Shown: positions 1 to 64,000 of the stretch, in pieces
How the letters are laid out: every line of letters starts with the position of its first letter
Numbering within the stretch: the first letter of the stretch is position 1
DNA from: a phage
Sequence record: PZ229304.1
Direction: 5' to 3' (one strand)
Length of the DNA: 64,000 nt
The notes under the pieces: generated by a model
Seen by the model: only the letters and a program-made list of their open reading frames with translations
Told to the model about the DNA's origin: nothing
Databases searched by the model: none
Program-made: the position numbers and the translations under genes

Positions 1-2085
1 GTGGCAAGGAAACCTGTCAAACAATCTTTTGAAAATGTAGATATTGAAGTTAAAGCCCAACCTGGCAAACAAACACTAGCTATGGATCTTATGCCTGAAG
101 TAATGATTTATGGTGGTGCGGCAGGTTGTGTTTCAGCAGAAACAGAATACCTAACAAGAGACGGTTGGAAACAAATAAGTGAATATGATGGTGAGGATAT
201 TTATCAATACAATCCAAGAAATAAACGTCTTGAATTAGTTACACCATCTTTTGTAGAATATGATGCTAAAGATAATTTGTATTGTATCACAAACGGAGTA
301 GGTGTCTTCCAAGAATTAAGTATGGAACATCGCTTTGTTTTCTACAAGAAGAAAAAATCCAAAAAACATTTTGAAATTCTTGTTGGGGATCTTATTGCAC
401 TACAGCAAGCAGGACACCCATTACGAGGATATATTGAAAATCCTTTTGGTAAGCGTGTTCCGTTTAACATTCAAGGTAAACCTAGCACATACCTAAAAAT
501 TCATGAGGTAATGACAAGTGATGATAAGAAATATTGCTTTGAAACTCCAAGCAGTTATGTCGTGTTTAGACGTGGCGATCACATCTTCGTTACTGGGAAT
601 AGCGGCAAAAGCCGTCTGCTACTTCTAAAGGCACTTAAATACGCATATAAAGATCCACTGTTTGGTGGTATTCTTTTCCGTAAAAATACAACAGCTTTAC
701 GTAAATCTGGTGGTTTGTTTACTGAAGCTAAAAAACTTTATCTACCATTAAAGCCTCACGTAAGAGAACAGGCTATGGAGATGGAGTTCAGAGCCACAAA
801 AGGTGGTACACTTAAATTTGACCATCTTGAAAATGATAACGTAACTGCTGAAACTAACCATCAAGGTACACAATATTCGATGGTGGGGTTTGACGAACTT
901 ACACATTTTACACAATATGAAATGCTATATCTGTTAGGGCGTATGCGTTCTGAATCAGAAACGTCTTTTATGCTGTGTACTTGTAACCCTGATGCGGATA
1001 GTTGGGTGTTAAAGTGGGTACTTCCTTATTTGGATGAAGCTGGTTATCCACGAGAAGATATGTGTGGCAAACAGCTATACTTTCTTATTGTACAAGATGA
1101 ACCAGTATTTGCTGAAACAGCAGAAGAGTTGAAAGAAAAGTATCCTGAAAACTGTTTTATGCAAAACCCGAACACAGGTGAAACAGTGGTTATTGAACCA
1201 CAAACATTTGTGTTCATTGGTGGTACTATCTTTGATAACCCTGAACTAATAAGACTTAACCCTAAATACTTAGCTTCTTTGAAGGCTCAAACCGCCGTTA
1301 AGAGAGCACAGCTTTTAGATGGTTGTTGGTTTGCTCGTGCACAAGAAGAGAGTTTCTTTAACAGAGAATGGTTACACGTTATCAAGTTTAAAGATTTACC
1401 AAACAATCTTAAATATATGCGAGCGTGGGATAAAGCAGTATCTGTTCCAACAGAATCTTATCGTTATCCTGACTACACAACATCTGTTAAAATGGCTAAA
1501 GACTCTGATGGAAATTATTACATTTTTGGTGATTATGATTATGATGCTCACGATGAAGGTAGTAAAATTTTTGGTAGATTTAGAAGACTACCAGGTGACA
1601 GAGATAATTTAATTCTAAACCAATGTAAGATTGATGGAGATGAAGTTACAGTTGTATTGCCAAAAGATCCTTCTGGTGCTGGTTTGATTGAATATACAGA
1701 ATCAGCTAAAAAACTAATTGCTGAAGGGTTTGTTGTTAAACCAGATGCTATGCCTGGTAACAAGAAAAAATTACAACGCTTTATGCCATTTAGTAGTGCT
1801 TGTCAAAATGGTTTTGTTTATATTGTAGAAGAATCTTTCCCTAACAAAGAAACTCTTGATCATTTCTATAAAGAGATGGAGTCATTTAATGGAGAAAGAT
1901 CTACGGCAACATTAAAAGATGATATTCCAGATGCTGCTGCATCTTGCTTTAATACTTTGTCAAAAGAACAGATGTTTAAAGCAGTAGCAATACCTTCTGC
2001 AACAAATGCATTAACAGGGTACGGTAAGATGGGTGGAAGATCAAGAAACTCTTTATCTTCTCCATATAGTATCAGAGGAAGATAA
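1..2085 (+). CDS. terminase large subunit (ATPase + nuclease), interrupted by an in-frame mini-intein; 5' end may lie at or beyond the window edge
   Basis: 694-aa ORF beginning at position 1 with GTG. Walker A is split as IYGGAAG / SGKS around a 158-aa insert. Walker B-like MVGFDE follows. Gene sits directly upstream of the portal gene. Confidence 0.8.
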   Translation: MARKPVKQSFENVDIEVKAQPGKQTLAMDLMPEVMIYGGAAGCVSAETEYLTRDGWKQISEYDGEDIYQYNPRNKRLELVTPSFVEYDAKDNLYCITNGVGVFQELSMEHRFVFYKKKKSKKHFEILVGDLIALQQAGHPLRGYIENPFGKRVPFNIQGKPSTYLKIHEVMTSDDKKYCFETPSSYVVFRRGDHIFVTGNSGKSRLLLLKALKYAYKDPLFGGILFRKNTTALRKSGGLFTEAKKLYLPLKPHVREQAMEMEFRATKGGTLKFDHLENDNVTAETNHQGTQYSMVGFDELTHFTQYEMLYLLGRMRSESETSFMLCTCNPDADSWVLKWVLPYLDEAGYPREDMCGKQLYFLIVQDEPVFAETAEELKEKYPENCFMQNPNTGETVVIEPQTFVFIGGTIFDNPELIRLNPKYLASLKAQTAVKRAQLLDGCWFARAQEESFFNREWLHVIKFKDLPNNLKYMRAWDKAVSVPTESYRYPDYTTSVKMAKDSDGNYYIFGDYDYDAHDEGSKIFGRFRRLPGDRDNLILNQCKIDGDEVTVVLPKDPSGAGLIEYTESAKKLIAEGFVVKPDAMPGNKKKLQRFMPFSSACQNGFVYIVEESFPNKETLDHFYKEMESFNGERSTATLKDDIPDAAASCFNTLSKEQMFKAVAIPSATNALTGYGKMGGRSRNSLSSPYSIRGR
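127..600 (+). mobile_element. mini-intein (Hint domain, no homing-endonuclease domain) inserted in the terminase P-loop
   Basis: Insert starts CVSAETEYLTRDGW (intein block A, close to the DnaE-intein start CLSYETEILT). Internal SMEHRF resembles block B (TxxH). Insert ends ...DHIFVTGN followed by Ser as +1 residue. Removing codons 43-200 restores a canonical GGAAGSGKS Walker A. Confidence 0.7.
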
Positions 2086-2182
2086 ATCTTGACAAAACTA
2101 TTTAAAATATGTTAAAGTAGCATTATATGTCTACCCCTTCAATGGGGTAGAGTCATTTGTCCAGCATTAGCGGAGGTTCTGA

Positions 2183-3751
2183 GTGTCTACAGGTAAGCGT
2201 AAGTACACTAAAAGATCGGATTACTGGAACAAAGGCTCAACTGAAAAAGCTGCACTGTCTCCAACACAAAGTGCAACTAAAGAGAAGAACTTGGTACTTT
2301 CACCAGAAATAGGTACTATTGGTCTTAATTCGATTAAAGCCTTTACGAACTTCATGCAACCGTATGAAACTCGCTTCCCAGAAAACATCCGAACATACAA
2401 AGAAATGGGTGAAGACCCTGACGTAGCTACTGCTCTTGATGCTACGTACATCTTTGTAGATAGAGCATTCTTTGATTTTAAAATAAAATACAATGTTAGT
2501 TCAGCTAAGTCAAGACGTGCTGCAAAGTTTGTAGACTACACACTTCGCAACATGAATGCACCACTAAGACAGTATGTACGCTCCTTGCTAACATATAAGC
2601 AATTTGGGTTTGCATTTGCAGAGAAGGTGTATGAACTTGATGAAGATCCAAAAAGCCCGTATTTTGGTTATTACCGTCTTGTTAAATTGGCGTTTAGACC
2701 CCAGGATACAATTGATTTGGCACAACCTTTCACTTATTCTGATGACGGTCGCACTATTCTTACGGTAAACCAAAACATTACTAATGGAATGGTAAGCCCT
2801 GGTACTAACGCAAATCTAATAGGAAGAAAAGAAATTCCTATGGAGAAAGTTATTTACGTAGGGAGCAACATTACAGAGAATAATCCATTAGGTGTAAGTC
2901 CACTTCTTGCAGTATATAGAAGTTGGCGTGAAAAATCTCTGATTCAAGAATACGAAGTTGTTGGTGTTTCGAAAGACTTAGGCGGTATGCCAGTGTTGAT
3001 GGTTCCAAGTGATATTCTCAACAGGGCATCACTAAACCCAAGCGGGGATGAAGCACAATCTTTACGTGTTCTACAAGCAAATATCGCTAACTTACACGCA
3101 GGTGAACAATCTTATATGGTGTTACCTTCTGATGTTTACGAAGGTACTGTTATGCGCCAATATGATCTTGTATTCCAAGGTGTTGAGGGTAGTGGTAAGC
3201 AATTCGATACACAGGCTCTAATAAAACAACGTAAATTAGATATCTACAACAGATTTGGTGCAGGTGTTCTGATTATGGGTGATGGAGAAGGTGGTAGTTA
3301 TTCTTTGTCAGATAACAAACAAACTCTTCTTTCACATTTTATTGAGCGTGATGTAGATATTATTACAGAAGCACTAAATACTCAAGTAATTCCCCAACTT
3401 CTACGTTTGAATGGTATTTTCTTATCTCAAGAAGATATGCCTAAATTTGTTAGTGATGATATCGGTGATCCTGATATTGAAGTTAATGCTAAGGCAATCC
3501 AACAAATCGTAGCTGCTGGTGCAATACCATTAACGCCAGAAGTAATTAATGAATTCTTCGAACGTTTAGGTTTCAATTATAGAATACCTGATGATATTGT
3601 TGCTGATCCAGATAAGTTCCAAGAATTCCTTGAGACTTTTATGCCAGATAAGACTTCAAGATCTGGTGATGGTTTAGCGGCTGGTGCTGGTAATGGAACG
3701 TCAACATCTCCTGCTGCATTAGATACATCGGCAGCAAATTTGGCAAATTAA
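2183..3751 (+). CDS. portal protein
   Basis: 522-aa ORF directly after terminase; GTG start with GGAGG 7 nt upstream; size and position typical of portal. Confidence 0.55.
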   Translation: MSTGKRKYTKRSDYWNKGSTEKAALSPTQSATKEKNLVLSPEIGTIGLNSIKAFTNFMQPYETRFPENIRTYKEMGEDPDVATALDATYIFVDRAFFDFKIKYNVSSAKSRRAAKFVDYTLRNMNAPLRQYVRSLLTYKQFGFAFAEKVYELDEDPKSPYFGYYRLVKLAFRPQDTIDLAQPFTYSDDGRTILTVNQNITNGMVSPGTNANLIGRKEIPMEKVIYVGSNITENNPLGVSPLLAVYRSWREKSLIQEYEVVGVSKDLGGMPVLMVPSDILNRASLNPSGDEAQSLRVLQANIANLHAGEQSYMVLPSDVYEGTVMRQYDLVFQGVEGSGKQFDTQALIKQRKLDIYNRFGAGVLIMGDGEGGSYSLSDNKQTLLSHFIERDVDIITEALNTQVIPQLLRLNGIFLSQEDMPKFVSDDIGDPDIEVNAKAIQQIVAAGAIPLTPEVINEFFERLGFNYRIPDDIVADPDKFQEFLETFMPDKTSRSGDGLAAGAGNGTSTSPAALDTSAANLAN

Positions 3752-3835
3752 AAATATTTTTAAAAATTTTTTAATTTAGGTATTGACAAATAAGCAAATA
3801 TCCTGTAGACTAAGATTTATGGGATATTTGTTTTT

Positions 3836-4327
3836 ATGAGGAACCGTATGGAACTTAATAAAGACACGCTTTGGGAACTCTATAAAACGTTCAGTGGAAC
3901 GAAAGAGAAAAAGCAAACCCAACAAAATTCCACTCCAGAAGAAACACCTGCTACTATCGTCAAACAAAATAAATTTGACGAAGAAAAAATGCAAGTGATT
4001 GAAGTGATGTATTGTCCACCAGAACACGATGACCTCCACGGTGAACGTATGTCTGAAATTGAAATCAGAAAGATGGTTGACAACTTCAACGCAAATATTA
4101 CTAACGTAAGTGGTAATCTTGGTCATATCAAAAACACCGATAAATTTAAACCAGTTAAGGCTTGGGTTAATGAAGTCGATTGTTATATTGGTGACGAGTT
4201 TGTTGTTGAAGGAACACCACTCGTTAAAATTCAATTCTATGATCCTGAACTGTATGAAGCAAGAAAGAACGGCGTTCTTAAAGGTTTAAGTATTGGTGCA
4301 GTAGGATGTAAAGTGAAGAAGGATTAA
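3836..4327 (+). CDS. head morphogenesis protein (possibly prohead protease or core protein)
   Basis: 163-aa ORF between portal and scaffold; no diagnostic motif identified. Confidence 0.3.
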   Translation: MRNRMELNKDTLWELYKTFSGTKEKKQTQQNSTPEETPATIVKQNKFDEEKMQVIEVMYCPPEHDDLHGERMSEIEIRKMVDNFNANITNVSGNLGHIKNTDKFKPVKAWVNEVDCYIGDEFVVEGTPLVKIQFYDPELYEARKNGVLKGLSIGAVGCKVKKD

Positions 4328-4329
4328 TT

Positions 4330-5445
4330 GTGGCACATACATATCTAGCTGACGTAGACTTTTCGGGTAAAGCTACGGAAGATTCTTGCGGAGCACACAT
4401 TGCTTACACCTTCGATTTTCAAGGTGGTGCTGCTTCTGGCTTTAATACCCCTCTACTTTTTAAATCTGGCGACAACCCAGACATTAGCTTCACTAAGTTA
4501 GAAGCTCTAGAAAAAATGGGTGAAGACGTTACTGAATTACGTAAATCATATATGAACCAACTTATGGGATCATTATCTGATGCCGTTCGTGAAAAATACG
4601 AGTCTGGTTGGGATTGGGTTTATGTAGTCGATGCCGATTTTGATAATGGCATTGTTATTTTCTGTTCTGACTACGGAATGTTCTCTACTGATTTTACCAT
4701 TAACGGACTTCTTGTTGAAGTTGGTGATGTTGCAAAACCAGTAGTACAAACAACGGACTATGAAGTAGTAGACGGTGATGTTTTAGTTTCCCTGGATTTC
4801 TTTGATAACTTGATTGATGATGCTCTAGGTGATTTAGTTAAGAGCGCAATTAAGTTTGATCACGTAAAAGATTATTTAGTAAAAGCTCACGAAGCTCGTA
4901 CTAATAAAGACTCTGTGATTGCAGAGGATAATCCAGCAGATCTTGAATCTGCAAACACAACCGATATAAATAAAGGAGATACCCCTTTGGAAAATATTAA
5001 CAAAGAAGAATTCCTGAAATCTGCTGAGGTGCAAGACCTTATTAAAGCACAGATTGCAGAAGCGGTAGAAAAAGCTGCTGCTGAAGCTCGTGCAGAGGCA
5101 GAAGCTAAAGCACAGGAAGAAATCAACAAAGCTAAGGCAGAAGCCGAGGAACTTCGTAAAGCAGAAATTGCTCGTATCGAAGAAGACTATACCAATGTAA
5201 TTAAGTCTTATGGCTATGTTGAAGAAGACAAAGTTGAAGCACTTGTTAAATACCTAGTAGATAACAAAGAAATTGCTGAAACTGTTGTTACCGCATTTGA
5301 AAAAGCTCGCGAAGAAGTTGAAACAGTTAAGAAAGAATTTGGCAAAGAAGTAGGTGTTGATGTTGAAAACAAAGAACCTGTTGCTAAATCTGCTTCTGAA
5401 CTGATTCGTCAAAAAGCTGCTGAACTTAAAAAAGCCCAGAAATAA
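4330..5445 (+). CDS. scaffolding protein
   Basis: 371 aa; C-terminal half is Ala/Glu/Lys-rich predicted coiled coil (AEAVEKAAAEARAEAEAKAQEE...); located between portal and major capsid genes. Confidence 0.5.
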   Translation: MAHTYLADVDFSGKATEDSCGAHIAYTFDFQGGAASGFNTPLLFKSGDNPDISFTKLEALEKMGEDVTELRKSYMNQLMGSLSDAVREKYESGWDWVYVVDADFDNGIVIFCSDYGMFSTDFTINGLLVEVGDVAKPVVQTTDYEVVDGDVLVSLDFFDNLIDDALGDLVKSAIKFDHVKDYLVKAHEARTNKDSVIAEDNPADLESANTTDINKGDTPLENINKEEFLKSAEVQDLIKAQIAEAVEKAAAEARAEAEAKAQEEINKAKAEAEELRKAEIARIEEDYTNVIKSYGYVEEDKVEALVKYLVDNKEIAETVVTAFEKAREEVETVKKEFGKEVGVDVENKEPVAKSASELIRQKAAELKKAQK

Positions 5446-5463
5446 TCTAAGGAGATTTAATTA

Positions 5464-5856
5464 ATGGCAACTGGAATTTCTTTATCAAACTACCGCCAGG
5501 AATTTGGACACCTTGTTCTGGGTGGAGTATTTAGTTCTGACCTAGGTCACTGTGTTCGTGAAGTGAACCTGGTTAAAACTGCAACCATGAAAATTGGTTC
5601 TGTACTGAAAGCTGACAACACAGAAGCTACTGCTGCTGGTGAAGCTGTTAAAGTTCTGCTGTGGACTGACGCACTGTTCGGGATCGATGATGTTGCAGTA
5701 GGTGACACTTTCACCGCAGTTGTTGGTGTACGTGACCTGACTCTCAACCGCTATGCAGTTTACTACAAGAGTGGTGATCTGATTGATGACGCTGGCGTTG
5801 CAGCACTGGAAACTCACGATCTGAAACTGACTGAAAAAGTTGTTTTCACTTCTTAA
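5464..5856 (+). CDS. head decoration or minor capsid protein
   Basis: 130-aa ORF immediately upstream of the major capsid gene; shares its distinct high-expression codon usage. Confidence 0.35.
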   Translation: MATGISLSNYRQEFGHLVLGGVFSSDLGHCVREVNLVKTATMKIGSVLKADNTEATAAGEAVKVLLWTDALFGIDDVAVGDTFTAVVGVRDLTLNRYAVYYKSGDLIDDAGVAALETHDLKLTEKVVFTS

Positions 5857-5877
5857 TTTTTAATAGGAGATTTATAC

Positions 5878-6879
5878 ATGCCAGCTATTATCTTAGATCA
5901 GGTTGTTGACTTTAGCCCAATGATTGAGCTACAAGAAACTCCTGATACACTTATCGCAAGTCTGAACCTGTTTGATGTTCAGTATCATGCTACCACTGCT
6001 ATCGAAATTGGCAGACAGAAAAATGCAGATGGTCTGATCCCAGCACGTGAACGTGGTGGTGAGCGTAACTTCCTGACTATGGACGCTCCAAGCGTTAAAG
6101 TCTTCCGTATTCCGTTCTTCCCTCTGGATAAGAACATTAAGGCACAGGATATTCAATCCTTCCGTAGCTTCGCTATGGGTGGCATCAATGATAACCTGCG
6201 TACCGAAGCGGAAGTTGTTAACCGCTATATGACTCAAATCCTGCGTGATGTTGCAAAAACTAAAGAAAAAATCTTTGCAGAAGCAGTAATGGGTCGTGCA
6301 TACAATGGTGTTGGTGGTGCAGCTAACTCTGCATACAACTGGTACACCGAATGGGGTGCTACCCAGAAATCAGTATCTGTAGATTTCGCTTCTACTACTG
6401 TTTCTCCGGCTGCTACCATTGAGCAAGAAGCTCGTGCATACATCATCGATCAGAAACAAGACGGTTCTACCGCTACTCGTATCGTTGCTCTGTGCTCTCG
6501 TGAGTTCTTTGCTTCTCTGGTTAACTCTCCGTTTGTTCGCCAGGCTTATCAATACTTCCAAGGTACTCCGAACCTTCTGCGTGACCGCCTAAGCGGTAAT
6601 ATGGACGTTCAGGTATTCGAATGGAATGGTGTAACCTACATCGAAGATATCCACGGTAACATCCCTGCTGGTGAAGCGTTTGTTCTGCCAATGGGTATCC
6701 CAGATATGTTCCAGGCGCACTATGCTCCAGCGGATACTCCAGAACTGGCTAACACTGTTGCTCGTGATCTGTATACCTTTATGGTATCTGAACACCGCAC
6801 TGTACAGCTACAGTCTGAATTCTCCCTGCTGGCGGTTAACACCCGTCCAGAACTGGTAGTTAAACTGACTACTGCTTAA
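5878..6879 (+). CDS. major capsid protein
   Basis: 333-aa ORF after scaffold; strongly biased codon usage (CTG, CGT, GGT, AAC); followed by a strong intrinsic terminator. Confidence 0.65.
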   Translation: MPAIILDQVVDFSPMIELQETPDTLIASLNLFDVQYHATTAIEIGRQKNADGLIPARERGGERNFLTMDAPSVKVFRIPFFPLDKNIKAQDIQSFRSFAMGGINDNLRTEAEVVNRYMTQILRDVAKTKEKIFAEAVMGRAYNGVGGAANSAYNWYTEWGATQKSVSVDFASTTVSPAATIEQEARAYIIDQKQDGSTATRIVALCSREFFASLVNSPFVRQAYQYFQGTPNLLRDRLSGNMDVQVFEWNGVTYIEDIHGNIPAGEAFVLPMGIPDMFQAHYAPADTPELANTVARDLYTFMVSEHRTVQLQSEFSLLAVNTRPELVVKLTTA

Positions 6880-6900
6880 TCCTTAACGGGATTCTAAAAA

Positions 6901-6927
6901 GCCTGCCCCTTGCGGGTGGGCTTTTTT
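6901..6927 (+). terminator. rho-independent terminator after major capsid gene
   Basis: GCCTGCCC-CTTGC-GGGTGGGC stem-loop followed by TTTTTT. Confidence 0.7.
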
Positions 6928-6946
6928 ATTATGTGTCCCACTAACA

Positions 6947-7315
6947 ATGAGAGGAAACACGATTATGGGTAACGCTGTACTGAAAACATATTTTAGCTAC
7001 CATGAAATGATTATGGATTTTGCTTCACTATCTCCTGCATTAGATGCAGGTAAGACACTTAGTGTTGCTCCACCTATGTCATTCTATACTACAGATGGTA
7101 GAGTAGCCCTTGGCGGTAACTTTATTCACTTCTTAGTTCGTCTACGTGAAGAGACAGGAATTCAGGTTCATCCTTTCGGAAGTGAAGAACATCCTGGATA
7201 CTATCTCGTTAGCTATGAAGATTATGCACCAGTAGAATTAAAAACGCAAGATAAAATTGAAGTTAAAGCAGTAGACACACCAGCAAAGAAACGTGCACAG
7301 CGCACTAAAAAGTAA
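6947..7315 (+). CDS. head-tail connector / neck protein (hypothetical)
   Basis: 122-aa ORF in head-to-tail joining region; position only. Confidence 0.3.
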   Translation: MRGNTIMGNAVLKTYFSYHEMIMDFASLSPALDAGKTLSVAPPMSFYTTDGRVALGGNFIHFLVRLREETGIQVHPFGSEEHPGYYLVSYEDYAPVELKTQDKIEVKAVDTPAKKRAQRTKK

Positions 7316-7327
7316 TGGGAGGTTTAC

Positions 7328-7876
7328 ATGCTTGTAGCTAGTGACCTTGTACCTATGATCCGCATATTGGTATTTAACCCTTCACAAGAAACACTTCCTG
7401 ATGCAATGATTGAACAAATCATTCAAACGTGGATAGATGTGTTAGGGAATGATGATGCCAATAAATGTGCTGTACTGTGGAACAGTCTGATCTCTGTACT
7501 TGAATACTTGTGGAATACAGACGTACTAAATCATAATACACAAACAGGTGGTGCTCTCTCTAGAAAAGAGAAAGTTGGCGAAGTACAGGTTGAAGTAACC
7601 TTTGGTACTGGACAGACAGAATATATTTCACCTTGGGAAAATATCTATAAAGGATATCTTGATGGTGATATGATGATACCTGGTTGTACTTCTGGTAGAG
7701 GTGTAACGAGTAAAGTATTAGTTGGTGGTGTTGATGCTCGTGAAATTGATCGTGTCAACAGTGATCCTAATTCAGTAAATGGTTTAGGTGGTGTTGGTAG
7801 TGTAGATCGACATACGAGAAATACCAAATATGCCAGAAACTATGGCCCCATTGGTTACTACAGAAGGGATAAATAA
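7328..7876 (+). CDS. head completion / neck protein (hypothetical)
   Basis: 182-aa ORF; stop overlaps start of next gene (translational coupling); position only. Confidence 0.3.
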   Translation: MLVASDLVPMIRILVFNPSQETLPDAMIEQIIQTWIDVLGNDDANKCAVLWNSLISVLEYLWNTDVLNHNTQTGGALSRKEKVGEVQVEVTFGTGQTEYISPWENIYKGYLDGDMMIPGCTSGRGVTSKVLVGGVDAREIDRVNSDPNSVNGLGGVGSVDRHTRNTKYARNYGPIGYYRRDK

Positions 7877-8364
7877 TGAAATGTGAGATCACACGTGGCG
7901 ATGATATGTCGTTAGATGAATATTTTAGTAAAATGCTGGCTCTAGATAATATAGAAATAGATGCTGGTTTTCTTACTGCTGTTCGCCATCCAGAATCAGA
8001 TCTCACTATCCCTGCAATTGCTGCCATACAACAGTTTGGTAATGAAACAAACAATACTCCTGCACGTCCGTTTTTAACGGACGGTGCAGTCCACGCCAGT
8101 AAAGAAATACCTAAGCATTTTGATGAAGTGTTTAGAAATTATTTACTTCGTGGAAGGGGTTTAGCTGCCTTTGAACCTATTGCAAAAGTTTCACGAGAAT
8201 CTATTGCTAAAGCGATTGCTCTGCAACGTTATAGACCGTTATCTCCTGTGACTATTAAAATCCGTAGAGATAAAGGTAACTACTCTTCTCATATTCTTAT
8301 TGATACTGGACATTTAATTAACAGTATCGAATCAGAAATCAAGAAGGGTCGTTCTAAAAAATAA
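7876..8364 (+). CDS. neck / tail completion protein (hypothetical)
   Basis: 162-aa ORF; position only. Confidence 0.3.
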   Translation: MKCEITRGDDMSLDEYFSKMLALDNIEIDAGFLTAVRHPESDLTIPAIAAIQQFGNETNNTPARPFLTDGAVHASKEIPKHFDEVFRNYLLRGRGLAAFEPIAKVSRESIAKAIALQRYRPLSPVTIKIRRDKGNYSSHILIDTGHLINSIESEIKKGRSKK

Positions 8365-8365
8365 C

Positions 8366-8394
8366 TTGCAATAAGTCTGTTTTTGATGTATACT
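8366..8394 (+). promoter_or_regulatory. sigma70-like promoter
   Basis: TTGCAA - 17 nt - TATACT, followed by a GGAG Shine-Dalgarno and the ATG at 8409. Confidence 0.4.
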
Positions 8395-8408
8395 AAAAAG
8401 GAGATACA

Positions 8409-8825
8409 ATGCTATTAGACCAATTTACTCTCCTTGATCTAACAACGTATCAGGGTCGTAAAAGAACCTATGTTCAAGATCCTGATTCGCCAATTTCCAA
8501 TATGGGTAATACAGTAGCATACGAAGACTTTACAATAGAGGCTGCAAGTTTGCAACCAATATCAGGTAGAACACTTCAAGCACTGCCAGAAGGATACAGA
8601 TCTAAGGCACAATATAGCTTCTGGACAAAAACAGAAATCAGAGGCATCCAGCAAGGATCAGATCAATTATCTGACCAAATACTAATAGATGGACAATGGT
8701 TTTCCATTTATTCTTTGAAAGACTGGACAAGAACATCTTTCTTAATACACACACATTGTGTTGCTATTCTAGATGACCAGAATAACACCTATTCATATTC
8801 TGAGGAGGGTGGTAATTTTGGCTAA
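8409..8825 (+). CDS. structural protein (hypothetical, neck/tail terminator region)
   Basis: 138-aa ORF with good RBS; position only. Confidence 0.3.
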   Translation: MLLDQFTLLDLTTYQGRKRTYVQDPDSPISNMGNTVAYEDFTIEAASLQPISGRTLQALPEGYRSKAQYSFWTKTEIRGIQQGSDQLSDQILIDGQWFSIYSLKDWTRTSFLIHTHCVAILDDQNNTYSYSEEGGNFG

Positions 8826-9474
8826 TATCTATGAACAAATTGAATTGTATGAAAATACGATATTATTAAATATCGCTAAGTTCTTACAAAGACTAGTGGG
8901 GCTTCCGGTTTATGTTATGGATAAACCATTTGTTAAACCAACAACCCCATATCTGACATTACGTATTGTATCATCTGATGATTCAGGTGGTTGGTCACAA
9001 AAATATTCTTTTAGTGAAGATGCGTTTTCCTATCTAATGGACAATAAGTATGAAATAGAACTTATGGCTTTTAGAGGAAGACCCATGACACTTTTAAGTT
9101 ATGTTCTTGCGGCACTTCGTGGTGCAGATGAATTAAAATACCAGTATCTTTATTCCAAAGGTATTAGCTTCTTATCTGCAACAAATGTTGCACAGGCTAA
9201 CACTATTCTGGATGGAGATAAAACTGAACAAAGAGCGAGAATATTTCTTACATTCAATACTACGATGGTTATTGAGGATTTAGTAACTACCGAAATTGAA
9301 GCAATTAATATGAACATTCATTCGTTCAGAGATGATTACGATGATCCTACTCCAATAGATCTTCCTTTGGATAAGATTTACATTGTTGCTCACAGAAGTA
9401 AAACTTATTACTTTACGACGACTGATGATGGATCATTAATTAAGTATATCCCAACGGATAATTCATTGGAATAA
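8818..9474 (+). CDS. structural protein (hypothetical, tail completion / sheath initiator region)
   Basis: ORF track gives 8773..9474; a TTG at 8818 preceded by GAGGAGGGTGG fits better and overlaps the upstream stop by only 8 nt. Confidence 0.3.
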   Translation: MANIYEQIELYENTILLNIAKFLQRLVGLPVYVMDKPFVKPTTPYLTLRIVSSDDSGGWSQKYSFSEDAFSYLMDNKYEIELMAFRGRPMTLLSYVLAALRGADELKYQYLYSKGISFLSATNVAQANTILDGDKTEQRARIFLTFNTTMVIEDLVTTEIEAINMNIHSFRDDYDDPTPIDLPLDKIYIVAHRSKTYYFTTTDDGSLIKYIPTDNSLE

Positions 9475-9494
9475 AGTTTCTAACAGGAGCATAA

Positions 9495-18368: not shown

Positions 18369-21244
18369 TGTCAAGAATTAAGCACAGAATTGACAATGTT
18401 TTTCAACTGATCGATGGACATATTCAGTTCTTAGATCGTAATACAGGTTTAACTGTAGATCCTACAGTGCAACACTATGTATTAAACCCACAAAACGTTC
18501 TAGCTAATAACAGACACTTTATAAACTGGACTGCTCAAGAAGGGCAACCAAACGGGGATGCTACAACAGAAGGTCAATCCGTGCTTATTCTTGGTTGCGC
18601 TTATGCATACCTGGCTTCCGGCGATACAAAGTATTTAGACTCTGCTAAAAAATATTGGCAAGCCTATATAGATTACTTCTTTGGTGGTCAACCTATCCCA
18701 GATCCGCCAGCAAAGTATCGCCCTAACTGGATTATTAACGGTAAAGAACCACGTCTTGCACATTATCCTCTTACAGATGATGGCTACCCTACACACGGAG
18801 GTTTTAAGGGTAGCTTAATGACGTGGACTAACGGTAGAACAGTTATTCCTCATGGTGCTCCACATTGGGGAGAATACCTTGACAAAGCATGGTTTGCTTT
18901 TAATGGTAATCTAGGATGGAACTCTGTAAACGCTACAGTATATGCTGTTAATGCAGATGGTACAACAGATTGGTCTAAGAAGGGAGATCAATGGGATGTT
19001 GATTGGATCATTGATCGTCTAGGACGTAAAGTTGATTGGGATGGAAATATCTTAGAAGAAGGTTTTCCAACATCTCAATACGGAACAGTTCAACTAAAAA
19101 ATACTTCTGTAAATGGTACATATAAATTTAACTACGCGACTTGTAACCCTGTTGAACACGGTGGTTATTTAATGGAGCGTAACACTATGTGGCATAACAG
19201 ACCAGTTAACGTTCCGGTAGAAATGGGCTTTCAGGATAATGCGTCAGATGCTGAAACTTGGTGGTGTGATGCTAATTACCTGATGTACCAAATTACAGGA
19301 GAAAGAAAATATTGGCTATGCTGGCAGTCTTCACTGTTAGTGTGTCAAGATTACTCAAACATTGATATGTTTGATAAATTCTTCCGTAAGTCTACATATG
19401 CAACTATCCCGTTTACAGATGGCATCTCTTACGATTATTCGTATCCGTCTACAGCAATACCTAAATATTCAAGAGATACTTTAGGTTATATTGTTATTAG
19501 ACAAGATGTTGCTGCTCAAACAACATTAGAACAGCAAGCCATTTGGTTTAAAGTTGATCAGAACTCTAAGTTACGAGTTCAGTTTCAAGGTGTAGATGAC
19601 GCAGGACATGGTATTCTTTTCCGTCCAGAGTTGGAACTAAGTAAGACCAAAGATGAAAATAACACAGTAACTTACCGCTGTGGTTTACCACTGGGTACAG
19701 CTAATATGACAAGCATGGATATTCCATTATCCAGCTTTATGAGAAGCACCCCTCCAAGTGGTGGAACATATATTATCGCAGATCCGCGAATTATTGTTGA
19801 CTGGGGTGACAATACTGTGGTACAATATAAGTATGTAACAGGTATTGCTGGAACTAATAATGACCAGATTGTTACTGCATCAATGGATACGGATGGTGGT
19901 GTTACTGTTGGTTTTTGGTTAACTCCTACATCAAAAGCTAATGTTAAGTCTATTACATATAGAACATATGAAGATGACTTTAACATGACTATCACGGATG
20001 CTCAAGGTTGGAGATGGTGGGCTATGCTGCCTAAAACGCAAGGGGCATGGAGTACGAAGACTTTATCAGCCTCTGCTTTTAAGTTAAGTGCTTACCAGCC
20101 TAATCATCCAGAAACAGATCCTAAACCTTCAGCAATAAACCTTACTGCTGTAGATCAGGTAAATTTAGTTCTTGATACGGCTCCTGTCAATGGTTTAACA
20201 GGAACAATAGATTTCTATTGTATTAACGATGTACCTGAAAGATATTCGTCATCTTCTGGTGATGATTATACCATGTACTTCCGTATTACTGTACAGGCTT
20301 CAAGTCCTCATACTGCTAAGTTAGGTGATTGTACTATTATTGACTATAAGTTAAATAGTCTTAATTACACACCAGGAATAATTCCATTCTCTAATATCAG
20401 TGACCCAAACACTGCATTATACGATGGATGGCGTGGTATTCCATACCCAGGATACCAGTATCCTTCCTTATACTGTTTCGCAGGTAGGGATATTGATTGG
20501 ACACGTTTAAACAACAGTATTGATTTCTTGTATGATGCTCAAATGTGGTTTTATAACACGTTTGATCCTGTGATGCCTGGGCCTATGGCACAAGCATATG
20601 TGTGGGATCGTTGGGATGCAAGAAAATACGGTGAACCTAATACGTTTACAATGAAACACTGGAATGAAAAAGCGTGGGATGGTTATGAAGCTCGTGCATT
20701 CTACTGCGCTTGTCATGCTGTATACGAACTTGTACAAAGAGGAGAAACACCTCCTGAAAAACTGGTAACAGTTTGTAAAAATTGGATCAACTATCTTAAA
20801 TGGTTCCAAGATAATAATGATGGAAGAACACCAACTATCTTTAATCCAGATGGTACAGTTCTTGCACCTATAGATGACTTTACTAGTCATATGTCTGCAC
20901 TGTTTATGGCGGGTTGTTCAATCATGGGCTTGGCAGGTTATGATTCACAAATTCCAAACATTGGTATTGTAGCAGACAGATGTTTTGATCTGATTCAGCA
21001 AAACTATATTGTGCTTTCCCCTAACCATCCGATGAATGGTTCCTGGAGTGTTGCACCACGCCCAGATTCAGATAACGGAATGTTCTTTGGTTTCCATGCT
21101 GGAGAACTATTACGTGGTTTTGGTTTATATGCCTTGTATCGTAAACTAAACCCTCAAAACGCTTTACCAATTTTGGATAATAGTAACATACCAACACTAA
21201 CTGTTCTAACTATGAATGATATTAGTGTTGATGTAACCAAATAA
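18368..21244 (+). CDS. large virion-associated protein, putative tail fibre / polysaccharide-degrading protein
   Basis: 958 aa, Trp/Tyr-rich; N-terminal region (ILGCAYAYLASGDTKYLDSAKKYWQAYIDYFFGG) resembles alpha/alpha-toroid glycoside hydrolase-like folds; location in tail fibre block. Confidence 0.35.
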   Translation: MSRIKHRIDNVFQLIDGHIQFLDRNTGLTVDPTVQHYVLNPQNVLANNRHFINWTAQEGQPNGDATTEGQSVLILGCAYAYLASGDTKYLDSAKKYWQAYIDYFFGGQPIPDPPAKYRPNWIINGKEPRLAHYPLTDDGYPTHGGFKGSLMTWTNGRTVIPHGAPHWGEYLDKAWFAFNGNLGWNSVNATVYAVNADGTTDWSKKGDQWDVDWIIDRLGRKVDWDGNILEEGFPTSQYGTVQLKNTSVNGTYKFNYATCNPVEHGGYLMERNTMWHNRPVNVPVEMGFQDNASDAETWWCDANYLMYQITGERKYWLCWQSSLLVCQDYSNIDMFDKFFRKSTYATIPFTDGISYDYSYPSTAIPKYSRDTLGYIVIRQDVAAQTTLEQQAIWFKVDQNSKLRVQFQGVDDAGHGILFRPELELSKTKDENNTVTYRCGLPLGTANMTSMDIPLSSFMRSTPPSGGTYIIADPRIIVDWGDNTVVQYKYVTGIAGTNNDQIVTASMDTDGGVTVGFWLTPTSKANVKSITYRTYEDDFNMTITDAQGWRWWAMLPKTQGAWSTKTLSASAFKLSAYQPNHPETDPKPSAINLTAVDQVNLVLDTAPVNGLTGTIDFYCINDVPERYSSSSGDDYTMYFRITVQASSPHTAKLGDCTIIDYKLNSLNYTPGIIPFSNISDPNTALYDGWRGIPYPGYQYPSLYCFAGRDIDWTRLNNSIDFLYDAQMWFYNTFDPVMPGPMAQAYVWDRWDARKYGEPNTFTMKHWNEKAWDGYEARAFYCACHAVYELVQRGETPPEKLVTVCKNWINYLKWFQDNNDGRTPTIFNPDGTVLAPIDDFTSHMSALFMAGCSIMGLAGYDSQIPNIGIVADRCFDLIQQNYIVLSPNHPMNGSWSVAPRPDSDNGMFFGFHAGELLRGFGLYALYRKLNPQNALPILDNSNIPTLTVLTMNDISVDVTK

Positions 21245-21252
21245 GGAAAATA

Positions 21253-23412
21253 ATGAAACAGGCTATTTTTACTGTAACTCGAAATACGAGAGTAAATGCC
21301 AGTTCATTCAGCTATAAGACCGTCGATGGAACGGCGGTCGCTGGTAGAGATTATGTAGCTAAACAGGGAACAGTAACGTTCCCTTCTGATGCAGATTCTG
21401 CTACTGTAGTGGTTGATGTATATGAACGTCCGGCAAACTCTTTAGATCTTTATTTTACTCTTGAGATTACTAGCATAAGTCAAAATAACACGATGATCAA
21501 CGAAGAAATTCGTTGTGTTATTACGACTGATCAATCGAATACAACCCCGCTAACTTGGCCTGTTGTGAAGTCTAGAATGTTTGATCCTAAGTTTTGGACA
21601 ATAGATTCTCAAGCAACAGAAAGTTGTTCTATTATCTCTAATGGTGATTCTTTCACAGCAAGAATGGTTAATAGGACAGTGGCTGGTCTTGCTGGGATTA
21701 TTTGGTCAACTTACGATAAATATGATCACAAAGGATTAGGCTACCAAGAACATTCTGACTTAAGTAAAGAGAAACTTTGGTTTAAAATGGAACTTAGTCA
21801 AGGTGTTCCTGGATTAAAAGAAGAAAAATTATTGCCATCCTTAACAGTGACACTGAAGGATGAAACAGTTCATTATGTATCTCTAAACTTTTATGCAGAA
21901 GAAGTTTCAGAGGACGGTAAAACAGCAATAATCAAATTAGATTTCTCAAATTTAAAATCTGGGCCAGAAAATGATATTGTTGTTGACACTACACAGATAG
22001 ATAACATGTTCTTCTCCTTGATCTCAACGAGGTATCAAGAAATTGAAGATATTATTCCTGTGGACAATGTGGATCTTTCCTTTAAGTTTACCATACTGGA
22101 GCCTGATACTGGTTACAGTATGATGAATATGGGTAATTTAAATGTTCCAGCACACACCATAAGAATGTGTACATCTTATGATGATATGTATAACCTTACC
22201 CCAGAGCGAGTTATTTCTAACACCTATAGATTAGGTTATAGGGATATGATTAACCACTATAATGGTATGTCACATTATTATCAATTTAGTTGGGACGCTG
22301 GCTCTAATAAATGGGCTTTGAACAGAACAGAATATTTAAACCCAGCAACAGAAGCCTGGTTTGATAACTTCCACGCTAATGCAAAAGCTATGGGCTACAC
22401 AGTAATGAACTCCTTAAGTTTTGAACTTATGAGTACAGTGTGTCCTGTAGAATGGGTACAACATACTTGGAATGATGATCTGGCTGCTACAGGTTATAAG
22501 CCACCAAGTTATGTTTTATCTCCTTCAATTGATGAAGGGATGAATTATTTACAAGGTGTAATAAATAAGATAGCTTCTATATCCGCTGCTAATGATCTTC
22601 CGGTTATTATTCAGGTTGGTGAACCGTGGTGGTGGTATAACACAGCTACCAATCTACCGTGTATTTATGATTATACAACCAAAATTGCATTTAATAATGA
22701 AACTGGATTATATGCACAAGATGTTGGTACAGTTAAAAATTATAAAACTGGTACACCATATGATGAATATTATGCATTCCTCTCTAAAACATTAGGACTG
22801 CGTGTTGCTAAATTTGCAACAGATACCAGATTAGCATACCCTGGAGCGAAAGTTACATTGTTACCATTTGTACCATCCATCTTAGGTAATGGTATGATGG
22901 AGTTTGTTAACTTCCCTAAAGATTATTATATTCCAGAAAACTTTGACTTTTATTGTTCAGAATGTTATGACTGGTTGTTGGAAGGCAAGATGGAAAGATC
23001 TTTCGACGCTATCACAATACCTAATGAGCAACTAGGTTTTAGTTACGATAAGATACATTATCTTGCAGGGTTTGTTCCAGATGCAACTCTAGCACCATTA
23101 TATGGCTTTGATCCTGAATCAAACTATAGAACATATTTGTGGAAAATGATTATAGGCAATATTGTATTGAATGACCAGAAGTTTGTTGGTTTATATCAAT
23201 ACATATGGGCTTACCCACAAATAATGCATGATTCAATAACTGTTCTTAATTCAAAATCCCAAGTGTTTTATATGGGTAATGTGCCTTTGAATTGCTACTT
23301 GCAAGATATCACTCTTAAACAGGTAAATGTTGAGATTGCCACTATAAGTGGAATTACATTAGCCACTAAATCTGGAGAAGATTTAGTAACAACACAAAAA
23401 TTTTATATATAG
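21253..23412 (+). CDS. tail-associated protein with N-terminal Calx-beta-like domain
   Basis: 719 aa; N-terminus FSYKTVDGTAVAGRDYVAKQGTVTFPSDADSATVVVDV matches the Calx-beta signature (DGTA.AG.DY...G.h.F). Confidence 0.4.
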   Translation: MKQAIFTVTRNTRVNASSFSYKTVDGTAVAGRDYVAKQGTVTFPSDADSATVVVDVYERPANSLDLYFTLEITSISQNNTMINEEIRCVITTDQSNTTPLTWPVVKSRMFDPKFWTIDSQATESCSIISNGDSFTARMVNRTVAGLAGIIWSTYDKYDHKGLGYQEHSDLSKEKLWFKMELSQGVPGLKEEKLLPSLTVTLKDETVHYVSLNFYAEEVSEDGKTAIIKLDFSNLKSGPENDIVVDTTQIDNMFFSLISTRYQEIEDIIPVDNVDLSFKFTILEPDTGYSMMNMGNLNVPAHTIRMCTSYDDMYNLTPERVISNTYRLGYRDMINHYNGMSHYYQFSWDAGSNKWALNRTEYLNPATEAWFDNFHANAKAMGYTVMNSLSFELMSTVCPVEWVQHTWNDDLAATGYKPPSYVLSPSIDEGMNYLQGVINKIASISAANDLPVIIQVGEPWWWYNTATNLPCIYDYTTKIAFNNETGLYAQDVGTVKNYKTGTPYDEYYAFLSKTLGLRVAKFATDTRLAYPGAKVTLLPFVPSILGNGMMEFVNFPKDYYIPENFDFYCSECYDWLLEGKMERSFDAITIPNEQLGFSYDKIHYLAGFVPDATLAPLYGFDPESNYRTYLWKMIIGNIVLNDQKFVGLYQYIWAYPQIMHDSITVLNSKSQVFYMGNVPLNCYLQDITLKQVNVEIATISGITLATKSGEDLVTTQKFYI

Positions 23413-23420
23413 GAGTAAAA

Positions 23421-25805
23421 ATGTCAACTACAATTACTAATTTACCCGAAACATCAAAAGTTAATGGCTCTGATTACCTGGTTTTAGACCAACCTGATAA
23501 GACTGTTAAAAGCACAGTTTCCAACTTTCTTACTGACACTGGGGTGGTTTTAGCCACCCAGTTGAAAGATACAGGTGGAGCAGATTTAATACAATCCTCA
23601 AATGGTAATACTGTTCAGGAAGAGTTGAATAACAATCTTCTTAATGATCGTGAACAGTGGCGTCGTAGTCTTGCTGAAGCGGGGTTAACACTTGTTGATG
23701 GTAGCTTTGAAGAAGGCGCTACATTAAATAGTAAGACCGATGCTGTTTGGCACATTGCTGGTGGACAGTGTTATACATGGGATGGTGCTTTCCCTAAAGC
23801 TGTTCCTGCTGGGTCAACCCCAGATAGCACGGGTGAGGTTAAATTAGGGGCGTGGGTTAGCGTTGGCGATGCTTCACTAAGAACAAATCTTTCCAGTAAT
23901 AATGGTTCTTCATTGATTGGTTATAAGGATGGCACTGTATCAGACGTTCTTAAATATATAGTGACTCCTGAAATGTATGGAGCAGATCCAACAGGGGCTT
24001 CTGATAGCCTGGCAGCATTTGTTGCTGCTGAGGAAGACGCATTCAACAACGGCGGTGAACTTAAGGCCGATGGTACCTATCTTTTCAGTTCTGGCTTCAC
24101 CTGTCGTGTGCCGTTTGATTTCAGTAAGGCTACATTCCATATTTCATCCTCATGGAATGGTGCTACAAGTCGGTTTTTAGTGCACCTTACCGACCCAGGT
24201 AACACAACCGAAACACGCACGGTAACTGTTGCGACTAATGGTGTGTCTATACCCGCGCTCAGTTCTTATACGAACCACTGCGTGCATATACAGTCTGCAA
24301 CAGAGGTAGGTTATGTGCGTAGTGGGACTAATACGTATAAGCAGGAGGTATACCATATCATTAATGGTGTGGTGCAAGGCTTCCCTTCTAATATTGACTT
24401 TAGTAGTTCGTGTACAGTTAAGGCCACCCCTCTGGATGTAAACCCTATAAAGGTTTATTTACCACGTGTTGTATTTGACGCCATCCCAGCTACGCCTGTT
24501 AACCACGTATTCCGTATCGAGCGTGCTTTTGTTGATGTTATTGGCGGTTCATATAACACCCATGACCAGTCAGTATCAGCAAATCGTCAGGCGTTTAATG
24601 CATTCGTGAACCTGATGAGCACCTGTTATCGCGTCCGGGTAATAGGAGTTCAGGGATACGGATTCTTTAAGAACGCATCAGATGGATTCAGCTACACAGT
24701 TAACCTTTCTGGCTTGTACCCGGCAGCCATTGATTGCTGTGACCCGGAGAACTGGGGTCTTGTTGACGGAACTTTGTTTAAAGGCGGGCTTATTCAGCGG
24801 TGCCACGGCGCCAGAATGGGGGCGCATGAGGACGTTACTGACCTGACAATTGATGATTGCACGGCGTATACCAGGGGGTTCATGATTGGCTCCGGATACG
24901 GAACACTAACCATGCGTAACCCGGTGTTTTACATGACAACCGCGCAGAATATGCTGGAGTTCAGATATGATTACGGCAACTGCTGGAAAGGAGATATCGT
25001 AATTGAAAGTCCTACAGTTCACCTTTGCCCGAATATCCCGGCTTACACGGCGCTTGTTAAGTTCCAGGTAGCATTGTCTACCGGTATCTATCTGAGCAGC
25101 AGGGTTGTTGCGTATACTTGTAATACATTAACAATTCGCGACCCTAAAATAGTGTCACAAACGAATCAGACTAATGCTTATCAGATGTGGAACGTAGCTT
25201 CCGAATTCTCTCAACCTGTGTCTATGCCGGATAAAGTTATCATTGAAAACGTCACTACAATGGCACCAACTGCTACATACGTTAAAGTTGGCACATCCGG
25301 GGAGTATTTAAGTAGCAACTCTTTAATGATAGCCAAGACTACAGAGGTTATTGTCCGCGGCATGATTATTCACGACCCAGCCAATAATCCTCAGATTGTT
25401 TCCCGTATCGCAGATGCAAATAAAACGGGAATGCGTAACTCTTACCGATGGAGATTCAGTGATGTACGAGGTTTGGCGATAAACACCAGCTTACCTTCAG
25501 GTAACAGCATTGATATTGAGAACTCCACTATATACAGGTTAGATAACTCTTCAATACCAAGTATGACTGACCTGTCAACCATAAAGATTGATAACAGCAG
25601 CTTTACAGATACGATTCAATGCCGCACAAATGGCGGGACGATTGAGCTTTATAATTGTAAGTTTACTGTAGTTGGTGCAGTTGGATTGGGCGGCATTAAG
25701 AAAAGCATTGGCACTACGCTTCTGGCGGGAAGCACCATTACCGGACAGATTTCATTAACAGCATCATCGCTAATGTCATATAAAGATTCCACTTTATATG
25801 CGTAA
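23421..25805 (+). CDS. tailspike protein with pectate-lyase-like beta-helix domain (putative depolymerase)
   Basis: 794 aa; TPEMYGADPTGASDSLAAFVAAEED motif typical of pectate-lyase-superfamily tailspikes; central part is compositionally distinct (GC-rich); N-terminal anchor motif shared with the 32890 protein. Confidence 0.55.
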   Translation: MSTTITNLPETSKVNGSDYLVLDQPDKTVKSTVSNFLTDTGVVLATQLKDTGGADLIQSSNGNTVQEELNNNLLNDREQWRRSLAEAGLTLVDGSFEEGATLNSKTDAVWHIAGGQCYTWDGAFPKAVPAGSTPDSTGEVKLGAWVSVGDASLRTNLSSNNGSSLIGYKDGTVSDVLKYIVTPEMYGADPTGASDSLAAFVAAEEDAFNNGGELKADGTYLFSSGFTCRVPFDFSKATFHISSSWNGATSRFLVHLTDPGNTTETRTVTVATNGVSIPALSSYTNHCVHIQSATEVGYVRSGTNTYKQEVYHIINGVVQGFPSNIDFSSSCTVKATPLDVNPIKVYLPRVVFDAIPATPVNHVFRIERAFVDVIGGSYNTHDQSVSANRQAFNAFVNLMSTCYRVRVIGVQGYGFFKNASDGFSYTVNLSGLYPAAIDCCDPENWGLVDGTLFKGGLIQRCHGARMGAHEDVTDLTIDDCTAYTRGFMIGSGYGTLTMRNPVFYMTTAQNMLEFRYDYGNCWKGDIVIESPTVHLCPNIPAYTALVKFQVALSTGIYLSSRVVAYTCNTLTIRDPKIVSQTNQTNAYQMWNVASEFSQPVSMPDKVIIENVTTMAPTATYVKVGTSGEYLSSNSLMIAKTTEVIVRGMIIHDPANNPQIVSRIADANKTGMRNSYRWRFSDVRGLAINTSLPSGNSIDIENSTIYRLDNSSIPSMTDLSTIKIDNSSFTDTIQCRTNGGTIELYNCKFTVVGAVGLGGIKKSIGTTLLAGSTITGQISLTASSLMSYKDSTLYA

Positions 25806-25812
25806 TTGATAA

Positions 25813-25828
25813 CCCCGCTTCGGCGGGG
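25813..25828 (+). terminator. hairpin after tailspike gene
   Basis: CCCCGC-TTCG-GCGGGG stem-loop; weak U-tract. Confidence 0.35.
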
Positions 25829-25858
25829 CATTTAAAACTACAACATGAGGACTAACCC

Positions 25859-26164
25859 ATGAATAAGATGTTCACACAGCCCACTGGCCCAGTGGCTAAA
25901 CAGGTTAATAAACAAGCCATTGCCCGTAAGTTTGGTGTTAAGCAGAACGAAGTAGTCTACTGCGCTGTAGGTGCTGTACTAAGTGGATATAAGGTTATCT
26001 ATGATAAGGAGACGCAAAGGGCGTATTCCTTACCTGCTGATATTGCCCCAGGTACTACTGCTTTTAGTCTTAGTGCTGCTGTACTTGTGCATTCAGCGGG
26101 TTCTGTAGACCTTGGGGAATTAGCTGTATATCGTGATTTAAAAAGTAATGAGAACGCACCATGA
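25859..26164 (+). CDS. hypothetical protein
   Basis: 101-aa ORF with RBS; no motif. Confidence 0.3.
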   Translation: MNKMFTQPTGPVAKQVNKQAIARKFGVKQNEVVYCAVGAVLSGYKVIYDKETQRAYSLPADIAPGTTAFSLSAAVLVHSAGSVDLGELAVYRDLKSNENAP

Positions 26165-26406
26165 GAAAATTTTTAATAGGTATGTTTTGTACATATCCTG
26201 ATAATAAAGTCAGTTCTACTAAAGTTTGGAATGCTATTGGTATGATTGTTATGTCCAGTATGTTTATTTATTTGGGAATTGATAAAGAAATTCCTGAATG
26301 GATGGGCTGGGCTTTTGTTTTTATGATCACACCATCCAGACTAATGAAGAATTTAATAGATTTACGTTGGGGCAGATCACCTGCCCCTGATAAGGAGGAT
26401 AACTAA
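26161..26406 (+). CDS. small membrane protein (hypothetical)
   Basis: 81 aa with hydrophobic segments; overlapping stop/start with neighbours. Confidence 0.3.
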   Translation: MRKFLIGMFCTYPDNKVSSTKVWNAIGMIVMSSMFIYLGIDKEIPEWMGWAFVFMITPSRLMKNLIDLRWGRSPAPDKEDN

Positions 26407-27893
26407 TGGCAGATTATGGTTTAACAGATGCTGGTTTTGTCATTCCAACGTTTGATGATATTTTAAATAATTATATGACAGCATTGAAAAACACTTTCGG
26501 TGCAGATACAGCTACATCTGAAGATACTGTCTTTGGTCAACTGTTTCGTATTATTGCATATACAGATTACACTCTTTGGGAAGGTATGCAAGGTGTTTAC
26601 AATACCCAAACCTTAGATGGTGCAGAAGGTATTTACCTTGATGAAATTTTCTCTAAAAGAGGTTTTTATCGTAAGGCAGCTTCTGCTGGTAGTGGTTATG
26701 CTTATGTTAAATCTAACAATAAGGCAGCTTGGACTTATGAACTAAGCACCGATGTTTATTTTAATGCCGATAATGATTTGACATATTACGTCAGTGCACC
26801 AACAATGTTGAATGCTAAGATTGGAGCATATACCATTTCTAAAGCAAACGCAACAGCTTCTGGTGAAACTTCTATTACTTTCTACATTCAAAGTGCTATT
26901 GATGGTGGTCTTAACAGTAAAACACTAAGTCCTAGCAATACAAACTTTATTTTAGATCTCACGAATTTCATTAAAGCTAACGTATCAACAACAGATCGTG
27001 CTTTAGTATGGAATGATGCTAGTAATGTTTACATGGGTTATAATCCAGAAGATAATGTTAACCCAATAGGTCTAGTAACACCAGTGAAATTTTATGCATC
27101 TATTGCAATTGGTACAAAATGGAGTGAAATTCCAGTTACGTGTTCAGACGTTGGTTATAATCCAGTAGGTACAGAAAGTATCACAGGTATTTCTTCAACG
27201 TTTACAGGCTTTTTAGATACAGGTAACTTCTATCCATTCTCTCCAGGTACAGATGTTGAAACAGATGCAGAATTCCGTTCTCGTTTCAATGATAATATGG
27301 ATGAAGCTAATGCTGCTACTCGTGCTGCTATTGTTAAAGCTCTGCTACTGACAGATGGTGTGACAAAGGTTAAGATTTATGATAACCCTACACTACATGA
27401 TCAGGAACATGCTCCAGCTATGACATTCCAGACTATTGTGTATGGCGGTACAGCAGAAGAAGTTGCACAGGTTATTTATAATACTAAGCCTATTAACACC
27501 TTAACCTATGGTACAACAGCAATTACTATCGTAACAGAAGATGGCGGTCAAGAAGTAATTCGTTTTTCTCCTGGTGACAATGCTGAATATTCACTTAAAC
27601 TAGTATATCAAACTGGCAATGGTAGTGTGTTAAGTACAACAGAAAGAGAAAATATTGTTTCTGCTCTTTCAAATCTACAGGCTTATTTTGAGTTAGGGTC
27701 AACAGTAACTAACGATCAGATAAAAGGTGTAATTTATTCTGCACTTGCGTTCGGACGCTTGACTTCTCTCCGTGTTTATGTTAAACTTAATACTGAGGAT
27801 GACAGTAAATATAATGAGGGAGATATCACTCCAGCGTACAATGTTGTACCATCCTTTGACCTTGATAATATTTCCTACGAGTACGGAGTCTAA
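26406..27893 (+). CDS. baseplate protein (J / gp6-like, putative)
   Basis: 495 aa; position upstream of a gpI-like gene and tail fibre genes. Confidence 0.4.
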   Translation: MADYGLTDAGFVIPTFDDILNNYMTALKNTFGADTATSEDTVFGQLFRIIAYTDYTLWEGMQGVYNTQTLDGAEGIYLDEIFSKRGFYRKAASAGSGYAYVKSNNKAAWTYELSTDVYFNADNDLTYYVSAPTMLNAKIGAYTISKANATASGETSITFYIQSAIDGGLNSKTLSPSNTNFILDLTNFIKANVSTTDRALVWNDASNVYMGYNPEDNVNPIGLVTPVKFYASIAIGTKWSEIPVTCSDVGYNPVGTESITGISSTFTGFLDTGNFYPFSPGTDVETDAEFRSRFNDNMDEANAATRAAIVKALLLTDGVTKVKIYDNPTLHDQEHAPAMTFQTIVYGGTAEEVAQVIYNTKPINTLTYGTTAITIVTEDGGQEVIRFSPGDNAEYSLKLVYQTGNGSVLSTTERENIVSALSNLQAYFELGSTVTNDQIKGVIYSALAFGRLTSLRVYVKLNTEDDSKYNEGDITPAYNVVPSFDLDNISYEYGV

Positions 27894-27895
27894 AA

Positions 27896-28525
27896 ATGGC
27901 AGTGAGTGTTGACCATGTGACAACGTGGGATAGTATCAATGAAGATGTTAAAGACCTACTGATTGAAGATTTTAAATCTTCTCCGAACATTGTCAAACTA
28001 CTCTATATCATTTCTAGCGAAAAACAAAAGATAGATCAGGCAATGATCTATCTTGCCAAACACCGCTTAATCTCTACTGCAATTGGTAAGTATTTAGATC
28101 TTATTGGTGAAGAGATGGGGATGGAAAGAAATGGTGCTACAGATGAAGAGTATCGCACAATATTAAAAATCAGGGCTTATCGTGTTGCGTCTTCTGGTAC
28201 GCGAGATGATATCATTGATATGTTCGCTCGTTTTACAGGAACAGAAAAAGAAACGATCAATACATACGTTGGATTAAATAAAACATTCGACGTATTCTTT
28301 TATAATTTGTGTCTACAATCCGATCAGGCAGTAGCACAGTTACTTAACGTTTTCCCGATCCTAAGTAGTTATCGCTTAGGTGCGAAAGCGGGTTCAGCCT
28401 TTGGTTTCACTTCCTATTATGCCACAAATCCACCTCATGGTATAGGTGGTTTAGGTTCTCTTTACACAGAGGCTGAAGGAGATGATACAGGGCGAATGAC
28501 TATGCTGATAGCTCAAATAGAATAA
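27896..28525 (+). CDS. baseplate / tail protein (gpI-like, putative)
   Basis: 209 aa; position between J-like and tail fibre genes. Confidence 0.35.
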   Translation: MAVSVDHVTTWDSINEDVKDLLIEDFKSSPNIVKLLYIISSEKQKIDQAMIYLAKHRLISTAIGKYLDLIGEEMGMERNGATDEEYRTILKIRAYRVASSGTRDDIIDMFARFTGTEKETINTYVGLNKTFDVFFYNLCLQSDQAVAQLLNVFPILSSYRLGAKAGSAFGFTSYYATNPPHGIGGLGSLYTEAEGDDTGRMTMLIAQIE

Positions 28526-28538
28526 GGAGTTACTCTTA

Positions 28539-29519
28539 ATGGCAAAGCCACAATACTACCCTGACTGGGCGACACAAACAGTAACCCTCCCAGGAACGGG
28601 AAACACAAACAAAATTAGACCAAAAGAAACCATCCGTAATGTTGGTATGGACTTTGGTCAGATTATGACTTGTGAAGAAATGAACTGGATCTTAAACAAT
28701 ATTGGGTCTTGGATTCGCTATATGCAAGATGAATTCTTCCCAACATTACCTACTACATATCTTCCTATAGTCGGTACTAAAATTACAATGGCAGGTGATG
28801 CTACAGGTGAAGTTACATGGAATGGTAATGCTGCTGTAACATTATCTATTCAAGTCGTAGATAACAGCCATAATCACTTATCAGCTAATATTACAGACGC
28901 AACATCAAACCAAGTTGTAGGGAATGTCCTTGTTAAGCGTGATAATGGTGGTGCTATCTATGCAGGTGATATTTACACTTGTGGTACAGGTGCTACAGAT
29001 CCTGCAACATTATTTTTTAGAAACTATAATGGACAAACAGTAGGCAATATGTCTTCTGAACCAGGTGCAGGTGGTCAACTCTATATTTATAGAATAAATC
29101 CATCTACTGGAGGAACATCTTGTGGAGTTCGTTTGTATGATGCAGGTTATGTTTTAATAGACAATCCTCGTTCTAATTCTGGTCAAGATACTGGCAATGG
29201 TAATGCTCTTGTAAGATTAGATTATCTTAACTCAAGACTAAACTCATTGCAAAGTACACTGCAAAATAATATTAACAACGTTAATAGCAACTTGCAAGGC
29301 CAAATTAATAACATTAACAATAGAGTTTCTTCTGTTGTGTCTTCTATCCGTTTAGGTACACGTATTAAAGCTGGTGTATCTGAATCTCCTTTCTATGCTG
29401 GTCACGTGATCACAGGTTGGGGTTTTGGTGATAAGAAAGAACTTCGTGGTGCTTGGTATTGGTCTGCTCCGCTACAATATTACATTAATGGTAGGTGGAT
29501 AACAGTAACCAACGTTTAG
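28539..29519 (+). CDS. tail fibre protein
   Basis: 326 aa; Asn-rich coiled-coil-like segment (LNSRLNSLQSTLQNNINNVNSNLQGQINNINNRV) typical of fibre shafts. Confidence 0.45.
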   Translation: MAKPQYYPDWATQTVTLPGTGNTNKIRPKETIRNVGMDFGQIMTCEEMNWILNNIGSWIRYMQDEFFPTLPTTYLPIVGTKITMAGDATGEVTWNGNAAVTLSIQVVDNSHNHLSANITDATSNQVVGNVLVKRDNGGAIYAGDIYTCGTGATDPATLFFRNYNGQTVGNMSSEPGAGGQLYIYRINPSTGGTSCGVRLYDAGYVLIDNPRSNSGQDTGNGNALVRLDYLNSRLNSLQSTLQNNINNVNSNLQGQINNINNRVSSVVSSIRLGTRIKAGVSESPFYAGHVITGWGFGDKKELRGAWYWSAPLQYYINGRWITVTNV

Positions 29520-29531
29520 TAAGGAGAACAC

Positions 29532-30083
29532 ATGAAAAAAGATGTTATTTACACTGGCTTTGAACTATATCAACCAGAATTGACAGAAGAAAATGTCATC
29601 TATCTTTCAATAGGTGCTGGTTTTCTTAAAGATAAAGATGGTAATGATTGGTACGAAATTCAGAAATATTTATCCAAAAATTACCCTGATGCCTATTTCT
29701 TAACTCTAGATCACAACAATGTAGTTGTTGCAGCTACGAAAGATGTTTCTACATATTTTCCCGCTGGTCTTACTGTTCTTGTAACATACAATGTTCCAGA
29801 TAAAATAGAAGAAGAAAGCAACCTAGGGTCGTGGAGATATGACAATGGTAAGTTTATTTCTCATAATGGGTTTGCAATAGAAGATGCCAACCTTAAAATG
29901 GAAAAAGAATTAACTTGGGCCACAAATCAAATATCTGCAATTCAAGATTTAGAGGAATTACAAGGTTTATCTGAAGAACAAAAAGATTGGTTAGGAAAAG
30001 TTAAACTCTATCGTGCAACATTAATTCAAATTAACGTTGAAGATGCACCTAATATAACTTGGCCTACAAGACCTAAGAAATAG
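29532..30083 (+). CDS. tail fibre assembly / accessory protein (hypothetical)
   Basis: 183 aa directly downstream of a fibre gene. Confidence 0.3.
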   Translation: MKKDVIYTGFELYQPELTEENVIYLSIGAGFLKDKDGNDWYEIQKYLSKNYPDAYFLTLDHNNVVVAATKDVSTYFPAGLTVLVTYNVPDKIEEESNLGSWRYDNGKFISHNGFAIEDANLKMEKELTWATNQISAIQDLEELQGLSEEQKDWLGKVKLYRATLIQINVEDAPNITWPTRPKK

Positions 30084-30092
30084 GGGCAATGT

Positions 30093-30434
30093 ATGGAGCT
30101 AACAGAAGTATGGGATATCGCTAAAGAGGCGATTATCCCTCTTATTGGCGTAATCTGGGTGGTCTTCAAACAGAAGATAGATGATATGGCAAGTGATTTG
30201 GATAAAATGGAAGACAAATACCGCGAACTAGAAAAGAAGTTGGTGTTTGTTGAATCCACTTATGCTACCAAAGCAGAACTTGCTCAAATGCTTAACCAGA
30301 TCAATTCTACATTAATGGCAAATAATACTGCCTTAGAACAGAAGATTGAAAAAATAATGGATTTAAAAAATGCTCCTGTTCAATTAATGTTAGAGGAGAT
30401 TACGAAGCGCACACAAAGTAAGGACAAAAATTAA
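30093..30434 (+). CDS. small membrane-anchored coiled-coil protein (hypothetical)
   Basis: 113 aa; N-terminal hydrophobic segment IIPLIGVIWVVF then coiled coil. Confidence 0.3.
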   Translation: MELTEVWDIAKEAIIPLIGVIWVVFKQKIDDMASDLDKMEDKYRELEKKLVFVESTYATKAELAQMLNQINSTLMANNTALEQKIEKIMDLKNAPVQLMLEEITKRTQSKDKN

Positions 30435-32848
30435 TGGCGAATTTTCCAACATATCCTGCTACGACACTAGAACAAGGTGTTGATCTGGTTATATTCTCGT
30501 CTAACCAGATGCATGATGTTATTAATGGGGATGCTACAGCAACTGTAGAAACCGAAACAGGTTTAATACCTACACTGCGTAAAGCACTTGTTGATAACTT
30601 CTTCTTTAAGAGTCCTGTTGCTTGGTCAGCAGGATCAACTGAAACTGTATTTAACCAGTTACGTTATTTTGAAAACGGTATCTTGAGTGGGTACTATTAT
30701 GCCCCATCTGCCACTACTGCGAACCCTGTACCTATGCAGGGTACACCTGTAGGAGACAGTAACTGGACTCTGTACGCTCTTAAAACTGAACAGTTAGCTT
30801 CAGATGTGTATCCTTGGTATTTTAAAGGTGCTACAGGATATGAAACAGAAATCAGTCCTCCTTATATCTTTGATAATGCTATTGTCACCATTAACGGTGT
30901 AATTCAGATTCAAGGTGAAGCATTTACTATCAAAGATAGTAAAATTATTCTGGCAGAACCATTAGGTTTAGATCCGTCTACTGGTCTACCTAATAAATTG
31001 TTTGCTTTTATTGGTAAAACAACAGCCTCTACTTCTTACGTAGAGAAAAACCTTTTGTCATCTACCACTGGTGCAGCAATGGTTGGTCTTCCATCTGGAG
31101 GCAACCTGTTACAAGCTCAATACTTTGTAACGCCTGAGCAGTTTGGTGCAATTGGTGATGGAGTTACCGATGATACCCAAGCAATTTTAAAAACCATTAC
31201 TTTCGCTAACACGAATAACATTCAAGTACGTGCAGATAAGAATTATAGATTCACAAGCTCAATTGCTATGTCTGGTATTCGTTGGTATGGTGGTACATTC
31301 ACTGGTAACGGTGGAACAATGATTTCTACTGTGTCCTGTTGGATGGAAAACGTTCGCTTTGAAAAATGTTATGTTAAGATGTTAGGTGGTGATTGCCGAT
31401 TCTATCGTAATATTTTCTCCAACGCAACATCTACAGCAGCATTCTTAATGCAAGCAATGACAAGTGAAGGTACGTTGGACTTCAGTTACAACGAAATGTA
31501 TGGTTGTAAATATGCGATCCTGCAACAAGGTACTGGAGAAGTAATGACCTATGGGCGTTACTCTAACAACTATATTCACGATATCAAAGGTGATGCTATT
31601 GAACTTAACGTAGTTCAAAAACACTACACTGAAGGTTTGATTATCGAGAATAACCACATTGCTAACGTAGATGCTTCTGGACAAGGGGCAAACTGGGGTA
31701 TTGGTATTGGTGTAGCAGGTAGTGGCCCATATGGTGTTGATGTTCCTGATTCACAATATGTACGTAATTTCAGTATCATTGGGAATAGGGTTTACAATTG
31801 CCGTCAATGTTTACACGTTGAAATGGGTAAAAACTTCACAATACGTGATAATGAAGTTTATCCTAACACAGCAGTTTCAACAGGTACAGGTTTAACTACT
31901 TGTGGTGTTGCATTATACGGATGCCAAGATTTTGAAGTTGATGGTTTAACTGGTTATCTGCTTAATGATCCATCTGTTTCAACACGCATGGTCTTTATTG
32001 ACTGGGGTGTTAACAGCGGAAGATATGCGGGGCCACCAATTAACTTTACAATTAAGAATTTGGATATTCCAGAATCTTCAATTGAGATTGCAACGGCTGG
32101 ATCAGATGCTTGGGAAAACTCTACAATTGTTAGTAATATCAATTGTAATGTTTTTAAATGGCGTGGGCTACCATCTAGCTCTACCTTTAATAATATTCGT
32201 TGCCGTAGTATTGACTTTATTGGTCAACACGGAAGCGGAGAAGGAAGTGGTGGCGGTTTCTATACTCGCAGCCAATTCACGTATATGAAGTGGGTAGGAT
32301 GTACAGCACTTAGCGGAGATGAAACAACAGTTTCTTTTGCTAAAATCTACACTGATCGTTGCGATCAGGTTGGAAATAACTTTGGTGTTCCAACTGCTGT
32401 TGATGGTACAGGTCATCGTGGGCCAGTTTTAACTACTATTTCTGAACAATATTTTACAACTTATGATGAATTCCCAGGTGGGCGTGAATTCCCTACTGGA
32501 ACAGTTATTCATTGTGCAAGCGGTAAAAAACATGTTGTTACAGTAGGTGGTGCTTTCTTTAGTGCCAACGAGAAAATAAAAGCAACTGTTACAGGTCAAA
32601 CCTATCTACAGTCTAATGCTTTAAACTGGGCTAGTAATGGCTACGCTAAAGCAGCAGGTACTAAGATTGTTATTCCAGGTGCAGGTGCAAATGGCGGCGA
32701 TCTTGTGACAACTATAGCACGTGCTACATATGTGACAAATAGTTTGTACACAATAGATATTGCAGATCCAATTGTAACACCTACAGCAGAGAATACACAA
32801 ATTAAAGCTCTGAATCCTGTTACTTTTGTTACTGTCAACAATGCTTAA
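30434..32848 (+). CDS. tailspike protein with pectate-lyase/right-handed beta-helix domain (putative depolymerase)
   Basis: 804 aa; FVTPEQFGAIGDGVTDDTQAILKTITFAN is the classic pectate-lyase-type motif; Asn/Gly-rich beta-helix repeats. Confidence 0.65.
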   Translation: MANFPTYPATTLEQGVDLVIFSSNQMHDVINGDATATVETETGLIPTLRKALVDNFFFKSPVAWSAGSTETVFNQLRYFENGILSGYYYAPSATTANPVPMQGTPVGDSNWTLYALKTEQLASDVYPWYFKGATGYETEISPPYIFDNAIVTINGVIQIQGEAFTIKDSKIILAEPLGLDPSTGLPNKLFAFIGKTTASTSYVEKNLLSSTTGAAMVGLPSGGNLLQAQYFVTPEQFGAIGDGVTDDTQAILKTITFANTNNIQVRADKNYRFTSSIAMSGIRWYGGTFTGNGGTMISTVSCWMENVRFEKCYVKMLGGDCRFYRNIFSNATSTAAFLMQAMTSEGTLDFSYNEMYGCKYAILQQGTGEVMTYGRYSNNYIHDIKGDAIELNVVQKHYTEGLIIENNHIANVDASGQGANWGIGIGVAGSGPYGVDVPDSQYVRNFSIIGNRVYNCRQCLHVEMGKNFTIRDNEVYPNTAVSTGTGLTTCGVALYGCQDFEVDGLTGYLLNDPSVSTRMVFIDWGVNSGRYAGPPINFTIKNLDIPESSIEIATAGSDAWENSTIVSNINCNVFKWRGLPSSSTFNNIRCRSIDFIGQHGSGEGSGGGFYTRSQFTYMKWVGCTALSGDETTVSFAKIYTDRCDQVGNNFGVPTAVDGTGHRGPVLTTISEQYFTTYDEFPGGREFPTGTVIHCASGKKHVVTVGGAFFSANEKIKATVTGQTYLQSNALNWASNGYAKAAGTKIVIPGAGANGGDLVTTIARATYVTNSLYTIDIADPIVTPTAENTQIKALNPVTFVTVNNA

Positions 32849-32852
32849 TTAA

Positions 32853-32870
32853 AAAGGGGCGAAAGCCCCT
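32853..32870 (+). terminator. hairpin terminator after tailspike gene
   Basis: AAGGGGC-GAAA-GCCCCTT followed by TATAAAA. Confidence 0.45.
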
Positions 32871-32889
32871 TTATAAAAGGAGTAGTAAA

Positions 32890-34851
32890 GTGATTTTAAC
32901 ACGTCCAAATAGTGCCATTGCAGACATGGTAGAGTCTCGCTATAGAAAGCGTAGAAGTTTTGCAAGTGGTTTTACCTTAAGAGATGCTCGTGAAGCATTG
33001 CTCTTTGAAACTGACGGTAACTACTATCAGTGGAAAGGTTCTCTACCTAAAGTTGTACCTGCTAACTCTACTCCTACATCTACTGGAGGGATTTCAGATA
33101 CAGCTTGGAAAAATGTGGGTAATGCAGATGACATTGCTCAAATAGAATCAGAATTAGATGCTATTGAAGCTGAAATTGAAGATCTTAGAGAATCCATACC
33201 AGAAGCTGGTAAATCAGCTTACCAGATTGCCGTAGACAATGGTTTCCAAGGTACTGAGACACAGTGGTTGGCTTCTTTAAAAGGTGATCCAGGTGCTCCA
33301 TTAAAGCTACTAGGGACGCTATCTAATACCAACCAATTACCTACAACTGGAAACAATGCAGGGGATGCATGGATTGTAGGCGAGAATATGTATGCTTGGG
33401 ATGGTACTGCTTGGAGAAAAGTAAACTCACAGGGGCCAGAAGGTAAATCAGCTTATCAAGTTTGGCTTGCAGCAGGAAACCAAGGTACAGAACTAGACTA
33501 TCTTGCTGCGATTAAAGGTGATAAAGGGGAGCCTGGCCCAGAGGGGCCACAAGGTGTGCCAGGTAACAATGCTAATGGTTTTGATTACCAAGGTGCAGCT
33601 AATTCCGTTTCAGATCTTCCTTCTGCATCTCATGGAAACACATCTCAAGCATGGAGTGTTGGTACATATCTATACGTGTCAAACGGTGTAGAATGGATCA
33701 ATATGGGCGCTATAGTGGGGCCAAAAGGAGATAAAGGCGACAAAGGAGATAAGGGTAACACTGGTGATTCAGCTTATCAAGTTTGGTTAAATGCTGGTAA
33801 CGTTGGTACTATTGACGAATATATTGCCTCTCTGAAAGGAGAAAAAGGTGATAAGGGAGACAAGGGTGATCAAGGTGCGCAGGGTATACAAGGCTTGACG
33901 GGGCCAACTGGTGCAGGGTTGACCATTATTGACATTCTGACTAGCACTTCTGAACTGCCACAAACTGGGGAAGATGGTGATGGTTATCTGATCAATAGTG
34001 AACTTTGGGTCTGGTTGCAAGGAGCCACAGAGTGGACAAATGTTGGTCGTTTAGCTGGTACTCCAATCACTGCAAAAGGACACGTTGCGTCTGCAAGTGC
34101 GCTTCCTCCTACAGCCAATTACGGTGATGCTTATCTGACGGAAGATACAGGTCATCTTTACATTTACACCTATAATGAACAAACTCAAACTGCTGAATAT
34201 GTAGATATGGGTAGTTTGAAAGGTGATAAGGGTGAAAAAGGTGACGCTGGTACTAACGGTACAGACGGTGCAACTTGGATTGTTAAAACAACAGATCCAA
34301 TCTCTAGTGATGGTAAACAAGGTGATTATGCCTTTAATATCTCCACTGGCGAGGTGTTCTTAAAAACATCTGCAACTGTCTGGACTTCTCAAGGTACACT
34401 ACCTAGCATCACAGATGCACCTAGTGATGGTAAGACTTATGCTCGTAAAGATGGAGCATGGGAAGAACTCACTAGTTCTGTAGATGGTCAAGATATAGTT
34501 CCAACAAAAGTAACAACTAATTTTATAGAGGTTACAGCATATACCAACGATTCTGTTACAGGGGACTGGACACCTCCAGGAACACATAACATGAATGTGT
34601 TGAATCTTACTGGTAACTCTACTATAAAAGCATGGCCTGGTGTCGAAGATAGCACAAAACCTAAACCATTCTCTGCAATAGTTTATCTTATCCAAGATGC
34701 CACTGGAGGTCGTACTGTTACTTTAGATCCATCTTATAAAGTAATTGGTTCTAGTGATATTAATACAGATCCTAACGGAGTAACAATACTACAACTAACA
34801 TATTGTGGTGTTGGCAATTACGTGGATGCTATTGTTGCTAAACGCACATAA
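32890..34851 (+). CDS. tail fibre protein with collagen-like and phage-fibre repeats
   Basis: 653 aa; three copies of the SAYQ.AV..GFQGTE..WLASLKG repeat; collagen-like GDKGDKGDKG tracts; four copies of an LP.TG..GDAY...W.W.G..W..VG motif. Confidence 0.65.
   Translation: MILTRPNSAIADMVESRYRKRRSFASGFTLRDAREALLFETDGNYYQWKGSLPKVVPANSTPTSTGGISDTAWKNVGNADDIAQIESELDAIEAEIEDLRESIPEAGKSAYQIAVDNGFQGTETQWLASLKGDPGAPLKLLGTLSNTNQLPTTGNNAGDAWIVGENMYAWDGTAWRKVNSQGPEGKSAYQVWLAAGNQGTELDYLAAIKGDKGEPGPEGPQGVPGNNANGFDYQGAANSVSDLPSASHGNTSQAWSVGTYLYVSNGVEWINMGAIVGPKGDKGDKGDKGNTGDSAYQVWLNAGNVGTIDEYIASLKGEKGDKGDKGDQGAQGIQGLTGPTGAGLTIIDILTSTSELPQTGEDGDGYLINSELWVWLQGATEWTNVGRLAGTPITAKGHVASASALPPTANYGDAYLTEDTGHLYIYTYNEQTQTAEYVDMGSLKGDKGEKGDAGTNGTDGATWIVKTTDPISSDGKQGDYAFNISTGEVFLKTSATVWTSQGTLPSITDAPSDGKTYARKDGAWEELTSSVDGQDIVPTKVTTNFIEVTAYTNDSVTGDWTPPGTHNMNVLNLTGNSTIKAWPGVEDSTKPKPFSAIVYLIQDATGGRTVTLDPSYKVIGSSDINTDPNGVTILQLTYCGVGNYVDAIVAKRT
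33208..33850 (+). repeat. tandem coding repeats (phage tail fibre repeat interleaved with collagen-like Gly-X-Y triplets)
   Basis: Three DNA-level copies at about 33208-33296, 33441-33528 and 33763-33850; copies 2 and 3 share the identical core TCAGCTTATCAAGTTTGG. Confidence 0.6.
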
Positions 34852-34854
34852 TCA

Positions 34855-34872
34855 AAGCCCCTTCGGGGGCTT
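34855..34872 (+). terminator. hairpin terminator after fibre gene
   Basis: AAGCCCC-TTCG-GGGGCTT followed by ATTATTT. Confidence 0.45.
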
Positions 34873-34890
34873 ATTATTTAAGGAGATTAA

Positions 34891-37710
34891 ATGTATCCTA
34901 TTCCTTTATTTATGTCAACAACATCAGCTTCAGTAGTAACAGCTACATCTATAACCACTTCCTCTATTGGTATTGCAATAGTTGGTAGTAAAAAGCAACT
35001 GACATACACAGTTTCACCGGAAGATGGTGCGTTATTTGATATAGATTTTTCATCTTCAGATAATACCAAAATGGTTATAGATAATAATGGTATGATGGAG
35101 TTTGTTGCTGAAGGTGGTTTTGATGCAATAATGACAGCTAAAAATAATTTAGGTGCTGTCTTAACTGATCAATCTGGTGGTTATGCTTCAGAATTAAGTG
35201 TGTACACTGAAAGTCTATCTGCTATGGATGTAGGCACTACTCAACAGTTGGTTGCTACAATCAGTCCAGAAGGTGCTAAAGACCTTCCAGATATGGTAAT
35301 TACGTACACCACAACAGATCCAGAAGTGGCTACTGTAAGCCCTACAGGATTAATAACTGCTCTTAAAGATGGTAATTGCCGTATAGGTTGTACTGCAACG
35401 TATCAAGGAACAGTTGTGGCCTCTGATAGTTCTTATTTAGGTGTTAATGCTATTCCTGTTATTTCTAATGTAACAGCCGTGGCAAACAGCTATGGAGACG
35501 TTCGTGTTGCTTGGGATGTAGCTGATCCGCTAGATGGTGATACTTATACTGTAGAAGTATTAGATTTAAGTAATAATAGTGTTCAGTGGACTACAACAAC
35601 CACGAATACTCATGCTTACTTTGATATCTCTGACTCTATTCCTCTTTATGGGTTTGCTCCAACATACCTTAAAATTAGCGTTAAGAGCACCAAAGCAGCA
35701 GCCGTTATCTTTAATAACTCAATAGCTACAGATGATTCATTCATTAAAGAAGTTATTGTCTTTGCTGGACAAGATAACGTAAATGCACACTTTACAGAAC
35801 TATCTGGTGCAAATAAAGCAGCAATGAGTAGCACAACAGCCCGTAATGCATATGCTACGCAACGTGGTTTAGCAAATGCTGAAGTTCTTCCGTTAAATAC
35901 AGCTTCTGGATCATCAGCAGCAGATAAATATGCTGACGATAAAGCTGGAACAGGAACACCAGACAACTACTGGTATGATCTGGATAACACAGCAGATGGG
36001 CCATGCTTAACTAACTTTATCACTAAAGTCACACCTTATGCAAGTAAGGTTAAAGCCATTATTTGGGGACAAGGTGAAAATGATGCTGTATCAGCATCTT
36101 CAACTGTTGCAGGTAGATACAGTAACACTACACGTTACCATGATGCTACGATAGCTATCTTTGATAAGATGCGTACAATAGTTCCTGCTTCTCAAGCAAA
36201 AATTGTTTGGCAGATCCTAGGACGTTCTTATTTATATGGTGTAGAAGTCAATGGTGTGGATTGGCAGAAATACAGAAATGTACAAAGAGCCATCTCTACG
36301 GCACGTGATGATGTTATCATTGGTTCTTGGGTAGATGGTGCTGAACGTTACAGTGGTTACGTTTATGAAGAAGGTATTGATGGTCGTATCCATTATATTT
36401 CTTCTGTATACCAGACAGCAGCTACAAAACTTGCTAAATCAGCAGCAGACGGTACAGACCTAACATCAACGTCACCTGTTTGGGTTGATATGGCTGTTCC
36501 AACTGGAGCAACAGCTACTTCCCAACCTAATCAAGATACAATTTTAGCATGGGATGCTCAAGGCTATAGTAAACACTACTTCCGTAATATTAACGTCTTA
36601 ACCGCATCTGTATTAACTGAACAAACGCTTAATACGAACAGTTATACGTTTACCTATGCAGATCAAGTAGCACAATATGGTTTTGCAGCAGGAACTACTA
36701 TATTTGATGTTGCATATTATGACGAAGCAAATGATGTGTTATCTCCTTTAGTACGTTTTAATGTTAACGTTACAGCAGGAACCGAAGAAGATAAACCTGT
36801 CGTGATGGACTATGATTTGACGCAAGAAACTCTCCCATCAGATGTTAAGGTTAATGGTGGGAACTCTTTTGCTCGTGCTTCTGGAGATAAACTTGTAGCC
36901 ACTAACACCTTGGTTGCTCCGTTGGAGTATGTTGGTACTACCCCTGTAGGTAGACGTGTAACAGCTAACACAGCTACACAAATTTTTGTCAACAACGCCT
37001 TAACAAGTGCAAGCCCGTGGGTAAAGACCAACTTAACTGTTGCAGCTTCATCTGATAACTCTCCGGCTGGAACTACTGCTAATGTATTCAAATTAACTCC
37101 GACTACAACCTCTGGTAGTCATATCTTAACTGCAACATATACTAACGCGTACAACATAAATGCCGGACGTAACTGGTCTGCCTCTGTTTTCTTGAAAGCG
37201 AACGGGATTACTAAGGCTAAACTAAGATTAAAAGCAGGAACTGAAGTTAATGAGGGTACTTTTGATTTAGCAGCAGGTACATTCACAGGAAGTGAAGCTA
37301 ATATTATATCTATGGGCAACGGTTGGTATCGTGCTATTCTGCATAAAACAGGGATAGCCAAACAGTCCTTCATAAGTTTTGAAATAATTGCCTTGGATGC
37401 AACTGGTGCAGAGATTTTCGCTGGAAATGGTACTAGTAACCTTGCAGTTTGGTTGCCACAGCTTGAAGGTGCTTCTACAGGAGAAACATCAAAAGCTGGA
37501 TCGCCTTATGTCTGCACATATCCTGGAAATTTAGGAGGAGTATCCTTCACTATACCAAGGAACGGACATACTGGTGTGGATGTTTACTATTCCAACGGAG
37601 ACGTTGTTCGTGACGTATTCTCTGGTACGGCATCTACTTGGACAATAAACTACTCCAGCTTGTACGATTGGGGATCAGTCTTTATTACAGGTTTGAAATA
37701 TTACGACTAA
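34891..37710 (+). CDS. tail fibre protein with Ig-like (BIG2-type) domain and possible SASA/SGNH-like esterase domain
   Basis: 939 aa; BIG2-like segment (VGTTQQLVATISPEG...TYTTTDPEVATVSPTGLITALKDGNCRIGCTA); VIVFAGQDNVNAHF resembles the GQSN motif of sialate-O-acetylesterase-like domains; last gene of the plus-strand block. Confidence 0.45.
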   Translation: MYPIPLFMSTTSASVVTATSITTSSIGIAIVGSKKQLTYTVSPEDGALFDIDFSSSDNTKMVIDNNGMMEFVAEGGFDAIMTAKNNLGAVLTDQSGGYASELSVYTESLSAMDVGTTQQLVATISPEGAKDLPDMVITYTTTDPEVATVSPTGLITALKDGNCRIGCTATYQGTVVASDSSYLGVNAIPVISNVTAVANSYGDVRVAWDVADPLDGDTYTVEVLDLSNNSVQWTTTTTNTHAYFDISDSIPLYGFAPTYLKISVKSTKAAAVIFNNSIATDDSFIKEVIVFAGQDNVNAHFTELSGANKAAMSSTTARNAYATQRGLANAEVLPLNTASGSSAADKYADDKAGTGTPDNYWYDLDNTADGPCLTNFITKVTPYASKVKAIIWGQGENDAVSASSTVAGRYSNTTRYHDATIAIFDKMRTIVPASQAKIVWQILGRSYLYGVEVNGVDWQKYRNVQRAISTARDDVIIGSWVDGAERYSGYVYEEGIDGRIHYISSVYQTAATKLAKSAADGTDLTSTSPVWVDMAVPTGATATSQPNQDTILAWDAQGYSKHYFRNINVLTASVLTEQTLNTNSYTFTYADQVAQYGFAAGTTIFDVAYYDEANDVLSPLVRFNVNVTAGTEEDKPVVMDYDLTQETLPSDVKVNGGNSFARASGDKLVATNTLVAPLEYVGTTPVGRRVTANTATQIFVNNALTSASPWVKTNLTVAASSDNSPAGTTANVFKLTPTTTSGSHILTATYTNAYNINAGRNWSASVFLKANGITKAKLRLKAGTEVNEGTFDLAAGTFTGSEANIISMGNGWYRAILHKTGIAKQSFISFEIIALDATGAEIFAGNGTSNLAVWLPQLEGASTGETSKAGSPYVCTYPGNLGGVSFTIPRNGHTGVDVYYSNGDVVRDVFSGTASTWTINYSSLYDWGSVFITGLKYYD

Positions 37711-37715
37711 TAAAA

Positions 37716-37739
37716 AAGGAGCCATTAGGCTCCTTTTCT
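37716..37739. terminator. bidirectional terminator between convergent late (+) and replication (-) blocks
   Basis: AAGGAGCC-ATTA-GGCTCCTT hairpin flanked by an A-run upstream and a T-run downstream. Confidence 0.6.
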
Positions 37740-37745
37740 TTTATC

Positions 37746-38177
37746 TTAATCAGTGAAAATTACGCTTACATCTTCTTTAGAAAAGAGTTTATGATCTTCA
37801 CCTTTTGTCTCAAGAGTTTCATACAGGTTAAGAAGTTCTGAAACATCTTTCTCTACCAGTTTCTTCAATGTTGCAATTTTCTGTTTGCGATTCTTAATAC
37901 GTTCAGCTACAACCTTACGTTGGTATCCAGCAGTACGATAACCTGAGAAAGTTACACCAGTGAGACTTGCAGTTACAGGATCGTAATGACGTTCAATCTG
38001 AAATTTATTAAAAGGTACAGCGTCATCACGAATAATCTTCCCGCCATTACTTACTTGACGAAGACCAGTAACTTGTTCTAGTCGTGCCATAGAAATCTTT
38101 GGAGACAGACCAGAGTCCAAGTTCATACCATTGTTAATCAGTGCTTTCAGGGTGATTTTGCTGTTCAGTGTACTCAT
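37746..38177 (-). CDS. hypothetical protein
   Basis: 143-aa ORF; an internal Met at 38126 would avoid overlap with the methyltransferase gene. Confidence 0.3.
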   Translation of the reverse strand: MSTLNSKITLKALINNGMNLDSGLSPKISMARLEQVTGLRQVSNGGKIIRDDAVPFNKFQIERHYDPVTASLTGVTFSGYRTAGYQRKVVAERIKNRKQKIATLKKLVEKDVSELLNLYETLETKGEDHKLFSKEDVSVIFTD

Positions 38178-38865
38178 TTAGTCGTTCCTCCGCTTGCTTA
38201 AAAATATTTACATCGGCTTCACAGCCTAAGTATTCTCTACCTGTTAAAAGTGCCGCAACTTGTGTTGTTGCACTTCCAGAGAAGAAGTCTAAGACTACAT
38301 CTCCTTCGTTGGTGTGTATATTAATAAGGTCACAAAACAAAGTCAAGTGTTTTTGTGTTGGATGAAAACGATCTGCTCCTTGATAGATAGGATACTCAAA
38401 CACACCCTTATGGTAGGAAGCATTGAAGGTTGGCTTAGAACCTTTAACACAAACAATAGCCATTTCTTTAGCGTTACTAAGGTAGTTAACACCACTGTTG
38501 ATGGGTACAGGGTTTGTTTTAATCCATTCGATAGTACGGAACATACGAAAACCAAGCGGTTCAAGGATTTCACGTAGCTCCTGGATCTTCCAGATATCAT
38601 ACCAAACTATGCAAGTACCACCTTTTCTAAGCACCCTGTAGGCTTCTTTGAATACTTCTTTAAAGTAAGGAATATCTACAACATCCCAATCACCAAAGTT
38701 GTAAGATACACGGAATCTATCCGTATCTTTTCCAGTAGGCTCTCCAGACTGAAAATTTGTGTCACGAGAAATAGCATATGGTGGGTCAGTAAGAATCAAA
38801 TCTACACTATTGCTTTCGAGGGTTTGCAAGTAGTTTAATGCGGTGTTGTTTACAAATTCGCTCAT
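38134..38865 (-). CDS. DNA methyltransferase (beta-class, probably N6-adenine)
   Basis: DLILTDPPYA (motif IV) precedes VLDFFSGSATT (SAM-binding motif I); 243 aa; no adjacent restriction endonuclease. Confidence 0.7.
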   Translation of the reverse strand: MSEFVNNTALNYLQTLESNSVDLILTDPPYAISRDTNFQSGEPTGKDTDRFRVSYNFGDWDVVDIPYFKEVFKEAYRVLRKGGTCIVWYDIWKIQELREILEPLGFRMFRTIEWIKTNPVPINSGVNYLSNAKEMAIVCVKGSKPTFNASYHKGVFEYPIYQGADRFHPTQKHLTLFCDLINIHTNEGDVVLDFFSGSATTQVAALLTGREYLGCEADVNIFKQAEERLNEYTEQQNHPESTD

Positions 38866-38883
38866 TATATCTCCTTCAAAGAA

Positions 38884-38902
38884 AAGGAGCCGTTAGGCTC
38901 CT
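38884..38902 (-). terminator. terminator hairpin downstream of SSB-like gene
   Basis: AAGGAGCC-GTTA-GGCTCCTT, near-identical to the hairpin at 37716; A-run on plus strand gives a U-tract for the minus transcript. Confidence 0.5.
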
Positions 38903-38925
38903 TATATTCACACAATATTTAACTA

Positions 38926-39873
38926 TTAGAAACAGTGCAGGAAGTTTCGACCATACTGCAAACCAATAGGAGCAAATGGGATATCATCATCGAAATCTTG
39001 AACAACAGGTTCTGGTTCTTTCGGTGCTGGCTCTTTCTTCTCTACTTTTTTAGTTTCTTTCTTAACTTCTTGTACTGGGGCAGACATTCCACGGATAGCA
39101 GCAGCTACTTTATCAGACAAAGCAAGAACTTCACGAGCAGCTTCAATAATCTCTTCTGCCGTTACAGTCTTACCTGTATGATCACGACAAGCGTTAAGAA
39201 TTGCGTGTCCAACTGAAGCACCAAGATCATAGTCAGTCACATCAACGCCACGATCTTTAGCAATTTCTGCTTTCAGAGTAACAGTTGCAGATTGTACCAC
39301 ACCAGCCAAGTCGAAAGCATCGCCTTTCACACCAGCACGTAGAAGCTCCAGAGCGCCGTTTACAGCGTGTCCTGTTTCAATCCCTACGGTATCACGTTTT
39401 TTGTAGTTAGGCTTGCTACCTTCGTTATTAGATGGCTTATTTCCACCTTTTGAAGAAGATTGTGCTTGCTGAACACCTTCTGTTGAAAGAATAGTGATTT
39501 TACCTTTAGAGGAATTGTAGTATGTTTTGCCATTCCATTCAGAAGGTTTAACATCCATAGTTAGTTCTACACCTTTTTCGATAGTAACCCACTTGTCACC
39601 ATCTTTAACTTGCAGGTTTTCATGTTCTGGATGCAGTTTAACTTCACCTAGGCTAACCCAAACACCTTTATCATCAGCACCAGCACCTTTCTCTTTAATA
39701 AGCAGAGATGCTTTGTGAGTTGATTCAATTTTCTTATCTGGCTGACCTGCAACCTTAATATAAGAGACTTTCATTTCATCAAACTTATCTAGTTTGACAT
39801 ATTCAACGATACCTTCAGCCCAGAATGCTTCTTTTTTAGTACGACGGTCGATTTCAGAATTAATTACTGGCAT
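38926..39873 (-). CDS. ssDNA-binding protein-like, carrying an SSB-type acidic DFDDDIPF motif
   Basis: 315 aa; low-complexity Gly/Ser/Asn/Lys linker; Lys/Glu/Pro-rich segment followed by DFDDDIPF (identical to the E. coli SSB C-terminal tip) 15 residues before the C-terminus. Confidence 0.45.
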   Translation of the reverse strand: MPVINSEIDRRTKKEAFWAEGIVEYVKLDKFDEMKVSYIKVAGQPDKKIESTHKASLLIKEKGAGADDKGVWVSLGEVKLHPEHENLQVKDGDKWVTIEKGVELTMDVKPSEWNGKTYYNSSKGKITILSTEGVQQAQSSSKGGNKPSNNEGSKPNYKKRDTVGIETGHAVNGALELLRAGVKGDAFDLAGVVQSATVTLKAEIAKDRGVDVTDYDLGASVGHAILNACRDHTGKTVTAEEIIEAAREVLALSDKVAAAIRGMSAPVQEVKKETKKVEKKEPAPKEPEPVVQDFDDDIPFAPIGLQYGRNFLHCF

Positions 39874-39889
39874 AAATTCTCCTCTATAA

Positions 39890-40288
39890 TTACATTACTT
39901 TAACACAAAACTCTCGTAAAAGAGTAGCGTCAGTTTCTTCCAACAGGTATTTACCAAGACCAATACCAAATCCTATTTCACCACTTTCAAAATGGAGAAT
40001 TTGTATCTTTTCTCCACCAAGGTTGATTACTTTTGCTTTTCCAGGATTATCCAAAACATCTCGTATTGTATCCTGTAGTAGCATTAGTTCACGTTTTGTG
40101 ATAGTGGTTTCAGATATCTCTTTGTTTTCTACTCTCACTGTTAAACGATTGTATCCACCAAAGAGACATAGTATTTGAATAAAAAAGGTATTATCTTGAG
40201 GTTCAACATCTTTTTTAGTTAGCTCAAGACGATTAGTTTCTCTACTGTAGAACGTCTCGACTAAGATTTTAGAACGATTATCTGTCAT
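39890..40288 (-). CDS. hypothetical protein
   Basis: 132-aa ORF; no motif. Confidence 0.3.
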   Translation of the reverse strand: MTDNRSKILVETFYSRETNRLELTKKDVEPQDNTFFIQILCLFGGYNRLTVRVENKEISETTITKRELMLLQDTIRDVLDNPGKAKVINLGGEKIQILHFESGEIGFGIGLGKYLLEETDATLLREFCVKVM

Positions 40289-40331
40289 TCAAGTCCTCAT
40301 AATAACACATAATTATAATGTTTGTCAACAC

Positions 40332-40946
40332 TTAAATCTTAAATTCTTCGTTGTTAAATGAATCCAGTGTACGTACTTCTGGTTCTTTGGGAATGAAAAC
40401 GTCTTTTACAAAGCGGAACATAGGGAAACGTTCTGCCATTTTACGGACGTGTGCTTCTTTACCTGTGTATCGGTGATTAATAGTACAAATATTAGTTTTC
40501 AGTGCAAATTCAAAATCTGGATGATATACATAATTTTGACCATCCCAGTAACACAAGCAAATAGCTACATCAAAGTTCCATACGATTTCACTGCGTACAC
40601 CTTCTTCCATGATCATAAAGTTAAACTTAAGATCTTTATAGTATGCTTCAAATACCCATTTCAAATGTGGTAGTTCGGCATAAGTGTGTTCTGTTTGCTT
40701 AGTAAGTTGTTTAACATTACGTGCACCAACACCCAACATCAAAAACTTCTCTACTAGCACGAGTGTATTGTGGTTAGGCATACGCAAGTAAATGTCAATG
40801 TCTTGTGCAGGTTTCTCTAATCGCCAATCACGTACAGCGCCGCCAGCTACAATTGCAAACGGATCTACCAGTTGGCACATACGTAATACTTCTAAAGCTC
40901 GTACTTTTTGATCTTCAATATTCATATTTTCTCCTATCGTGTCCAC
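40332..40946 (-). CDS. minimal Pol-beta-superfamily nucleotidyltransferase (CCA-adding / poly(A) polymerase head-domain-like)
   Basis: 204 aa; IVAGGAVRDWRLEKPAQDIDIY matches the GGAVRD...DxD signature of the CCA/poly(A) polymerase head domain. Confidence 0.45.
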   Translation of the reverse strand: MDTIGENMNIEDQKVRALEVLRMCQLVDPFAIVAGGAVRDWRLEKPAQDIDIYLRMPNHNTLVLVEKFLMLGVGARNVKQLTKQTEHTYAELPHLKWVFEAYYKDLKFNFMIMEEGVRSEIVWNFDVAICLCYWDGQNYVYHPDFEFALKTNICTINHRYTGKEAHVRKMAERFPMFRFVKDVFIPKEPEVRTLDSFNNEEFKI

Positions 40947-41530
40947 TCTTTGTGTTGTTCTACATGCTCAAGCATTTCATTATATAGTGCTTTAAGATGT
41001 GGAACAACTCTTTCATCTTCAGTCTCAAAGAATTTTGTAAGCTGTTCTGCCTTAGCCTTCAACCAACAAAGATGCGCTTCAATTTCAGTATTAAAACGTC
41101 CCAGTGTTATAACACGTCCATCACGTTGAATATGGGCTTTATACTTTTTACGATCTTTTTCGTAACTACATCCTACCATAGTCCCATGAGATCTTTTACT
41201 TACTCTATAAGCTAAGAACTTGTTAAGATCTCCTGTTACTAAAAGACAGGTATCGGGAGAGTAAACTCTCCCTCCTATAATATCTTTATCAAGTTCTAAG
41301 TTTTCCCAGTTATCCCAAGTTTGCAACCAAGAGTAGAAATTGGAGAACAGTTTCCATTCTTCACAAACCGTCACCCCATTATAACAAGGATCACGTTCTT
41401 GTTGACAAGGGGAGTAACACCTCCCCAACATAGCCATCCATTTCATATAATGCGGCGTTAGTTTCTTACTACCAGGTAGCGTACTCTCGCCTTCCAAATC
41501 ATTAATACCTTCACCATATACGGTAAGCAT
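40934..41530 (-). CDS. AP2-domain protein, putative homing-endonuclease-like DNA-binding protein
   Basis: 198 aa; C-terminal YKAHIQRDGRVITLGRFNTEIEAHLCW fits the AP2 fold signature; sits next to the DNA polymerase gene; no catalytic HNH/GIY-YIG motif seen. Confidence 0.4.
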   Translation of the reverse strand: MLTVYGEGINDLEGESTLPGSKKLTPHYMKWMAMLGRCYSPCQQERDPCYNGVTVCEEWKLFSNFYSWLQTWDNWENLELDKDIIGGRVYSPDTCLLVTGDLNKFLAYRVSKRSHGTMVGCSYEKDRKKYKAHIQRDGRVITLGRFNTEIEAHLCWLKAKAEQLTKFFETEDERVVPHLKALYNEMLEHVEQHKEWTR

Positions 41531-41557
41531 AAAAACTCCTTTAAAATCAAAGAGATG

Positions 41558-44137
41558 TCAGTGACAAGACGCCCATGAGTTACCAACATCGTAACCAGCA
41601 GTTAGAGGTACATTAAGATTGTAATACTCACCAGCTTTATTAACAGCGATAGATGCTAATTCTCCAGCACGACTGTAGGCTGTAAACCAACCACCTTTAG
41701 GAGATTCATGTACGTTAGCCCAAATCTTGCCAGTACGTTTCTCTTCCTCTTCTTTCCAGGCGTTAACTTTATCCAAACATTCTTTATCAATTTTCTTTTG
41801 TTCTTCTGGATCATCAACTTGAGTCCAACCTAAAGATTCTTTAGAGAACCATTTAAAATGCACCAGATCACGAGTTACTTCAAGCTGCGCTTCATCGTGA
41901 TATGCAATCATTTGTTGAACGAATGACTTATTTTTCCAGTCATCAACAAAAAAGTCAACAGCTAATCCTTCTTCTTCGATAAGATCATCGTAGATAACCA
42001 TTGCTCTTTTTGCACAAATAACACCACCACTCTGGAACAGAGAGTTAAGTATTGCGTGTGCAGATCGTGTAGGTACTTTCCTACCATCAATACCAAGAAT
42101 GTATTTCTTACCTGTTTTAACCCAAAAATCATGCAGACGTTCTTTAAGAAGCGCAAGAGGTTTTGCAGCTTCCCAGAAAGCATCGTATACAAGCTGTCCT
42201 GTATACATATCACTACCAATGGTTTTTGCTACTTTTGCAGCTTGAGCACCATAAGTAATACCATACTTAACAGATTTAGCAGGGCTTCGTTCAAACTTAC
42301 GACCAATAGTATCAGAAATACGTCGAGCCATCATTGTATGAACATCATTAGGTTTTTCCAACAACAGAGCATTACAATATTCGTGTGGTTCCTGCTCGTA
42401 CCGCCAACAGTAGTGTGATTCTATTTTTGCCTCAAGAGAATCAAAGTCATAACCAATTTGGAAGTATTTTGGAACTTCTACACCAAATAAGTTACGCATT
42501 TCATATCCGTACAGAGATGTTACACGTGGGATATTTGCTACTAACCTATGTTTCATACGAGACGTAGCTGCATCACACGTTGCAGCAGGAGTTGGTATAC
42601 GACCATCAGCCCTTACTGCCGCCAGATAACCTTTATCGTAATCCTCTTCATCTTCTTCCCAATCAGCACCACCACCTAGAATAGAGTTTCTACGATGTTT
42701 ATACGTAAGATACTGCACAATCTGCGTAGCATAAGGAAACTTTTCACCTAGTGCTTCCAAGTTAGGACAAATATCCTTCTCTTGCCCTTTTGTAAAGGAA
42801 GGGTTAGTAAGCACTTTAACACCACGACCTTTAGCTTTAGCAATACGATCTCTTAGTTTCCATTCCAAAGTTTCTGGTGTGCACTCCAGATGATCACATC
42901 TATCCTGGCAGAAGTTAGATGCTAATGTTTGATCAACATAGTCACGAATAGCTTTCTCCATTTGTGCTTCATCTTTCTTAATCTTAGTGCCAGATTTAAG
43001 AGTGATATCTTTATCTTTATATTCAGATGGACTCCAACCTAAACCAACTAACCAATTTTTAATATGTGTCGTGTCGTCTAAAGTAGCAGGTACTGTAGGA
43101 TCACAAATAGGTTCTTCTGCTGGAATAGGGAGTTTAAACTCTTTACCTAATGCAAATAACCACCAACCATCTTCTTTTTGTACAAGTTCACCAGAATGTT
43201 TCTCTGCAAACTTTATCATGTTACTTGAAGGTTCACCATTCTTTTTAAACTGTAGTTTAGGTGGAATGAATGATTTCAAATAACCTTTAGTAGCAGGTTT
43301 AGGAGGTAGTACAGGTTCTGCCTCTAAACGACATGCTTCCATTCGAGCATCCAGATCACGAATATTATCTTCTGCTTGTTTCATATTGAAAGCAAAGCCA
43401 CGGTGCTCTTGACGTGTAATAATATCAGCTACACGTTGTTCTAAGTTAAATGGTTCAGACCACTTACTATAATCGCCCCACTCTTCCATCAAATAACGGA
43501 ACACTGCGGTGTTAGCTTTGTTATCGTAAATACAGTAATACAGCATATCTGCTGCAAATGTTCTAAATCTTTCAGTTTCAGGAATGTTTTTTCTGAAATC
43601 AATTTTAACATCCCCTCCAGCTTTCTTAGATAACTCTGCCAGACTATGACCACCGAAGCGATCAGGGTTTAGTGTCTTACTTAAGATCATAGTATCACAA
43701 ATTTCAATGTTACTATTACCCCAAGTATTGTACTTAATACTGTAGTTGAGTTTAAAAAATAATTTAATTGCCAGTAAGTCGAAGTTAATGATGTTGTGTC
43801 CAACTACTTTGGTAATTTTATAGTTTGAATTACCTTTAAATTTACCTGTTCCATTTACAAAATCAGGAAAATCTTTAAGAGGGAAATGGGTATATTCTAA
43901 ATGCTCATATTCCTCCAGTCGGTATTCATACTTTCCGTCAGTCTCAACATATGGACGACCATCGAAAAGATATTTATCACCATCATGGAAAGCAATAATC
44001 TCTCCAGTATCATGACTTTCGCACACAATACAGTGCATTGCAAAACTATCTTTTAAACGATATGGACTTGCCAAGTAATCTACACTTTCGTCATTAAGCA
44101 AGTTGTTACTTTCAATGTCGAAAGTAAAAGCTCCCAT
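41558..44137 (-). CDS. DNA polymerase, family A, with 3'-5' exonuclease domain
   Basis: 859 aa; N-terminal FDIESNN (Exo I, DxE); motif B-like RSPAKSVKYGITYGAQA; motif C-like IAYHDEAQLEV. Confidence 0.8.
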   Translation of the reverse strand: MGAFTFDIESNNLLNDESVDYLASPYRLKDSFAMHCIVCESHDTGEIIAFHDGDKYLFDGRPYVETDGKYEYRLEEYEHLEYTHFPLKDFPDFVNGTGKFKGNSNYKITKVVGHNIINFDLLAIKLFFKLNYSIKYNTWGNSNIEICDTMILSKTLNPDRFGGHSLAELSKKAGGDVKIDFRKNIPETERFRTFAADMLYYCIYDNKANTAVFRYLMEEWGDYSKWSEPFNLEQRVADIITRQEHRGFAFNMKQAEDNIRDLDARMEACRLEAEPVLPPKPATKGYLKSFIPPKLQFKKNGEPSSNMIKFAEKHSGELVQKEDGWWLFALGKEFKLPIPAEEPICDPTVPATLDDTTHIKNWLVGLGWSPSEYKDKDITLKSGTKIKKDEAQMEKAIRDYVDQTLASNFCQDRCDHLECTPETLEWKLRDRIAKAKGRGVKVLTNPSFTKGQEKDICPNLEALGEKFPYATQIVQYLTYKHRRNSILGGGADWEEDEEDYDKGYLAAVRADGRIPTPAATCDAATSRMKHRLVANIPRVTSLYGYEMRNLFGVEVPKYFQIGYDFDSLEAKIESHYCWRYEQEPHEYCNALLLEKPNDVHTMMARRISDTIGRKFERSPAKSVKYGITYGAQAAKVAKTIGSDMYTGQLVYDAFWEAAKPLALLKERLHDFWVKTGKKYILGIDGRKVPTRSAHAILNSLFQSGGVICAKRAMVIYDDLIEEEGLAVDFFVDDWKNKSFVQQMIAYHDEAQLEVTRDLVHFKWFSKESLGWTQVDDPEEQKKIDKECLDKVNAWKEEEEKRTGKIWANVHESPKGGWFTAYSRAGELASIAVNKAGEYYNLNVPLTAGYDVGNSWASCH

Positions 44138-44205
44138 TCTCCCTCCTTAAAATATTTCTAAAGTCTTAATTTGTTAATACTGTACCATAAATTAATTGTT
44201 TTGTA

Positions 44206-44224
44206 AAGGGGCTTTCGCCCCTTC
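44206..44224. terminator. hairpin in polymerase upstream intergenic region
   Basis: AAGGGGC-TTTC-GCCCCTT with T-rich flank. Confidence 0.35.
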
Positions 44225-44227
44225 TTG

Positions 44228-44623
44228 TTATTTATTGTCAGCACTTAATTGTACTTTAATAAGGCAATTAGGGACACCATTGGTATTTCTCAAGCCTACA
44301 CGGTCAATTTTAACTGTCCCTGTTAAGCCACTAAAAGTGGAAACAATGTTATTAATGTTTTCATCCTTACTAGCGATATCAAGAACAACTTTATCACTAA
44401 CATTTTTCAGCATACGATCTACAAGCTCTCCCACAAAACCACTGGTAGTTTGAATGAGAAGGTATAGGCAACCATCCTCAAACCACAAATGTTCACCATA
44501 AGCATAACCGTATGGTTCTAACTCCGATCCATCTTGAAATTTAAACTTAGCAACAGTTTTTGTATAATCATACCCTAACGCAGAAGGGGATACTCCATAA
44601 AGGATATTTTCGTTGTCTTTCAT
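44228..44623 (-). CDS. hypothetical protein
   Basis: 131-aa ORF between primase-helicase and polymerase. Confidence 0.3.
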   Translation of the reverse strand: MKDNENILYGVSPSALGYDYTKTVAKFKFQDGSELEPYGYAYGEHLWFEDGCLYLLIQTTSGFVGELVDRMLKNVSDKVVLDIASKDENINNIVSTFSGLTGTVKIDRVGLRNTNGVPNCLIKVQLSADNK

Positions 44624-44632
44624 ATTTTCTCC

Positions 44633-46405
44633 TTAATAAGAACCAGCAGGAATATTCTCTGGGTTACTTGTGTATTGATCGTAATCGTGAAGTGTAGCTG
44701 TTTTAATCTCATAGAAGAAACTACCTGCTGCACCAGTCTCTGAGAACTCACGGTTCTTTAGAATGTAGCAATATGTGCGGTTACGCTCCATAGGATCTTC
44801 AGCTTGTTTATCACGCTCCAGCGCAATTGTGATACCAGCACCTTTAGCAAGGAAGCTACTACCCATTGCATCATCTTCTACAATATGCTCATTACTATTG
44901 TTAGAAGACTTTTTAACGTGTGAAATTACAACAATGGTGATTGCGTACTCTTTCATAATGCGTTTGAGCCACGTCGCAAGTTCCTCTTGTTGTGACACGT
45001 CCATACCAGAAAGCAAATCAGAATAAGGGTCGATAACAAGAATGGTTACTCCGAAATAAATAATCATTTCCAGAACCTTCTCTTTAATCACATCTACGTT
45101 AGCTCCACGATCATCACAAACATAGAAACGTGGTGTTCCATCTTCCCGTTCGTAAAAATCACGAATCTTTTCTTCATTATCTTTTAAAATCTTTTCCTTC
45201 TCTTCCTTTGTCTTACGGTGAAGAGGGATATGCAAGAATGAAGACAGTAAGTTACGAGAATACTTCTTATACGTTGCCTCCAAAGATAAAATACCAAGAG
45301 TATGTTCTGGGTGTGCAAGAATAATGTGCTTCGTAATCTCGTTAACCAACAGTGTCTTACCAATACTTGTTTTTGCAAGTATAACAGTAATTTCTTCTTC
45401 TACCAAGCCTCCACCTAACATATTAGAAGCAACACGCATGAATGGAGGAAGTGTGATCATTTTAGCTTCCAAGCATTCCAGGGCTGCTTCATACAGTACG
45501 TTAGAAGCATAAACACCAGCAGGTGTGTACAGTTTAGCTTTGAAAAAGCGATCAATAAAATGATCAATTTTTCCTTCTACTAACGCCTGGTTAGGATCTT
45601 TAACATCCGTTAGCTCCATCACGTAAACTTTATTACGTGGTAAGATTTTAACACATTTCTCAACCGCTGCACGTCCAGCTTCATCATTATCCATACACAG
45701 AACAATCTTTTTAAATTGATCTAAGAATTTATAACGATGTTGAAGCTGTTTATGTAGAGATGTTTCGCCACAAGTACCAGATACTACAGCAGGAACAGGA
45801 TATTTACCACCCTTGTTATAATCTTTTAGCATCTGTGTTGCAGCCAGCATATCGTGTTCACCACCAACGATTAGAATAGTACCGCTGTGGTTACGATATT
45901 TAAACTCACCAAAAAGATCACAATCCTTTCCTGTTTCACCAATAGGATGCGAAAAATCTTTTGGATCAATACGTTGTTTATACCCAGCAATATTGTAATC
46001 TTTAGTTGTAGGGTATAGTGTTGAAATTACTTCGCCAGTGGCTTCATCGTACATATAGCGTACACCGAAAGGTTTAGAGATATCTTCACGAATACCACGA
46101 TAACCTTTTGGATTAGTTCCAGTGCTGGCTTTTAGCTTATCATGCACTTCTGGATTAAACTCACTACCCAAGATATCCTCCTCTTCAATTTCTTCGCCGT
46201 GTGCATTTAACCATTTTTGATCAGGGATAGTAAAGCCACAAGAAAAACAATGTGCGCCTCGATGGTCTTCATCGGCATCTAAGCCATATACCATTAAATT
46301 GTTTTGTGATCGATCACGTCCTCCTTTCATACAACGAGGACACCCAGTATGTCCTTCTTGACTTAGATCAATGTTATACCCATATTTATTTACAACATAA
46401 GACAC
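44633..46405 (-). CDS. DNA primase-helicase (zinc ribbon + TOPRIM + P-loop helicase)
   Basis: 590 aa; N-terminal CPRC...CFSCGF zinc ribbon; TOPRIM-like LCMDNDEAGRAA; Walker A TSIGKT; Walker B-like ILVIDPYSD. Confidence 0.7.
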   Translation of the reverse strand: MSYVVNKYGYNIDLSQEGHTGCPRCMKGGRDRSQNNLMVYGLDADEDHRGAHCFSCGFTIPDQKWLNAHGEEIEEEDILGSEFNPEVHDKLKASTGTNPKGYRGIREDISKPFGVRYMYDEATGEVISTLYPTTKDYNIAGYKQRIDPKDFSHPIGETGKDCDLFGEFKYRNHSGTILIVGGEHDMLAATQMLKDYNKGGKYPVPAVVSGTCGETSLHKQLQHRYKFLDQFKKIVLCMDNDEAGRAAVEKCVKILPRNKVYVMELTDVKDPNQALVEGKIDHFIDRFFKAKLYTPAGVYASNVLYEAALECLEAKMITLPPFMRVASNMLGGGLVEEEITVILAKTSIGKTLLVNEITKHIILAHPEHTLGILSLEATYKKYSRNLLSSFLHIPLHRKTKEEKEKILKDNEEKIRDFYEREDGTPRFYVCDDRGANVDVIKEKVLEMIIYFGVTILVIDPYSDLLSGMDVSQQEELATWLKRIMKEYAITIVVISHVKKSSNNSNEHIVEDDAMGSSFLAKGAGITIALERDKQAEDPMERNRTYCYILKNREFSETGAAGSFFYEIKTATLHDYDQYTSNPENIPAGSY

Positions 46406-46417
46406 ATGATTCTCCTA

Positions 46418-46687
46418 CTAAAATGATTCGTTTGTCTCCATAATATATTGCATTTCCAAATCTTCCATATGTTTCTTAAATTGGTAAACAATTTCCGATG
46501 GGGAAATATCTATATCAAAAAGTTCTTTTGTACCAGAATAAAACCTAATACCATCAACAATAAGACCACCATAATAATCCCAATCACTTTCTCGTGAGAA
46601 AGGATTAGGTTCTTCATAATAGTAATCTACTTCAACAATAATAGGTTCTTTATTATCTTGTTTATACTCAAAATCAAAAGTGTTCAT
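46418..46687 (-). CDS. hypothetical protein
   Basis: 89-aa acidic ORF. Confidence 0.3.
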   Translation of the reverse strand: MNTFDFEYKQDNKEPIIVEVDYYYEEPNPFSRESDWDYYGGLIVDGIRFYSGTKELFDIDISPSEIVYQFKKHMEDLEMQYIMETNESF

Positions 46688-47631
46688 TATAAATCCTCGA
46701 TAAGCAGTCTGCGGGTTTCATTTAAATCATCAATATTGTAGTTATCTCTTACATACTTAGCAAGAGCTAATCCTTTCTCAATACAAACATCAGGAGATTC
46801 GATTAAGTATTCTACAATATCTTTCCACTCTTTAACTGAATCAGCAAAGAAGATTAGATCTTTAAATTCTTCAGTATAATAGTTCTCCCGTGGTGAACAA
46901 ACGAGTGGCAAACCTTTAGCACCAGCTTCAAGAATTTTTAAATTACTTTTGGCATTATTAAAATGATTATTTACTAATGGAGCTATGGAGATTTGATGAC
47001 CATCGTATGCTTCCATATAACACTCATAAGGACGAATACCTTCATAAACACAATCTGGTTGAATATCTTCTTTAATTTGCAACCATTGAGCACTACTTAA
47101 CTCTTCATGATCTCTACGAAATCCACATAAAGTTAAATCTTTACCAAAACTAGGAAGAATAGCTAAATCATGTTTATGTGTTTCACTTCCCGCCCAAACC
47201 AGTGGACTTTTAGAATAACGATCTTTCGTAAGAACAAACTGTCCTTCATCAAAAGGTAGTCCATTAGGCACAATATGTACATTATCATTGTATTGGCTTA
47301 ATTCAACCTTTAATGCTGGAGTTGTTGTAGTTACAAGATCGCTTCTTTCAAGGAACCATTTTAGATCATCTCGGATTTGATTTTCAAATAATCCTTCAAG
47401 CATATGTCCTTCAGGGATAATTAAAGAATCATCCAGATCCATTACCAATTTAAACCCAAGTTGTTTAAGAGCCAGGAAACCTGGCTTTCCACGGGTTGGT
47501 ACTCCATTGAACACAAAAATATTATGCTTAGGATTGATGGTCAGTTTGCGTTTATATGGCAAAATGATTCTATGAAAATCACATACACTATACTTTTCAT
47601 TTCCGCGTGTGTCAAGAATAATATTAGGCAT
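46687..47631 (-). CDS. glycosyltransferase (GT-B-like), paralogue A
   Basis: 314 aa; C-terminal NAKSNLKILEAGAKGLPLVCSP resembles the GT1/GT4 donor-binding motif; clear paralogue of the adjacent gene. Confidence 0.45.
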   Translation of the reverse strand: MPNIILDTRGNEKYSVCDFHRIILPYKRKLTINPKHNIFVFNGVPTRGKPGFLALKQLGFKLVMDLDDSLIIPEGHMLEGLFENQIRDDLKWFLERSDLVTTTTPALKVELSQYNDNVHIVPNGLPFDEGQFVLTKDRYSKSPLVWAGSETHKHDLAILPSFGKDLTLCGFRRDHEELSSAQWLQIKEDIQPDCVYEGIRPYECYMEAYDGHQISIAPLVNNHFNNAKSNLKILEAGAKGLPLVCSPRENYYTEEFKDLIFFADSVKEWKDIVEYLIESPDVCIEKGLALAKYVRDNYNIDDLNETRRLLIEDL

Positions 47632-47642
47632 ATCGCTCCTTA

Positions 47643-48617
47643 TTAAAGACTTTCAATAACTTGACGACGCAGTTCATTGGCATCTGCAAGATTATAATTA
47701 AGACGAACGTGTTCTGCAAGCATCATACCACGATCTTCTGTGTATCTAGGGTTTCTCATTAGCTTCACAACTTCATAATGCCAAGATGCTTTAGAGTCTG
47801 CATAGATAACAGCCTTTGCATCTACCGGATTGAAGTACGGCAGCACAGGAGAACAGATAATAGGAAGACCCTTTGCACCTGCTTCCAAAATCTTCAAATT
47901 GCTTTTACAGTTGTTGAAGTCATTATCTACCAGAGGAGCAATTGCAATACTGTGACCGTCATACACAGACATATACTCACCTAAATTTTTAATAGCTGGT
48001 TTATACTGTGCATTTGGAATTTTACGTTTTACTTTAACCCACTCCGCAGTAGTTAGATACTGACTATTATTTCCAACAGGTGCAGAAGGATACACTTCAT
48101 ACCCTGCAATTGTCAATAGTGTATCATCAAATGTATTAGCTACAAGAGATAAATCAGGTTCATGGCTTGCTCCTCCAGCCCAAATAATAGGCGTGTCAGA
48201 ATAACGGTCTTTTGTCAAAGTAAATTGACCTTCGTCGTAAGGTAGTGCGTTTCTAATAACGACAACATTACGATTTAAATGACGAATTTTGTAAGCTAGG
48301 TATTCTGTTGTTACTGTAACAACATCTGCTAACTTAACCATTTCTACAATAGTCTTTGAATGATTAGTAAATACGCCAGCCATATAATGTTCAGGATTAA
48401 GTGAATAAAAGTCATCTAAATCAACAATAATCTTAACACCTTGTGCCTTCAGGCGTTTAACTTCGTCTGCTCCATGAGAATACACTCTATTAAAAACTAA
48501 AACGTCTTTCTTAGGTTTAAACGTATTTCCAGCAAATGGCATTACAATACGATGGTAATCACAACCACTGCCTAACTTATTATCACACTTAAGTACAGGA
48601 GTATTAGGATTTACCAT
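47643..48617 (-). CDS. glycosyltransferase (GT-B-like), paralogue B
   Basis: C-terminal NCKSNLKILEAGAKGLPIICSP. ORF track starts at 48656; the Met at 48617 has a GAGGAGG RBS and minimal overlap with the upstream gene. Confidence 0.45.
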   Translation of the reverse strand: MVNPNTPVLKCDNKLGSGCDYHRIVMPFAGNTFKPKKDVLVFNRVYSHGADEVKRLKAQGVKIIVDLDDFYSLNPEHYMAGVFTNHSKTIVEMVKLADVVTVTTEYLAYKIRHLNRNVVVIRNALPYDEGQFTLTKDRYSDTPIIWAGGASHEPDLSLVANTFDDTLLTIAGYEVYPSAPVGNNSQYLTTAEWVKVKRKIPNAQYKPAIKNLGEYMSVYDGHSIAIAPLVDNDFNNCKSNLKILEAGAKGLPIICSPVLPYFNPVDAKAVIYADSKASWHYEVVKLMRNPRYTEDRGMMLAEHVRLNYNLADANELRRQVIESL

Positions 48618-49290
48618 ATTTTTGAGCCTCCTCATAAGAGATAAAAGTTTTACCATTGCGAAGATCCTCCAGTGATTGTTTATATTGTTCCCAGTTTACA
48701 CCAATCCCCTGTTCTTTCTCTTCTTTTGACAGATTCGCAAAAGGTAAAGGATTGTCTCCAAACACATCGTCAGGATGGATAAACGCCATAATTCGAATAG
48801 GACATGGTACGCCTGGAATACCTCGGTTCAAACCTGCCAGCGGAACGCGCTGAATCCACTCTGCATCTTCATATCCATAACCGTGGGTGTATGAGCGGAA
48901 ATAGCCAGCTTTCTCAATAACTGCACGGGAATACATACCAAACTGGCACATCCCTAGTTCCCAAATAACCACTTCCCCTTCAATACCTTTTACTTTATCT
49001 TTAAAGTATTCAGGCATACCAAAGAAATCCCAACCATTTTCCTTCGCCTGTTTTACAAAATATGTTTCCCAACCTTGAACAACAGGATAACAATCATCAT
49101 CAAAAATAAACCAGTAATCATACCCTTCATCATAAAACTTTTTCATCAGTTCATTACGAGCATATGCAACACCTTTTCGTTCCCGATCATACTGTACAAC
49201 AAAAGTAGCATTAGGATCAGTCACAAGATAGTCTTTAAGAGGACGCTTACCTACAGTAATAACACCAACACCAATTTTTGTATTTTCCAA
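48604..49290 (-). CDS. putative glycosyltransferase (GT-A-like, DxD)
   Basis: 228 aa; WFIFDDDCYP acidic DxD-type motif; same operon as the GT-B pair. Confidence 0.35.
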   Translation of the reverse strand: MENTKIGVGVITVGKRPLKDYLVTDPNATFVVQYDRERKGVAYARNELMKKFYDEGYDYWFIFDDDCYPVVQGWETYFVKQAKENGWDFFGMPEYFKDKVKGIEGEVVIWELGMCQFGMYSRAVIEKAGYFRSYTHGYGYEDAEWIQRVPLAGLNRGIPGVPCPIRIMAFIHPDDVFGDNPLPFANLSKEEKEQGIGVNWEQYKQSLEDLRNGKTFISYEEAQKYGKS

Positions 49291-49299
49291 AATAACTCC

Positions 49300-49863
49300 T
49301 TAAATAATTTTATTCATGTCTTGACAATGTAAAAGGTGTGAAACAGCTTTTCTAGGATCATCGTTACCTAAACGGTAGGTGTGAAATAAATATAACCCAC
49401 GTAGTAAACCTAGCCTTTTATTGTTAGCGTGTAATGCTTTAGAGAAAATTATATCAAACTGTATTGATCTTTCCTCAAAAGGGATTTCATTCCACAGACT
49501 CTTACGAAAGAGAAGAAAGAATCCTGCTAAGATAGCATCTGTAGGTACTTCCTCTATTGAGTTTCCCCATTCTAGATGTGCTCTTTTTGCAATCTCAATG
49601 TGGTGTAATATATTTGGATCTTCACTTCTTTCATTATTAAATAATTGATATGTTGATCCCAATCTATTACAAGATGCACCAAGAACATCAAAATCAGGAT
49701 TTGAACGAACTATTGATTCCAGCCAAGCAGGTTGTTCTGGAAGAAGAAACATTGTATCAATGTCTCTTAGGCAAATCCAACTATCTTCTGGTAAGACACT
49801 TATTGTGTCATTGATACCTTTTCCAATATCTCCAGAAAGATAGGGAGTTATGTGAAATATCAT
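49300..49863 (-). CDS. hypothetical protein, possibly nucleotide-sugar transferase-like
   Basis: 187 aa; CLRDIDTMF DxD-like motif; first gene of the glycosyltransferase block. Confidence 0.25.
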   Translation of the reverse strand: MIFHITPYLSGDIGKGINDTISVLPEDSWICLRDIDTMFLLPEQPAWLESIVRSNPDFDVLGASCNRLGSTYQLFNNERSEDPNILHHIEIAKRAHLEWGNSIEEVPTDAILAGFFLLFRKSLWNEIPFEERSIQFDIIFSKALHANNKRLGLLRGLYLFHTYRLGNDDPRKAVSHLLHCQDMNKII

Positions 49864-49920
49864 ACTCCCTCCGTATTATTACTTTAGCATTTTTAGACTA
49901 AAAAGTCCAAATGGTTTTAC

Positions 49921-50115
49921 CTATTGATTACGTTTTGCGAGTTCCATTTGGATAGCTAAACTGTGATCTCGTGCTTCCATATACTCTTTATATGTTTCAT
50001 TAAGATGATCACGACAAACATCACGCAGTTTAATCAGTTTATCTGTAGGGATACCACTAAGATCATCCCAAGATTTTACAACTTCACCAGTATCATTGAT
50101 CCCAATGGTTTTCAT
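49921..50115 (-). CDS. hypothetical small protein
   Basis: 64-aa ORF. Confidence 0.25.
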   Translation of the reverse strand: MKTIGINDTGEVVKSWDDLSGIPTDKLIKLRDVCRDHLNETYKEYMEARDHSLAIQMELAKRNQ

Positions 50116-50371
50116 CTACAACCTCCTTAATTGCTACAGCACAGTTTTTGCAGATACACTGCCCTTTACCTTTAGAAATCTGGATGTAAGGTTCATTTTC
50201 ATTTTCGCCCTTACGTGAGTCATATATTACAGAATTGAAGCACACAACGCAAATATTTTTTAAGATTGTATACTTATCAACTTTCTTTTTTGTTTTAAAG
50301 TTAACTTCAATAACATCAGCCATCAGTGTAACACTCCCAGTATGTTGTTTTGTGACATAACCATAGAACAT
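50093..50371 (-). CDS. small zinc-ribbon protein (hypothetical)
   Basis: 92 aa; CVVCF ... CICKNC cysteine pairs. Confidence 0.3.
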   Translation of the reverse strand: MFYGYVTKQHTGSVTLMADVIEVNFKTKKKVDKYTILKNICVVCFNSVIYDSRKGENENEPYIQISKGKGQCICKNCAVAIKEVVDENHWDQ

Positions 50372-50601
50372 TCAACATTATCGTGACTACGTGAAAAACG
50401 TTCCCAAACATCTTCATCGACTCGTAAAGCTATACAAGGATAGACGTTATCATTGATCATTTCAATTGAATAAACATCCACATTGTCTTCGTCTTCGATG
50501 AACATCATTGCAAACTGTTCTAAATGTTTCCTAATGTAATGTACATCCTCTTCTGTAAGACCAATAACAAGATAACTTGCAACGATAACGCCATCTTTCA
50601 T
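50323..50601 (-). CDS. hypothetical small protein
   Basis: 92-aa ORF. Confidence 0.25.
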   Translation of the reverse strand: MKDGVIVASYLVIGLTEEDVHYIRKHLEQFAMMFIEDEDNVDVYSIEMINDNVYPCIALRVDEDVWERFSRSHDNVECSMVMSQNNILGVLH

Positions 50602-50611
50602 CTATATCTCC

Positions 50612-51121
50612 TTAGCGATAGAATTGATGTTCTTTGTAGCGGTACACTAGAACCATATCTTTTTCCCAGTGTGCTCTTATTGTAGATTTTTTAAAGTATA
50701 ATGCTCCTTTTGTAATATCTAATGCAATTCGTAATTCTGGAAAATGCGTATCGAGATAAAGTAGACGTTCTGCTATAGCCTTAGCTTCCTTCCACTTATC
50801 ACGTTCCATAACGTTGAATGTCTTTGTGTAAGAGAATTGTCCTTTTTGAAACAAAACTTCTTTTATAGTATCAGGGAAATATGAATCTCTAGCCCTATTC
50901 AATACTACATTACCAACAGCAGACATACCGCGCTTTCCTTGATTACGACTTTCTGCATAGATTGCACAAGCTAATAGATTTTCTTTACTATCACGCTTTG
51001 TACACTTGTGAACTACTTTAGCAGTTTTTACGTTTGCAGCTTCGGCTTGCGCCACAACAGGTGTAAATGTAAAAGCAGTTAAGGATAGTAACGCAATTGC
51101 GACAAAGGTTTTTATTGACAA
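50612..51121 (-). CDS. secreted SleB-like cell-wall hydrolase (candidate endolysin)
   Basis: 169 aa; N-terminal signal peptide MSIKTFVAIALLSLTAFTFTPVVAQA; AIYAESRNQ...GMSAVGNVVLNRARD matches the SleB / Hydrolase_2 family. Confidence 0.5.
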   Translation of the reverse strand: MSIKTFVAIALLSLTAFTFTPVVAQAEAANVKTAKVVHKCTKRDSKENLLACAIYAESRNQGKRGMSAVGNVVLNRARDSYFPDTIKEVLFQKGQFSYTKTFNVMERDKWKEAKAIAERLLYLDTHFPELRIALDITKGALYFKKSTIRAHWEKDMVLVYRYKEHQFYR

Positions 51122-51213
51122 ACTTGCCTCCTATTTTGTTAAACGAACTTTTATTGTAACACAGAAGAGGCTGTTTTGCAAGTGGAGGGGGATAATCCCC
51201 CTCTTAGACTCTG

Positions 51214-51816
51214 TTAGATATTGTAAACCTTTGTATGAGTTACTACACCATTTTCTACAAAATCAATACGTTCTTGATCCGTAACTAGTGCAGACAACAC
51301 TTTAAATTTAATTTTTACACGTTCAAAAGCTGGTTGACCATCTTTAAGATAATTATGTTCGGTTGTCACTGTCTTGTTTACAAAATCAACTTTTGCTTTA
51401 CCGTTTTCGCGTAGGTGGAATGTTTTTCCTGCTTTGTACACAATTTCAACATTACCTTCGAGAGTAATTCCTTCAAAAAGTTCACCCTCTTCTTCATTTT
51501 CTTCACTTTTGAACAGACGACGAAACTCTTCCATATCAAGATAAACAACATCTTCAGAATAACTATCAGTAAGATATGTCTTACCCTCCATCAACCCGAA
51601 ATATTGCCAGATTGCCGAATAAACATCACTAGATGATCCAAGGGTTTCTCTGAGTTTAGTTCCACGGATTACTTCATAAACTTCAAAATTGAAACCAGAC
51701 TGCAAAGCATCAAACAGCACATCACTAACTTCTAAAGCATAATCTTCATTGTTGTCAATATCTACAAGAAAATTGCCGCTACGAATAAGTTTTTGACCTT
51801 CTAAAGTAATACTCAT
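51214..51816 (-). CDS. hypothetical protein
   Basis: 200-aa acidic ORF. Confidence 0.3.
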   Translation of the reverse strand: MSITLEGQKLIRSGNFLVDIDNNEDYALEVSDVLFDALQSGFNFEVYEVIRGTKLRETLGSSSDVYSAIWQYFGLMEGKTYLTDSYSEDVVYLDMEEFRRLFKSEENEEEGELFEGITLEGNVEIVYKAGKTFHLRENGKAKVDFVNKTVTTEHNYLKDGQPAFERVKIKFKVLSALVTDQERIDFVENGVVTHTKVYNI

Positions 51817-51843
51817 TGTTTTCTCCTCTTTTATTTCAAATAT

Positions 51844-51859
51844 GCGCCCCGAAGGGCGC
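51844..51859 (-). terminator. hairpin downstream of TerD-like gene
   Basis: GCGCCC-CGAA-GGGCGC stem-loop with AT-rich flanks. Confidence 0.35.
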
Positions 51860-51880
51860 TATGATTTATTACTTGACGTA

Positions 51881-52477
51881 TTACTCGAACCAATCGTCGC
51901 CAGCGCCAAACGCTTTAACTACATCGTAAATGTCAAGCCCAGCTTTACCTACACCATATGCTTTCAGTTTCCATTCGCTATCTTCTCGCACCAGGGAGGC
52001 AACGTGGCAAATGGTGTTACCTGCAAGTTCTGGAGCCAAGAAGTCAAAGTCCAGCAGTTCAACATTACGTTCATCATCGAAGATTTTAAGGAAACCTTCG
52101 GTAGCGTGACCAAGGCGTTTCTTACCCGTTTCGTCATCAATAGTAATTACGAATGCAATTTCCTGTGCTTCAGCAGAGATATTATCCAGTGTAACATCAA
52201 TCTGCTCCATCTGTCCTACACCATCACGAACATCTTCACCTGCAAAAGTAGAACGTTCAGGATCAAATTTCTGCGCGTAGCACACCAGGTGACGAGGAGA
52301 CAACAGTTCCGGCAGACCAGATGCATTGTGTCGGCAAATCAGAGCACTAACATCCAGATCCAGTTTTTCGTTAGATTTCCAAGAGAATTCCAGACGAATG
52401 CGTTTCAGTGCTGGTGCGATCTTTTTCAGAGAAACTTTTTCGCTAGAACCTTTTTTCAGGGAAATTTTCTGAGTCAT
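51881..52477 (-). CDS. terD: TerD-family protein (tellurite-resistance / stress-response family)
   Basis: 198 aa; N-terminal MTQKISLKKGSSEKVSLKK is the typical TerD start; acidic Ca-binding-like segments (FAGEDVRDG, ITIDDETG). Confidence 0.6.
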   Translation of the reverse strand: MTQKISLKKGSSEKVSLKKIAPALKRIRLEFSWKSNEKLDLDVSALICRHNASGLPELLSPRHLVCYAQKFDPERSTFAGEDVRDGVGQMEQIDVTLDNISAEAQEIAFVITIDDETGKKRLGHATEGFLKIFDDERNVELLDFDFLAPELAGNTICHVASLVREDSEWKLKAYGVGKAGLDIYDVVKAFGAGDDWFE

Positions 52478-52549
52478 AATTTATTATCTCCTTTGTTGTT
52501 AATTTACGTTGTCTATTTTACTAATCTTTTCTACAAAGTCAAGCGTTTT

Positions 52550-53344
52550 TTACGCTTTTGCTCCGAATTTTTTAACCCACTCACCAAACTCTTCGGATAG
52601 CAGTTTATCGTAAAGTTCTTCGTCAGACAAGGACAAATCTGCAATACCGATAAAATCAACATTATCGTATTCTTTTGCCAAGTCTTTCAAGAATTTAAAG
52701 TTTGCATTACCTACACCAACCATAAACCAGTAAACAGGAGTGTTGCGGTGTTTGTTCAGCAAACTACGTACTGCTGAAGTATCCATGTTCTCCCCGTCAG
52801 TTTGGAAGAAAATCATTGCAGGAGTACGATCAACTTGTGCATCAGTATCTACAACCTGCTCTACAACAGTACGTGTTACTTCTACAAGTTCTTTTTTACC
52901 AGTTAGTTTAGCAAGGAAACCTTTAGCCGGAACTTCTTCATACTCAACGACTTCGCGTGTAATATTTTTCATAGGTACACTACCGAAGTATGTATCATAG
53001 ATCTCTTGCATTACTGGAGCATAGGCTGTACCACCGTTGATGCAAACATTAGACATGCAAGAGCCGACATAATCATCATACACATCAGCCGTTGCAGGAG
53101 GCAGTTCAAAAGAAGAACTATTGAAAGCCCACATGTCAATCTGTGCATTATCATCAAACTTCATACCAAACGGCAGCAGTTTACCTACAAAATCACTAAC
53201 AGTGCCATCACGATATAGCTCACACATACTACCCGAAATATCTAAGGCGCTACCGACACGAAGAACAACATCGTTAATCTTTTTCTTACGCAGAGATACA
53301 GTAAGAGTTTCTTGACGTTTTTTAAGACTGATTTTATTGGACAT
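52550..53344 (-). CDS. vWA-domain protein with TerD-like N-terminal tag (TerY-like)
   Basis: 264 aa; N-terminal SNKISLKK; MIDAS-like LDISGSM and downstream TDGEN motifs. Confidence 0.55.
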   Translation of the reverse strand: MSNKISLKKRQETLTVSLRKKKINDVVLRVGSALDISGSMCELYRDGTVSDFVGKLLPFGMKFDDNAQIDMWAFNSSSFELPPATADVYDDYVGSCMSNVCINGGTAYAPVMQEIYDTYFGSVPMKNITREVVEYEEVPAKGFLAKLTGKKELVEVTRTVVEQVVDTDAQVDRTPAMIFFQTDGENMDTSAVRSLLNKHRNTPVYWFMVGVGNANFKFLKDLAKEYDNVDFIGIADLSLSDEELYDKLLSEEFGEWVKKFGAKA

Positions 53345-53345
53345 A

Positions 53346-53615
53346 TTATTTCTCCTTTCTGACTATAATGTTAGTAACTTCTAAATCCACTTCTACCACT
53401 TCTGTATCATATAAAATACAGTTAAGTTGACCTCTTTGTGAACCGTTCAGACACATTGCTTGGTTTGTATTAACCTTAATAAACACTAAGTTTATGAACG
53501 TATCTAAACCAGAATCTTGATAGGCAACATAATATACGAATGTATCACCTGCGTCAAGTTCTCCAAAACATTTAGGTTCATCTGATTTGTCGTCTTTGAT
53601 GTTAAATTTAAGCAC
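53346..53615 (-). CDS. hypothetical protein within Ter-like module
   Basis: 89-aa ORF in operon context. Confidence 0.3.
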   Translation of the reverse strand: MLKFNIKDDKSDEPKCFGELDAGDTFVYYVAYQDSGLDTFINLVFIKVNTNQAMCLNGSQRGQLNCILYDTEVVEVDLEVTNIIVRKEK

Positions 53616-54171
53616 TGTCTTCTCCTTTACCTGCTCTCAAGCCTAAATAGAAAGCCTCTCTGGTGATCTTTTGCAACTCGTTTAAAGCGATAGTTACAAC
53701 TAAATCATCTTCAATTTCTAGCTTTGAGTCTTCTTCTGTCTCAATGCAAGTATTATGCACTTTGTGGTAAGGATTGTCAACACGTTTAAATTTATTATTT
53801 TCAGTGCTGAAGAAGCAATCTGGATCTTCTTCCCCATCACCCAAACCCTGGTTAGGATCTTCTTCAGATCTTTCTGTTGGGATCTCACCTGTAAAGTGCT
53901 CTTCTAATACCAGAGCAATCCCATCTCCAAGATCGGAAGAGAACATCAAATTACAAACTTCTTCCCAAGGCATAGACCACTTAAATCTTTTACGATTACC
54001 ATGTTTATCTTCTTCGTTAGAGAAAACACTACCATAGCTATCATAATTCCCATACATCTCTTCGACAACCTTACCACCTTTCAAAAGAAATAGGTAGCAA
54101 GGAGAGCCATCGAAAGAGGTAGAAAGAGCAGCATTACCAGACTCTTTGCACAAGAAACTAAAACACCCCAT
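53608..54171 (-). CDS. hypothetical protein within Ter-like module
   Basis: 187-aa acidic ORF. Confidence 0.3.
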   Translation of the reverse strand: MGCFSFLCKESGNAALSTSFDGSPCYLFLLKGGKVVEEMYGNYDSYGSVFSNEEDKHGNRKRFKWSMPWEEVCNLMFSSDLGDGIALVLEEHFTGEIPTERSEEDPNQGLGDGEEDPDCFFSTENNKFKRVDNPYHKVHNTCIETEEDSKLEIEDDLVVTIALNELQKITREAFYLGLRAGKGEDSA

Positions 54172-54371
54172 TATACACCAGCCTTAAGATCAATTAAAGC
54201 CAAAGTTGTTTCAGAGTGTGTTTGCTCGTCTACAGGTGCAGTCATATGATAATACAAAAAATCTTCGGCATCATACCAATCTGACTCTTGACCTTGTTTC
54301 CAACCATCAATGAAAGCATCTTCCATAATTGTTTGTAACTCTTCACGAGTTAAGTGAATATCTTTACTCAT
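54171..54371 (-). CDS. hypothetical small protein
   Basis: 66-aa ORF with stop/start overlap to neighbours. Confidence 0.3.
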   Translation of the reverse strand: MSKDIHLTREELQTIMEDAFIDGWKQGQESDWYDAEDFLYYHMTAPVDEQTHSETTLALIDLKAGV

Positions 54372-54604
54372 TACACATTCTCCTCTTTTACCAATTCCAT
54401 CGTTGAACTATCAAAACCATCTTTAGAAGAATAGGTATAGACAGAACGTAGTTCGCGCAGGACAGTGAATACATTAGGATCATCTAACCAAGCATCCTGG
54501 AGGAGAACATAACGATCTTCATTGTCGTACTGGACAGCAATCATAGAACCAGACAGTTTGTAAATTTTAATATTCATAATATATTTCTCCTTAAAGTAGA
54601 CCAC
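54371..54604 (-). CDS. hypothetical small protein
   Basis: 77-aa ORF with stop/start overlap to neighbours. Confidence 0.3.
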   Translation of the reverse strand: MVYFKEKYIMNIKIYKLSGSMIAVQYDNEDRYVLLQDAWLDDPNVFTVLRELRSVYTYSSKDGFDSSTMELVKEENV

Positions 54605-55694
54605 GTTTAACAGTTTGAATCATGCCATCTTCAAGAGATTGCACTTCTTGAATGTAATCAATACGAGCAGCACGGGCTTCAGTGTTGATTCGGTTAGTTT
54701 CTTCCAACATTTTAACTAAGTTTTCTTGATCACGACGTAATGTTTCAATATCCAACACTTGACGATTAGCAAGTTGTGTAGCTTCAATTTGGTTTTGTGC
54801 AGCAAGATCACTACCCATTGCAATAGCAGCATTAAATTCATTCAGTACATTGTTCTGTGTATCGGCTGCTTTCTTCTGGCGTAGACTTTCAATATACATA
54901 GAAAAGTTTGCAGAGTAAGCAGGAATAACATTATTCACAATATTACGGGCTGATCGCATCAAACTTGCAGATACTTTCTGCATACTTTGTACACGTGGCC
55001 CCATCTGAACACACAGTAAGCGTAGGGCTTTCAGGTCTGCAATACGAATTTCAAGCAGATCCATAGTATCACGAGTACGTTGACGCTCTTCTACCTCATT
55101 TTCAGGCAGTGTATTAAGGCGAACTTCTTCTTTTTCATAAGTAGCTGTTAGAAGCTCTATATCTCTGTTTAAGCTAAGAGCATATTTGGCAATAGCCTCT
55201 TCTAAACGTTGCAGATATCGTAAAGAATCTTCTTCTTTTTTCAAGTCTGTTTGGAGTGTCTTTACCAAACCTTCAATACGATTATTGATGGTGTCAAATT
55301 CTCCAAACAAATCTTCTTTCATACCTAATACTTTCTTAACTAACTTACCTAAACCTTTAGATTGTTTAATAGAATTAGGATCAAGTTGCTTTGCTTGCTT
55401 AATAAGTGCAGTTAAACGTTCACTCATTTCATCTCCCTGAGATGAACGCTGGTGTTTAAGCACTTCAGCATTAAGGTTACGAAGAGTAAGTCCTGCATCA
55501 GCACCAACCTGTTCAATCTCTTCACGAGACATTGGAGGCAGCATTTGTACAGGTCGTGCAACAGCAGGGGCATATACAGGACTTGCATCCATAGCAGTTG
55601 GAGCAAACAAAGACTTACTTTTTTCTGTTGTTGCCGTGAATACACTCATTTCAGACGGTTTGCTTTTTACGGCACTGATAAAAGGACTGGACAT
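54591..55694 (-). CDS. TelA-like (toxic anion resistance / KlaA-like) protein, putative
   Basis: 367 aa, predominantly helical coiled coil; size and operon context with TerD/TerC; no discrete motif verified. Confidence 0.4.
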   Translation of the reverse strand: MSSPFISAVKSKPSEMSVFTATTEKSKSLFAPTAMDASPVYAPAVARPVQMLPPMSREEIEQVGADAGLTLRNLNAEVLKHQRSSQGDEMSERLTALIKQAKQLDPNSIKQSKGLGKLVKKVLGMKEDLFGEFDTINNRIEGLVKTLQTDLKKEEDSLRYLQRLEEAIAKYALSLNRDIELLTATYEKEEVRLNTLPENEVEERQRTRDTMDLLEIRIADLKALRLLCVQMGPRVQSMQKVSASLMRSARNIVNNVIPAYSANFSMYIESLRQKKAADTQNNVLNEFNAAIAMGSDLAAQNQIEATQLANRQVLDIETLRRDQENLVKMLEETNRINTEARAARIDYIQEVQSLEDGMIQTVKRGLL

Positions 55695-55762
55695 TCAATT
55701 TCCTCCATATTCTTTAGTAGATGGTGATACCTCTGTACCACCATCATAACACAAATTAAGTA

Positions 55763-56614
55763 TTAAACAAACATATCTAAATAATTTGTAGTAATAAACG
55801 CCCCATCTGCTTCCAGATTAACATAACCAGTAGCATTAGTGGTTAAGAAATCCAGATCGAAGGACTCTTTAACACCCCGTACCTCAACACGAGAGATATC
55901 GAATACAGGTAGTGTAACAGCCTCTTCGTGCAATACCGTACCTTTGTAGGTTGCCTTAATGATAAACTTGATATTACCCGTTCCAGCATCATACAAAACA
56001 CTTTCAAACCCTTTGAGAGTATATTTATCACCAGAAGTGAAGTGCAAAGTTGCTTTGTTTACAGTACGTTTTTTACGAGGAGTTCCTTTCACACGTTTAT
56101 GATCACTACGTTTTTTGTATTTAGGAATGAATACAAACGATACACTCTCAAGAAAGGTATCAACATCAAGGATTTTAATATCCTCTGTTGCAGCAAATTT
56201 TGAAGTCGTTGCATCAAAATGCTTTTCCCTGCGATCATACATAAAGATATCAAACCGATCTTCTAAATCAAACAAATTATGTATTTTAATTTCAGAATGC
56301 TTGCGCATTGCAGCAACCTTGAACTCTTCAAAACGTGGGTGTTCTACAAGTTCTTCAAGTTTTACACCAAAGACAGTATATTGCTTCGGAGTTTTTTCTG
56401 GTGTTGGCATTACAGAAGCATAATCCCCGATTGCGCTCTTAAAGCAAAATTGTTCTTGACCTGTATTTTTACCAACGAATTTACAGTATTCGTCATCGTG
56501 CATACTTTCCTGGGTAGTACCAACAAACTCAAAACCATCTTTATTCTTCTCAAGAATTTCTTGATTAAAGATCCAACCTTCCAGGCGATACACTTTACCA
56601 ACTTCTAGTTTCAT
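55763..56614 (-). CDS. hypothetical protein within Ter-like module
   Basis: 283-aa ORF. Confidence 0.3.
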   Translation of the reverse strand: MKLEVGKVYRLEGWIFNQEILEKNKDGFEFVGTTQESMHDDEYCKFVGKNTGQEQFCFKSAIGDYASVMPTPEKTPKQYTVFGVKLEELVEHPRFEEFKVAAMRKHSEIKIHNLFDLEDRFDIFMYDRREKHFDATTSKFAATEDIKILDVDTFLESVSFVFIPKYKKRSDHKRVKGTPRKKRTVNKATLHFTSGDKYTLKGFESVLYDAGTGNIKFIIKATYKGTVLHEEAVTLPVFDISRVEVRGVKESFDLDFLTTNATGYVNLEADGAFITTNYLDMFV

Positions 56615-56649
56615 CTGTTTCTCCTTCTTATTTAATCTGTATTAAATTA

Positions 56650-57255
56650 TTAACGACGACGTGAGCTACTAAAACTACGTTTCGACGAAGAATAACTTTT
56701 CGAAGACTTACTATAAGAGCTAATAGGACTTGAGTAAGACTTACGAGCAGAGTAATCACTATTCACTTTTGTTGTTGATGGGCGTGAATACGTTTGTACA
56801 CTTTGCTGCTTAATTGTGTTTTGTTTAGTTGTTGTATATGTATTCCCTTGTTTATCATAAAAACTATGCTTTTGTGTTGTATATGCTTTACTATTAGTTG
56901 CAGGAGCAGCATTGTTATTAATAATGGTTGTATTGCTACCACCATCTCTATAACCACCACCGCCACTATTACCACTCAACATATGACCAAGAAGCATACC
57001 TGTAGCAAAGTCACCTACACCAGAAGAACCACTGCCGCCTCCTTGAACAACAACTGTTGAAGGTTGTGCAGGTGCTGCTTGAACAACTTGAGGTGCAGGT
57101 TGATTTACATATTGTTCATCTACCATCTGATTTGGTGTTTGTTGGTAACGTTGATTTTGTACATTTTCAGAATCATCACAACCTACCAGCAATGCACTAC
57201 CTAAAACAACTGCAACAATAAAAGATTTAATGTTTTTCATTTGTAACCCTCTCAT
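56650..57255 (-). CDS. lipoprotein with glycine-zipper region
   Basis: Likely start at the MKNIKSF Met; lipobox LLVGC; Gly-rich GGGSGSSGVGDFATGMLLGHMLSGNSGGGG; Ser/Asn/Gln-rich C-terminus. Confidence 0.5.
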   Translation of the reverse strand: MRGLQMKNIKSFIVAVVLGSALLVGCDDSENVQNQRYQQTPNQMVDEQYVNQPAPQVVQAAPAQPSTVVVQGGGSGSSGVGDFATGMLLGHMLSGNSGGGGYRDGGSNTTIINNNAAPATNSKAYTTQKHSFYDKQGNTYTTTKQNTIKQQSVQTYSRPSTTKVNSDYSARKSYSSPISSYSKSSKSYSSSKRSFSSSRRR

Positions 57256-57433
57256 TTAAAGTCTCAACACAATTTTTAAAATCCCTAGAGAAACAATACA
57301 TCTGCTCTCCGTTCCTGTTGATAGTAATTGTATGGTTATCAATATATGTTGTCAAGATAAAAATTAAACAAAACAACCCTAAAGCAAAACAAATATTTTC
57401 AAACAGAATCCAAAGAACACGTAAAACCACCAT
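57227..57433 (-). CDS. small membrane protein (hypothetical)
   Basis: 68 aa with one strongly hydrophobic helix. Confidence 0.3.
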   Translation of the reverse strand: MVVLRVLWILFENICFALGLFCLIFILTTYIDNHTITINRNGEQMYCFSRDFKNCVETLNERVTNEKH

Positions 57434-57448
57434 CAGATCACCTCAATA

Positions 57449-57466
57449 AAGCCCCCGAAGGGGCTT
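57449..57466 (-). terminator. terminator hairpin downstream of TerC-like gene
   Basis: AAGCCCC-CGAA-GGGGCTT; plus-strand A-run gives a U-tract for the minus transcript. Confidence 0.5.
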
Positions 57467-57472
57467 AATGAA

Positions 57473-58450
57473 TTAAGCAACAGCCTGGTCTTCTTTTTCA
57501 GGGAAGATTAAACTTGCAAGAACACCCAGCCCAAGAGTACCTAACACAATATACATACTGATCGTCGGGTCAATGTGTGCTGGCAGGAAACTCATTTTTG
57601 CGTGCAGAGTTTCTGCAAACGGATGATACATCAGTTTTACACCCACAAATACCAGGACTACGATAACTGCTTTCTCCAGATGAACCAAATATTTCAGTGC
57701 AACACTAAGAACAAAGAACAGAGCACGTAAACCTAAGATTGCACAGAGCATCGAAGAGAACACCAGCAGAGGTTCTTGTGTCACTGCAATTACTGCTGGA
57801 ACAGAGTCTACTGCAAAGATTACGTCAACCATTTCCATTACAAACACACAAACCAGAGCCGGAGTTGCTACACGAACACCATTTTTGATTGTGAAGAACT
57901 TCTCACCATCCATCTGATCAGATACAGGGAACAGCTTACGAACAATGCGAGTAGCCCAGTGTTTAGAGTAATCAACTTCTGCATCATTATCTCCAGCGAA
58001 TACCATTTTAGCCGCACAGAAAAGGATGACAGCACCGAAGAAGATATTAACATACCAGCCCAAACTCAACAAGTAAGTACCTACTGCTACAAACACACCT
58101 CGGAAGACAATCGCACCTGCAATACCCCAAAGTAGAATCTTGTGTTGCAAGTGTGTGCTTTTAATACCAAAACTTGCGAATACTGCCACAAATACTACTA
58201 AGTTATCTACAGAAAGAGATTTCTCCAACACATACCCACTCAAAAACAAGCTCGCAAAATCAGCACCGTGTTGGAAGTATACAAAACCATAGTAGGCTAA
58301 TGATACCCCAATCCAGAAAATTGACCAACCAATTGCAGATTTAAATGAAATTTCTTTGTTTTCTCTGTGTCCAAAGAAATCAATACAAATCGACAACACT
58401 AAAATACCCACTAAAACAACCACATCAATAATTGGGAAACCCAGTTGCAT
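57473..58450 (-). CDS. terC: TerC-family integral membrane protein
   Basis: 325 aa, multi-pass hydrophobic; duplicated signature SLSVDNLVVFVAVF and FAVDSVPAVIAV typical of TerC. Confidence 0.75.
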   Translation of the reverse strand: MQLGFPIIDVVVLVGILVLSICIDFFGHRENKEISFKSAIGWSIFWIGVSLAYYGFVYFQHGADFASLFLSGYVLEKSLSVDNLVVFVAVFASFGIKSTHLQHKILLWGIAGAIVFRGVFVAVGTYLLSLGWYVNIFFGAVILFCAAKMVFAGDNDAEVDYSKHWATRIVRKLFPVSDQMDGEKFFTIKNGVRVATPALVCVFVMEMVDVIFAVDSVPAVIAVTQEPLLVFSSMLCAILGLRALFFVLSVALKYLVHLEKAVIVVLVFVGVKLMYHPFAETLHAKMSFLPAHIDPTISMYIVLGTLGLGVLASLIFPEKEDQAVA

Positions 58451-58527
58451 TCTTTCCTCCTCTTTAATGCGGAGGACAATCCTCCGCTCTATGTCTTATA
58501 CTATAAACTGTTTTTAAAGAAAGTCAA

Positions 58528-58776
58528 CTAGTTCAGTTCTGTAATTTTAAGTTTATCTTCTTTGTTAATGATAGGGAAAGCTACAGCATCACCTACATCA
58601 TCAATAAAGCAAATAGCAAGACCACCTTCCACTTTGCTAACCTGACCGTTAAAGGCATGATACGGGGCAGGAACTTCATCCCCATCTTCAATGAGAATAG
58701 CCTCGTAAACCTTGCCGATAGTACAATCACGGGTGTTTATAAATTTTTCAAGCACTTCAACATTTACTTTACGCAT
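58528..58776 (-). CDS. hypothetical protein
   Basis: 82-aa ORF. Confidence 0.3.
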   Translation of the reverse strand: MRKVNVEVLEKFINTRDCTIGKVYEAILIEDGDEVPAPYHAFNGQVSKVEGGLAICFIDDVGDAVAFPIINKEDKLKITELN

Positions 58777-58790
58777 ATAAAGATCCTCTC

Positions 58791-58997
58791 TTATTTGTTA
58801 GATTGAAAGATACCACGAAGTACCGCAAGAATGAACGTCACACAGACTACACTCCAAAACGTTACAGGAACATGATGCCAGTCTAAGCCGATAATGTCAA
58901 TCATATAGTTGTATGCTAAAAGCAGTAACCAACTAGGGATTAACACAATCAAGAACACAACAATAAAACAACCTAATACTGCTAAAACACCTGCCAT
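58791..58997 (-). CDS. small membrane protein (hypothetical)
   Basis: 68 aa, two hydrophobic helices. Confidence 0.3.
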   Translation of the reverse strand: MAGVLAVLGCFIVVFLIVLIPSWLLLLAYNYMIDIIGLDWHHVPVTFWSVVCVTFILAVLRGIFQSNK

Positions 58998-59006
58998 ACT
59001 TTCTCC

Positions 59007-59722
59007 TTATTTCAGTTTGTAAACAATTACATTTAAACCTTTGTTCACTAGAGTTTCTTCGATCATAAGTTTTACAATATTCCAAGAACCTCCAGCCAAA
59101 CCACAACCAAGCATTGGTAAACCTACAATTTTACCGCCTGAAGATACAACATCGTCTCCCATACTATCTAACGCATTGTAGATAGCTTCATAATCCAGGT
59201 CACGCTTACCTTCCTCACGACGACTATAACCATATTGTCCATATAAATTATAAATTGTCAAATTGTTTTCTGTATACTTAGTAAACGTACCTAATTTTTT
59301 ATAATCACCACGTTTAGTGGCACAATCTGCTTTAAACGCACCAGGCCACTTGCTTTTAATTTTTGGTGCAATACCACTACCCATAGTGCAAAAACAGTTA
59401 CAGCAGTGTGCTATAGCGTCTATATCGCCTCTCTCGGCTGCTGCTAAAAGATCACCGTATACCTCAATGATACCTGCTGGATAACTTGTTACAATTTCAT
59501 CTTCCCAATACATTTTCTCTACACCACCGATCAGTGCAAAGTTTTGTGTAATGCGATCATCAATATAGTTAAGACCTGAAACATACACAGCATATTCATC
59601 CTGTGCTGTAATGCCTTGTACACGAATTCTTAAGACACCATCTTTATCTGTTGCTACGCGCCCAAAATCTTTTTCTGTAATATTGGTGATAGGATCTCCG
59701 AAAGTCATTACTTTATTAGACA
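59007..59722 (-). CDS. macro-domain-like protein (ADP-ribose binding / processing), putative
   Basis: Probable start is the MSNKVMTF Met. DAIAHCCNCFCTMGSGIAPKI and IVGLPMLGCGLAGGSW resemble the two Gly-rich macro-domain motifs. Confidence 0.4.
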
Positions 59723-60573
59723 TAATAATCCCCTTTAACATTAGATTTGTTGATAATGTTGCTTTCAAAAAATTGACGCAGGAAATCAAAGTTCTCTTTG
59801 TATTTTTCAATATTATTGTAACCTTCTGCAAGGCAACCAAAGAACAGTTGTTCTACATAATACAAAGGAAGTTGTGAAAGTGCAATTTTAAAATCAACTT
59901 CGCTTTGACTCATTAGATACTTAATAGGACGAACCAAACATTTAGCATCAGTTTCTTGCTTAATCATTTTAATAAAAGCTGCCAGGTTATTGATATAGTT
60001 GAAGTTAAGTGCAGCTTCGGTGTTGGCTTCTGTACCTTCATACTTTGCAAAGTACAGGAAAAACGTATCGTTTTCAACACCTTCTTTGTCTAAAATTTCA
60101 ATAAGTTTTTCTTCGTGTGTTCCTGTAATATTAACATCATCAATGAAAATCAGAGTTTTATTACCCCAGAAATCACGATTGATAGAGAAAGTGTCACCAT
60201 CGATCAAAGCCTTACGATCTTCTTTGCTAAGAAATCCATAATCATTGATATAACTCACTTTACGATGAACGATATCCCACTCCACTGCTTTACCTCCTTT
60301 GATAGAGATTAGGTAGTTGAGGTGATCTACAAAATGCTCAGATAACACTGTAGCTGCATTTTTCACATAATTATATGGAGATGGAATAACAACAAAACTT
60401 TCATTTACTAGTCGTTCTTCATATTTAGAAAAGAAACTTTCAGCCAGAATGCGTCCCATTCTTTTTGCTGCCTGGTTACTGCCAAACTTTAGTTTGGAAT
60501 AATCTGCAATGTTAAATTTTGCTTCCTTCAGGTTAGTAAAAGTATTAGCAAAATGTTGAATTTGATTACGCAT
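59716..60573 (-). CDS. phosphoribosyltransferase (type I PRTase fold)
   Basis: 285 aa; LIFIDDVNITGTH matches the PRPP-binding motif (hydrophobic-DD-x-x-TG-x-T). Confidence 0.55.
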   Translation of the reverse strand: MRNQIQHFANTFTNLKEAKFNIADYSKLKFGSNQAAKRMGRILAESFFSKYEERLVNESFVVIPSPYNYVKNAATVLSEHFVDHLNYLISIKGGKAVEWDIVHRKVSYINDYGFLSKEDRKALIDGDTFSINRDFWGNKTLIFIDDVNITGTHEEKLIEILDKEGVENDTFFLYFAKYEGTEANTEAALNFNYINNLAAFIKMIKQETDAKCLVRPIKYLMSQSEVDFKIALSQLPLYYVEQLFFGCLAEGYNNIEKYKENFDFLRQFFESNIINKSNVKGDYYV

Positions 60574-61222
60574 TAATAAGTTCCTCTTTTTTAAGTTTAG
60601 CCAACAAGTCTTCTGGATTAATAATATGACAGAACTTCATCCCTATGTCAACAGCTTTTCCATCATAAATCAAACTATCTCCAACGTGTAAAATCTCCTC
60701 TGGTGCGAGATCAAACGTTACCATTTCATCAAAAGAGAGTTTAAAAAACCTAGGATCTGGTTTACACAAGCAAAACTCGTCAGAAAAATGCATAAAGTCG
60801 AATGGTAATTTTGTTAAACCAGAATATACAGCTAAGAAACTACCTGGTACAAAATTAGTATTACTCTTAATACTCAAAGAGTAGGTTGAACTTAGCTCTT
60901 CCAACTTCTTGCAAAGTTCAGGATTCAATGTTGGAGGATGTTTTATAAACATTGCTAAACAGTCTCTTTTTAACCCATCCACTTTATCAAGATCAATATT
61001 CAAATGAGTAGAAAGTGTTTCCCAAGCATTCCTAGACGTTCCACAAATTCCTTTTTCTGCTTTTAAATCCAGGAGAGTTTTTACCTCTTTATATACGGTA
61101 GCTGCTTCTGCTTCAGAACAAGAGGCATACTCGGCAATAACCTTGTTGCGTTCTTCTGCATACAAAGGATTAGCAGTAATAAGAGTATTCCATACATCAA
61201 AAGAAATATGCTTAACAGTCAT
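60566..61222 (-). CDS. HAD-superfamily hydrolase (phosphatase-like)
   Basis: Motif I-like ISFDVWNTLI near N-terminus and motif IV-like VGDSLIYD; likely start at the MTVKHISF Met with GGAGG RBS. Confidence 0.5.
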   Translation of the reverse strand: MTVKHISFDVWNTLITANPLYAEERNKVIAEYASCSEAEAATVYKEVKTLLDLKAEKGICGTSRNAWETLSTHLNIDLDKVDGLKRDCLAMFIKHPPTLNPELCKKLEELSSTYSLSIKSNTNFVPGSFLAVYSGLTKLPFDFMHFSDEFCLCKPDPRFFKLSFDEMVTFDLAPEEILHVGDSLIYDGKAVDIGMKFCHIINPEDLLAKLKKEELINA

Positions 61223-61391
61223 TTTTAATCCTCCGTCCAAAAGAATATCATCTGCTTAATTTTATTGATCTCTTGATGTAGTAACTTTCCAGCATGTGAT
61301 TGATCTTTAATATTGACAGCAAGAATTTCAAGCTCCGTTAGTTTTTCCTGGATAGCTTTATATTCATCATCTGTAAGCATTTTCTTCCCCT

Positions 61392-61595
61392 TTAGAATGG
61401 TAATCTTTGTATGTCACTTATACCCACACCAAGAAGTCTAGCAATATCCTTATCTAAAAGCAACTCTTTTTGTTCTAAAATGTTAATCAGATCTCCTAAT
61501 ACTTCTTTAATATCACGATCATTTTTAGCAACGTGACCACCTGCGGTATCAACTTTATCTTTAAAAACAAAATAATGATCCATAATACCCTCCAT
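61392..61595 (-). CDS. hypothetical small protein
   Basis: 67-aa ORF. Confidence 0.3.
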   Translation of the reverse strand: MEGIMDHYFVFKDKVDTAGGHVAKNDRDIKEVLGDLINILEQKELLLDKDIARLLGVGISDIQRLPF

Positions 61596-61603
61596 ATAAA
61601 TAA

Positions 61604-61622
61604 AGGAGGCTTTCGCCTCCTT
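61604..61622. terminator. bidirectional hairpin terminator
   Basis: AAGGAGGC-TTTC-GCCTCCTT flanked by an A-run and a T-run. Confidence 0.5.
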
Positions 61623-61629
61623 TTATCAC

Positions 61630-62790
61630 TTAGTAAGAACGACCACCAAACACATACTCTGTGTAGTTTTTACGTTCTTTGTTTTTAATAACAACTTCAA
61701 TGTTGTTGCCTTTATCATCGGTGAACACAAAGTGATAACCGTCACCACCCATTGTACGGATGTGTTTTTCATCATACGTCAGCAAGATACGGTCTACACC
61801 CCAGTAGTAGTCACCTTCTTCGTCTTTATCTTCTACGGTAACTACTCCTTCCATTTCAGGAAGATGCTCTTCTCCTGACTTATGATCTACAGCTACAACA
61901 TAACGATTACCGCTAAACAAACCTTGTGCTGTCATACCGTCAATATCTGTATCTGACGAAACATCTCCTGTACGATCTACACCGTTAACTTTCAGAAGTT
62001 TAACTTCTTTTGCAGCATAGCGGTGTTCAGTGATACTGATACCCATTAATGCAAGTGCATCAGAGAATTTGTCATTAGGGTAACGGTTAAGTTCTTCTAC
62101 TAAGGACTGAACAATATCAAAGTTCAAATCCACGGAAAGATTATAAAGCGTTTCAAAATCTGGTAAAAAGGCTTTGTTCTCCAGATTTTTAGCCAGATAG
62201 TCATCCATAGTAGCTTTAGGTAGTTTCTTATAGCTAAAGCTGTAGAAAATACGGCTAGGACGATTACGCAAAAATTCTGATACATAACCATCATTTTTAG
62301 TCAATACAAACAGCTTGTCGTAGCCACCTACACCATCCAGCAGGGTAAGCAAACCATCTTGTGCATCTTTTTCAGCATACAGTTTATCAAATTCATCGAT
62401 CATAATCATCACAGGCTGTGTGATTTTAGACATAAAATTGATAAAGCCTTCACCATTAAAAGCACTACCGATAGAAATAGTAGGAATACCCATTTCACGA
62501 AGAGCAGAAGACAGCATTTTAGCTTGCAAAGTTTTACCGCTACCTTTCGTACCCTCAAGGAGAACGCCTGTGTTTTTACCTTTGCGGCTAAGGAACGTCT
62601 TGATAATACGTTCTGATTTATCATCAGTATCACCGTATGTTACTGAAGGGACTTCCATATCGTTTTTAGGATACAGGAAGAACTCGCCACTTTGAGTAAC
62701 ACCTACACCAAAAGTTCCTGCTGGAATTTCTTCAATATCTGTACCAGATTTCTGACGCAGGAAGATTTGATTGCCGAATACTGTAAACAT
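61630..62790 (-). CDS. P-loop ATPase (AAA-like) of unknown role
   Basis: 386 aa; Walker A GTKGSGKT; Walker B MIMIDEFDKL. Confidence 0.5.
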   Translation of the reverse strand: MFTVFGNQIFLRQKSGTDIEEIPAGTFGVGVTQSGEFFLYPKNDMEVPSVTYGDTDDKSERIIKTFLSRKGKNTGVLLEGTKGSGKTLQAKMLSSALREMGIPTISIGSAFNGEGFINFMSKITQPVMIMIDEFDKLYAEKDAQDGLLTLLDGVGGYDKLFVLTKNDGYVSEFLRNRPSRIFYSFSYKKLPKATMDDYLAKNLENKAFLPDFETLYNLSVDLNFDIVQSLVEELNRYPNDKFSDALALMGISITEHRYAAKEVKLLKVNGVDRTGDVSSDTDIDGMTAQGLFSGNRYVVAVDHKSGEEHLPEMEGVVTVEDKDEEGDYYWGVDRILLTYDEKHIRTMGGDGYHFVFTDDKGNNIEVVIKNKERKNYTEYVFGGRSY

Positions 62791-62810
62791 AGTTTTCTCC
62801 TCTATTTAAT

Positions 62811-63281
62811 TTAGTCAGATTCCCAAATGTTGTCTTTCTTAACCCACATTCGTTGATTATCTGAACCTCTATAACGTTTCGTTGTTGGTTGATTCATATC
62901 ATACTTACCATCTATCACTATGTCAACCAGTTTTTTAATTTTCTCTGGAATTTCTTCAAAAAGATATCCTGTATATAAGACAATATCTTTTTTGTTTCCA
63001 AAACAATCTCTTACCTTCTCAAGAACATACTCTACAGTGTCAATGTTCTCTTTGTCAAGAGGTTCACCACCTAAAACTGTTAATCCTTTAATGAAAGGTC
63101 GAGATAAATCTTCCAAGATAAGATCTAATGTTTCAGCAGTGAACTCTTGTCCGTAGTTATACGACCAGGCTTTCTGGTTAAAGCAGCCACGGCAACCGTG
63201 GCTACAACCGCTCACCCACAAAGAGCATCTTACACCGTCACCGTTGAGCATGTCAACAGGTTCATATCCGGCGTAATTCAA
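62811..63281 (-). CDS. nrdG: anaerobic ribonucleotide reductase activating protein (radical SAM)
   Basis: 156 aa; DGVRCSLWVSGCSHGCRGCFN carries the radical-SAM cysteine cluster; immediately downstream of nrdD. Confidence 0.7.
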   Translation of the reverse strand: MNYAGYEPVDMLNGDGVRCSLWVSGCSHGCRGCFNQKAWSYNYGQEFTAETLDLILEDLSRPFIKGLTVLGGEPLDKENIDTVEYVLEKVRDCFGNKKDIVLYTGYLFEEIPEKIKKLVDIVIDGKYDMNQPTTKRYRGSDNQRMWVKKDNIWESD

Positions 63282-64000
63282 AAGTGTTTCTCCCTTTCTA
63301 GTACCTCTTGCATTTTACCTTTATTATAAGGGCGAGAATTAGGGGCAGAAAGGTATCCTGACACTCTTCTGATTACAGATATGGATTCTTCTTCATGATT
63401 ACCGCAACTTGGACACTCGAAGCCTTTAGCTGTTGCCTTAAATTCACCATGAAAACCACATTTGAAACACTGATCTACAGGTTGGTTCACGCCAAAATAA
63501 GGAATTTTGTTGTAGGCATAATCTACAAGAGTTTCCAGTGCTTGCAAGTTATTTTTAAGGTTTGGTGTTTCTACATAACCTATGTTCCCACCATTACTAA
63601 TTTGTGCAAAACCTTCCTCATAATCCCACTTTTGGAACGGGGTAGTGTGCATCCACACAGGTTGATGGAAAGAGTTTGTCAAGTAGTCACGATCAATAGA
63701 ACCAGGATAGCGATCATTTAATGCTTTGGCAAATTTATAGCACAAGGATTCTGCTGGTGTTCCATACAAACTAAAAGCTAAACCAGAACGTTCTTTAAAT
63801 GTGCAACAGATATCCTTCATATATTGAAGGATGTTTTTACCCATTGCTTTTGGATTGGTGTTATTTGGGTATAAAATCTCCATAGCTTCTGCTAAACCTA
63901 CATAACCGATACTAATAGAGGCATAACCACCTTCAAATAGTTTACCAATCTCTTCATTAGCTTCTAGTCGAGCTAAAGCCCCTTCCATAAACAATGTAGG
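63278..64000 (-). CDS. nrdD: anaerobic ribonucleoside-triphosphate reductase (class III), C-terminal part; N-terminus beyond window
   Basis: C-terminal zinc ribbon CFKCGF...CPSCGN followed by glycyl-radical motif RRVSGYL; ORF open to the window edge. Confidence 0.75.
   Translation of the reverse strand, partial: PTLFMEGALARLEANEEIGKLFEGGYASISIGYVGLAEAMEILYPNNTNPKAMGKNILQYMKDICCTFKERSGLAFSLYGTPAESLCYKFAKALNDRYPGSIDRDYLTNSFHQPVWMHTTPFQKWDYEEGFAQISNGGNIGYVETPNLKNNLQALETLVDYAYNKIPYFGVNQPVDQCFKCGFHGEFKATAKGFECPSCGNHEEESISVIRRVSGYLSAPNSRPYNKGKMQEVLEREKHF

Follow-up and report, generated by a model that had tools for sequence, protein, structure and literature searches.

A probable mini-intein in the Walker A loop of the large terminase of a phi92-type E. 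coli phage

The terminase large subunit (TerL) gene at the beginning of the window, which here means the whole 64,000-nucleotide stretch of phage DNA analysed (PZ229304.1), contains a segment that separates the two halves of the Walker A motif. The question raised by this locus is whether the segment is an intein, and whether the terminase would consequently depend on protein splicing. The precursor ORF occupies nt 1-2085 of the plus strand with the stop codon included, starts with GTG at nt 1, and encodes 694 aa (79.2 kDa). The preliminary description had taken this gene for a large terminase, and the identification was borne out by the match to PHROG 979 (E=3e-221), the Pfam domains Terminase_6N (PF03237, residues 201-458) and Terminase_6C (residues 554-646), and 100% identity of the product to phi92 gp119. 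The source phage is a phi92-type E. coli phage, and TerL has the Terminase_6 (T4-like) architecture with an N-terminal P-loop ATPase and a C-terminal RNaseH-like nuclease. It is the only large terminase of the phage.

The insert was exactly 158 codons long and in frame (nt 127-600), lying between G42 and S201. The N-extein (aa 1-42; nt 1-126, plus strand) ends with the first half of Walker A, G39-A-A-G42 (nt 115-126), and GG[AS]AG is located directly before the insert in the homologues. The C-extein (aa 201-694; nt 601-2082, plus strand) begins with the second half, S-G-K-S (nt 601-612), followed by the remaining ATPase domain and the RNaseH-like nuclease domain detected by Pfam. Codon 43 (nt 127-129, TGT) encodes the Cys with which the insert opens as CVSAETEYLTRDGW, codons 198-200 (nt 592-600, ACT GGG AAT) encode the closing Thr-Gly-Asn, and codon 201 (nt 601-603, AGC) encodes the Ser that directly follows, so that the boundaries proposed previously held codon by codon. 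When the insert was excised in silico, the junction became ...MIYGGAAG|SGKSRLLL, in which G39-A-A-G-S-G-K-S204 fits GxxxxGK[ST]; the restoration of a P-loop that had been proposed was thus reproduced. Indeed, the removal improved the Terminase_6N match from E=1e-16 to E=8e-19 and moved its beginning from profile position 8 to position 1. Terminase_6C (PF17289) matched the spliced sequence with E=4e-4, its score of 20.7 bits being just below the Pfam gathering cut-off of 22.6 bits.

The alignment with intein-free terminases, which had been suggested as a check, confirmed the insertion point. Among the homologues examined, every intein-free TerL with an intact N-terminus (at least 59) had an uninterrupted GG[AGS]AG[SA]GK[ST], and the insert was absent with its exact boundaries, GGAAGSGKS being contiguous there. 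Other TerL homologues carried inserts of 146, 158/159, 246, 301 or 323-328 residues at the same point. Insertion at the DNA level, by a group I intron or otherwise, was rejected as the explanation of nt 127-600, as the segment is in frame and conserved at the protein level with a dN/dS of 0.05; a search against Rfam found no match in the window.

The intein assignment was not obtained from curated profiles. The preliminary description had proposed intein HMMs as a check, but neither the Pfam models (Intein_splicing/Hint/Hom_end_hint) nor the NCBIfam/TIGRFAM models (TIGR01443/01445) matched the insert at E<=1, and it was fold comparison and family profiles that provided the assignment instead. 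The AlphaFold2 model of the insert (pLDDT 89.7, pTM 0.80) adopted a Hint fold, and the top 50 Foldseek matches in the PDB were all inteins, bacterial intein-like (BIL) domains or Hedgehog domains, in agreement with the intein reading made earlier. The best match was the AceL NrdHF intein (PDB 6ZGQ, TM 0.68-0.70). A profile of the family described below also had 6ZGQ as its best hit among PDB sequences, with E=4.3e-11 over the N-terminal half, and the failure of the curated HMMs can thus be attributed to a gap in their sensitivity. The 35-residue profile of the family C-terminus gave no meaningful match among PDB sequences, and the C-terminal likeness to 6ZGQ therefore relies on the fold match and on published residues. 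A PDB search with the single insert sequence found no intein, and a weak similarity to a WW domain in that search was put down to chance. A word-index search for homologues of the isolated insert yielded no more than five fragments. When family HMMs built without TerL copies were run over all six frames of the 64-kb window, nt 127-600 was the sole match (E=1.4e-24 for the N-terminal half and 2.9e-17 for the C-terminal half), demonstrating that the match is not due to chance.

The family to which the insert belongs was collected with phmmer against 1.84 billion cluster representatives, which gave 734 matches at E<=1e-3; residues were counted in the 158 copies present in the best 149 of the 734 proteins. 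The hosts of these best 149 were RecD-like, ResIII/DEAD and Snf2 helicases, AAA ATPases, primase-helicases and RNR, and the insertion site in them was mostly G|[SCT]GK[ST]. Most members of the family interrupt the Walker A loop of a helicase, ATPase or terminase, and they have a near-invariant signature of Cys1, S/T-x-x-H, a Cys at the fourth position of block F (F:4) and [T/S]-Gly-Asn.

All the blocks of the signature could be located on the plus strand in the TerL insert, a predicted mini-intein of 158 aa and 18.4 kDa with a Hint fold (nt 127-600). Block A (N1; nt 127-168), C1-VSAETEYLTRDG-W14, contains Cys1, the presumed first nucleophile (nt 127-129); its counts among the copies in the best 149 were C1 157/158, T6 154/158, E7 158/158 and W14 157/158. 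Block B (N3; nt 301-342) has Ser65-Met-Glu-His68, fitting T/S-x-x-H, with His68 at nt 328-330, R69 (B:11) at nt 331-333 and F70 at B:12. Here the same set of copies from the best 149 gave S/T65 153/158, H68 157/158 and R69 101/158, while Trp was not among the six commonest residues at B:12. Block F (C2; nt 526-573), K-K-Y-C137-F..., places Cys137 (nt 535-537) at F:4 and has no His at F:13; Y136, C137 and R148 were each found in 157 of the 158 copies from the best 149. An invariant Cys at this position, that of the class 3 nucleophile, did not figure in the preliminary description. Block G (C1; nt 580-603 including the Ser+1 codon at nt 601-603), H-I-F-V-T156-G157-N158, ends the insert with Asn158 followed by Ser201. 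T/S, G and N were present in 158/158 copies from the best 149, and the +1 residue in that set was always S (71), C (47) or T (40). The penultimate residue (G:6), where His is usual but not obligatory, was Gly157. The substitution had been pointed out before as departing from the usual His; the residue was indeed Gly, but this is not peculiar to the TerL copy. As the signature with [T/S]-Gly-Asn is near-invariant, Gly is rather the norm of the family. Taken with a nucleophile at position 1, the C-terminal Asn and the following Ser, the modelled fold and the block assignments support the view that the insert is a mini-intein; elements of this kind are known, but the catalytic subtype here is an unusual one.

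We consider it very probable, judging from the sequence and the structural model, that nt 127-600 encode a functional, endonuclease-free mini-intein that interrupts Walker A in the only large terminase of the phage. We infer that splicing occurs, as well as the order of its steps and the cysteine that acts first, as follows. The 79-kDa precursor would be unable to form the P-loop. Once the Hint domain folds, an N-S acyl shift at Cys1 (TerL Cys43) would most likely start splicing, the scissile bond being strained by Ser65 and His68 of block B. The N-extein would be handed to Ser+1 (Ser201), possibly via or aided by the invariant Cys137, and cyclisation of Asn158 would free the 18.4-kDa intein. 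An O-N shift would then produce a native G42-S201 peptide bond, giving a terminase of 60.8 kDa whose GAAGSGKS loop is intact; the predicted ligated junction peptide is QTLAMDLMPEVMIYGGAAGSGK. Both histidines that usually aid Asn cyclisation (G:6 and F:13) are missing, and for this reason we propose that Arg69 probably assists this step, as in AceL NrdHF, perhaps along with the invariant Arg148. Class 1 inteins usually have Asp at F:4, whereas the residue here is Cys, and the class 1 sequence of steps proposed above is therefore uncertain.

This cysteine leads to the question of whether the intein is active via the class 3 route, in which Cys137 would attack the G42-C43 bond to form the first branched thioester and Cys1 would be dispensable or auxiliary. 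AceL NrdHF, the closest solved and characterised relative, is proven class 3 (PMC7891396), and it shares Cys F:4, Thr G:5, Gly G:6, Asn and S65/H68/R69 with the TerL intein; Cys F:4 was present in 157/158 copies from the best 149 of the 734 proteins. Two family copies, P0228 (RNR beta) and P0176 (PolA-like protein), have Lys1 instead of Cys1 and keep Cys F:4 and TGN. No matches to the P0228 intein were obtained from the word index. Moreover, three inteins with the Trp-Cys-Thr (WCT) triplet have an N-terminal Ser or Cys (Tori et al. 2010, PMC2807308). However, class 3 is defined by the lack of a nucleophile at position 1, where Ala or Pro have been reported (PMC7891396, PMC2807308), whereas the TerL intein has Cys1. 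This residue was as conserved as Cys F:4 (157/158) across very different hosts, and its dispensability would therefore be unexpected. Block B also retains the class 1 S/T-x-x-H motif, with Phe, Val, Met or Ile at B:12 and not Trp; the WCT positions in the TerL intein are Phe70, Cys137 and Thr156, two of the three, and those in the class 3 AceL NrdHF are Met-Cys-Thr. On balance the class 3 route appears unlikely, though it deserves consideration. A related and equally tentative idea is that the clade with Cys1, Cys F:4 and Thr-Gly-Asn splices by a relay of two thioesters (Cys1 to Cys137 to Ser+1), or else represents the surviving class 1-type stock behind the class 3 inteins of AceL NrdHF type. 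If the latter were true, these inteins would have arisen simply by loss of Cys1, and class 3 chemistry would have an origin independent of the classical WCT lineage. On this tentative reading, the pair of active-site cysteines could also make terminase maturation redox-sensitive.

The remaining alternatives dispense with splicing. A domesticated Hint-fold insertion that is never excised, with the P-loop halves held next to each other by the adjacent Hint N and C termini, would be consistent with the slow rate of evolution that the insert shares with the terminase and with its fixation across the whole subfamily. Against this, the residues needed only for splicing (Cys1, His68, Asn158 and the +1 nucleophile) are near-invariant over the 158 copies in unrelated proteins (best 149 of 734), the contiguous loop works in close intein-free homologues, and no P-loop NTPase is known to function with its Walker A broken three residues ahead of the Lys. 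We thus regard permanent retention as very improbable. Autoprocessing by cleavage without ligation is brought to mind by the BIL and Hedgehog structures among the fold matches (6Y75, 2LWY, 1AT0), but inteins outscored BIL domains both by sequence and by fold, and all family copies in the best 149 have a +1 Ser/Cys/Thr nucleophile and a C-terminal Asn. BIL domains lack the +1 nucleophile and lie in variable regions of non-conserved proteins, whereas Ser+1 is present here and the insertion site is no variable region but a strictly conserved catalytic motif, the Walker A of an essential enzyme. Cleavage would leave a 42-residue peptide and a TerL without the P-loop glycines, and there is hardly any chance that the domain acts in this manner.

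Among known systems, AceL NrdHF-1-1 (PDB 6ZGQ; Hoffmann et al. 2020, PMC7891396) is alike in size (146 aa vs 158 aa), in its association with phages, and in having Ser B:7, His B:10, Arg B:11, a hydrophobic non-Trp B:12, Cys F:4 and a C-terminal Thr-Gly-Asn before Ser+1, without the F:13 and G:6 His. It differs in being Ala1, proven class 3, naturally split in two genes, and inserted in an RNR beta subunit outside a P-loop, whereas the TerL intein is contiguous, has Cys1 and Trp14, and sits in the Walker A of TerL; the C-terminal halves of the two are too divergent for a sequence match. AceL NrdHF, which ends with T-G-N and has S65/H68/R69, splices in vitro with a half-time of ~4 min, while its G145H mutation abolishes activity and R69A slows splicing (PMC7891396). 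Splicing without a penultimate His has precedents in lineages unrelated to the TerL intein (Chen, Benner & Perler 2000; Ceu ClpP, Wang & Liu 1997), which are cited in PMC4031507 and show that the G:6 His is not obligatory and that other residues can compensate. Classical class 3 (WCT) inteins, such as MP-Be DnaB and Msm DnaBi1 (PDB 6BS8), are alike in Cys F:4, Thr G:5, a preference for helicase and terminase P-loops and a proposed phage origin. By fold, 6BS8 ranked only 49th (E=5.6e-3), and it was not matched in sequence by the family profile. Ceu ClpP, which also has Gly at the penultimate position, is said to splice poorly in E. coli until this residue is changed to His, the opposite of AceL NrdHF, in which the change from Gly to His abolishes activity.

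In terms of location, the mycobacteriophage inteins TerL1-a and TerL1-b (Kelley et al. 2016, PMC5050341) are also found in the Walker A loop of a phage TerL. Splicing has been demonstrated for representative mycobacteriophage TerL inteins including TerL1-b, and the authors argued that the active site and the pentamer cannot form without it (PMC5050341). Their host family is Terminase_1 as compared with Terminase_6-like here; the TerL1-a site is between Lys and Thr and that of TerL1-b one residue away, whereas the present site is Gly|Ser, three residues before the Lys. The mycobacteriophage TerL6 intein lies in the C-motif and not in the P-loop.

None of the database records examined annotated the TerL insert as an intein, and no intein in phi92, phAPEC8 or Stephanstirmvirinae was found in the open-access literature searched. 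[quoted passage not shown] Phages of the phi92-like and phAPEC8-like groups are widely isolated, serve in phage-therapy work and have been the subject of structural studies, and their sole packaging ATPase apparently relies on protein splicing. The Pfam and NCBIfam models miss the family, which comprises hundreds of cluster representatives mainly in P-loops, and intein censuses using these models therefore undercount. Being native to E. coli phages and small, with Gly at -1, Ser at +1 and no penultimate His, the TerL intein is a candidate tool for protein engineering and a candidate cis-splicing model for the little-studied subtype with Cys1, Cys F:4 and TGN. A sporadic group I intron also occurs in the TerL gene. 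Both the unrecognised 158-residue insert and this intron distort alignments and gene calls of TerL, a marker in standard use for the phylogeny and taxonomy of phages.

The relatives at the same site indicated how the TerL intein may have arisen. The AlphaFold2 model of the 327-residue TerL insert of P0028 (pLDDT 93) consisted of a Hint domain and a LAGLIDADG homing endonuclease, with TliVMA, PI-SceI, PI-PfuI and I-DmoI as the top fold matches, and the other inserts of 323-328 residues share its LAGLIDADG motifs. The Pfam scan of three large inserts gave only one sub-threshold LAGLIDADG_3 match (E=0.012), and the endonuclease was therefore assigned by structure. In the phage studied here, just 53 residues separate blocks B and F, and this central segment (intein aa 73-125; nt 343-501, plus strand), delimited by alignment of the mini and large forms and by the secondary structure of the two models, contains short strands and one helix at the spot occupied by the ~170-residue endonuclease in the relatives. 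The insert had been judged too short for an endonuclease domain, and the comparison upheld this. The large forms (301-328 residues) occur singly and scattered beside intein-free sisters; the exteins of P0116 and P0089 were 98.3% identical.

Given the Hint and LAGLIDADG domains of the P0028 relative, the phi92 form resembles a derivative that has lost its endonuclease and is fixed in both Justusliebigvirus and Phapecoctavirus. The ancestor would have been a LAGLIDADG-bearing homing intein of the same family, which would then have lost the endonuclease, become fixed and been inherited vertically in Stephanstirmvirinae. Among isolate genomes, the insert was present in 134 of 134 full-length matches, essentially all of them Justusliebigvirus or Phapecoctavirus. 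Comparison of the phi92-type and phAPEC8 alleles gave a dN/dS of 0.053 in the intein (dS ~1.6) and 0.071 in the extein, demonstrating that the intein is under purifying selection. An apparent dip in synonymous divergence over the last 30 intein codons (pS 0.32) was dropped, as the sliding window showed only a modest bump there, with a third-position identity of 0.70 vs 0.4-0.67 elsewhere. The Justusliebigvirus and Phapecoctavirus isolates that bear the insert are viable lytic phages.

The first gene in the window, an ORF of 694 codons on the plus strand (1..2085), was confirmed to encode the large terminase (TerL), as it matched PHROG 979 (E=3e-221), and Pfam Terminase_6N and Terminase_6C matched outside the insert. 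The protein was identical to phi92 gp119, and Justusliebigvirus genomes matched the window. The 158-codon block in this ORF was exactly as reported in the preliminary description, extending from Cys at codon 43 (nt 127-129, plus strand; sequence starting with CVSAETEYLTRDGW) to Thr-Gly-Asn at codons 198-200 (nt 592-600), followed by Ser at codon 201. The in-silico excision indeed restored the P-loop, giving ...MIYGGAAGSGKSRLLL, a canonical GxxxxGK[ST] Walker A loop, and the Terminase_6N match without the insert reached profile position 1 with a change in E-value from 1e-16 to 8e-19. The insertion point was then checked by alignment with TerL homologues drawn from a search of 5.8 billion proteins. 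Homologues of approximately 510 residues, up to 63% identical, possessed uninterrupted GG[AS]AGSGK[ST], and others carried inserts of 146 (Vibrio phage PWH3a-P1 group), 158-159 (phi92/phAPEC8 group), 246, 301, or 323-328 residues at exactly the same point. The inserts of every size began with Cys and ended with [T/S]-Gly-Asn before SGKS. As the homologues were either contiguous or interrupted by other inserts at the identical point, it was excluded that the 158 residues are a conserved native segment of terminase.

The intein HMM search proposed earlier failed to recognize the insert, which gave no match in Pfam, NCBIfam (including the TIGRFAM intein N- and C-terminal models), or a single-sequence PDB search. 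A profile of 25 TerL mini-inserts matched the AceL NrdHF-1-1 intein (PDB 6ZGQ) with E=4.3e-11. The AlphaFold2 model of the insert, built on an alignment of the TerL mini-inserts, showed pLDDT of 89.7 and pTM of 0.80; its best 50 Foldseek matches in PDB comprised only inteins, Hedgehog autoprocessing domains, and bacterial intein-like domains, and 6ZGQ ranked first (TM 0.68-0.70). HMMs constructed from non-terminase copies matched only the insert in the six-frame window (E=1.4e-24 and 2.9e-17), and the family was not represented a second time in any frame of the 64 kb. The exact insertion, the family profile, and the Hint-type fold matches supported the initial mini-intein interpretation, and the insert is very probably an active mini-intein, predicted from sequence and model to be required for terminase maturation.

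A structural insertion that is never excised seems highly improbable, as it would leave unexplained both the invariance of splicing-only residues across unrelated hosts and the function of a terminase with Walker A interrupted three residues before Lys. A cleavage-only domain like BIL or Hedgehog domains is more improbable still, since the +1 nucleophile and the terminal Asn were present in every copy and the P-loop would be lost if the cut ends were not ligated. The insert is conserved at the protein level and had no Rfam match, which excludes a nucleic-acid intron; neither Rfam families at the gathering threshold nor tRNA genes (ARAGORN) were detected in the 64-kb window.

When 1.84 billion cluster representatives were searched exhaustively with phmmer, 734 matched at E<=1e-3, and 158 copies were located in the best 149 of these proteins. 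Most copies were 300-350 residues long, and 12 had 139-173 residues. The hosts scanned with Pfam were RecD-like, ResIII/DEAD, and Snf2-type helicases, AAA ATPases, and one primase-helicase, in each of which the ATPase profile picked up again just past the insert. PHROG 32482 (PhoH-like) also held the element. The main site was G/[S/C/T]GK[S/T], with Gly at -1 in 133/158 copies. Outside terminases the best match, with 41% full-length identity, was a mini-intein of 159 residues that interrupts the P-loop of a RecD-like helicase. The family signature consisted of E7, T/S at G:5, Gly at G:6 and Asn at G:7 (each 158/158), C1, W14, H68, Tyr-Cys at F:3-F:4 and R148 (each 157/158), and S/T65 (153/158), with Ser, Cys, or Thr at +1 in all 158. 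The penultimate residue is thus Gly as noted previously, but it is the rule of the family and not an oddity or defect of this copy.

The window intein possesses the same constellation (S65, H68, R69, F70, C137, T156, G157, and N158) as AceL NrdHF (S65, H68, R69, M70, C124 at F:4, T144, G145, and N146), which lacks both usual histidines (F:13 and G:6) and splices with a half-time of ~4 min (Hoffmann et al., PMC7891396). In AceL NrdHF, restoration of His by G145H abolishes the activity, and Arg69 (B:11) touches the C-scissile carbonyl, with R69A slowing the splicing (PMC7891396). The two differ at position 1: in AceL NrdHF this residue is Ala and Cys F:4 acts as the first nucleophile (class 3), whereas the window intein has kept Cys1, as have about 99% of the family members. 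As Cys1 matches the catalytic residues in conservation, block B has the class 1 S/T-x-x-H, and class 3 inteins by definition lack a position-1 nucleophile, with Ala or Pro reported there (PMC2807308, PMC7891396), splicing would most likely start in the class 1 manner at Cys1. The class 3 route is less likely but a serious alternative: WCT inteins with N-terminal Ser or Cys were recorded by Tori et al. (PMC2807308), and two family members, P0228 (ribonucleotide reductase beta, with an E/xxH site like AceL NrdHF) and P0176 (a PolA-like fragment), start with Lys while keeping Cys F:4 and TGN. The F:4 position is a coordinating Asp in class 1 and the nucleophile in class 3 (PMC4031507, PMC6195587); the invariant Cys there is therefore predicted to be one that must have an essential role, possibly as a relay nucleophile or a catalytic helper. 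Tentatively, the window intein might employ a relay mechanism, or it might represent the class 1 stock from which a separate class 3 lineage arose independently. It is not closely related to the classical WCT class 3 inteins, as Msm DnaBi1 (6BS8) was at fold rank 49 with no sequence match and B:12 in the family is mostly Val, Met, Ile, or Phe, Trp not being among the six commonest residues.

In P0228 (775 aa), the Lys1 copy (residues 100-319, FME/KMSGDTE...VITGN/CVHAKS) follows Glu in the ExxH iron-ligand motif, a site of the type occupied by the split AceL NrdHF intein, and is probably a contiguous relative of it; a second intein (residues 419-651) has Cys1. P0176 (529 aa) has two inteins back to back at one site, DLH/.../TINAKKLG (residues 53-370 and 371-509). 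The first starts with Lys and its +1 is Cys1 of the second, so ordered, sequential splicing would be required.

P-loops are a classic intein niche. Inteins in the mycobacteriophage terminase ATPase domain, including the P-loop, are well documented, and representative TerL inteins were shown to splice (PMC5050341). The window intein is therefore of an already known type. No inteins were reported in coliphages according to PMC11162368. None of the record names examined (GenBank, UniProt, IMG, and other sources) mentioned an intein, and no paper describing the phi92-type TerL intein was found in the open-access literature, which did not include the phi92 genome paper of 2012 or that of Tori & Perler from 2011. 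The novelty is limited but real: an unannotated intein, a family missed by standard domain models, and a dual-Cys, His-less active site that falls between the textbook definitions of class 1 and class 3.

The model of the 327-residue TerL insert of P0028 (pLDDT 93) combined a Hint domain with a LAGLIDADG domain having two motifs, with TliVMA intein, PI-SceI, PI-PfuI, and I-DmoI as the top fold matches; the Pfam scan of three large inserts yielded no more than a LAGLIDADG_3 match below threshold (E=0.012). By alignment, the endonuclease lies between blocks B and F, a segment that comprises 53 residues in the phi92 form, in agreement with the earlier view that the insert has no homing-endonuclease domain. 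In a neighbor-joining extein tree, endonuclease-bearing TerL inteins occurred singly beside intein-free sisters (P0116/P0089, 98.3% identical over 172 extein residues; P0028/P0064, 85.6%), a sporadic pattern expected of homing. The 158/159-residue form made a single clade with 17 representatives, the window among them, and its sister group (P0024-26) was intein-free. Among isolate genomes, 134 records contained the insert in full length, and essentially all of them belonged to Justusliebigvirus (99-100% identity) or Phapecoctavirus (86-87%). When the window was compared with phAPEC8, synonymous sites were saturated (dS about 1.6), and dN/dS was 0.053 for the intein (88% amino-acid identity) and 0.071 for the extein (86.8%). 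By this comparison the intein is as constrained as the extein, which fits a mini-intein no longer able to home and surviving only by having to splice out of an essential protein. A Lys-rich YKKKKSKKH (window 343-372, intein aa 73-82) just past block B was nearly invariant in the 158/159-residue clade even at 67% overall identity (one Lys-to-Arg in P0021), whereas neither the 146-residue nor the large forms have it; the stretch could serve to contact nucleic acid or be left over from the endonuclease linker.

Other insertions were observed in TerL genes. In Escherichia phage vB_EcoM_TH18 (Vequintavirinae; L005, 2411-3757), a family intein of ~330 residues with LAGLIDADG motifs occupies the same P-loop site (IIGGAAG/CLSKDHEVLTPSGW...LRLQVAVMADG...KYCF...VVTGN/SGKS) in a gene annotated as terminase large subunit only, which is split again further downstream, adjoining an HNH endonuclease ORF. 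A ~976-bp insertion in Salmonella phage UAB_1 (L002, 2224-3199), corresponding to window nt ~1223-1231 and absent from the window allele, contains an ORF for an HNH homing endonuclease and matches the group I intron family RF00028 with 45.8 bits (E=1.4e-9), slightly short of the gathering score of 50. UAB_1 is a close relative, and the insertion was shared by the further close relatives vB_vPM_PD114 and records labeled Campylobacter phage A150, A145, C3, and A110a; the annotation in such records divides TerL into two or three genes. The genomes MG065639, MG065645, MG065656, MG065689, and MG065650 (hits H35-H38 and H68), deposited as Campylobacter jejuni phages, encode TerL proteins 99.9% (TerL) or 87% (intein) identical to those of phi92-like and phAPEC8-like coliphages, and their host labels look doubtful.

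Follow-up and report, generated by a model that had tools for sequence, protein, structure and literature searches.

The tailspike gene and its borders

The window analysed here, i.e., the whole 64,000-nucleotide stretch of record PZ229304.1, belongs to a phi92-like myophage (Justusliebigvirus), with a GC content averaging 0.381 over the whole stretch. Several tail spikes or fibres are co-encoded in it, and one among them, the gene at 23421-25805, had been called a tailspike in an initial annotation made from the sequence alone. Our analysis supported this assignment. The genes on either side of the slot share 97-98% identity with PaulScherrer, phi92, alia and others, and synteny is kept: the tailspike lies between a gp142 homologue, which by its Pfam matches is non-contractile tail sheath-like and contains a TIM barrel, and homologues of the gp144 membrane protein and the gp145 baseplate wedge. 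The features of the locus are collected in Table 1.

Table 1. Features of the tailspike locus (positions in the window)
Feature	Position	Strand	Description
Tract near-identical to contig L010	22987..26061	+	3 mismatches in 3075 nt; flanks differ by ~2%
Tailspike gene, 794 aa	23421..25805	+	phi92 gp143 (endosialidase) slot of the phi92-like tail-fibre cluster; from the ORF, its flanks and what is annotated at the syntenic place in phi92
N-terminal anchor, aa 1 to ~50	23421..23572	+	genus-wide, common even to phi92 gp143 and alia
XD2-like domain (Pfam Tail_spike_N, PF18668), aa ~91-167	23691..23921	+	Pfam and PDB matches
Conserved left recombination arm, 3' part of XD2	23778..23875	+	RBP2 of the G7C-like contig L005 matches at 85.7% in DNA
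Left junction of the swapped body	23872..23911	+	end of DNA matches to phi92-like phages
Swapped receptor-binding/enzymatic body, aa ~164-794	23911..25805	+	right-handed parallel beta-helix, presumed polysaccharide depolymerase
Maximum-likelihood GC3-elevated tract	24036..26023	+	GC3 0.448 inside, 0.259 outside
GC3 peak, codons 400-550	24620..25070	+	GC3 0.56-0.60 (sliding GC3 profile)
Stem-loop CCCCGC-TTCG-GCGGGG	25813..25828	+	terminator-like; eight bases past the stop codon, at the right junction of the cassette
Orphan XD1 ORF, 101 aa	25859..26164	+	equivalent to the first (XD1) domain of Kuttervirus/Gamaleyavirus tailspikes

The tailspike is a three-part chimera, composed of a genus anchor, an XD2/Tail_spike_N domain and a beta-helix body. 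The anchor protein is 94-96% identical to phi92 over aa 1-54 and to alia over aa 1-45, and aa 1-166 are 84-92% identical to KKE7M, PaulScherrer and ECGD1. DNA homology to phi92 breaks off at 23572. The XD2 domain matched PF18668 over aa 93-150 (E = 1e-20), and aa 75-169 matched PDB chains of CBA120 TSP1/3/4 and G7C gp63.1 (E = 1e-6 to 3e-18) as well as K64-ORF41. DNA matches to phi92-like phages end at nucleotides 452-491 of the gene, and identity to PaulScherrer falls from 97% to 70% across 23700-23900. As the initial annotation had envisaged, anchor and body differ in their relatives: the anchor DNA is 86-98% identical to phi92-like phages, whereas the body DNA (23930-25790) found no match by blastn in 50,697 phage records. 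Likewise, in a comparison with nine slot genes drawn from eight phi92-like relatives, the common N-terminal part ends at aa 45-203 and the bodies at this same slot are unrelated.

The body itself had no match in Pfam or NCBIfam, Pfam seeing only the N-terminal Tail_spike_N domain, and it did not match the curated beta-helix family PF12708 (Pect-lyase_RHGA_epim), the first 50 positions of which were matched, in some cases below the cut-off, by the distant relatives P0011, P0014 and P0020. A PDB-sequence profile search with the body yielded alginate epimerases at best (E = 0.55, N-terminal cap only), and in PHROGs a single, uninformative family, phrog_16586, spans it. In the predicted structure, a monomer modelled with moderate confidence (pLDDT 72.8) from a six-sequence alignment, from which neither hydrolase versus lyase nor the substrate can be read, the body adopts a right-handed parallel beta-helix. 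The spike most likely binds and cleaves, as a trimer, a surface polysaccharide of an Enterobacteriaceae host, and we favour the O-antigen over the capsule as its putative target. An endosialidase-type spike was ruled out, since the fold is a beta-helix and not a propeller and homology to phi92 gp143 stops at aa 54; Pfam detected neither an endosialidase domain nor a C-terminal intramolecular chaperone domain.

To the right of the gene, the exact hairpin 16-mer (chance expectation in the window, 0.01) also lies 3' of the slot gene in PaulScherrer, ECGD1, PHB05 and L010, the last being a second phi92-like metagenomic phage contig, and in almost every allele and homologue an analogous hairpin stands in this place. 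The hairpin was missed by a consensus terminator scan, its T-run being weak, and was recognised by reading the sequence. Homology to PaulScherrer picks up again at 25811, and DNA identity to phi92-like phages resumes at 25805-25907 (for phi92, at 26166). Past the hairpin stands the orphan XD1 ORF, which in phmmer searches matched G7C gp63.1 (4QNL aa 1-94, E = 4e-33) and CBA120 TSP1 (4OJ5 aa 1-95, E = 6e-33), with E = 4e-33 to 4e-22 against the XD1 domains of Kuttervirus/Gamaleyavirus tailspikes, and which shares 68% identity with the beginning of L005 RBP2. Among phi92-like phages this ORF is full length, internally deleted (49 aa), reduced to a 25-aa remnant or absent, and in KKE7M it is chimeric. 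The orphan XD1 ORF is a relic of a second tailspike gene, serving as the right homology arm. A role as an essential adaptor was rejected, as the in-frame internal deletion, the remnant state and the absence in close relatives favour a relic.

Base composition and codon usage of the body

Measured in 300-nt windows, GC content lies between 0.31 and 0.37 upstream (21350-23599), rises to 0.40-0.52 over 23450-26149 and reaches its maximum, 0.50-0.52, at 24650-25099. The whole-gene GC3 (0.403) is the highest of the 62 ORFs in the window, and that of the body (aa 164-794) is 0.434, as against 0.264 pooled over the 61 other genes (binomial p = 2e-20) and 0.352 in the highest background stretch of 631 codons. 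This confirmed the GC-richer tailspike centre described in the initial annotation, and its remark that CCG, GCG, CGG and GGC codons are rare elsewhere held as well: per 1000 codons they number 11.1, 17.4, 4.8 and 25.4 in the body versus 2.9, 4.3, 0.3 and 6.7 in the background, i.e., they are 4- to 15-fold commoner. The deviation was significant both in synonymous usage (chi-square 253, 41 df, p = 2e-32) and in a change-point scan of eight in-frame genes (log-likelihood ratio (LLR) of the GC3-elevated tract 43.5, versus 13.9 for the largest of 100 shuffles). The N-terminal 163 codons (GC3 0.28), the anchor among them, are backbone-like.

As to the extent of the island, placed by the initial annotation at 23950-25300, the island proved real, but its right limit did not hold: the synonymous-site signal runs about 500-700 nt further, past the end of the gene into the small ORF that follows. 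On the left, the imported part begins GC3-low (~0.20 over its first ~35 codons, aa 164-200). The borders of a compositional island thus need not match those of homology.

Could the GC rise have come about with no transfer at all, from amino-acid composition or from translational selection acting on a structural gene with high expression? Part of the profile does behave in this way, as the total-GC bump at 23600-23900, a stretch within the conserved Tail_spike_N domain, reflects which amino acids are encoded (high GC1 and GC2, with a GC3 of only 0.28), and the major capsid gene, whose codon bias is strong, also has a raised GC3 (0.39). However, the body signal resides at synonymous sites, and it consists of an excess of G-ending and CpG-containing codons (CCG, GCG, CGG, ACG), with a CpG observed/expected ratio of 0.94 versus 0.67. 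The capsid codon model was the worst of four for the body (-1.97 bits per codon), its codon bias being unlike the translational-selection bias of the capsid gene, and on these codon-model likelihoods translational selection was rejected as the cause. Moreover, five other tail-fibre genes, with similar expected expression, are backbone-like (GC3 0.24-0.27), the endosialidase body of phi92 at the same slot has a GC3 of 0.22, and the homology data independently reveal the chimera. We therefore regard an origin without transfer as exceedingly improbable.

The codon choices of the body match models of 45-52% GC phages better than the resident backbone model, the opposite of the preference seen for the N-terminus and the other tail genes, for which the resident backbone was favoured. 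The GC3 peak falls on the core that is best conserved in the body family, comprising the GARMGAHEDVTDLT, YTRGFMIGSGYG and EFRYDY blocks, and this core is probably the active-site region; invariant acidic and histidine columns of the family alignment (H469-E470-D471, D441, D449 and E513 among them) are candidate residues. Over the same stretch the protein is 86-96% identical to the relatives L005 and L019, with third positions randomised.

Relatives of the body and its likely origin

Body relatives, 47-79% identical in protein sequence, form only 7 clusters in 5.8 billion proteins, and in the family alignment the body is conserved while the N-termini, i.e., the anchors, are unrelated. They include RBP1 of the G7C-like Gamaleyavirus L005, a homologue in an ECBP5/PP99-like T7-type podovirus (L001), one in a Kagunavirus-like siphovirus (L019) and the copies of temperate podoviruses or E. 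coli prophages (L006, L009, L017 and L020), so that the family is common to myo-, podo- and siphoviruses and E. coli prophages. Further searches found little. Single-protein pattern and tblastn scans of IMG/VR and GTDB representatives gave no relative, nor did family-alignment scans of IMG/VR and GTDB (185,579 species-representative genomes); a family-alignment scan of JGI/ENA metagenomes gave one, at 47%. In none of the collections searched was there a near-identical copy or a donor outside the phi92-like phages, and the actual donor lineage is absent from the sampled sequences.

These searches bear on the source that the initial annotation had suggested first, the host chromosome. Direct recent capture from a bacterial chromosome or a resident prophage tailspike during infection would be in keeping with the family's members in E. 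coli assemblies, which are prophage tailspikes adjoining O-antigen-type (OafA-like) acyltransferases, with one copy located next to the bio operon, and with codons 401-560, for which the best-fitting codon model was that of a 52% GC temperate phage. Yet the bacterial copies are prophage tailspikes only, are 47-50% identical and are themselves GC-poor relative to the host (0.42-0.45); the closer relatives, at 69-79%, all come from virulent-type phage contexts. Among 5,426 complete E. coli genomes, blastn with 23920-26170 found two weak matches, of 146 nt at 72%, each within a tailspike gene of a prophage, and the GTDB scan, as noted, was empty. The chromosome as source thus found no support, and we consider host capture very unlikely.

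The suggestion of a higher-GC source has to be qualified. It agrees with the codon fit to 45-52% GC phages, but the family has a GC content of 0.41-0.46 in every context sampled, on backbones ranging from 38% to 52%, so that it is AT-poor beside the backbone of this phage and AT-rich beside carriers of 45-52% GC. Import from a GC-richer phage is not directly shown, because the two closest full-length relatives, despite their GC-richer backbones, have a lower GC3 (0.32-0.34) than the 0.43 found here.

Recency, also claimed in the initial annotation, was not borne out with regard to an outside donor. The closest relatives anywhere share 69-79% of the protein and ~68% of the DNA, and at identical amino acids their third positions match only 0.3-0.5 of the time; synonymous sites are therefore saturated, and for this reason a recent outside donor is not demonstrable. 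Such saturation towards every known relative would also suit an allele that the phi92-like lineage acquired in ancient times, its odd composition kept by gene conversion with co-infecting phages or by weak mutational pressure, with a GC island silent on recency. The narrow range of the family's GC across all backbones, which suggests an equilibrium of shuttling, and a 150-nt patch (24471-24620) that is 88% identical to the G7C-like copy, with a third-position identity of 0.72, which hints at patchy conversion, point the same way. Long residence is nevertheless unlikely in our estimation, given that the allele is missing from all 178 phi92-like GenBank records that match the flanks and was found in two near-identical metagenomic contexts only. 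Body GC3 is at or above that of the flanks (0.26-0.41 versus 0.20-0.27) in eight of the nine slot genes, and is 0.31-0.41 in seven of them; that the other slot bodies span 0.22-0.41 is consistent with differing residence times.

Within the genus, the picture is sharper. Over the tract near-identical to L010, 60 mismatches would be expected, and the Poisson probability of three or fewer is 3e-22. This tract marks a recent event in which homologous recombination carried the entire cassette between members of the genus.

The chimeric architecture, the compositional break, the spread of the family across phage types, the breakpoints and the low-divergence tract within the genus are all observed features of this locus. 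Alongside them, we consider it highly probable that the GC-rich segment is an exchangeable receptor-binding/depolymerase module in the hypervariable gp143 slot, installed by recombination from unrelated phages, a reading in which we infer the enzymatic activity and the substrate as well as the direction and date of the first acquisition. The genus-specific anchor (aa 1 to ~90) would dock the spike to the baseplate, XD2/Tail_spike_N would be a widely shared middle part, and the body would come from a rare family circulating among unrelated enterobacterial phages. The left crossover would fall at the conserved end of XD2 (23872-23911) and the right one at the post-stop hairpin or the orphan XD1 relic (25811-26062). 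If the body spent its history mostly in, or shuttling among, genomes of 44-52% GC, the GC3 island would exist because its synonymous sites are not yet in balance with a backbone of 38% GC. The assembled cassette would have moved later, very recently, between phi92-like lineages via homologous recombination in the flanks, and the spike would add one host glycotype to a multivalent adsorption apparatus.

Of note, body and XD1 regions are collinear with L005 at 68%. Their joint arrival from a G7C-like phage was rejected, as in PaulScherrer this XD1 variant (96.7%) accompanies a body that is unrelated, from which it follows that body and XD1 have separate histories. The decaying relic offers a concrete, testable picture of the right-hand crossover. 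More speculatively, and with considerable doubt on our part, the XD1 ORF and XD2 may form a maintained, two-armed landing pad, XD1 being kept as it raises the rate of host-range switching. Both arms copy the N-terminal module of Kuttervirus/Gamaleyavirus tailspikes, the genes of which stand in tandem in those phages (body, hairpin, then the XD1-XD2 of the next gene), so that crossovers in XD2 and in the hairpin/XD1 could lift a body from the array and insert it in frame in the phi92-like slot. If so, XD1 would be no debris but a gene fragment domesticated as a substrate for recombination; a further speculative option is that the ORF still yields a small protein, which would dock one more spike.

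Comparison with known systems

The protein in the same genomic slot, phi92 gp143 (endoN92), shares the first 54 aa at 94% identity, and beyond them homology is gone. The spike described here has an XD2/Tail_spike_N domain, which phi92 gp143 does not, and carries a beta-helix body in place of the endosialidase and C-terminal intramolecular chaperone domains; the body of gp143 is compositionally native, whereas this one is not. As in CBA120 TSP1/3/4 and G7C gp63.1 (PDB 4OJ5, 5W6F, 5W6H, 4QNL), XD2 precedes the body. In those spikes, however, a single polypeptide begins with XD1 and, contiguous with it, XD2, whereas here XD2 stands behind a phi92-type anchor and XD1 is a separate, truncated ORF downstream that is decaying in relatives. 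Compared with the tailspike K64-ORF41 of Klebsiella phage K64-1 (PDB 8X8M) and further beta-helix depolymerases acting on capsule or O-antigen (LKA1 gp49, the K1 lyase and the HK620 tailspike), the body is only 14-16% identical, with no detectable sequence homology; substrate and catalytic residues are not transferable from them.

Module swapping is a well-documented route of host-range change in such phages, and the present case adds one more instance of a common process. An analysis of 136 receptor-binding proteins describes, in the passages compared here, the exchange of receptor-binding domains across Gamaleya-, Kaguna-, Kutter-, Justusliebig- and other viruses, with conserved motifs at the anchor's end and in the downstream terminator (Pas, Latka, Fieseler and Briers 2023, Virol J 20:174, PMC10408124). 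Cross-genus tailspike swaps, phi92-like phages included, and their junction motifs were thus already known, and the conceptual gain is small. In line with these passages, Justusliebig-, Gamaleya- and Kagunaviruses and temperate podovirus prophages are involved here too, the anchor is genus-conserved, the receptor-binding domain is swapped, and a conserved anchor-end stretch and a downstream terminator-like one lie at the borders of the cassette. These borders (23778-23875 and 25813-25828) fit the motifs described there by position, as distinct from a base-by-base comparison, the hairpin corresponding in position to 'motif three'. Beside what those passages describe, we report the orphan XD1 ORF in the role of a coding right arm. 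GC content has no occurrence in the text of that study. The present case shows that GC at third positions can reveal receptor-binding domains imported into phages rich in AT. Because the body DNA is unmatched in the 50,697 phage records, its subtype probably lies outside the 136 proteins. What the present locus adds to those known exchanges is the module itself, a rare, uncharacterised beta-helix family whose unassigned specificity is relevant to phage therapy and receptor prediction.

Composition of the tailspike gene

Against a window mean of 38.1%, GC content (300-nt windows) rose from 0.31-0.37 upstream at 21350-23599 to 0.40-0.52 at 23450-26149, with a maximum at 24650-25099, and returned to 0.35-0.37 beyond 26150. 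At third codon positions (GC3), the tailspike scored highest among 62 ORFs (0.403; mean 0.269, SD 0.048). Its codons 1-163 could not be distinguished from the backbone (GC3 0.28, p = 0.33), and codons 164-794, i.e., the body, reached 0.434 (binomial p = 2e-20), with background stretches of 631 codons attaining at most 0.352. Synonymous usage in the body differed from the background (chi-square 253 on 41 df), its observed/expected CpG was 0.94 vs 0.67 for the window, and the CCG, GCG, CGG and GGC codons that the initial annotation had described as enriched were indeed 3.8- to 15-fold commoner there. The GC bump at 23600-23900 combined high GC1 and GC2 (0.54-0.62) with a GC3 of 0.22-0.34, thus reflecting the amino-acid composition of the conserved Tail_spike_N domain.

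A maximum-likelihood change-point scan of third positions across eight consecutive genes delimited a GC3-high tract (0.448, vs 0.259 outside; LLR 43.5 vs 13.9 for the largest of 100 shuffles). The initial annotation, which had set the segment at 23950-25300, therefore placed its start about right but its end too early, as the tract continues through the stop codon into the small ORF that follows. The predicted deviation from other structural genes was also found, the five other large tail-fibre genes being compositionally native (GC3 0.24-0.27).

Elsewhere in the window, two adjacent head-region genes (130 and 333 aa) form a second GC-rich island (GC 0.45-0.46), which is probably due to translational selection and not to transfer; the 333-aa gene, presumably encoding the major capsid protein, has a GC3 of 0.39, and no other gene of the window is as biased in codon usage (chi-square 577 per 1000 codons). 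Long ORFs overlapping on opposite strands (252 aa on plus, 198 aa on minus, the latter with a GC3 of 0.37) lie in a locally GC-rich spot (GC 0.446). A second protein bears a Tail_spike_N (XD2-like) domain (aa 11-77), behind which lie a collagen triple-helix repeat and a fibritin C-terminal match; its gene has a backbone-like GC3 (0.245), although total GC is 0.42.

A chimeric gene in a variable slot

Using megablast, 178 phage records matched 21253-27893, the best of them (PaulScherrer, KKE7M, PD114, phi92 and alia, i.e., Justusliebigvirus and related Stephanstirmvirinae) at 97-98% identity yet with a query coverage of only 61-71%, the uncovered portion being the tailspike body. The syntenic phi92 gene, gp143, encodes the endosialidase tailspike and is flanked by gp142 on one side and by gp144 (membrane protein) and gp145 (baseplate wedge) on the other; PaulScherrer shows an identical layout, its slot encoding a 624-aa 'lateral tail fiber with hydrolase domains'. 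Only over its first 170-491 nt did the tailspike gene resemble phi92-like phages in DNA (86-98% identity). Compared with PaulScherrer, identity was 96-100% up to ~23700, then 88, 80, 70 and 78% across 23700-23899 and random thereafter, restarting at 25811 (98%); similarity to phi92 stopped at 23572 and restarted at 26166.

Among 50,697 phage records, none matched the body alone (23930-25790) by blastn, and its top tblastn match in the phage collection was a Vibrio phage 'pectate lyase superfamily protein' (26.5% identity). Nine slot genes from eight phi92-like relatives had aa 1-45 up to 1-203 in common with the window tailspike and unrelated bodies. Body GC3 in these relatives ranged from 0.22 (phi92 endosialidase) to 0.41, with flanks at 0.20-0.27, and the window allele (0.43) was the most extreme among the slot alleles compared. 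Both the contrast between anchor and body and the comparison of alleles agree with the initial annotation's reading of the body as foreign, which is sound on codon and homology evidence. We conclude that the body is a horizontally exchanged receptor-binding domain.

The domain at the left junction matches CBA120 TSP1/3/4, G7C gp63.1 and K64-ORF41 in the PDB. On the right, the 16-mer of the post-tailspike hairpin recurs identically after the slot gene in PaulScherrer, the second phi92-like contig (L010), ECGD1 and PHB05, which is not expected by chance, and hairpins of an analogous kind trail nearly all slot alleles and homologues. A hairpin one base different, CCTCGCTTCGGCGGGG, directly follows ORF 12260-14239, so this terminator-like stem-loop seems to recur in a further place within the structural module. 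In PHB05 (L014), the 16-mer occurs twice (5289-5304 and 5879-5894, ~590 nt apart, with two small hypothetical ORFs between), a pair that may mark where a cassette was once inserted.

The small ORF beyond the hairpin ends a few codons past the end of its XD1 domain. The window, PaulScherrer and KKE7M have it at full length; ECGD1, KMB37 and alia carry a 49-aa version with an in-frame internal deletion, AV123 retains a 25-aa remnant, and phi92 and PHB05 lack it. The KKE7M copy is of CBA120/G7C type in its first half and of phi92-like type in its second, a crossover frozen within the ORF, and many relatives regain similarity to the window only at 25907, inside it. Given these variable forms, the chimera and the restart point, we read the ORF as the relic of a tailspike gene of Kutter- or Gamaleyavirus type that stood in tandem, serving as right homology arm. 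In GenBank it is annotated as 'tailspike protein' or 'hypothetical protein'.

Features of the tailspike cassette and other segments of the window
Feature	Coordinates	Strand	Description
Head-region genes	5464-6879	+	second GC-rich island
Variant hairpin	14249-14264	+	one base different
Tailspike gene	23421-25805	+	794 aa
XD2 segment	23778-23875		85.7% identity to XD2 region of RBP2 in G7C-like contig
Left junction	23872-23911		immediately 3' of XD2 segment
GC3-high tract	24036-26023		change-point scan
Patch	24471-24620		aa 351-400
Hairpin	25813-25828		CCCCGC-TTCG-GCGGGG, eight bases past tailspike stop codon
XD1 ORF	25859-26164	+	stand-alone, 101 aa; XD1 of G7C gp63.1 (4QNL, E = 4e-33), CBA120 TSP1 (4OJ5, E = 6e-33)
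Second Tail_spike_N gene	32890-34851	+	XD2-like domain
Overlapping ORFs	51842-52600	+/-	GC-rich spot

Relatives, source and timing

The body family is rare: a set of 5.8 billion proteins gave 7 clusters, and one of 1.84 billion gave 14 representatives at E < 1e-30. The window's own allele recurs (P0001) in L010, a 140-kb metagenomic contig. P0002 (73% identity, 1030 aa) lies on a contig matching G7C, PhAPEC7 and St11Ph5, i.e., N4-like Gamaleyavirus, where a second tailspike gene comes next; P0003 (69%, 643 aa, N-terminal anchor almost missing) belongs to a T7-type podovirus of 43.7 kb that is related to ECBP5 and PP99, and P0005 (79% over the first half) to a Kagunavirus-like siphovirus fragment. 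Four members show 47-50% identity: P0004, on a 35-kb podovirus-like contig with nozzle, terminase, holin and lysozyme genes; P0007, adjoining the bioABFCD operon in an E. coli assembly; P0006; and L020. Each adjoins an Acyl_transf_3 acyltransferase (some with SGNH) of O-antigen-modifying type, making an O-antigen, by inference, the most likely receptor type. The alignment comprises a single conserved body, from 'VTPEMYGA' to the C-terminal 'SYKDSxLYA', behind unrelated N-termini, the classic modular pattern. The copy adjoining bioABFCD, a distant member (48% identity) in E. coli assembly GCA_039031335.1 (L017, 1-9833), sits at the contig end, directly next to the operon and beside a 640-aa Acyl_transf_3+SGNH acyltransferase (GC 0.35); here a prophage carrying a seroconversion gene probably ends, having integrated close to the lambda-type attachment region.

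In bits per codon, the body fitted models of a 45.5% GC podovirus (-1.716) and a 52% GC temperate-type phage (-1.729) better than the resident backbone (-1.804), the 52% model being clearly best over codons 401-560 (-1.636 vs -1.966). For the body, the capsid (translational-selection) model was the poorest. The N-terminus and other tail genes favoured the resident model by 0.12-0.41 bits, varying with gene and alternative model. Together with CpG, these fits support a history of the body outside the AT-rich backbone.

No donor was found in the searched collections. The initial annotation had suggested a higher-GC source such as the host chromosome; the latter is not the source, 23920-26170 yielding just two 146-nt blastn matches (72%) in 5,426 complete E. 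coli genomes. Nor is a higher-GC origin demonstrated, since the family gene has a GC of 0.41-0.46 in every carrier: 0.406 against 0.455 for backbone or neighbouring sequence in the ECBP5-like podovirus, 0.421 against 0.439 in the G7C-like contig, 0.446 against 0.522 in podovirus-like contig L006, 0.425 against 0.557 in the E. coli prophage beside the bio genes, and 0.463 against 0.507 in the Kagunavirus-like fragment. The module thus seems GC-poor in GC-richer carriers and GC-rich in the window.

The acquisition had also been called recent, which is not demonstrated for import from outside: the closest copies share ~68% DNA identity with the body, and third positions at identical amino acids agree at 0.3-0.5 even where protein identity is 90-96%, indicating saturated synonymous divergence in a core under strong purifying selection. 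One 150-nt patch, 88% identical in DNA to the homologue on the G7C-like contig (L005) with a third-position identity of 0.72 vs ~0.3-0.5 elsewhere in the gene, may be a small gene-conversion patch within the otherwise saturated alignment. Spread within the genus is the part for which recency does hold. Relative to L010, the window has 104 mismatches over 5,310 flanking positions (2.0%) but only 3 over the 3,075 positions of 22987-26061 (Poisson probability 3e-22), so two phi92-like lineages have very recently exchanged the whole cassette, or it has swept from one to the other. With it went ~430 nt of the upstream gene and ~250 nt downstream, by way of homologous recombination in the conserved flanks.

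Comparison with published receptor-binding-domain exchange

Pas et al. 2023 (PMC10408124) describe receptor-binding domains swapped across Gamaleya-, Kaguna-, Kayfuna-, Kutter-, Justusliebig-, Nouzilly-, Lederberg- and Uetakeviruses, with a conserved motif of 44/95 nt where the anchor ends and, downstream, a terminator-like one of 20 nt, both proposed as recombination hotspots; the article's text does not mention GC content. The article covers exactly the process that we infer for the window tailspike, and the sole element that might extend published knowledge is the possible maintenance of the XD1 relic as a recombination arm. The body represents a receptor-binding subtype that is new and uncharacterised, in a hypervariable slot already known and exchanged by a known mechanism.

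What the first reader, a model, noticed from the sequence alone, without database searches (positions are those of the whole stretch)
38926..39873. SSB-like protein carrying an internal copy of the host SSB tip motif
The protein ends ...VVQDFDDDIPFAPIGLQYGRNFLHCF. DFDDDIPF is the exact E. coli SSB C-terminal tip that recruits host replication and repair proteins, but here it is followed by 15 more residues. The phage protein may compete for or recruit the host SSB interactome, or the extension may mask the tip.
Basis: seen in the sequence. Interest (0 to 1): 0.45.

Follow-up and report, generated by a model that had tools for sequence, protein, structure and literature searches.

The report
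Phage SSB with a capped tip
A phage DNA-replication protein carries the exact docking peptide that E. coli SSB uses to recruit repair enzymes, followed by a conserved 15-residue cap; the same cap occurs on unrelated phage and prophage SSBs, and mobile nuclease genes repeatedly sit at this gene end.

Summary
ORF 38926..39873 (-) encodes a 315-aa protein ending ...DFDDDIPF-APIGLQYGRNFLHCF*. It is not a sequencing error: 56 phi92-like genomes share it, and rV5, SSE121 and an Acinetobacter phage carry homologous caps.

The protein is SSB-like. It has a predicted OB-fold, a four-helix domain and a disordered acidic tail, and it lies in the replication module.

Most relatives (102 of 141 diverse representatives) stop exactly at DDDIPF; only 8 carry a long cap.

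The cap AP[IV][GT]L[QP][YF]+7-8 residues is a module shared across SSB types:
- It also sits on canonical SSBs of marine phages and lambdoid coliphages such as HK75 and CP-1639.
- The HK75-type gene end matches in 406 of 5426 complete E. coli genomes.
- It is under purifying selection in the SSB reading frame.

A family of HNH endonuclease genes lives at the 3' end of many unrelated ssb genes:
- In this protein's own family, cap and HNH are present or absent together (rV5 vs naam, Mt1B1_P17 vs ukendt).
- In Sf6 the HNH sits exactly between tip and cap.
- The window keeps the cap but has no HNH.

What the cap does is inferred, not shown. It removes the free carboxylate that host partners grip, so it probably masks or retunes tip binding. 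I found no description of it in the literature library searched.

The parts
38926..39873 (-). SSB-like gene, 315 aa (PHROG 4477)
   Evidence: ORF list and sequence. phrog_4477 E=3.9e-101, and the profile ends at residue 300. 99% identical to phi92-like phages.
39484..39873 (-). Residues 1-130: predicted OB-fold domain
39394..39483 (-). Residues 131-160: disordered linker
   Evidence: pLDDT below 50 for residues 137-156.
39091..39393 (-). Residues 161-261: four-helix domain with the conserved G-x-E-T-G-H-A and G-A-S-V-G-H-A-x-L-N-A-C motifs
   Evidence: pLDDT 88-96; helices 163-179, 186-208, 215-230 and 239-261. Conserved columns G164, G168, H169, G218 and G222. Function unknown.
38998..39090 (-). 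Residues 262-292: Lys/Glu/Pro-rich disordered tail
   Evidence: pLDDT 43-53. Length and sequence vary among homologues.
38974..38997 (-). Residues 293-300: DFDDDIPF, identical to the E. coli SSB C-terminal tip
   Evidence: Sequence. Matches the C-termini of PDB SSB chains. P299 and F300 are invariant in the family.
38929..38973 (-). Residues 301-315: cap APIGLQYGRNFLHCF
   Evidence: Sequence. Homologous caps occur on other members of this family and on canonical SSBs. Purifying selection acts in this reading frame.
38919..38954 (-). Alternative-frame ATG inside the Q-Y-G codons, opening only 11 codons (MVETSCTVSNS*). At this position the HNH endonuclease ORF starts in relatives.
   Evidence: the same ATG opens a 164-aa ORF in Mt1B1_P17, 207 aa in rV5, 171 aa in L034 and 173 aa in L044. 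The window has no HNH gene. Whether the short ORF is a remnant cannot be decided, because cap conservation forces similarity in the other frame.
38878..38903 (-). Intrinsic terminator-like hairpin (AAGGAGCC-TAAC-GGCTCCTT) plus T tract, 22 nt after the stop
   Evidence: A similar hairpin follows the gene in ukendt and follows the HNH gene in Mt1B1_P17.
39890..40288 (-). 132-aa gene (phrog_16560), directly upstream of the SSB-like gene here and in every relative checked, probably in the same transcription unit
   Evidence: Same position in L124, L126, L129, L130 and L131. Function unknown.
40299..40328 (-). Sigma-70-like promoter match (TTGACA-18-TATTAT, 11 of 12 positions, TG extension) upstream of the two-gene unit
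   Evidence: This is a consensus match only.

Best explanation
**What it is.** The gene encodes the replication-module SSB-like protein of a phi92-like phage. The predicted layout is an OB-fold domain, a four-helix domain and a disordered acidic tail. The tail carries the E. coli-type SSB tip DFDDDIPF.

**The cap.** Unlike most of its relatives, this protein does not stop at the tip. It carries a 15-residue cap, APIGLQYGRNFLHCF.
- The cap is a conserved module: AP[IV][GT]L[QPM][YF], then 7-8 residues ending in a hydrophobic residue.
- It occurs on at least three unrelated SSB cores.
- It is kept by purifying selection acting on the SSB reading frame.

**Why it is patchy.** A family of HNH-type homing endonuclease genes occupies the 3' end of ssb genes.
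- The cassettes start right after the Phe codon, or overlap the end of the cap, with the nuclease start codon inside the Q-Y-G/A codons.
- In this protein's own family, cap and nuclease are gained or lost as one unit, with sequence differences clustered in the tip codons.
The nuclease gene is now absent (shown).

[quoted passage not shown] Burying Phe300 inside the chain should weaken or block docking of host SSB-interacting proteins. The cap also presents a new hydrophobic C-terminus that may serve another partner.
For: **Identity and context**
- Searches give the ORF, its phi92-like origin and the replication-module neighbours.
- Fold.
- Default state of the family is a free tip. About 78 of 100 close homologues end at the tip, as do 102 of 141 representatives clustered at 50% identity. 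The PHROG profile ends at residue 300.

**The cap on other SSB cores**
- 32 IMG/VR loci and 8 bacterial genomes carry it.
- One of these SSBs matches the full NCBIfam SSB profile 1-177 of 177, with the cap lying beyond the profile.
- Lambdoid phages HK75 and CP-1639 carry it.
- The HK75-type gene end matches in 406 of 5426 complete E. coli genomes, 230 of them over at least 80% of the query.

**Selection** (Nei-Gojobori counts)
- SSB frame: pN/pS is 0.02-0.05/0.80 for cap codons 1-7, and 0.39-0.45/0.80 for the remainder.
- The other two frames show no excess of synonymous change (pN 0.48-0.54 vs pS 0.31-0.55).
- Window vs Mt1B1_P17: six differences in the cap, all synonymous.

**The endonuclease family**
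- It has 180 relatives in IMG/VR.
- In the 76 loci that could be evaluated, the ORF just upstream ends at or near a -PF tip. 25 end exactly at PF, 41 have one extra residue and 10 have longer extensions.
- These upstream ORFs fall into 16 unrelated sequence clusters and several SSB PHROGs.
- The nuclease start codon lies inside the cap codons.

**Paired natural comparisons**
- rV5 (cap + HNH) vs naam (neither): 98% identity across the gene, but 18 of 24 in the tip codons.
- Mt1B1_P17 vs ukendt show the same pattern.
- In Sf6 the HNH lies exactly between tip and cap.

**Carboxylate requirement**: PMC10164576.
Against: - No experiment or complex model here shows that the cap blocks or changes binding. 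AlphaFold2 leaves the cap disordered (pLDDT about 55).
- The tip stays conserved in capped proteins. That could mean it still works internally, or that the cap is removed after translation.
- Sf6 (free tip) and HK75 (capped) are both viable phages with nearly the same SSB, so the cap is not essential.
- The window has no HNH gene. Its 11-codon alternative-frame ORF cannot be told apart from a by-product of cap conservation, so past presence of the cassette in this lineage is inferred from relatives.
- Whether the cap began as an SSB feature or as the left end of a cassette is unresolved. Caps of the APIGLQYP... type have no HNH and no embedded ATG.
Confidence: 0.6

Rival explanations
1. The cap is a passenger scar. 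It would be the read-through left end of a homing-endonuclease cassette, tolerated by the SSB but without a function of its own, and surviving in phi92-like phages only because too little time has passed since the nuclease gene was lost.
For: - Cap and HNH are gained or lost together in two pairs within this family.
- Other cassette types add just one residue after Phe. Their conserved junction DNA starts right after the Phe codon.
- Free-tip relatives are the majority.
- The ukendt and L129 3' UTRs look like a decayed cap.
Against: - Selection acts on the SSB frame while synonymous sites are saturated.
- The window and SSE121, both without HNH and only 36% identical in the core, differ at 9 cap codons synonymously and at 2 conservatively.
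- Caps persist on canonical SSBs with no nuclease gene nearby.
Confidence: 0.15
2. The cap mainly serves the endonuclease gene. It would move the ssb stop codon beyond the nuclease start, so that nuclease translation is coupled to ssb translation. It would also alter the Phe-stop junction, so that the carrier genome is immune to cleavage.
For: - The nuclease ATG lies 19 nt into the cap in rV5, Mt1B1_P17, L034, L044 and ABPH49, with no obvious Shine-Dalgarno sequence by eye.
- 51 of 76 nuclease-linked ssb genes carry at least one extra residue after Phe.
- Alleles with and without the nuclease differ at synonymous positions of the I-P-F codons in all three pairs.
Against: - The nuclease frame shows no purifying selection across the overlap (pN 0.50 vs pS 0.55).
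- Caps of the APIGLQYP... type lack both the ATG and the nuclease gene.
- The cap persists in 56 phi92-like genomes that have no nuclease gene.
Confidence: 0.12
3. The cap is a degradation or processing signal. Its non-polar C-terminus (..LHCF, ..IHAL, ..LMCM, ..YALYA) would mark the SSB for a cytoplasmic protease, or the cap would be clipped off to expose the tip when needed.
For: - Hydrophobic C-terminal residues are conserved across all cap types.
- Some variants end ..YALYA, which recalls the ssrA tag ..YALAA. This resemblance is my own recollection, not a test.
- The tip remains conserved beneath the cap.
Against: No protease site or degron was tested. The most strongly conserved part of the cap is its first half, APIGLQY, not the extreme C-terminus.
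Confidence: 0.1
4. The extension is a sequencing or annotation artefact: a frameshift or a missed stop near 38970.
For: Most homologues stop right after DDDIPF.
Against: - The same 948-nt ORF occurs in 56 independently sequenced genomes.
- Homologous caps occur in distant phages and on other SSB types.
Confidence: 0.01

Closest known systems
E. coli SSB and its C-terminal tip (SSB-Ct, DDDIPF)
   Same: - Predicted OB-fold at the N-terminus, then a disordered linker and an acidic tail.
- Identical DFDDDIPF sequence.
   Different: - No sequence-profile match to the SSB OB domain.
- An extra four-helix domain.
- The tip is internal, so the alpha-carboxylate that partner pockets anchor (PMC10164576) is absent.
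PHROG 4477: SSB-like proteins of rV5-, phAPEC8- and phi92-like myoviruses, function unannotated
   Same: Full-length membership (E=3.9e-101) and the same gene neighbourhood.
   Different: The profile, and most members, end at the tip. This member carries the 15-residue cap.
Capped canonical SSBs of lambdoid and P22-like coliphages (HK75, mEp235, CP-1639) and of marine gammaproteobacterial phages
   Same: Same arrangement, a tip followed by a 14-15 residue cap: AP[IV][GT]L[QP][YF] and then a hydrophobic end.
   Different: - The core is the ordinary bacterial-type SSB, unrelated in sequence to the window protein.
- Cap subtypes differ: ..PALLMCM and ..PRHAIHAI versus ..GRNFLHCF.
Free-standing homing endonucleases of T-even phages, especially SegG beside gene 32 (PMC2988022)
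   Same: - A mobile nuclease gene next to the phage SSB gene that targets that gene.
- Co-conversion of flanking sequence.
- Presence or absence varies among close relatives.
   Different: - The nuclease here is HNH-type, not GIY-YIG.
- The cassette abuts or overlaps the last codons of ssb and changes the protein's C-terminus.
- The family is found beside many unrelated ssb genes.
- Cleavage has not been tested.
Phage SSB tails used for phage partners (HK620 SSB with Sak4, PMC5928155; T7 gp2.5, from my own knowledge)
   Same: An acidic tail ending in an aromatic residue mediates partner binding.
   Different: In those proteins the motif is at the extreme C-terminus. Here it is buried under a cap.

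Membership tests
Bacterial-type SSB (PF00436 / TIGR00621) | Sequence match to the SSB OB-domain profile | tested here: not met
   No Pfam family at E<=0.1. No NCBIfam family at E<=0.01. The PDB profile search matches only the tip.
Bacterial-type SSB (PF00436 / TIGR00621) | OB-fold ssDNA-binding domain | tested here: met
Bacterial-type SSB (PF00436 / TIGR00621) | Disordered linker ending in the acidic tip D-D-D-I-P-F | tested here: met
Bacterial-type SSB (PF00436 / TIGR00621) | Tip at the extreme C-terminus, with a free alpha-carboxylate on the Phe | tested here: not met
   Fifteen residues follow Phe300. The requirement is described in PMC10164576.
Bacterial-type SSB (PF00436 / TIGR00621) | Binds ssDNA; forms a homo-oligomer | not testable with these tools
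   Needs biochemistry.
PHROG 4477 | Full-length profile match | tested here: met
   E=3.9e-101, 339.8 bits, in two matched stretches.
Capped-tip SSBs (group defined in this report) | Tip followed by AP[IV][GT]L[QPM][YF] and then 7-8 residues ending in a hydrophobic residue | tested here: met
   APIGLQY-GRNFLHCF, aligned with 17 other caps.
Capped-tip SSBs (group defined in this report) | Purifying selection on the cap in the SSB reading frame | tested here: met
   Also the six synonymous and no non-synonymous differences against Mt1B1_P17.
ssb-3'-end HNH homing-endonuclease cassette | HNH-type endonuclease ORF directly downstream of, or overlapping, the ssb 3' end | tested here: not met
   In the window only an 11-codon ORF starts at the equivalent ATG. 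A terminator and a methyltransferase gene follow. The feature is present in rV5, Mt1B1_P17, ABPH49, L124 and L126.
ssb-3'-end HNH homing-endonuclease cassette | Presence or absence varies among close relatives, with a co-conversion tract | tested here: met
   Met in relatives, not in the window's own genus. rV5 vs naam: 98% identity across the gene, 18 of 24 in the tip codons. Mt1B1_P17 vs ukendt. Sf6 vs CP-1639 and HK75.
ssb-3'-end HNH homing-endonuclease cassette | Site-specific cleavage of nuclease-free alleles and super-Mendelian inheritance | not testable with these tools
   Needs enzyme assays and phage crosses.

The most novel reading that the evidence does not exclude
The tip-coding end of ssb is one of the most conserved short coding sequences shared by proteobacteria and their phages. 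It may serve as a portable homing site for one family of HNH endonucleases, letting the element jump between unrelated ssb genes. In some lineages the element would carry with it a selected 'tip cap' that rewires which proteins the phage SSB can recruit, for example by shutting out host SSB-interacting enzymes or engaging a new partner. The same nuclease might also recognise the host ssb 3' end.
Probability: 0.3. Interest if true: 0.8.

Novelty: new variant of a known kind. Interest (0 to 1): 0.6.

Why it matters
- **SSB biology.** SSB-Ct binding sites described so far anchor a free terminal Phe. A naturally capped tip that is common in phages, matches in about 7% of complete E. coli genomes and is kept by selection would be one of three things: a natural off-switch for the host SSB interactome, a new docking motif, or evidence that the tip can work internally. 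Each is directly testable with peptides.
- **Mobile elements.** A nuclease family specialised on the last codons of ssb, found next to at least 16 unrelated upstream ORF clusters ending at or near a -PF tip (several in SSB PHROGs), would show how a short, nearly universal coding motif lets a selfish element cross between unrelated genes and reshape a protein's interaction terminus.
- **Annotation.** Capped SSBs are currently annotated simply as 'ssb', with nothing marking the cap.

Tried and rejected
1. **Sequencing frameshift.** Rejected by conservation across genomes.
2. **Pfam and NCBIfam** give nothing for this protein. The PDB sequence search finds only the tip.
3. **First working idea: the nuclease cassette creates the cap.** Revised after finding nuclease-free capped SSBs in HK75, CP-1639 and marine phages, and after seeing the Sf6 arrangement with the nuclease between tip and cap.
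4. **The 11-codon ORF in the window as a nuclease remnant.** Not upheld as evidence. Cap conservation in the SSB frame forces similarity in the other frame, and similarity beyond the stop codon is weak.
5. **Nuclease C-termini carrying cap remnants.** Checked in 80 loci. Only Sf6 shows this.
6. **Clamp-binding (QL[SD]LF-like) or PIP-like motif in the cap.** Compared by eye only. The cap has charged or small residues at the key hydrophobic positions, so I did not pursue it.
7. **Literature.** Searches for APIGLQY, DDIPFAP and PRHAIHAI, and for homing endonucleases at ssb, found nothing on this feature.
8. **Tail-only profile search.** The 45-aa version returned only short fragments. These were still useful for host range.
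9. **BFVD fold search.** Mostly uncharacterised viral proteins, with only weak hits to phage ssDNA-binding families.

Full report
**1. The observation**

The minus-strand ORF 38926..39873 encodes 315 residues ending ...EPEPVVQDFDDDIPFAPIGLQYGRNFLHCF*. DFDDDIPF (residues 293-300, 38974..38997) is identical to the E. coli SSB tip. A profile of the family matches solved SSB chains only over ...PPMDFDDDIPF. It is the only tip-like motif in a long ORF in any frame of the window.

The window comes from a phi92-like phage (Justusliebigvirus). Fifty-six phage records are 95-99% identical across the whole region, with no gap at the 3' end. A sequencing frameshift is therefore excluded.

**2. What the protein is**

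Pfam and NCBIfam find nothing. PHROGs places the protein in phrog_4477, of unknown function, with E=3.9e-101. The profile ends at residue 300, the Phe of the tip.

AlphaFold2, run with a 98-sequence alignment, gives this layout:
- a confident beta domain, residues 1-130;
- a disordered linker, residues 137-156;
- a confident four-helix domain, residues 163-261;
- a disordered tail that includes the tip and the extension (pLDDT 43-55).

The gene lies in a replication module. In order along the minus strand this is a primase-helicase, a family A DNA polymerase, an HNH gene, a nucleotidyltransferase, a conserved 132-aa gene, and then this gene. A promoter-like site and a terminator bracket the last two genes.

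'SSB-like' is thus supported by fold, architecture and context. It is not supported by sequence-family membership, and ssDNA binding is untested.

**3. How relatives end**

- Among 100 close homologues, about 78 stop exactly at DDDIPF and about 22 carry a 14-17 residue extension.
- Among 141 representatives clustered at 50% identity, 102 end at the tip, 8 carry a long extension and 7 carry one to three extra residues.
- P299 and F300 are invariant.
- The extensions are homologous to one another. Examples are APIGLQYGRNFLHCF (window, Mt1B1_P17), APVGLQYGKSRIHAL (rV5), APIGLQYGRNFIHCI (SSE121), APIGLQYARHAIHAI (ABPH49) and APVGLQYARHAISALYA.

I call this extension the cap.

**4. The cap occurs on several SSB types**

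- A degenerate DNA pattern for DDIPFAP[IV]GLQY found 32 loci in IMG/VR and 8 in GTDB species genomes: Vibrio, Pseudoalteromonas, Oceanisphaera, Glaciecola, Providencia and one Parasphingorhabdus bin.
- Most of these are ordinary bacterial-type SSBs, beginning MxxRGVNKVILVGNLG and ending ...DDDIPFAPIGLQYPALLMCM or similar. One matches the NCBIfam SSB profile over positions 1-177 of 177, with the cap lying beyond the profile.
- A tail-profile search also found capped 'single-stranded DNA-binding protein' fragments in E. coli, Salmonella, Klebsiella, Proteus, Providencia and Tatumella.
- Lambdoid and P22-like coliphages HK75 and CP-1639 encode SSBs ending DDDIPFAPVTLPFPRHAIHAI, directly followed by abc2; tblastn matches extend through the cap in mEp235, mEpX2, ECP1 and HZ41 as well.
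- That gene end matches in 406 of 5426 complete E. coli genomes, 230 of them over at least 80% of the query.
- Other cap carriers belong to the short phrog_44 SSB type.

**5. Selection on the cap**

- Synonymous positions in the cap codons are fully scrambled among 40 distinct sequences.
- Nei-Gojobori counts, SSB frame:
  - cap codons 1-7: pN/pS = 0.02-0.05/0.80 (partly constrained by my search pattern);
  - the remaining codons, which the pattern did not constrain: 0.39/0.81 in 22 caps of the ..P.. type, and 0.45/0.80 in 12 caps of the ..G/A.. type.
- The two alternative frames show no excess of synonymous change (pN 0.48-0.54 vs pS 0.31-0.55).
- The window and Mt1B1_P17 proteins are about 61% identical, yet their caps are identical in amino acids with six nucleotide differences, all synonymous.

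The cap peptide is therefore under purifying selection as part of the SSB.

**6. A mobile nuclease at the ssb 3' end**

*Pairs within this protein's family*
- Mt1B1_P17 differs from its close relative ukendt, which ends DDDIPF*, by one block: cap plus a downstream endonuclease gene. PHROGs assigns that gene to phrog_2340. Its sequence carries the motif ..AHHCDYDKP..WLCP.HH..WH.
- rV5 differs from naam in the same way. The genes are about 98% identical, but only 18 of 24 positions match in the tip codons next to the block. That pattern looks like a co-conversion tract.

*Where the nuclease ORF starts*
- In rV5, Mt1B1_P17, ABPH49, L034 and L044 the nuclease ORF starts at an ATG embedded in the Q-Y-G/A codons of the cap, in another frame. 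In L124 and L126 it starts within the last cap codons.

*The family at large*
- The nuclease has 180 relatives in IMG/VR.
- In the 76 best loci that could be evaluated, the ORF immediately upstream ends at or near a -PF tip. Twenty-five end exactly at PF, 41 have one extra residue (32 of them Asn) and 10 have longer extensions.
- With their tails removed, these upstream ORFs fall into 16 unrelated clusters. They include several PHROGs annotated as SSB and one gp2.5-like family.
- Junction DNA shows that the cassettes begin right after the Phe codon.

*Sf6*
- The Sf6 SSB (gene 27) ends ..DDSDIPF*.
- Gene 26 is a nuclease of this family, and its C-terminus is the cap PVTLPFPRHAIHAI.
- The cap-coding DNA is identical to that of HK75 and CP-1639, and abc2 follows.
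- There the element sits exactly at the tip-cap junction of an already capped ssb.

*Reading of this evidence*
- Taken together, this behaves like a free-standing homing endonuclease that uses the tip-coding end of ssb as its site.
- The known precedent is T4 SegG beside gene 32 (PMC2988022).
- Cleavage and homing themselves have not been tested.

**7. The state of the window**

The window has the cap but no nuclease gene. The equivalent ATG (38954) opens only 11 codons. A terminator follows at 38903..38884, and then a DNA methyltransferase gene.

SSE121 and L128 are in the same state. I infer that the cap reached, or was renewed in, this lineage through such a cassette, and that the nuclease gene was later lost. 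The short ORF is not independent evidence for this, because cap conservation forces similarity in the other frame.

Whether caps began as an SSB feature later exploited by the element, or as a cassette end later co-opted, is open. Nuclease-free caps on canonical SSBs and the Sf6 arrangement favour the first. The linked gain and loss in this family shows that the element moves caps around.

**8. Mechanism**

*Shown*
- The cap exists.
- It is modular and under selection.
- In this family and in Sf6 it lies beside or overlaps the nuclease cassette.

*Established knowledge*
- SSB-Ct binding sites have a hydrophobic pocket for the terminal Phe.
- They also have a basic lip that anchors its alpha-carboxyl group.
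- Removing the terminal Phe abolishes binding (PMC10164576).

*Inferred*
- With 15 residues after Phe300, canonical docking by host SSB-interacting proteins should be weakened or lost.
- The conserved APIGLQY and the hydrophobic end may form a new docking element.
- Phage SSB tails are known to recruit phage partners. In HK620 the SSB tail recruits Sak4 (PMC5928155).

*Against a simple mask*
- The tip remains conserved under the cap.
- Sf6 and HK75 show that the cap is dispensable.

Rival readings are a passenger scar, a device serving the nuclease (translational coupling or cleavage immunity), and a degron or processing signal. The rival-explanations section gives my confidence in each.

**9. 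Novelty and verdict**

I found no paper in the searchable library that mentions the cap sequences or a homing endonuclease specialised on ssb ends. The GenBank note on Sf6 gene 26 records only an unexplained 14-residue identity to SSB.

It combines a new variant of a known protein type, an SSB with a capped tip, with a known kind of mobile element in a new and unusually portable location. The function of the cap remains untested.

Noticed in passing
window 40934..41530 (-): A 198-aa HNH endonuclease gene (phrog_953) lies between the DNA polymerase gene and the nucleotidyltransferase gene, overlapping the latter's start by 13 nt. Relatives L126, L130 and L131 have no such gene there. It is probably a second free-standing homing endonuclease in the same replication module.
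   Followed up: partly
L044-L123 (IMG/VR loci carrying relatives of the HNH gene): In 41 of 76 loci the SSB tip is followed by exactly one extra residue, Asn in 32 of them. The junction DNA is conserved (TTY AAT TAG AAY GGG TCT ATA ATG G.., or AAY TAA GYC CCT TTT AA). The cassette's left end therefore starts right after the Phe codon and supplies the 'N-stop'. A one-residue cap on the tip appears to be widely tolerated.
   Followed up: partly
L134 (Shigella phage Sf6) 2005..2484: Sf6 gene 26 is an HNH endonuclease whose last 14 residues (PVTLPFPRHAIHAI) are the SSB cap of HK75 and CP-1639, encoded by identical DNA. The nuclease gene sits exactly between the tip and the cap of ssb. The GenBank note mentions only a 14-residue identity to SSB.
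   Followed up: yes
L002 (ukendt) about 2380..2402, and L129 about 2398..2420: After the stop that follows DDDIPF, the 3' UTR (TGA TCT TAT TGA TTT ATA A) resembles the cap codons GCT CCT ATT GGT TTG CAG TA shifted by one base, with 12 of 18 positions identical. This may be a decayed cap, which would imply the cap was lost by creation of a stop codon. The statistical support is weak.
   Followed up: partly
window 39890..40288 (-): A 132-aa gene (phrog_16560, unknown function) lies directly upstream of the SSB-like gene here and in every relative examined. It shares a promoter-like site (40328..40299) and a terminator (38903..38884) with the SSB-like gene. It could be a functional partner of that protein.
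   Followed up: no
window 37746..38865 (-): A DNA methyltransferase gene (N6_N4_Mtase, 38134..38865) and a 143-aa gene (phrog_20244) follow the SSB-like gene in the window. They are absent at that position in relatives L129-L131, where a convergent tail-fibre-like gene follows directly. L124 has a homologue of the 143-aa gene after its HNH gene.
   Followed up: no
P0277 (108 aa) and P0100 (179 aa), from the protein searches: Two short proteins from other contigs end with caps identical or nearly identical to the window's: ...DEDIPFAPIGLQYGRNFLHCF and ...DDDIPFAPIGLQYGRNLLHVI. Outside the tail they show no detected match to the window protein, which is further evidence that tip and cap move as a module.
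   Followed up: no

Follow-up and report, generated by a model that had tools for sequence, protein, structure and literature searches.

Genes and features at the locus

The stretch of phage DNA analysed here, 64,000 nt long and referred to as the window, belongs to a Justusliebigvirus, one of the phi92/alia-like E. coli myophages, and shares 98-99% identity with the phages ESCO9, VEcB and alia of this genus. Its minus strand encodes a small nucleotidyltransferase (NTase), identical to phi92 gp158, which is annotated 'nucleotidyltransferase', and found also in the BASEL phage Bas60. Database labels for the protein are 'nucleotidyltransferase', 'putative tRNA nucleotidyl transferase/poly(A) polymerase' and 'hypothetical protein'. 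The gene is not new, as it is annotated already and falls in a Pfam family; experimental work on the NTase family, on Pfam family PF26128 or on short Gad2 forms was not found in the literature.

Two starts are available to the open reading frame, GTG 40946 and ATG 40925, with a common stop at 40332-40334. In the preliminary description, the protein had 204 aa and the signature GGAVRD...DIDIY. The frame and the motif are real, but the length is likely 197 aa. Translation likely starts at ATG 40925 and not at GTG 40946: a GGAG lies 5 nt ahead of the ATG and overlaps the TAG that ends the HNH gene upstream, and the ATG is the start used by RefSeq (phage alia gp038) and by independent gene calls on metagenomic contigs. 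The 204-aa form is called in one GenBank record (Bas60). The seven codons that separate GTG from ATG are probably not translated. Table 1 gives the positions of the genes and motifs.

Table 1. Genes, signals and conserved motifs of the NTase locus, in window positions
Feature	Position	Strand	Remark
NTase CDS, 197 aa	40332..40925	-	stop codon 40332-40334 included
Seven extra codons under GTG start	40926..40946	-	contains GGAG (40931-40934), overlaps HNH stop (40934-40936)
HNH homing endonuclease gene, between DNA polymerase and NTase	40934..41530	-	
Family A DNA polymerase, upstream gene of block	41558..44137	-	
Near-consensus sigma-70 promoter-like site	40299..40328	-	TTGACA-18-TATTAT, extended TG, 11/12; consensus match only
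A27-G-G-A-V-R-D-W34, glycine-rich turn of motif A	40824..40847	-	family conservation
D42-I-D44-I-Y46, two predicted metal-binding aspartates, start of strand 43-48	40788..40802	-	conservation and model
F118-D-V-A-I-C-L-C-W126, strand	40548..40574	-	aligns with Gad2 'FDFTVCMG' and CCA-enzyme motif B 'RRDFTINA'
Y153...K162...R166-F167-P168, conserved C-terminal helix	40422..40469	-	position of first neck helix

Gene neighbourhood and divergence

The NTase belongs to a same-strand block with the order primase/helicase, 131-aa gene, DNA polymerase, HNH gene and NTase, and no strong promoter or terminator match was found between the DNA polymerase and NTase genes. An otherwise identical metagenomic contig (L014) lacks the HNH gene, which thus looks like a mobile insertion. 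In related phages, an intein or insertion is seen in the polymerase gene instead (H13/H14); the ZCKP1 polymerase measures 1110 aa. Directly after the primase/helicase, four successive ORFs (46687-49863, minus strand) are annotated as glycosyltransferases in the sister phage, which encodes a dTDP-rhamnose pathway elsewhere.

The promoter-like site of Table 1 lies directly 3' of the NTase stop codon, ahead of a 132-aa and a 315-aa gene, and a terminator-like hairpin (38884-38903, minus strand) follows the 315-aa gene. Judged by these signals, the two genes would form a separate two-gene transcript. The 315-aa protein (38926-39873, minus strand), encoded two genes downstream of the NTase, carries the motif QDFDDDIPF near its C-terminus. 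It resembles MDFDDDIPF, the C-terminal tip of E. coli SSB that recruits SSB-interacting proteins, and is internal here, with 16 more residues after it. The protein corresponds to phrog_4477 and is labelled a single-stranded DNA-binding protein in one GenBank record. Pfam matches were not found in the genes neighbouring the NTase.

The order polymerase, NTase, 130-aa gene and 310-aa gene is retained in Phapecoctavirus. Between the two Stephanstirmvirinae genera, identity of the NTase amounts to 37% and is higher for its neighbours, at 74-87% in the polymerase and 56-63% in the pair of genes downstream; the NTase is the fastest-diverging gene of its syntenic replication-module block. Elsewhere, the neighbours of homologues are genes for ligase, exonuclease, polymerase or ribonucleotide reductase. 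Only this replication or nucleotide-metabolism setting recurs, and no constant partner gene was found near them in Phapecoctavirus, in ICP1, in Vibrio and Aeromonas phages or on metagenomic contigs. On one such contig (ERZ27235435 k119_17901; L012 6543-7835), from a 135-kb relative, a 48%-identical NTase is followed by an overlapping 430-aa gene, the product of which contains WGR, PARP regulatory and PARP catalytic domains. Encoded by a phage next to a Gad2-like NTase, this PARP-like ADP-ribosyltransferase could also serve counter-defence.

Homologue family and predicted fold

The NTase matches phrog_1614 ('nucleotidyltransferase') with an E-value of 2e-34. A word-indexed homologue search gave only two clusters, and the family was collected by exhaustive HMMER searching of 1.84 billion cluster representatives, with 991 relatives at E ≤ 1e-3 and 278 at E ≤ 1e-10. 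Nearly all measure 175-230 aa; the family therefore consists of stand-alone proteins. Scanning of ten longer homologues (261-400 aa) found no fused domains, and their extensions are probably gene-call artefacts. Homologues occur in 196 phage records, cluster members are phage proteins or derive from phage-sized contigs, and the family is essentially phage-borne. A 139-aa truncated version (phrog_10174-like) is gp223 of Vibrio phage ICP1 (L003 4959-5378), which keeps the GG...DxD region and lacks the C-terminal third.

In an alignment of 121 members, G28, G29, W34, D42 and D44 are invariant, and Q6, A10, A27, A30, R32, D33, Y82 and K162 are conserved in at least 90%. K162 is present in 145 of 152 family sequences. 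The NTase is mildly acidic (pI 6.3), and the family median is also 6.3.

The AlphaFold model built with the family alignment has a mean pLDDT of 92.8 and a pTM of 0.86; a single-sequence run gave a pLDDT of 34. [quoted passage not shown] A stand-alone Pol-beta-type NTase with a CCA/poly(A) head and without body and tail had been proposed earlier. Model and domain search agree with that proposal, and structure prediction, the check suggested at the time, places the fold inside the Pol-beta NTases. Membership among the MenT/MNT proteins or the CD-NTases was considered and rejected, as PADLOC gave no hits and the fold is nearer the class II enzymes. Model matches, a closest fold or a partner gene as expected of MenT/AbiEii, of the MNT of HEPN-MNT or of CD-NTases were not found for the NTase.

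Similarity to CCA-adding enzymes and tRNA context

Motif A of the CCA-adding enzymes (GGxVRD, then DxD) is present as AGGAVRDW (residues 27-34) and DIDIY (residues 42-46), and only around this motif do profile searches align the NTase confidently with PDB sequences and E. coli-type CCA enzymes. The PF01743 score, 19.1 bits, is below the gathering cut-off of 23, and the match is limited to residues 26-81 of the NTase, corresponding to profile positions 3-59 of 126. With the NCBIfam CCA equivalogs, 14-15 bits are reached where the cut-offs are 281-290. By hhalign, the NTase family reaches a probability of 40.8% with a CCA profile of 121 sequences (E. coli and 120 close relatives).

Beyond motif A, the mapping of motifs B and D by profile alignment is of low confidence. 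The RRD motif B is not conserved: the aligned segment is V115-W-N-F-D119 (VWNFDVAIC versus RRDFTINA), the family consensus there is V-x-x-F-[P/D/S] without the conserved arginines, and both motif B arginines are missing from the strand F118-W126. EDxxR occurs nowhere in the NTase. The helix in the equivalent place, Y153-TGKEAHVR-K162, is set at the site of CCA-enzyme motif D by a low-confidence hhalign alignment (41%). E. coli-type CCA enzymes carry PF01743 and PF12627 (with or without PF01966); no match to PF12627 or to another RNA-binding domain was found in the NTase, which ends at residue 197.

No tRNA genes were found in the window. In the near-identical sister phage alia, the 3' CCA is encoded in all 15 tRNA genes, so that these tRNAs need no CCA synthesis for their maturation, and participation of the NTase in tRNA maturation was rejected on this ground. 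E. coli possesses its own Cca enzyme. The 46.9-kb Vibrio phage 402E50-1 carries a clear member of the NTase family and no tRNA gene, and fold relatives are common in the small genomes of Autographiviridae. In the sister phage, the RNA ligase/phosphoesterase pair and the tRNA cluster are far from the NTase gene.

In the alia segment analysed (L009, 103000-147009), the stretches 29454-30939 and 37281-39768 carry a putative RNA ligase adjoining a phosphoesterase, a 190-aa 'histidyl tRNA synthetase' fragment and the 15 tRNA genes. Alia may thus possess a tRNA-repair module separate from the NTase.

Relationship to Gad2

Gad2, the second anti-defence protein against Gabija in SPbeta-like Bacillus phages, has 400 aa and is predicted by AlphaFold to be a nucleotidyltransferase. 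Knockout of Gad2 makes SPbetaL7 sensitive to Gabija, and a Brevibacillus laterosporus homologue restores resistance. Overexpression of SPbetaL7 Gad2 is toxic, and so is that of a small NTase of phage Emajogi assigned to the 'Gad2 family'. A review of February 2026 lists the mechanism of Gad2 as unknown. Gad2 is among the few phage anti-defence proteins that are predicted to act enzymatically.

The exact window protein has a precomputed Pfam assignment to PF26128 'Gad2', unmarked, that is at E ≤ 1e-5. For comparison, the Gad2 set comprised the verified B. laterosporus homologue and six others from Supplementary Table 10 of the discoverers. Aligned by hhalign with the N-termini of these seven proteins, the NTase family (121 sequences) reaches a probability of 98.0% (E 2.1e-13, 154 columns), and with the single verified B. 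laterosporus Gad2 still 93.3% (E 2.8e-7). The family HMM gives 13-26 bits for Gad2 proteins versus 6-10 bits for CCA enzymes. Conversely, an HMM of the seven Gad2 N-termini matches the NTase alone among the 361 ORFs of the window (29.0 bits; next 4.6). BLASTP between the NTase and the verified Gad2 yields 24% identity over 117 aa (E 8e-5). Among the PHROGs, the verified Gad2 matches phrog_1614 (2.3e-6), and the window NTase matches phrog_4400 of Gad2 (7.5e-4). The GG and DxD of the NTase active site align column for column with AGG...DLDVY of Gad2. It is therefore highly probable, on these sequence comparisons, that the NTase is a true homologue of the Gad2 NTase domain.

A separate counterpart of the C-terminal half of Gad2 was not found in the neighbouring genes or among the 361 window ORFs with an HMM of Gad2 C-terminal halves. 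The discoverers' own list of Gad2 homologues includes NTase-domain-only forms of 214-278 aa, one of them with GGSLRDY. The identity of about 24% and the different PHROG imply that the function of the NTase may have diverged from that of Gad2.

The assignment to CCA/poly(A)-type enzymes made in the preliminary description thus holds for the fold of the head, but the nearest characterised relative, missed at that stage, is Gad2 (98% versus 41%). The common database label 'tRNA nucleotidyltransferase/poly(A) polymerase' on such small phage proteins is probably misleading.

Proposed function

The window protein is probably an active nucleotidyltransferase, as judged from its sequence and predicted fold. 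An NTP with Mg2+ would be bound by the GGAVRD turn together with D42/D44 and a likely third carboxylate, E93, and the invariant residues together with the fold suggest that an NMP would be transferred to an acceptor hydroxyl. The enzyme would be produced together with the replication genes. In the preferred explanation, to which about even chances are given, the NTase is a short-form enzyme of the Gad2 family by which a Gabija-type defence would be neutralised. This host defence, a nuclease complex sensing DNA ends and nucleotide levels, would be disabled by chemical modification and not by stoichiometric binding.

A role in counter-defence may well exist, because of the Gad2 homology, the accessory distribution, the fast divergence and the toxicity of relatives. 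That the NTase is directed specifically against Gabija is doubtful. The toxicity of SPbetaL7 Gad2 and of the Emajogi NTase suggests action on a general cellular substrate. As to the acceptor, a polynucleotide 3' end, of DNA or RNA, is a tentative proposal. Such a 3'-OH is preferred since the close structural neighbours all tail 3' ends and since Gabija acts at DNA ends, where current models place it. A defence protein or a nucleotide are alternative acceptors and stay in play because the NTase is acidic and without a binding module. Several observations weaken the explanation by counter-defence. The NTase lacks the C-terminal half of the verified Gad2 proteins, of which no separate copy was found in the window, and with an identity of about 24% and another PHROG its function may differ from theirs. 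A mildly acidic pI of 6.3 is unusual for a lone binder of nucleic-acid ends and counts against it, and the adjacency to the DNA polymerase gene fits a role in replication or nucleotide metabolism equally well.

Repair of tRNA was the leading idea of the preliminary description. A minimal tRNA nucleotidyltransferase would repair or complete CCA ends that host nucleases have damaged on tRNAs of the host or phage. The nearest structures (CCA-adding, A-adding and poly(A) enzymes), the weak PF01743 and NCBIfam CCA matches over motif A, the investment of the phage lineage in tRNA biology (15 tRNA genes, RNA ligase and phosphoesterase) and several GenBank records reading 'putative tRNA nucleotidyl transferase/poly(A) polymerase' are in line with it. 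Nevertheless, such a role is improbable, and the repair of tRNA 3' ends suggested in the preliminary description is not supported. PF01743 stays at 19.1 bits, under its threshold of 23, and covers residues 26-81 only; RRD, which serves ribose recognition, is not conserved, nor, in a low-confidence alignment, is EDxxR, which serves base templating; and the NTase has no body or tail for holding a tRNA. The phage tRNA genes encode CCA in 15 of 15 cases and E. coli has its own Cca, the family extends to a 46.9-kb Vibrio phage without tRNA genes, fold relatives occur in small phage genomes such as those of Autographiviridae, and the NTase gene is distant from the tRNA and RNA-ligase loci. Finally, profiles of E. 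coli-type CCA enzymes match at 41% probability, those of Gad2 at 98%. The NTase is thus more likely a counter-defence than a tRNA repair enzyme, and the Gad2 link shifts its likely biology from the latter to the former.

Other activities of the same fold deserve consideration, and the tagging of RNAs or production of a nucleotide signal, put forward in the preliminary description, retain some probability. An RNA-tailing enzyme or host-shutoff toxin (poly(A)-polymerase- or MenT-like) would extend the 3' ends of host mRNA, tRNA or other RNAs with untemplated nucleotides and so redirect or block the expression of host genes, independently of any defence. Only a minor chance is given to this activity, as PADLOC, MenT and AbiEii matches and an antitoxin-like partner gene are lacking, the NTase is neutral to acidic without a module for RNA binding, class II heads match its fold far better than MenT does, and its gene is part of the replication block and not grouped with the early genes typical of host takeover. 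A slim chance is left for a terminal (deoxy)nucleotidyl transferase that would serve replication or packaging by acting on phage DNA at 3' ends, nicks or primers. With it agree the site between the DNA polymerase and the protein bearing the SSB-like tail, conserved in both Stephanstirmvirinae genera, the location of small NTases of other phages likewise among replication genes, and the loss of the ribose-discriminating RRD, which is compatible with the use of dNTPs. Highly improbable is synthesis of a small nucleotide product, either a dinucleoside polyphosphate or a signal serving as decoy or inhibitor, which would target a host sensor and, for example, hold a nucleotide-gated nuclease inactive: PADLOC/CD-NTase matches are absent, the fold is clearly nearer the polynucleotide-tailing class II enzymes than cGAS/DncV-like or RelA/SpoT-like ones, and no effector or receptor gene lies nearby.

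A broader reading extends the counter-defence proposal to the whole group of short Gad2-like NTases (about 1000 clusters; Escherichia, Vibrio, Aeromonas and other phages), which would embody a general counter-defence chemistry. The nucleotide would be attached to a 3' end or nick of DNA, or else to a defence protein or nucleotide cofactor, and end-sensing or nucleotide-gated nucleases would be blinded, namely Gabija and possibly those of Shedu or Ppl type. The 197-aa NTase of the E. coli phage would then represent the minimal catalytic unit. This extension is rather improbable.

If the NTase inhibits Gabija or another defence, the NTase domain alone is sufficient for inhibition. As an inhibitor, it would be handy in the hunt for the substrate, with half the size of Gad2, a high-confidence model and genetically tractable phages of a model host. 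In this context, a short form in a phage of the model bacterium E. coli could help to solve the open mechanism of Gad2.

Comparison with known systems

Compared with the CCA-adding and poly(A) enzymes of known structure (PDB 3aql, 4wby, 1miv and 3h37), the window NTase has about half the size, a neck reduced to one helix, and neither body nor tail; RRD and, in a low-confidence alignment, EDxxR are not conserved, and profile similarity is confined to motif A. A bacterial stand-alone protein of the 'CCA-adding enzyme head domain' type is NP_344798.1 of S. pneumoniae (PDB 2la3, 191 aa), with only 9% identity to the NTase and no relationship detected at the sequence level. Small NTases of Autographiviridae and other phages (LKD16, Pectobacterium PP47 gp28, Emajogi gp22) have 165-215 aa and the same fold, which Foldseek against BFVD matches to that of the window NTase at E 1e-6 to 1e-8. 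Those of the Autographiviridae type have replication genes as neighbours, as the window NTase does; 'Gad2 family' is the present annotation of some of these small proteins, and one proved toxic when overexpressed. They differ by an identity of only 14-21% and by membership in other PHROG and sequence clusters.

Gad2 differs from the window NTase in several respects. Verified Gad2 proteins have 394-400 aa, with a C-terminal half of about 200 aa, and the NTase corresponds to the N-terminal NTase half only. Gad2 has GG(T/A)ITS, whereas the window NTase retains GGAVRDW, as in CCA enzymes, and belongs to phrog_1614 and not to phrog_18122. The two nevertheless have in common the series AGG-x(10,11)-D[LI]D[VI]Y[FL], F-D-x-x-x-C and [DE]-F, and also a conserved Q in the next-but-one strand ('vQlm'). 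Finally, Gad2 (in SPbetaL7 and in the B. laterosporus prophage) and the window NTase are both phage-borne and accessory.

Follow-up and report, generated by a model that had tools for sequence, protein, structure and literature searches.

A four-gene glycosyltransferase cluster among the replication genes of a phi92-like Escherichia coli phage may act on a macromolecule other than DNA

The T-even DNA glucosyltransferases alpha-gt and beta-gt of T4 (GT-B fold) and the TET-associated glycosyltransferases (TAGT; GT-A fold) are phage sugar transferases that, like the genes described here, are encoded among replication genes. Serotype conversion by GtrABC is also phage-encoded and alters a surface glycan, but it is borne by temperate phages; Gtr systems consist of membrane proteins that use undecaprenyl-phosphate sugars and act in the periplasm. 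The pairs HMW1C-HMW1, Aah-AIDA-I, and TibC-TibA exemplify dedicated cytoplasmic adhesin glycosyltransferases that are encoded beside their substrate. Giant viruses glycosylate their capsids and fibrils with a UDP-L-rhamnose donor in eukaryotic hosts, and those with their own rhamnose synthesis (PBCV-1 A064R, Mimivirus R655/R699) resemble our locus at the fold level only. The mycobacteriophage systems of Che8, Rita, and Ramsey share with it the presence of several soluble GT-A transferases encoded outside the structural operon, and the major capsid protein of Rita and Che8 is reported to bear glycans (Freeman et al. 2023, as cited in PMC11256854 and PMC13445384).

The locus belongs to a phi92-like phage, a 146-kb lytic myovirus that infects E. 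coli, and was analyzed within a stretch of 64,000 nucleotides (sequence record PZ229304.1; hereafter, the window). An earlier note on this DNA had called a group of glycosyltransferase-like genes, including a tandem paralogous pair, beside the replication genes. All of this held up: four transferase genes, GT1 to GT4, are encoded on the minus strand in the replication-gene block, directly upstream of primase-helicase and polymerase and outside the structural module. They are separated by gaps of at most 12 nucleotides or overlap, an operon-like packing. None of the four proteins has a transmembrane segment (highest 19-residue Kyte-Doolittle mean, ≤1.21), and all four are soluble, genuine sugar transferases. 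A fold-based classification, which the earlier note had suggested, separates them into a GT-B-type pair (GT1 and GT2) and a GT-A pair with DxD motifs (GT3 and GT4). Structure prediction was applied to GT3 and GT4, while the fold class of GT1 and GT2 was assigned from sequence alone.

GT1 (positions 46687 to 47631; 314 amino acids) and GT2 (47643 to 48656) are classified on this basis as GT4-like glycosyltransferases of the GT-B fold (Pfam Glyco_trans_1_2 / Glyco_trans_1_4). The start of GT2 is probably at 48617, which would give a protein of 324 amino acids; GT2 has a pI of 8.8. The two proteins are paralogues with 40% identity over their full length (E = 7e−82), and the C-terminal motif that had been described as near-identical between them, SNLKILEAGAKGLP, was located in both (46947 to 46906 in GT1 and 47903 to 47862 in GT2). 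The EX7E region is the C-terminal nucleotide-sugar-binding motif of GT4-like GT-B enzymes. In both GT1 and GT2, LEAGAKGLP corresponds to this motif around its second Glu (L-E-A-x-A-x-G-x-P), and the first Glu is not conserved. GT1 passes the Pfam model Glyco_trans_1_2 (26.8 bits versus a cut-off of 25), whereas GT2 by itself stays below the Pfam cut-off (14.9 and 17.9 bits) and is assigned to PHROG 7162; many GT1/GT2 homologues carry precomputed PF13524 annotations. Residues R21, D67, D68, N123, H152, D155, K228, S229, K232, and E235 are invariant among 37 sequences of the family, and a conserved D-L-D-D occupies residues 65 to 68 in the N-terminus of GT1. When single sequences and the family profile were compared with solved structures, the only matches were weak ones of the profile (E about 0.01), and these fell on the C-terminal domains of two proteins, TreT and MshA.

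GT3 (48604 to 49290; 228 amino acids) and GT4 (49300 to 49863; 187 amino acids) combine a predicted GT-A fold with a conserved DxD metal/nucleotide motif. In GT3, this motif is F-D-D-D (49104 to 49093) and is accompanied by a Y-G-Y-E-D motif; the gene GT4 encodes a minimal GT-A enzyme whose DxD is D34-I-D36 (49764 to 49756). Neither the single sequences nor the family profiles of GT3 and GT4 retrieved anything useful from solved structures, none of the four cluster proteins matched an NCBIfam model, and the family of the gene GT4 is represented by no Pfam or NCBIfam model. A BFVD fold search with GT3 yielded nothing beyond viral GT-A proteins that were either generic or unnamed. GT3 weakly matches PHROG 842 (beta-glucosyl-HMC-alpha-glucosyltransferase) and the TAGT profile PF20691 (E = 4e−5). 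The score of the latter match, 24.1 bits, is below the gathering cut-off of 27.5, and the alignment covers a partial domain, pairing residues 16 to 77 with profile positions 37 to 98 of 205, that is, 62 residues around the DxD only.

These two matches would favor DNA as the acceptor, as would the location of the cluster directly upstream of the replication genes; T4 beta-gt also lies in the replication region of T4, though adjoining its hydroxymethylase. Glycosylation of phage DNA bases as an anti-restriction hypermodification was the lead idea of the earlier note. The "dTDP glycosylation machinery" that these phages carry has been raised twice in the literature as such a device. DNA glycosylation was also proposed by Olsen et al. 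2020, and rhamnose on DNA was suggested in PMC7552041. The evidence collected here is against it, and the idea conflicts with what has been published on the phenotypes of near-identical phages. Bas62, which has 99.0% identity to the source phage over the cluster block, forms no plaques (below detection) when the host carries EcoRI, EcoRV, or EcoP1, and its plating is lowered about 10-fold by EcoKI. BREX reduces PATM (99.3% identity) and Paula about 10^7-fold; both phages are classed as BREX sensitive and are outside the group of 13 that are sensitive to BrxU, a modification-dependent nuclease. DNA modified in the T4 manner would be expected to withstand type I-III restriction and to be attacked by type IV enzymes. 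These phenotypes do not support hypermodification and indicate phage DNA that is fully restrictable and without global modification. Because of the sensitivity to EcoRI, EcoRV, EcoP1, and BREX, DNA is ruled out as the bulk acceptor.

The gene content is likewise at odds with a DNA acceptor. Unlike in the T-even systems, no ThyA-family dCMP/dUMP hydroxymethylase was found in the phage genome, whose sole thymidylate synthase is of the ThyX type (PF02511, TIGR02170), and no TET/JBP dioxygenase is among the annotated genes of the curated Bas62 record. Comparison of T4 beta-glucosyltransferase with the GT1/GT2 family profile indicated no relationship (hhalign probability, 1.2%). Moreover, four transferases exceed the needs of any known DNA sugar modification, and relatives of these enzymes are found in adhesin operons and head modules. 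We therefore consider it highly improbable that the cluster glycosylates DNA bases, globally or at rare specific sites, to protect from DNA-targeting defences. Given that the DNA was not sugar-coated in the published tests, the enzymes most likely decorate either a protein, probably of the virion, or a host surface sugar chain. The earlier note had named virion proteins and host surface polysaccharide as its second option, and the comparative evidence points there.

A sugar donor for such a decoration may be supplied by the phage itself. About 70 kb from the cluster, outside the window, are the phage's own RmlABCD genes for dTDP-L-rhamnose synthesis. All four Bas62 proteins exceed the equivalog cut-offs of NCBIfam (TIGR01207, 474.5 versus 360.7; TIGR01181, 441.7 versus 365.1; TIGR01221, 259.8 versus 155.8; TIGR01214, 254.9 versus 224.1). 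The cluster is present in every member of Stephanstirmvirinae examined, and RmlC and the gene GT4 have equal record counts (55 + 77). Phapecoctavirus carries the same cluster. According to a published genome comparison, Phapecoctavirus ESCO37 lacks rmlA and rmlB, which would count against rhamnose as the donor if ESCO37 retains the cluster.

Relatives of the cluster enzymes in other phages and bacteria, examined in a handful of gene neighborhoods, point away from DNA and towards another kind of macromolecule as the acceptor. GT3 has true homologues in Rita gp101 and Ramsey gp106, where the relationship lies in the N-terminal domain (hhalign E = 3e−20 and 7e−21; probability of 99.3% for Rita gp101) and with which it shares the motifs FDDDCYP and (W/Y)G(W/x)E; proteins of this type occur in 341 Mycobacterium phage records. 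The Che8 enzymes gp108-110, which have been studied experimentally, were also considered as direct relatives of GT3 or GT4 and were rejected, as no specific relation was found. A relative of the gene GT4 forms the C-terminal half of gp39 in Cellulophaga phage phi18:2, flanked by a minor capsid protein and a Methyltransf_24 protein on one side and by the prohead protease and major capsid protein on the other. In a metagenomic phage, a GT4-like gene lies between terminase and portal, accompanied by a deacetylase, a GT2, and a pair of Methyltransf_24 genes. Methyltransf_24 thus co-occurs with relatives of the gene GT4 and is a fused domain in Che8 gp108, whereas the phi92-like cluster has no methyltransferase. 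Among GT-B relatives, gp6 of Streptomyces phage KimJongPhill (hhalign E = 3e−32) neighbors a UDP-glucose dehydrogenase and a methyltransferase in a unit directly before terminase. Pseudomonas lambdoid prophages encode an orthologue of GT3 (E = 2e−66) and a GT-B enzyme between a Big_2 protein and the terminase/portal genes. In Burkholderia and Trinickia, a GT-B enzyme of the GT1/GT2 family is encoded in a unit of three genes that also includes an inverse-autotransporter adhesin of the intimin/invasin type. This unit resembles the HMW1C, Aah, and TibC arrangements, with the adhesin, by its adjacency alone, as the presumptive substrate. In local tblastn searches of the window, the Pseudomonas Big_2 protein and the Burkholderiaceae partner proteins had no significant matches.

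Given this context, we tentatively propose that the cluster encodes a cytoplasmic pathway in which an oligosaccharide that contains rhamnose is built up on proteins of the virion, a reading that we regard as reasonable though somewhat short of probable. The two GT4-like GT-B paralogues and the two DxD GT-A enzymes would work in sequence, and their product would be a short oligosaccharide assembled in the cytoplasm on a macromolecule that is not DNA. For one or more of the steps, the donor would probably be dTDP-L-rhamnose made by the phage RmlABCD enzymes. The likeliest acceptor would be protein, namely structural proteins of the virion such as those of the capsid, the tail, or fibres or decoration proteins with Ig-like domains, for which virion glycosylation in mycobacteriophages and giant viruses may serve as a model. 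The placement of the cluster in the replication block rather than in the structural module counts against virion proteins.

The main rival explanation is that the enzymes modify host lipid-linked glycans (lipopolysaccharide core, enterobacterial common antigen, or O-antigen/capsule intermediates) at the inner membrane face. The phage would thereby remodel or cap its own receptors, resulting in superinfection exclusion or in progeny that are not trapped on debris. We consider this unlikely, though a serious contender. Unlike GtrABC, the four proteins are soluble, with no membrane anchor, transmembrane segment, or Gtr-type membrane component among the four ORFs, and serotype conversion would be of less benefit to a strictly lytic phage. 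The family also spans phages of Gram-positive hosts (Streptomyces and Mycobacterium), phages of Bacteroidota (Cellulophaga), and Pseudomonas prophages, whose hosts' envelopes have no common acceptor, and several relatives are inside head-assembly modules. Finally, the N-terminal (acceptor-side) motifs of the GT-B enzymes are kept from E. coli to Streptomyces phages, which agrees with an acceptor chemistry common to all of them, protein for example, rather than with host-specific envelope glycans.

Genes surrounding the cluster raise a further alternative. Genes for TerD, a vWA-TerF-like protein, TelA, a ComF-like PRTase, a HAD hydrolase, and a Macro-domain protein lie on the same strand, 2 to 11 kb upstream of the cluster, and favor a small-molecule acceptor. 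The transferases could thus act on a nucleoside-like metabolite from these Ter/PRTase/HAD/Macro genes, on RNA, or on a non-structural phage or host protein involved in take-over or anti-defence. The Burkholderiaceae context is consistent with the last of these, since the adjacency to an adhesin suggests that the GT-B family may be able to serve a non-phage protein. In contrast, the examined surroundings of family members from Pseudomonas, Streptomyces, and Cellulophaga yielded no Ter genes, and we know of no precedent that ties these transferase families to small-molecule glycosylation. Overall, we treat such acceptors as a residual category and give them only about one chance in five.

Returning to virion protein glycosylation, the proposed pathway would differ from the mycobacteriophage systems in its Gram-negative host, lytic myovirus, two GT-B enzymes, and full rmlABCD set. 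We also put forward, as a possibility about which we are doubtful, that this is the first virion-glycosylation system in a phage of a Gram-negative host, which would use its own dTDP-L-rhamnose and four transferases to place an oligosaccharide on the capsid, tail, or Ig-like fibre. The same conjecture would make GT1/GT2 a new class of protein glycosyltransferases, distributed among Proteobacteria and Actinobacteria phages and Burkholderiaceae adhesin operons. If it is correct, phage protein glycosylation would extend to Gram-negative systems. Phi92-like and phAPEC8-like phages infect a very broad range of hosts and are phage therapy candidates, and a rhamnose-containing glycan on the particle or the host surface would have consequences for immunogenicity, clearance, stability, and host recognition. 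The virion glycans of mycobacteriophages are reported to act as a shield that changes antibody recognition. Three poorly annotated transferase families are also defined here, with testable acceptors.

Ser/Thr-rich tails were also considered as acceptors. The Ser/Asn-rich C-terminal tail of the tail sheath (NRTANSQNSNSSTVSS) was rejected as a correlate of the cluster because Phapecoctavirus bears the cluster but lacks this tail. The E. coli phage JEP7 is reported to give no glycostain signal; its taxonomy was not placed, and we therefore draw no bearing from it. An acidic ORF of 89 amino acids (46418 to 46687, minus strand), whose start overlaps the GT1 stop, was discarded as a glycan carrier or acceptor, since its homologues are known from phages without the cluster. 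These homologues, for example, PVP-SE1 gp007 in Vequintavirinae, are located in replication regions with no glycosyltransferases nearby, and this ORF belongs to the replication backbone, outside the glycosylation module.

Four glycosyltransferase genes occupy positions 46687-49863 and constitute a conserved phage glycan-assembly module. As the earlier note had described, they lie directly before the primase-helicase and polymerase genes. All are on the minus strand. In transcription order, the genes are GT4 (49863..49300, 187 aa) and GT3 (49290..48604, 228 aa), both encoding GT-A-fold DxD enzymes, followed by GT2 (48656..47643, 337 aa as listed) and GT1 (47631..46687, 314 aa). An 89-aa ORF (46687..46418) separates GT1 from the primase-helicase gene (46405..44633; Toprim_2 and DnaB_C domains), and a 131-aa ORF lies between the latter and the gene for a family-A DNA polymerase (44137..41558), all on the same strand. 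Adjacent genes of the block overlap by up to 53 nt or lie up to 12 nt apart, and no terminator-like site was found between the transferase block and the replication genes. Positions 46400-50000, which comprise the block and its flanks, share 98-99.3% identity with 56 of the 57 records matched, and all 56 come from phi92-like Escherichia myophages (genus Justusliebigvirus, subfamily Stephanstirmvirinae). The top matches are vB_Eco_PATM (99.3%), PD114, and the BASEL phages JohannJBalmer/Bas62 (99.0%) and EmilieFrey. The four genes are already annotated in the matching records (all as "glycosyltransferase" in RefSeq; two as "putative disaccharide synthase" and two as "putative glycosyltransferase" in the curated Bas62 genome), and the observation itself is not new. 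Glycosylation genes of phi92-like phages have been discussed in two papers before; the value of the present analysis is a redirected hypothesis.

GT1 and GT2 were rightly taken for tandem paralogs, as they align over their full length (40% identity, E 7e-82) and have SNLKILEAGAKGLP in common. GT1 passes the cut-off of Pfam Glyco_trans_1_2, while GT2 alone does not. Across a 37-sequence alignment of their relatives (the GT-B family), residues R21, D67 and D68 (in a DLDD motif), N123, H152 and D155 of the N-terminal half and K228, S229, K232 and E235 of the C-terminal half are invariant, and both proteins are predicted from their sequences to adopt a GT-B fold. No transmembrane-like segment was found in any of the four transferases. 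The longest GT2 ORF (47643-48656) runs 53 nt into GT3, and GenBank annotations have this longer form. Because the third in-frame ATG (48617) is preceded by GAGGAGG and yields a protein of 324 aa, as long as the commonest homolog, it is probably the GT2 start.

The transferase families are small and almost exclusively phage-borne: at 90% identity there are 57 clusters for GT1, 18 for GT3 and 47 for GT4. Phapecoctavirus has the entire four-gene block in synteny with the small ORF and the primase-helicase gene; the only such transferase genes of the more distant Stephanstirmvirinae member Klebsiella phage phi1_175008 are a GT4-like gene and one GT-B gene, and a metagenomic relative combines a GT3-like gene, one GT-B gene and a 4,6-dehydratase gene. 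Given that the 89-aa ORF is also present in Vequintavirinae that do not have the transferases, we assign it to the replication backbone and regard the transferase block as a Stephanstirmvirinae-specific insertion. Several records labeled "Campylobacter phage" (e.g., MG065639 and MG065689), and a single record each labeled "Serratia phage" and "Pseudomonas phage", share 70-99.5% identity with the block genes, and these host labels look doubtful.

Relatives of the transferases are found in glycan islands of several enzymes, and sugar-tailoring enzymes are often among them. One full-length GT-B family member, gp6 of Streptomyces phage KimJongPhill (E 3e-32), has the N-terminal motifs in common, and its gene follows genes for a UDP-glucose dehydrogenase and a methyltransferase, immediately ahead of terminase. 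In four Pseudomonas genomes (L017, L018, L019 and L021), a GT3 ortholog (39% identity, E 2e-66) is paired with a GT-B gene (37-38% identity). On the Pseudomonas silvicola chromosome (L018, 6625-9557), the locus examined, the pair is part of a lambdoid prophage and stands where the late/structural region begins, in the order NinG, small Thr/Ser-rich Big_2 protein, transferase pair, phage metallopeptidase, small and large terminase subunits, and portal. The GT-B gene of Burkholderia dolosa and Trinickia has non-phage chromosomal surroundings and is preceded by genes for an inverse autotransporter (IAT_beta, Invasin_D3, Big_1) and a conserved ~560-aa protein. On a further phage contig, two GT-B genes accompany genes for a GT2, a dehydratase, a radical-SAM enzyme and DegT. 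Cultured relatives of GT4 beyond Stephanstirmvirinae include Cellulophaga siphophages, in which a two-domain protein combines a TOD1/MUCI70 glycosyltransferase-like domain at its N-terminus with the GT4 homolog as its C-terminal half. Its gene lies between those for a minor capsid protein and a Methyltransf_24 protein on one side and those for prohead protease and major capsid protein on the other. The terminase-portal interval of one metagenomic phage holds a GT4-like gene, a GT2, a polysaccharide deacetylase and two Methyltransf_24 genes, and a large island of a second one holds GT4-like, GT-D-like, TOD1/MUCI70, DegT aminotransferase, dehydratase and Methyltransf_24 genes.

A tblastn search with GT3 matched 341 Mycobacterium phage records, and profile comparison showed GT3 to be homologous over the full domain to gp106 of Ramsey (E 7e-21) and gp101 of Rita (E 3e-20), at a probability of 99.3%. 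The genes for these 478-aa proteins occupy the right genome end, the region in which cluster F phages carry their glycosyltransferases. According to a genome announcement, Che8 and Rita bear glycans on the major capsid protein. Che8 gp108-110 have no specific relationship to GT3 or GT4; Methyltransf_24 is a domain also fused to Che8 gp108. Because clusters of the Che8 type are likewise situated outside the structural operon, the position of the phi92-like block among replication genes is uninformative.

Since such islands are found repeatedly next to structural or adhesin genes, in hosts whose envelopes share nothing, a protein is a better-fitting acceptor than DNA or a lipid-linked glycan specific to the host, although this argument draws on a handful of independent contexts. 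From this comparison, we tentatively suggest a virion or other protein as the acceptor, the best-supported guess at somewhat below even confidence. Host envelope glycans rank second and are rather unlikely to be the acceptor, but credible because phi92-like phages recognize ECA and LPS core. Another acceptor is unlikely and ranks third, and DNA ranks last. For a protein acceptor, the lateral tail fiber (34891-37710), with a Big_2 Ig-like domain (E 2.6e-14), is a lead and not evidence. In Pseudomonas prophages and in adhesin operons of Burkholderiaceae, genes of the GT1/GT2 family likewise have Ig-like-domain proteins as neighbors. The tail sheath (9495-10901) has a low-complexity Ser/Asn-rich C-terminal end, …NRTANSQNSNSSTVSS. 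The Phapecoctavirus sheath does not have this tail (it ends …NRTAN), the sheath ends of rV5 and Certrevirus differ, and the Ser/Asn-rich tail does not vary together with the transferase cluster.

The earlier note had raised glycosylation of DNA bases, and rhamnosylation of hydroxymethylated nucleotides was proposed by Olsen et al. (PMC7552041). We consider it very improbable that the block glycosylates phage DNA, in view of the restriction and BREX sensitivity of near-identical phages. Maffei et al. found Vequintavirinae and relatives, including phi92-like phages, "exceptionally susceptible" to restriction-modification, and contrasted this with the "putative dTDP glycosylation machinery" of phi92-like phages (PMC8594841). 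In their raw data, Bas62 gave 2.4e7 pfu on the vector control, 2.5e6 on EcoKI, and a table value of 1e-06, read as below detection, on EcoRI, EcoRV and EcoP1 (PMC8594841). In the work of Picton et al., PATM and Pau(la) (we take "Pau" to be phage Paula, from the same Durham collection) were among just five BREX-sensitive phages, reduced by ~seven orders of magnitude, and fell outside the remaining 13 restricted phages, which were targets of BrxU, an enzyme cleaving 5mC, 5hmC and glucosyl-5hmC DNA (PMC8565348). Further against DNA, thymidylate synthase is ThyX-type rather than of the ThyA family, the source of known pyrimidine hydroxymethylases; the TAGT match of GT3 is under threshold and confined to the DxD region; and the GT-B family is unrelated to T4 beta-glucosyltransferase, whose gene in T4, beta-gt, adjoins its hydroxymethylase, gene 42. 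A rare site-specific sugar on DNA is formally conceivable, but nothing supports it. Ordinary methylation is the evident DNA modification, because an N6_N4 DNA methyltransferase (38134-38865, annotated as Dam-like in Bas62) is encoded in the window. At 6762-8333 of the Bas62 sequence, outside the window, the thymidylate synthase proves to be a ThyX of divergent sequence, which scores 37 bits with Pfam Thy1 and falls far under the TIGR02170 cut-off; its gene adjoins an NT5C-like deoxynucleotidase gene.

As donor sugar we infer rhamnose. RmlA, RmlB, RmlC and RmlD, all four above NCBIfam equivalog cut-offs, are encoded in Bas62 ~70 kb from the block, outside the window, and tblastn with RmlC gave 55 close and 77 intermediate records, equal to the GT4 records when compared as counts.

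Upstream of the transferases on the minus strand is a Ter-type set, TerD (51881-52477), vWA-TerF-like (52550-53344) and TelA (54591-55694). Further upstream on that strand are genes for a Macro-domain protein (59007-59741), a ComF-like PRTase (59716-60573) and a HAD hydrolase (60566-61222); together, these resemble bacterial "Ter stress-response / nucleoside-like metabolite" gene sets, an unusual cargo for a lytic phage. Adjoining PRPP-synthetase-like and nicotinamide phosphoribosyltransferase genes of Bas62 (21255-23953 of its sequence, outside the window) resemble phage NAD+ reconstitution pathways with a reported role in counter-defense. A SleB-type cell-wall hydrolase gene (50612-51121, minus strand; Pfam Hydrolase_2), with a signal-peptide-like N-terminus MSIKTFVAIALLSLTAFTFTPVVAQA, lies ~750 bp upstream of the transferase block and is distinct from the main endolysin annotated elsewhere in Bas62.
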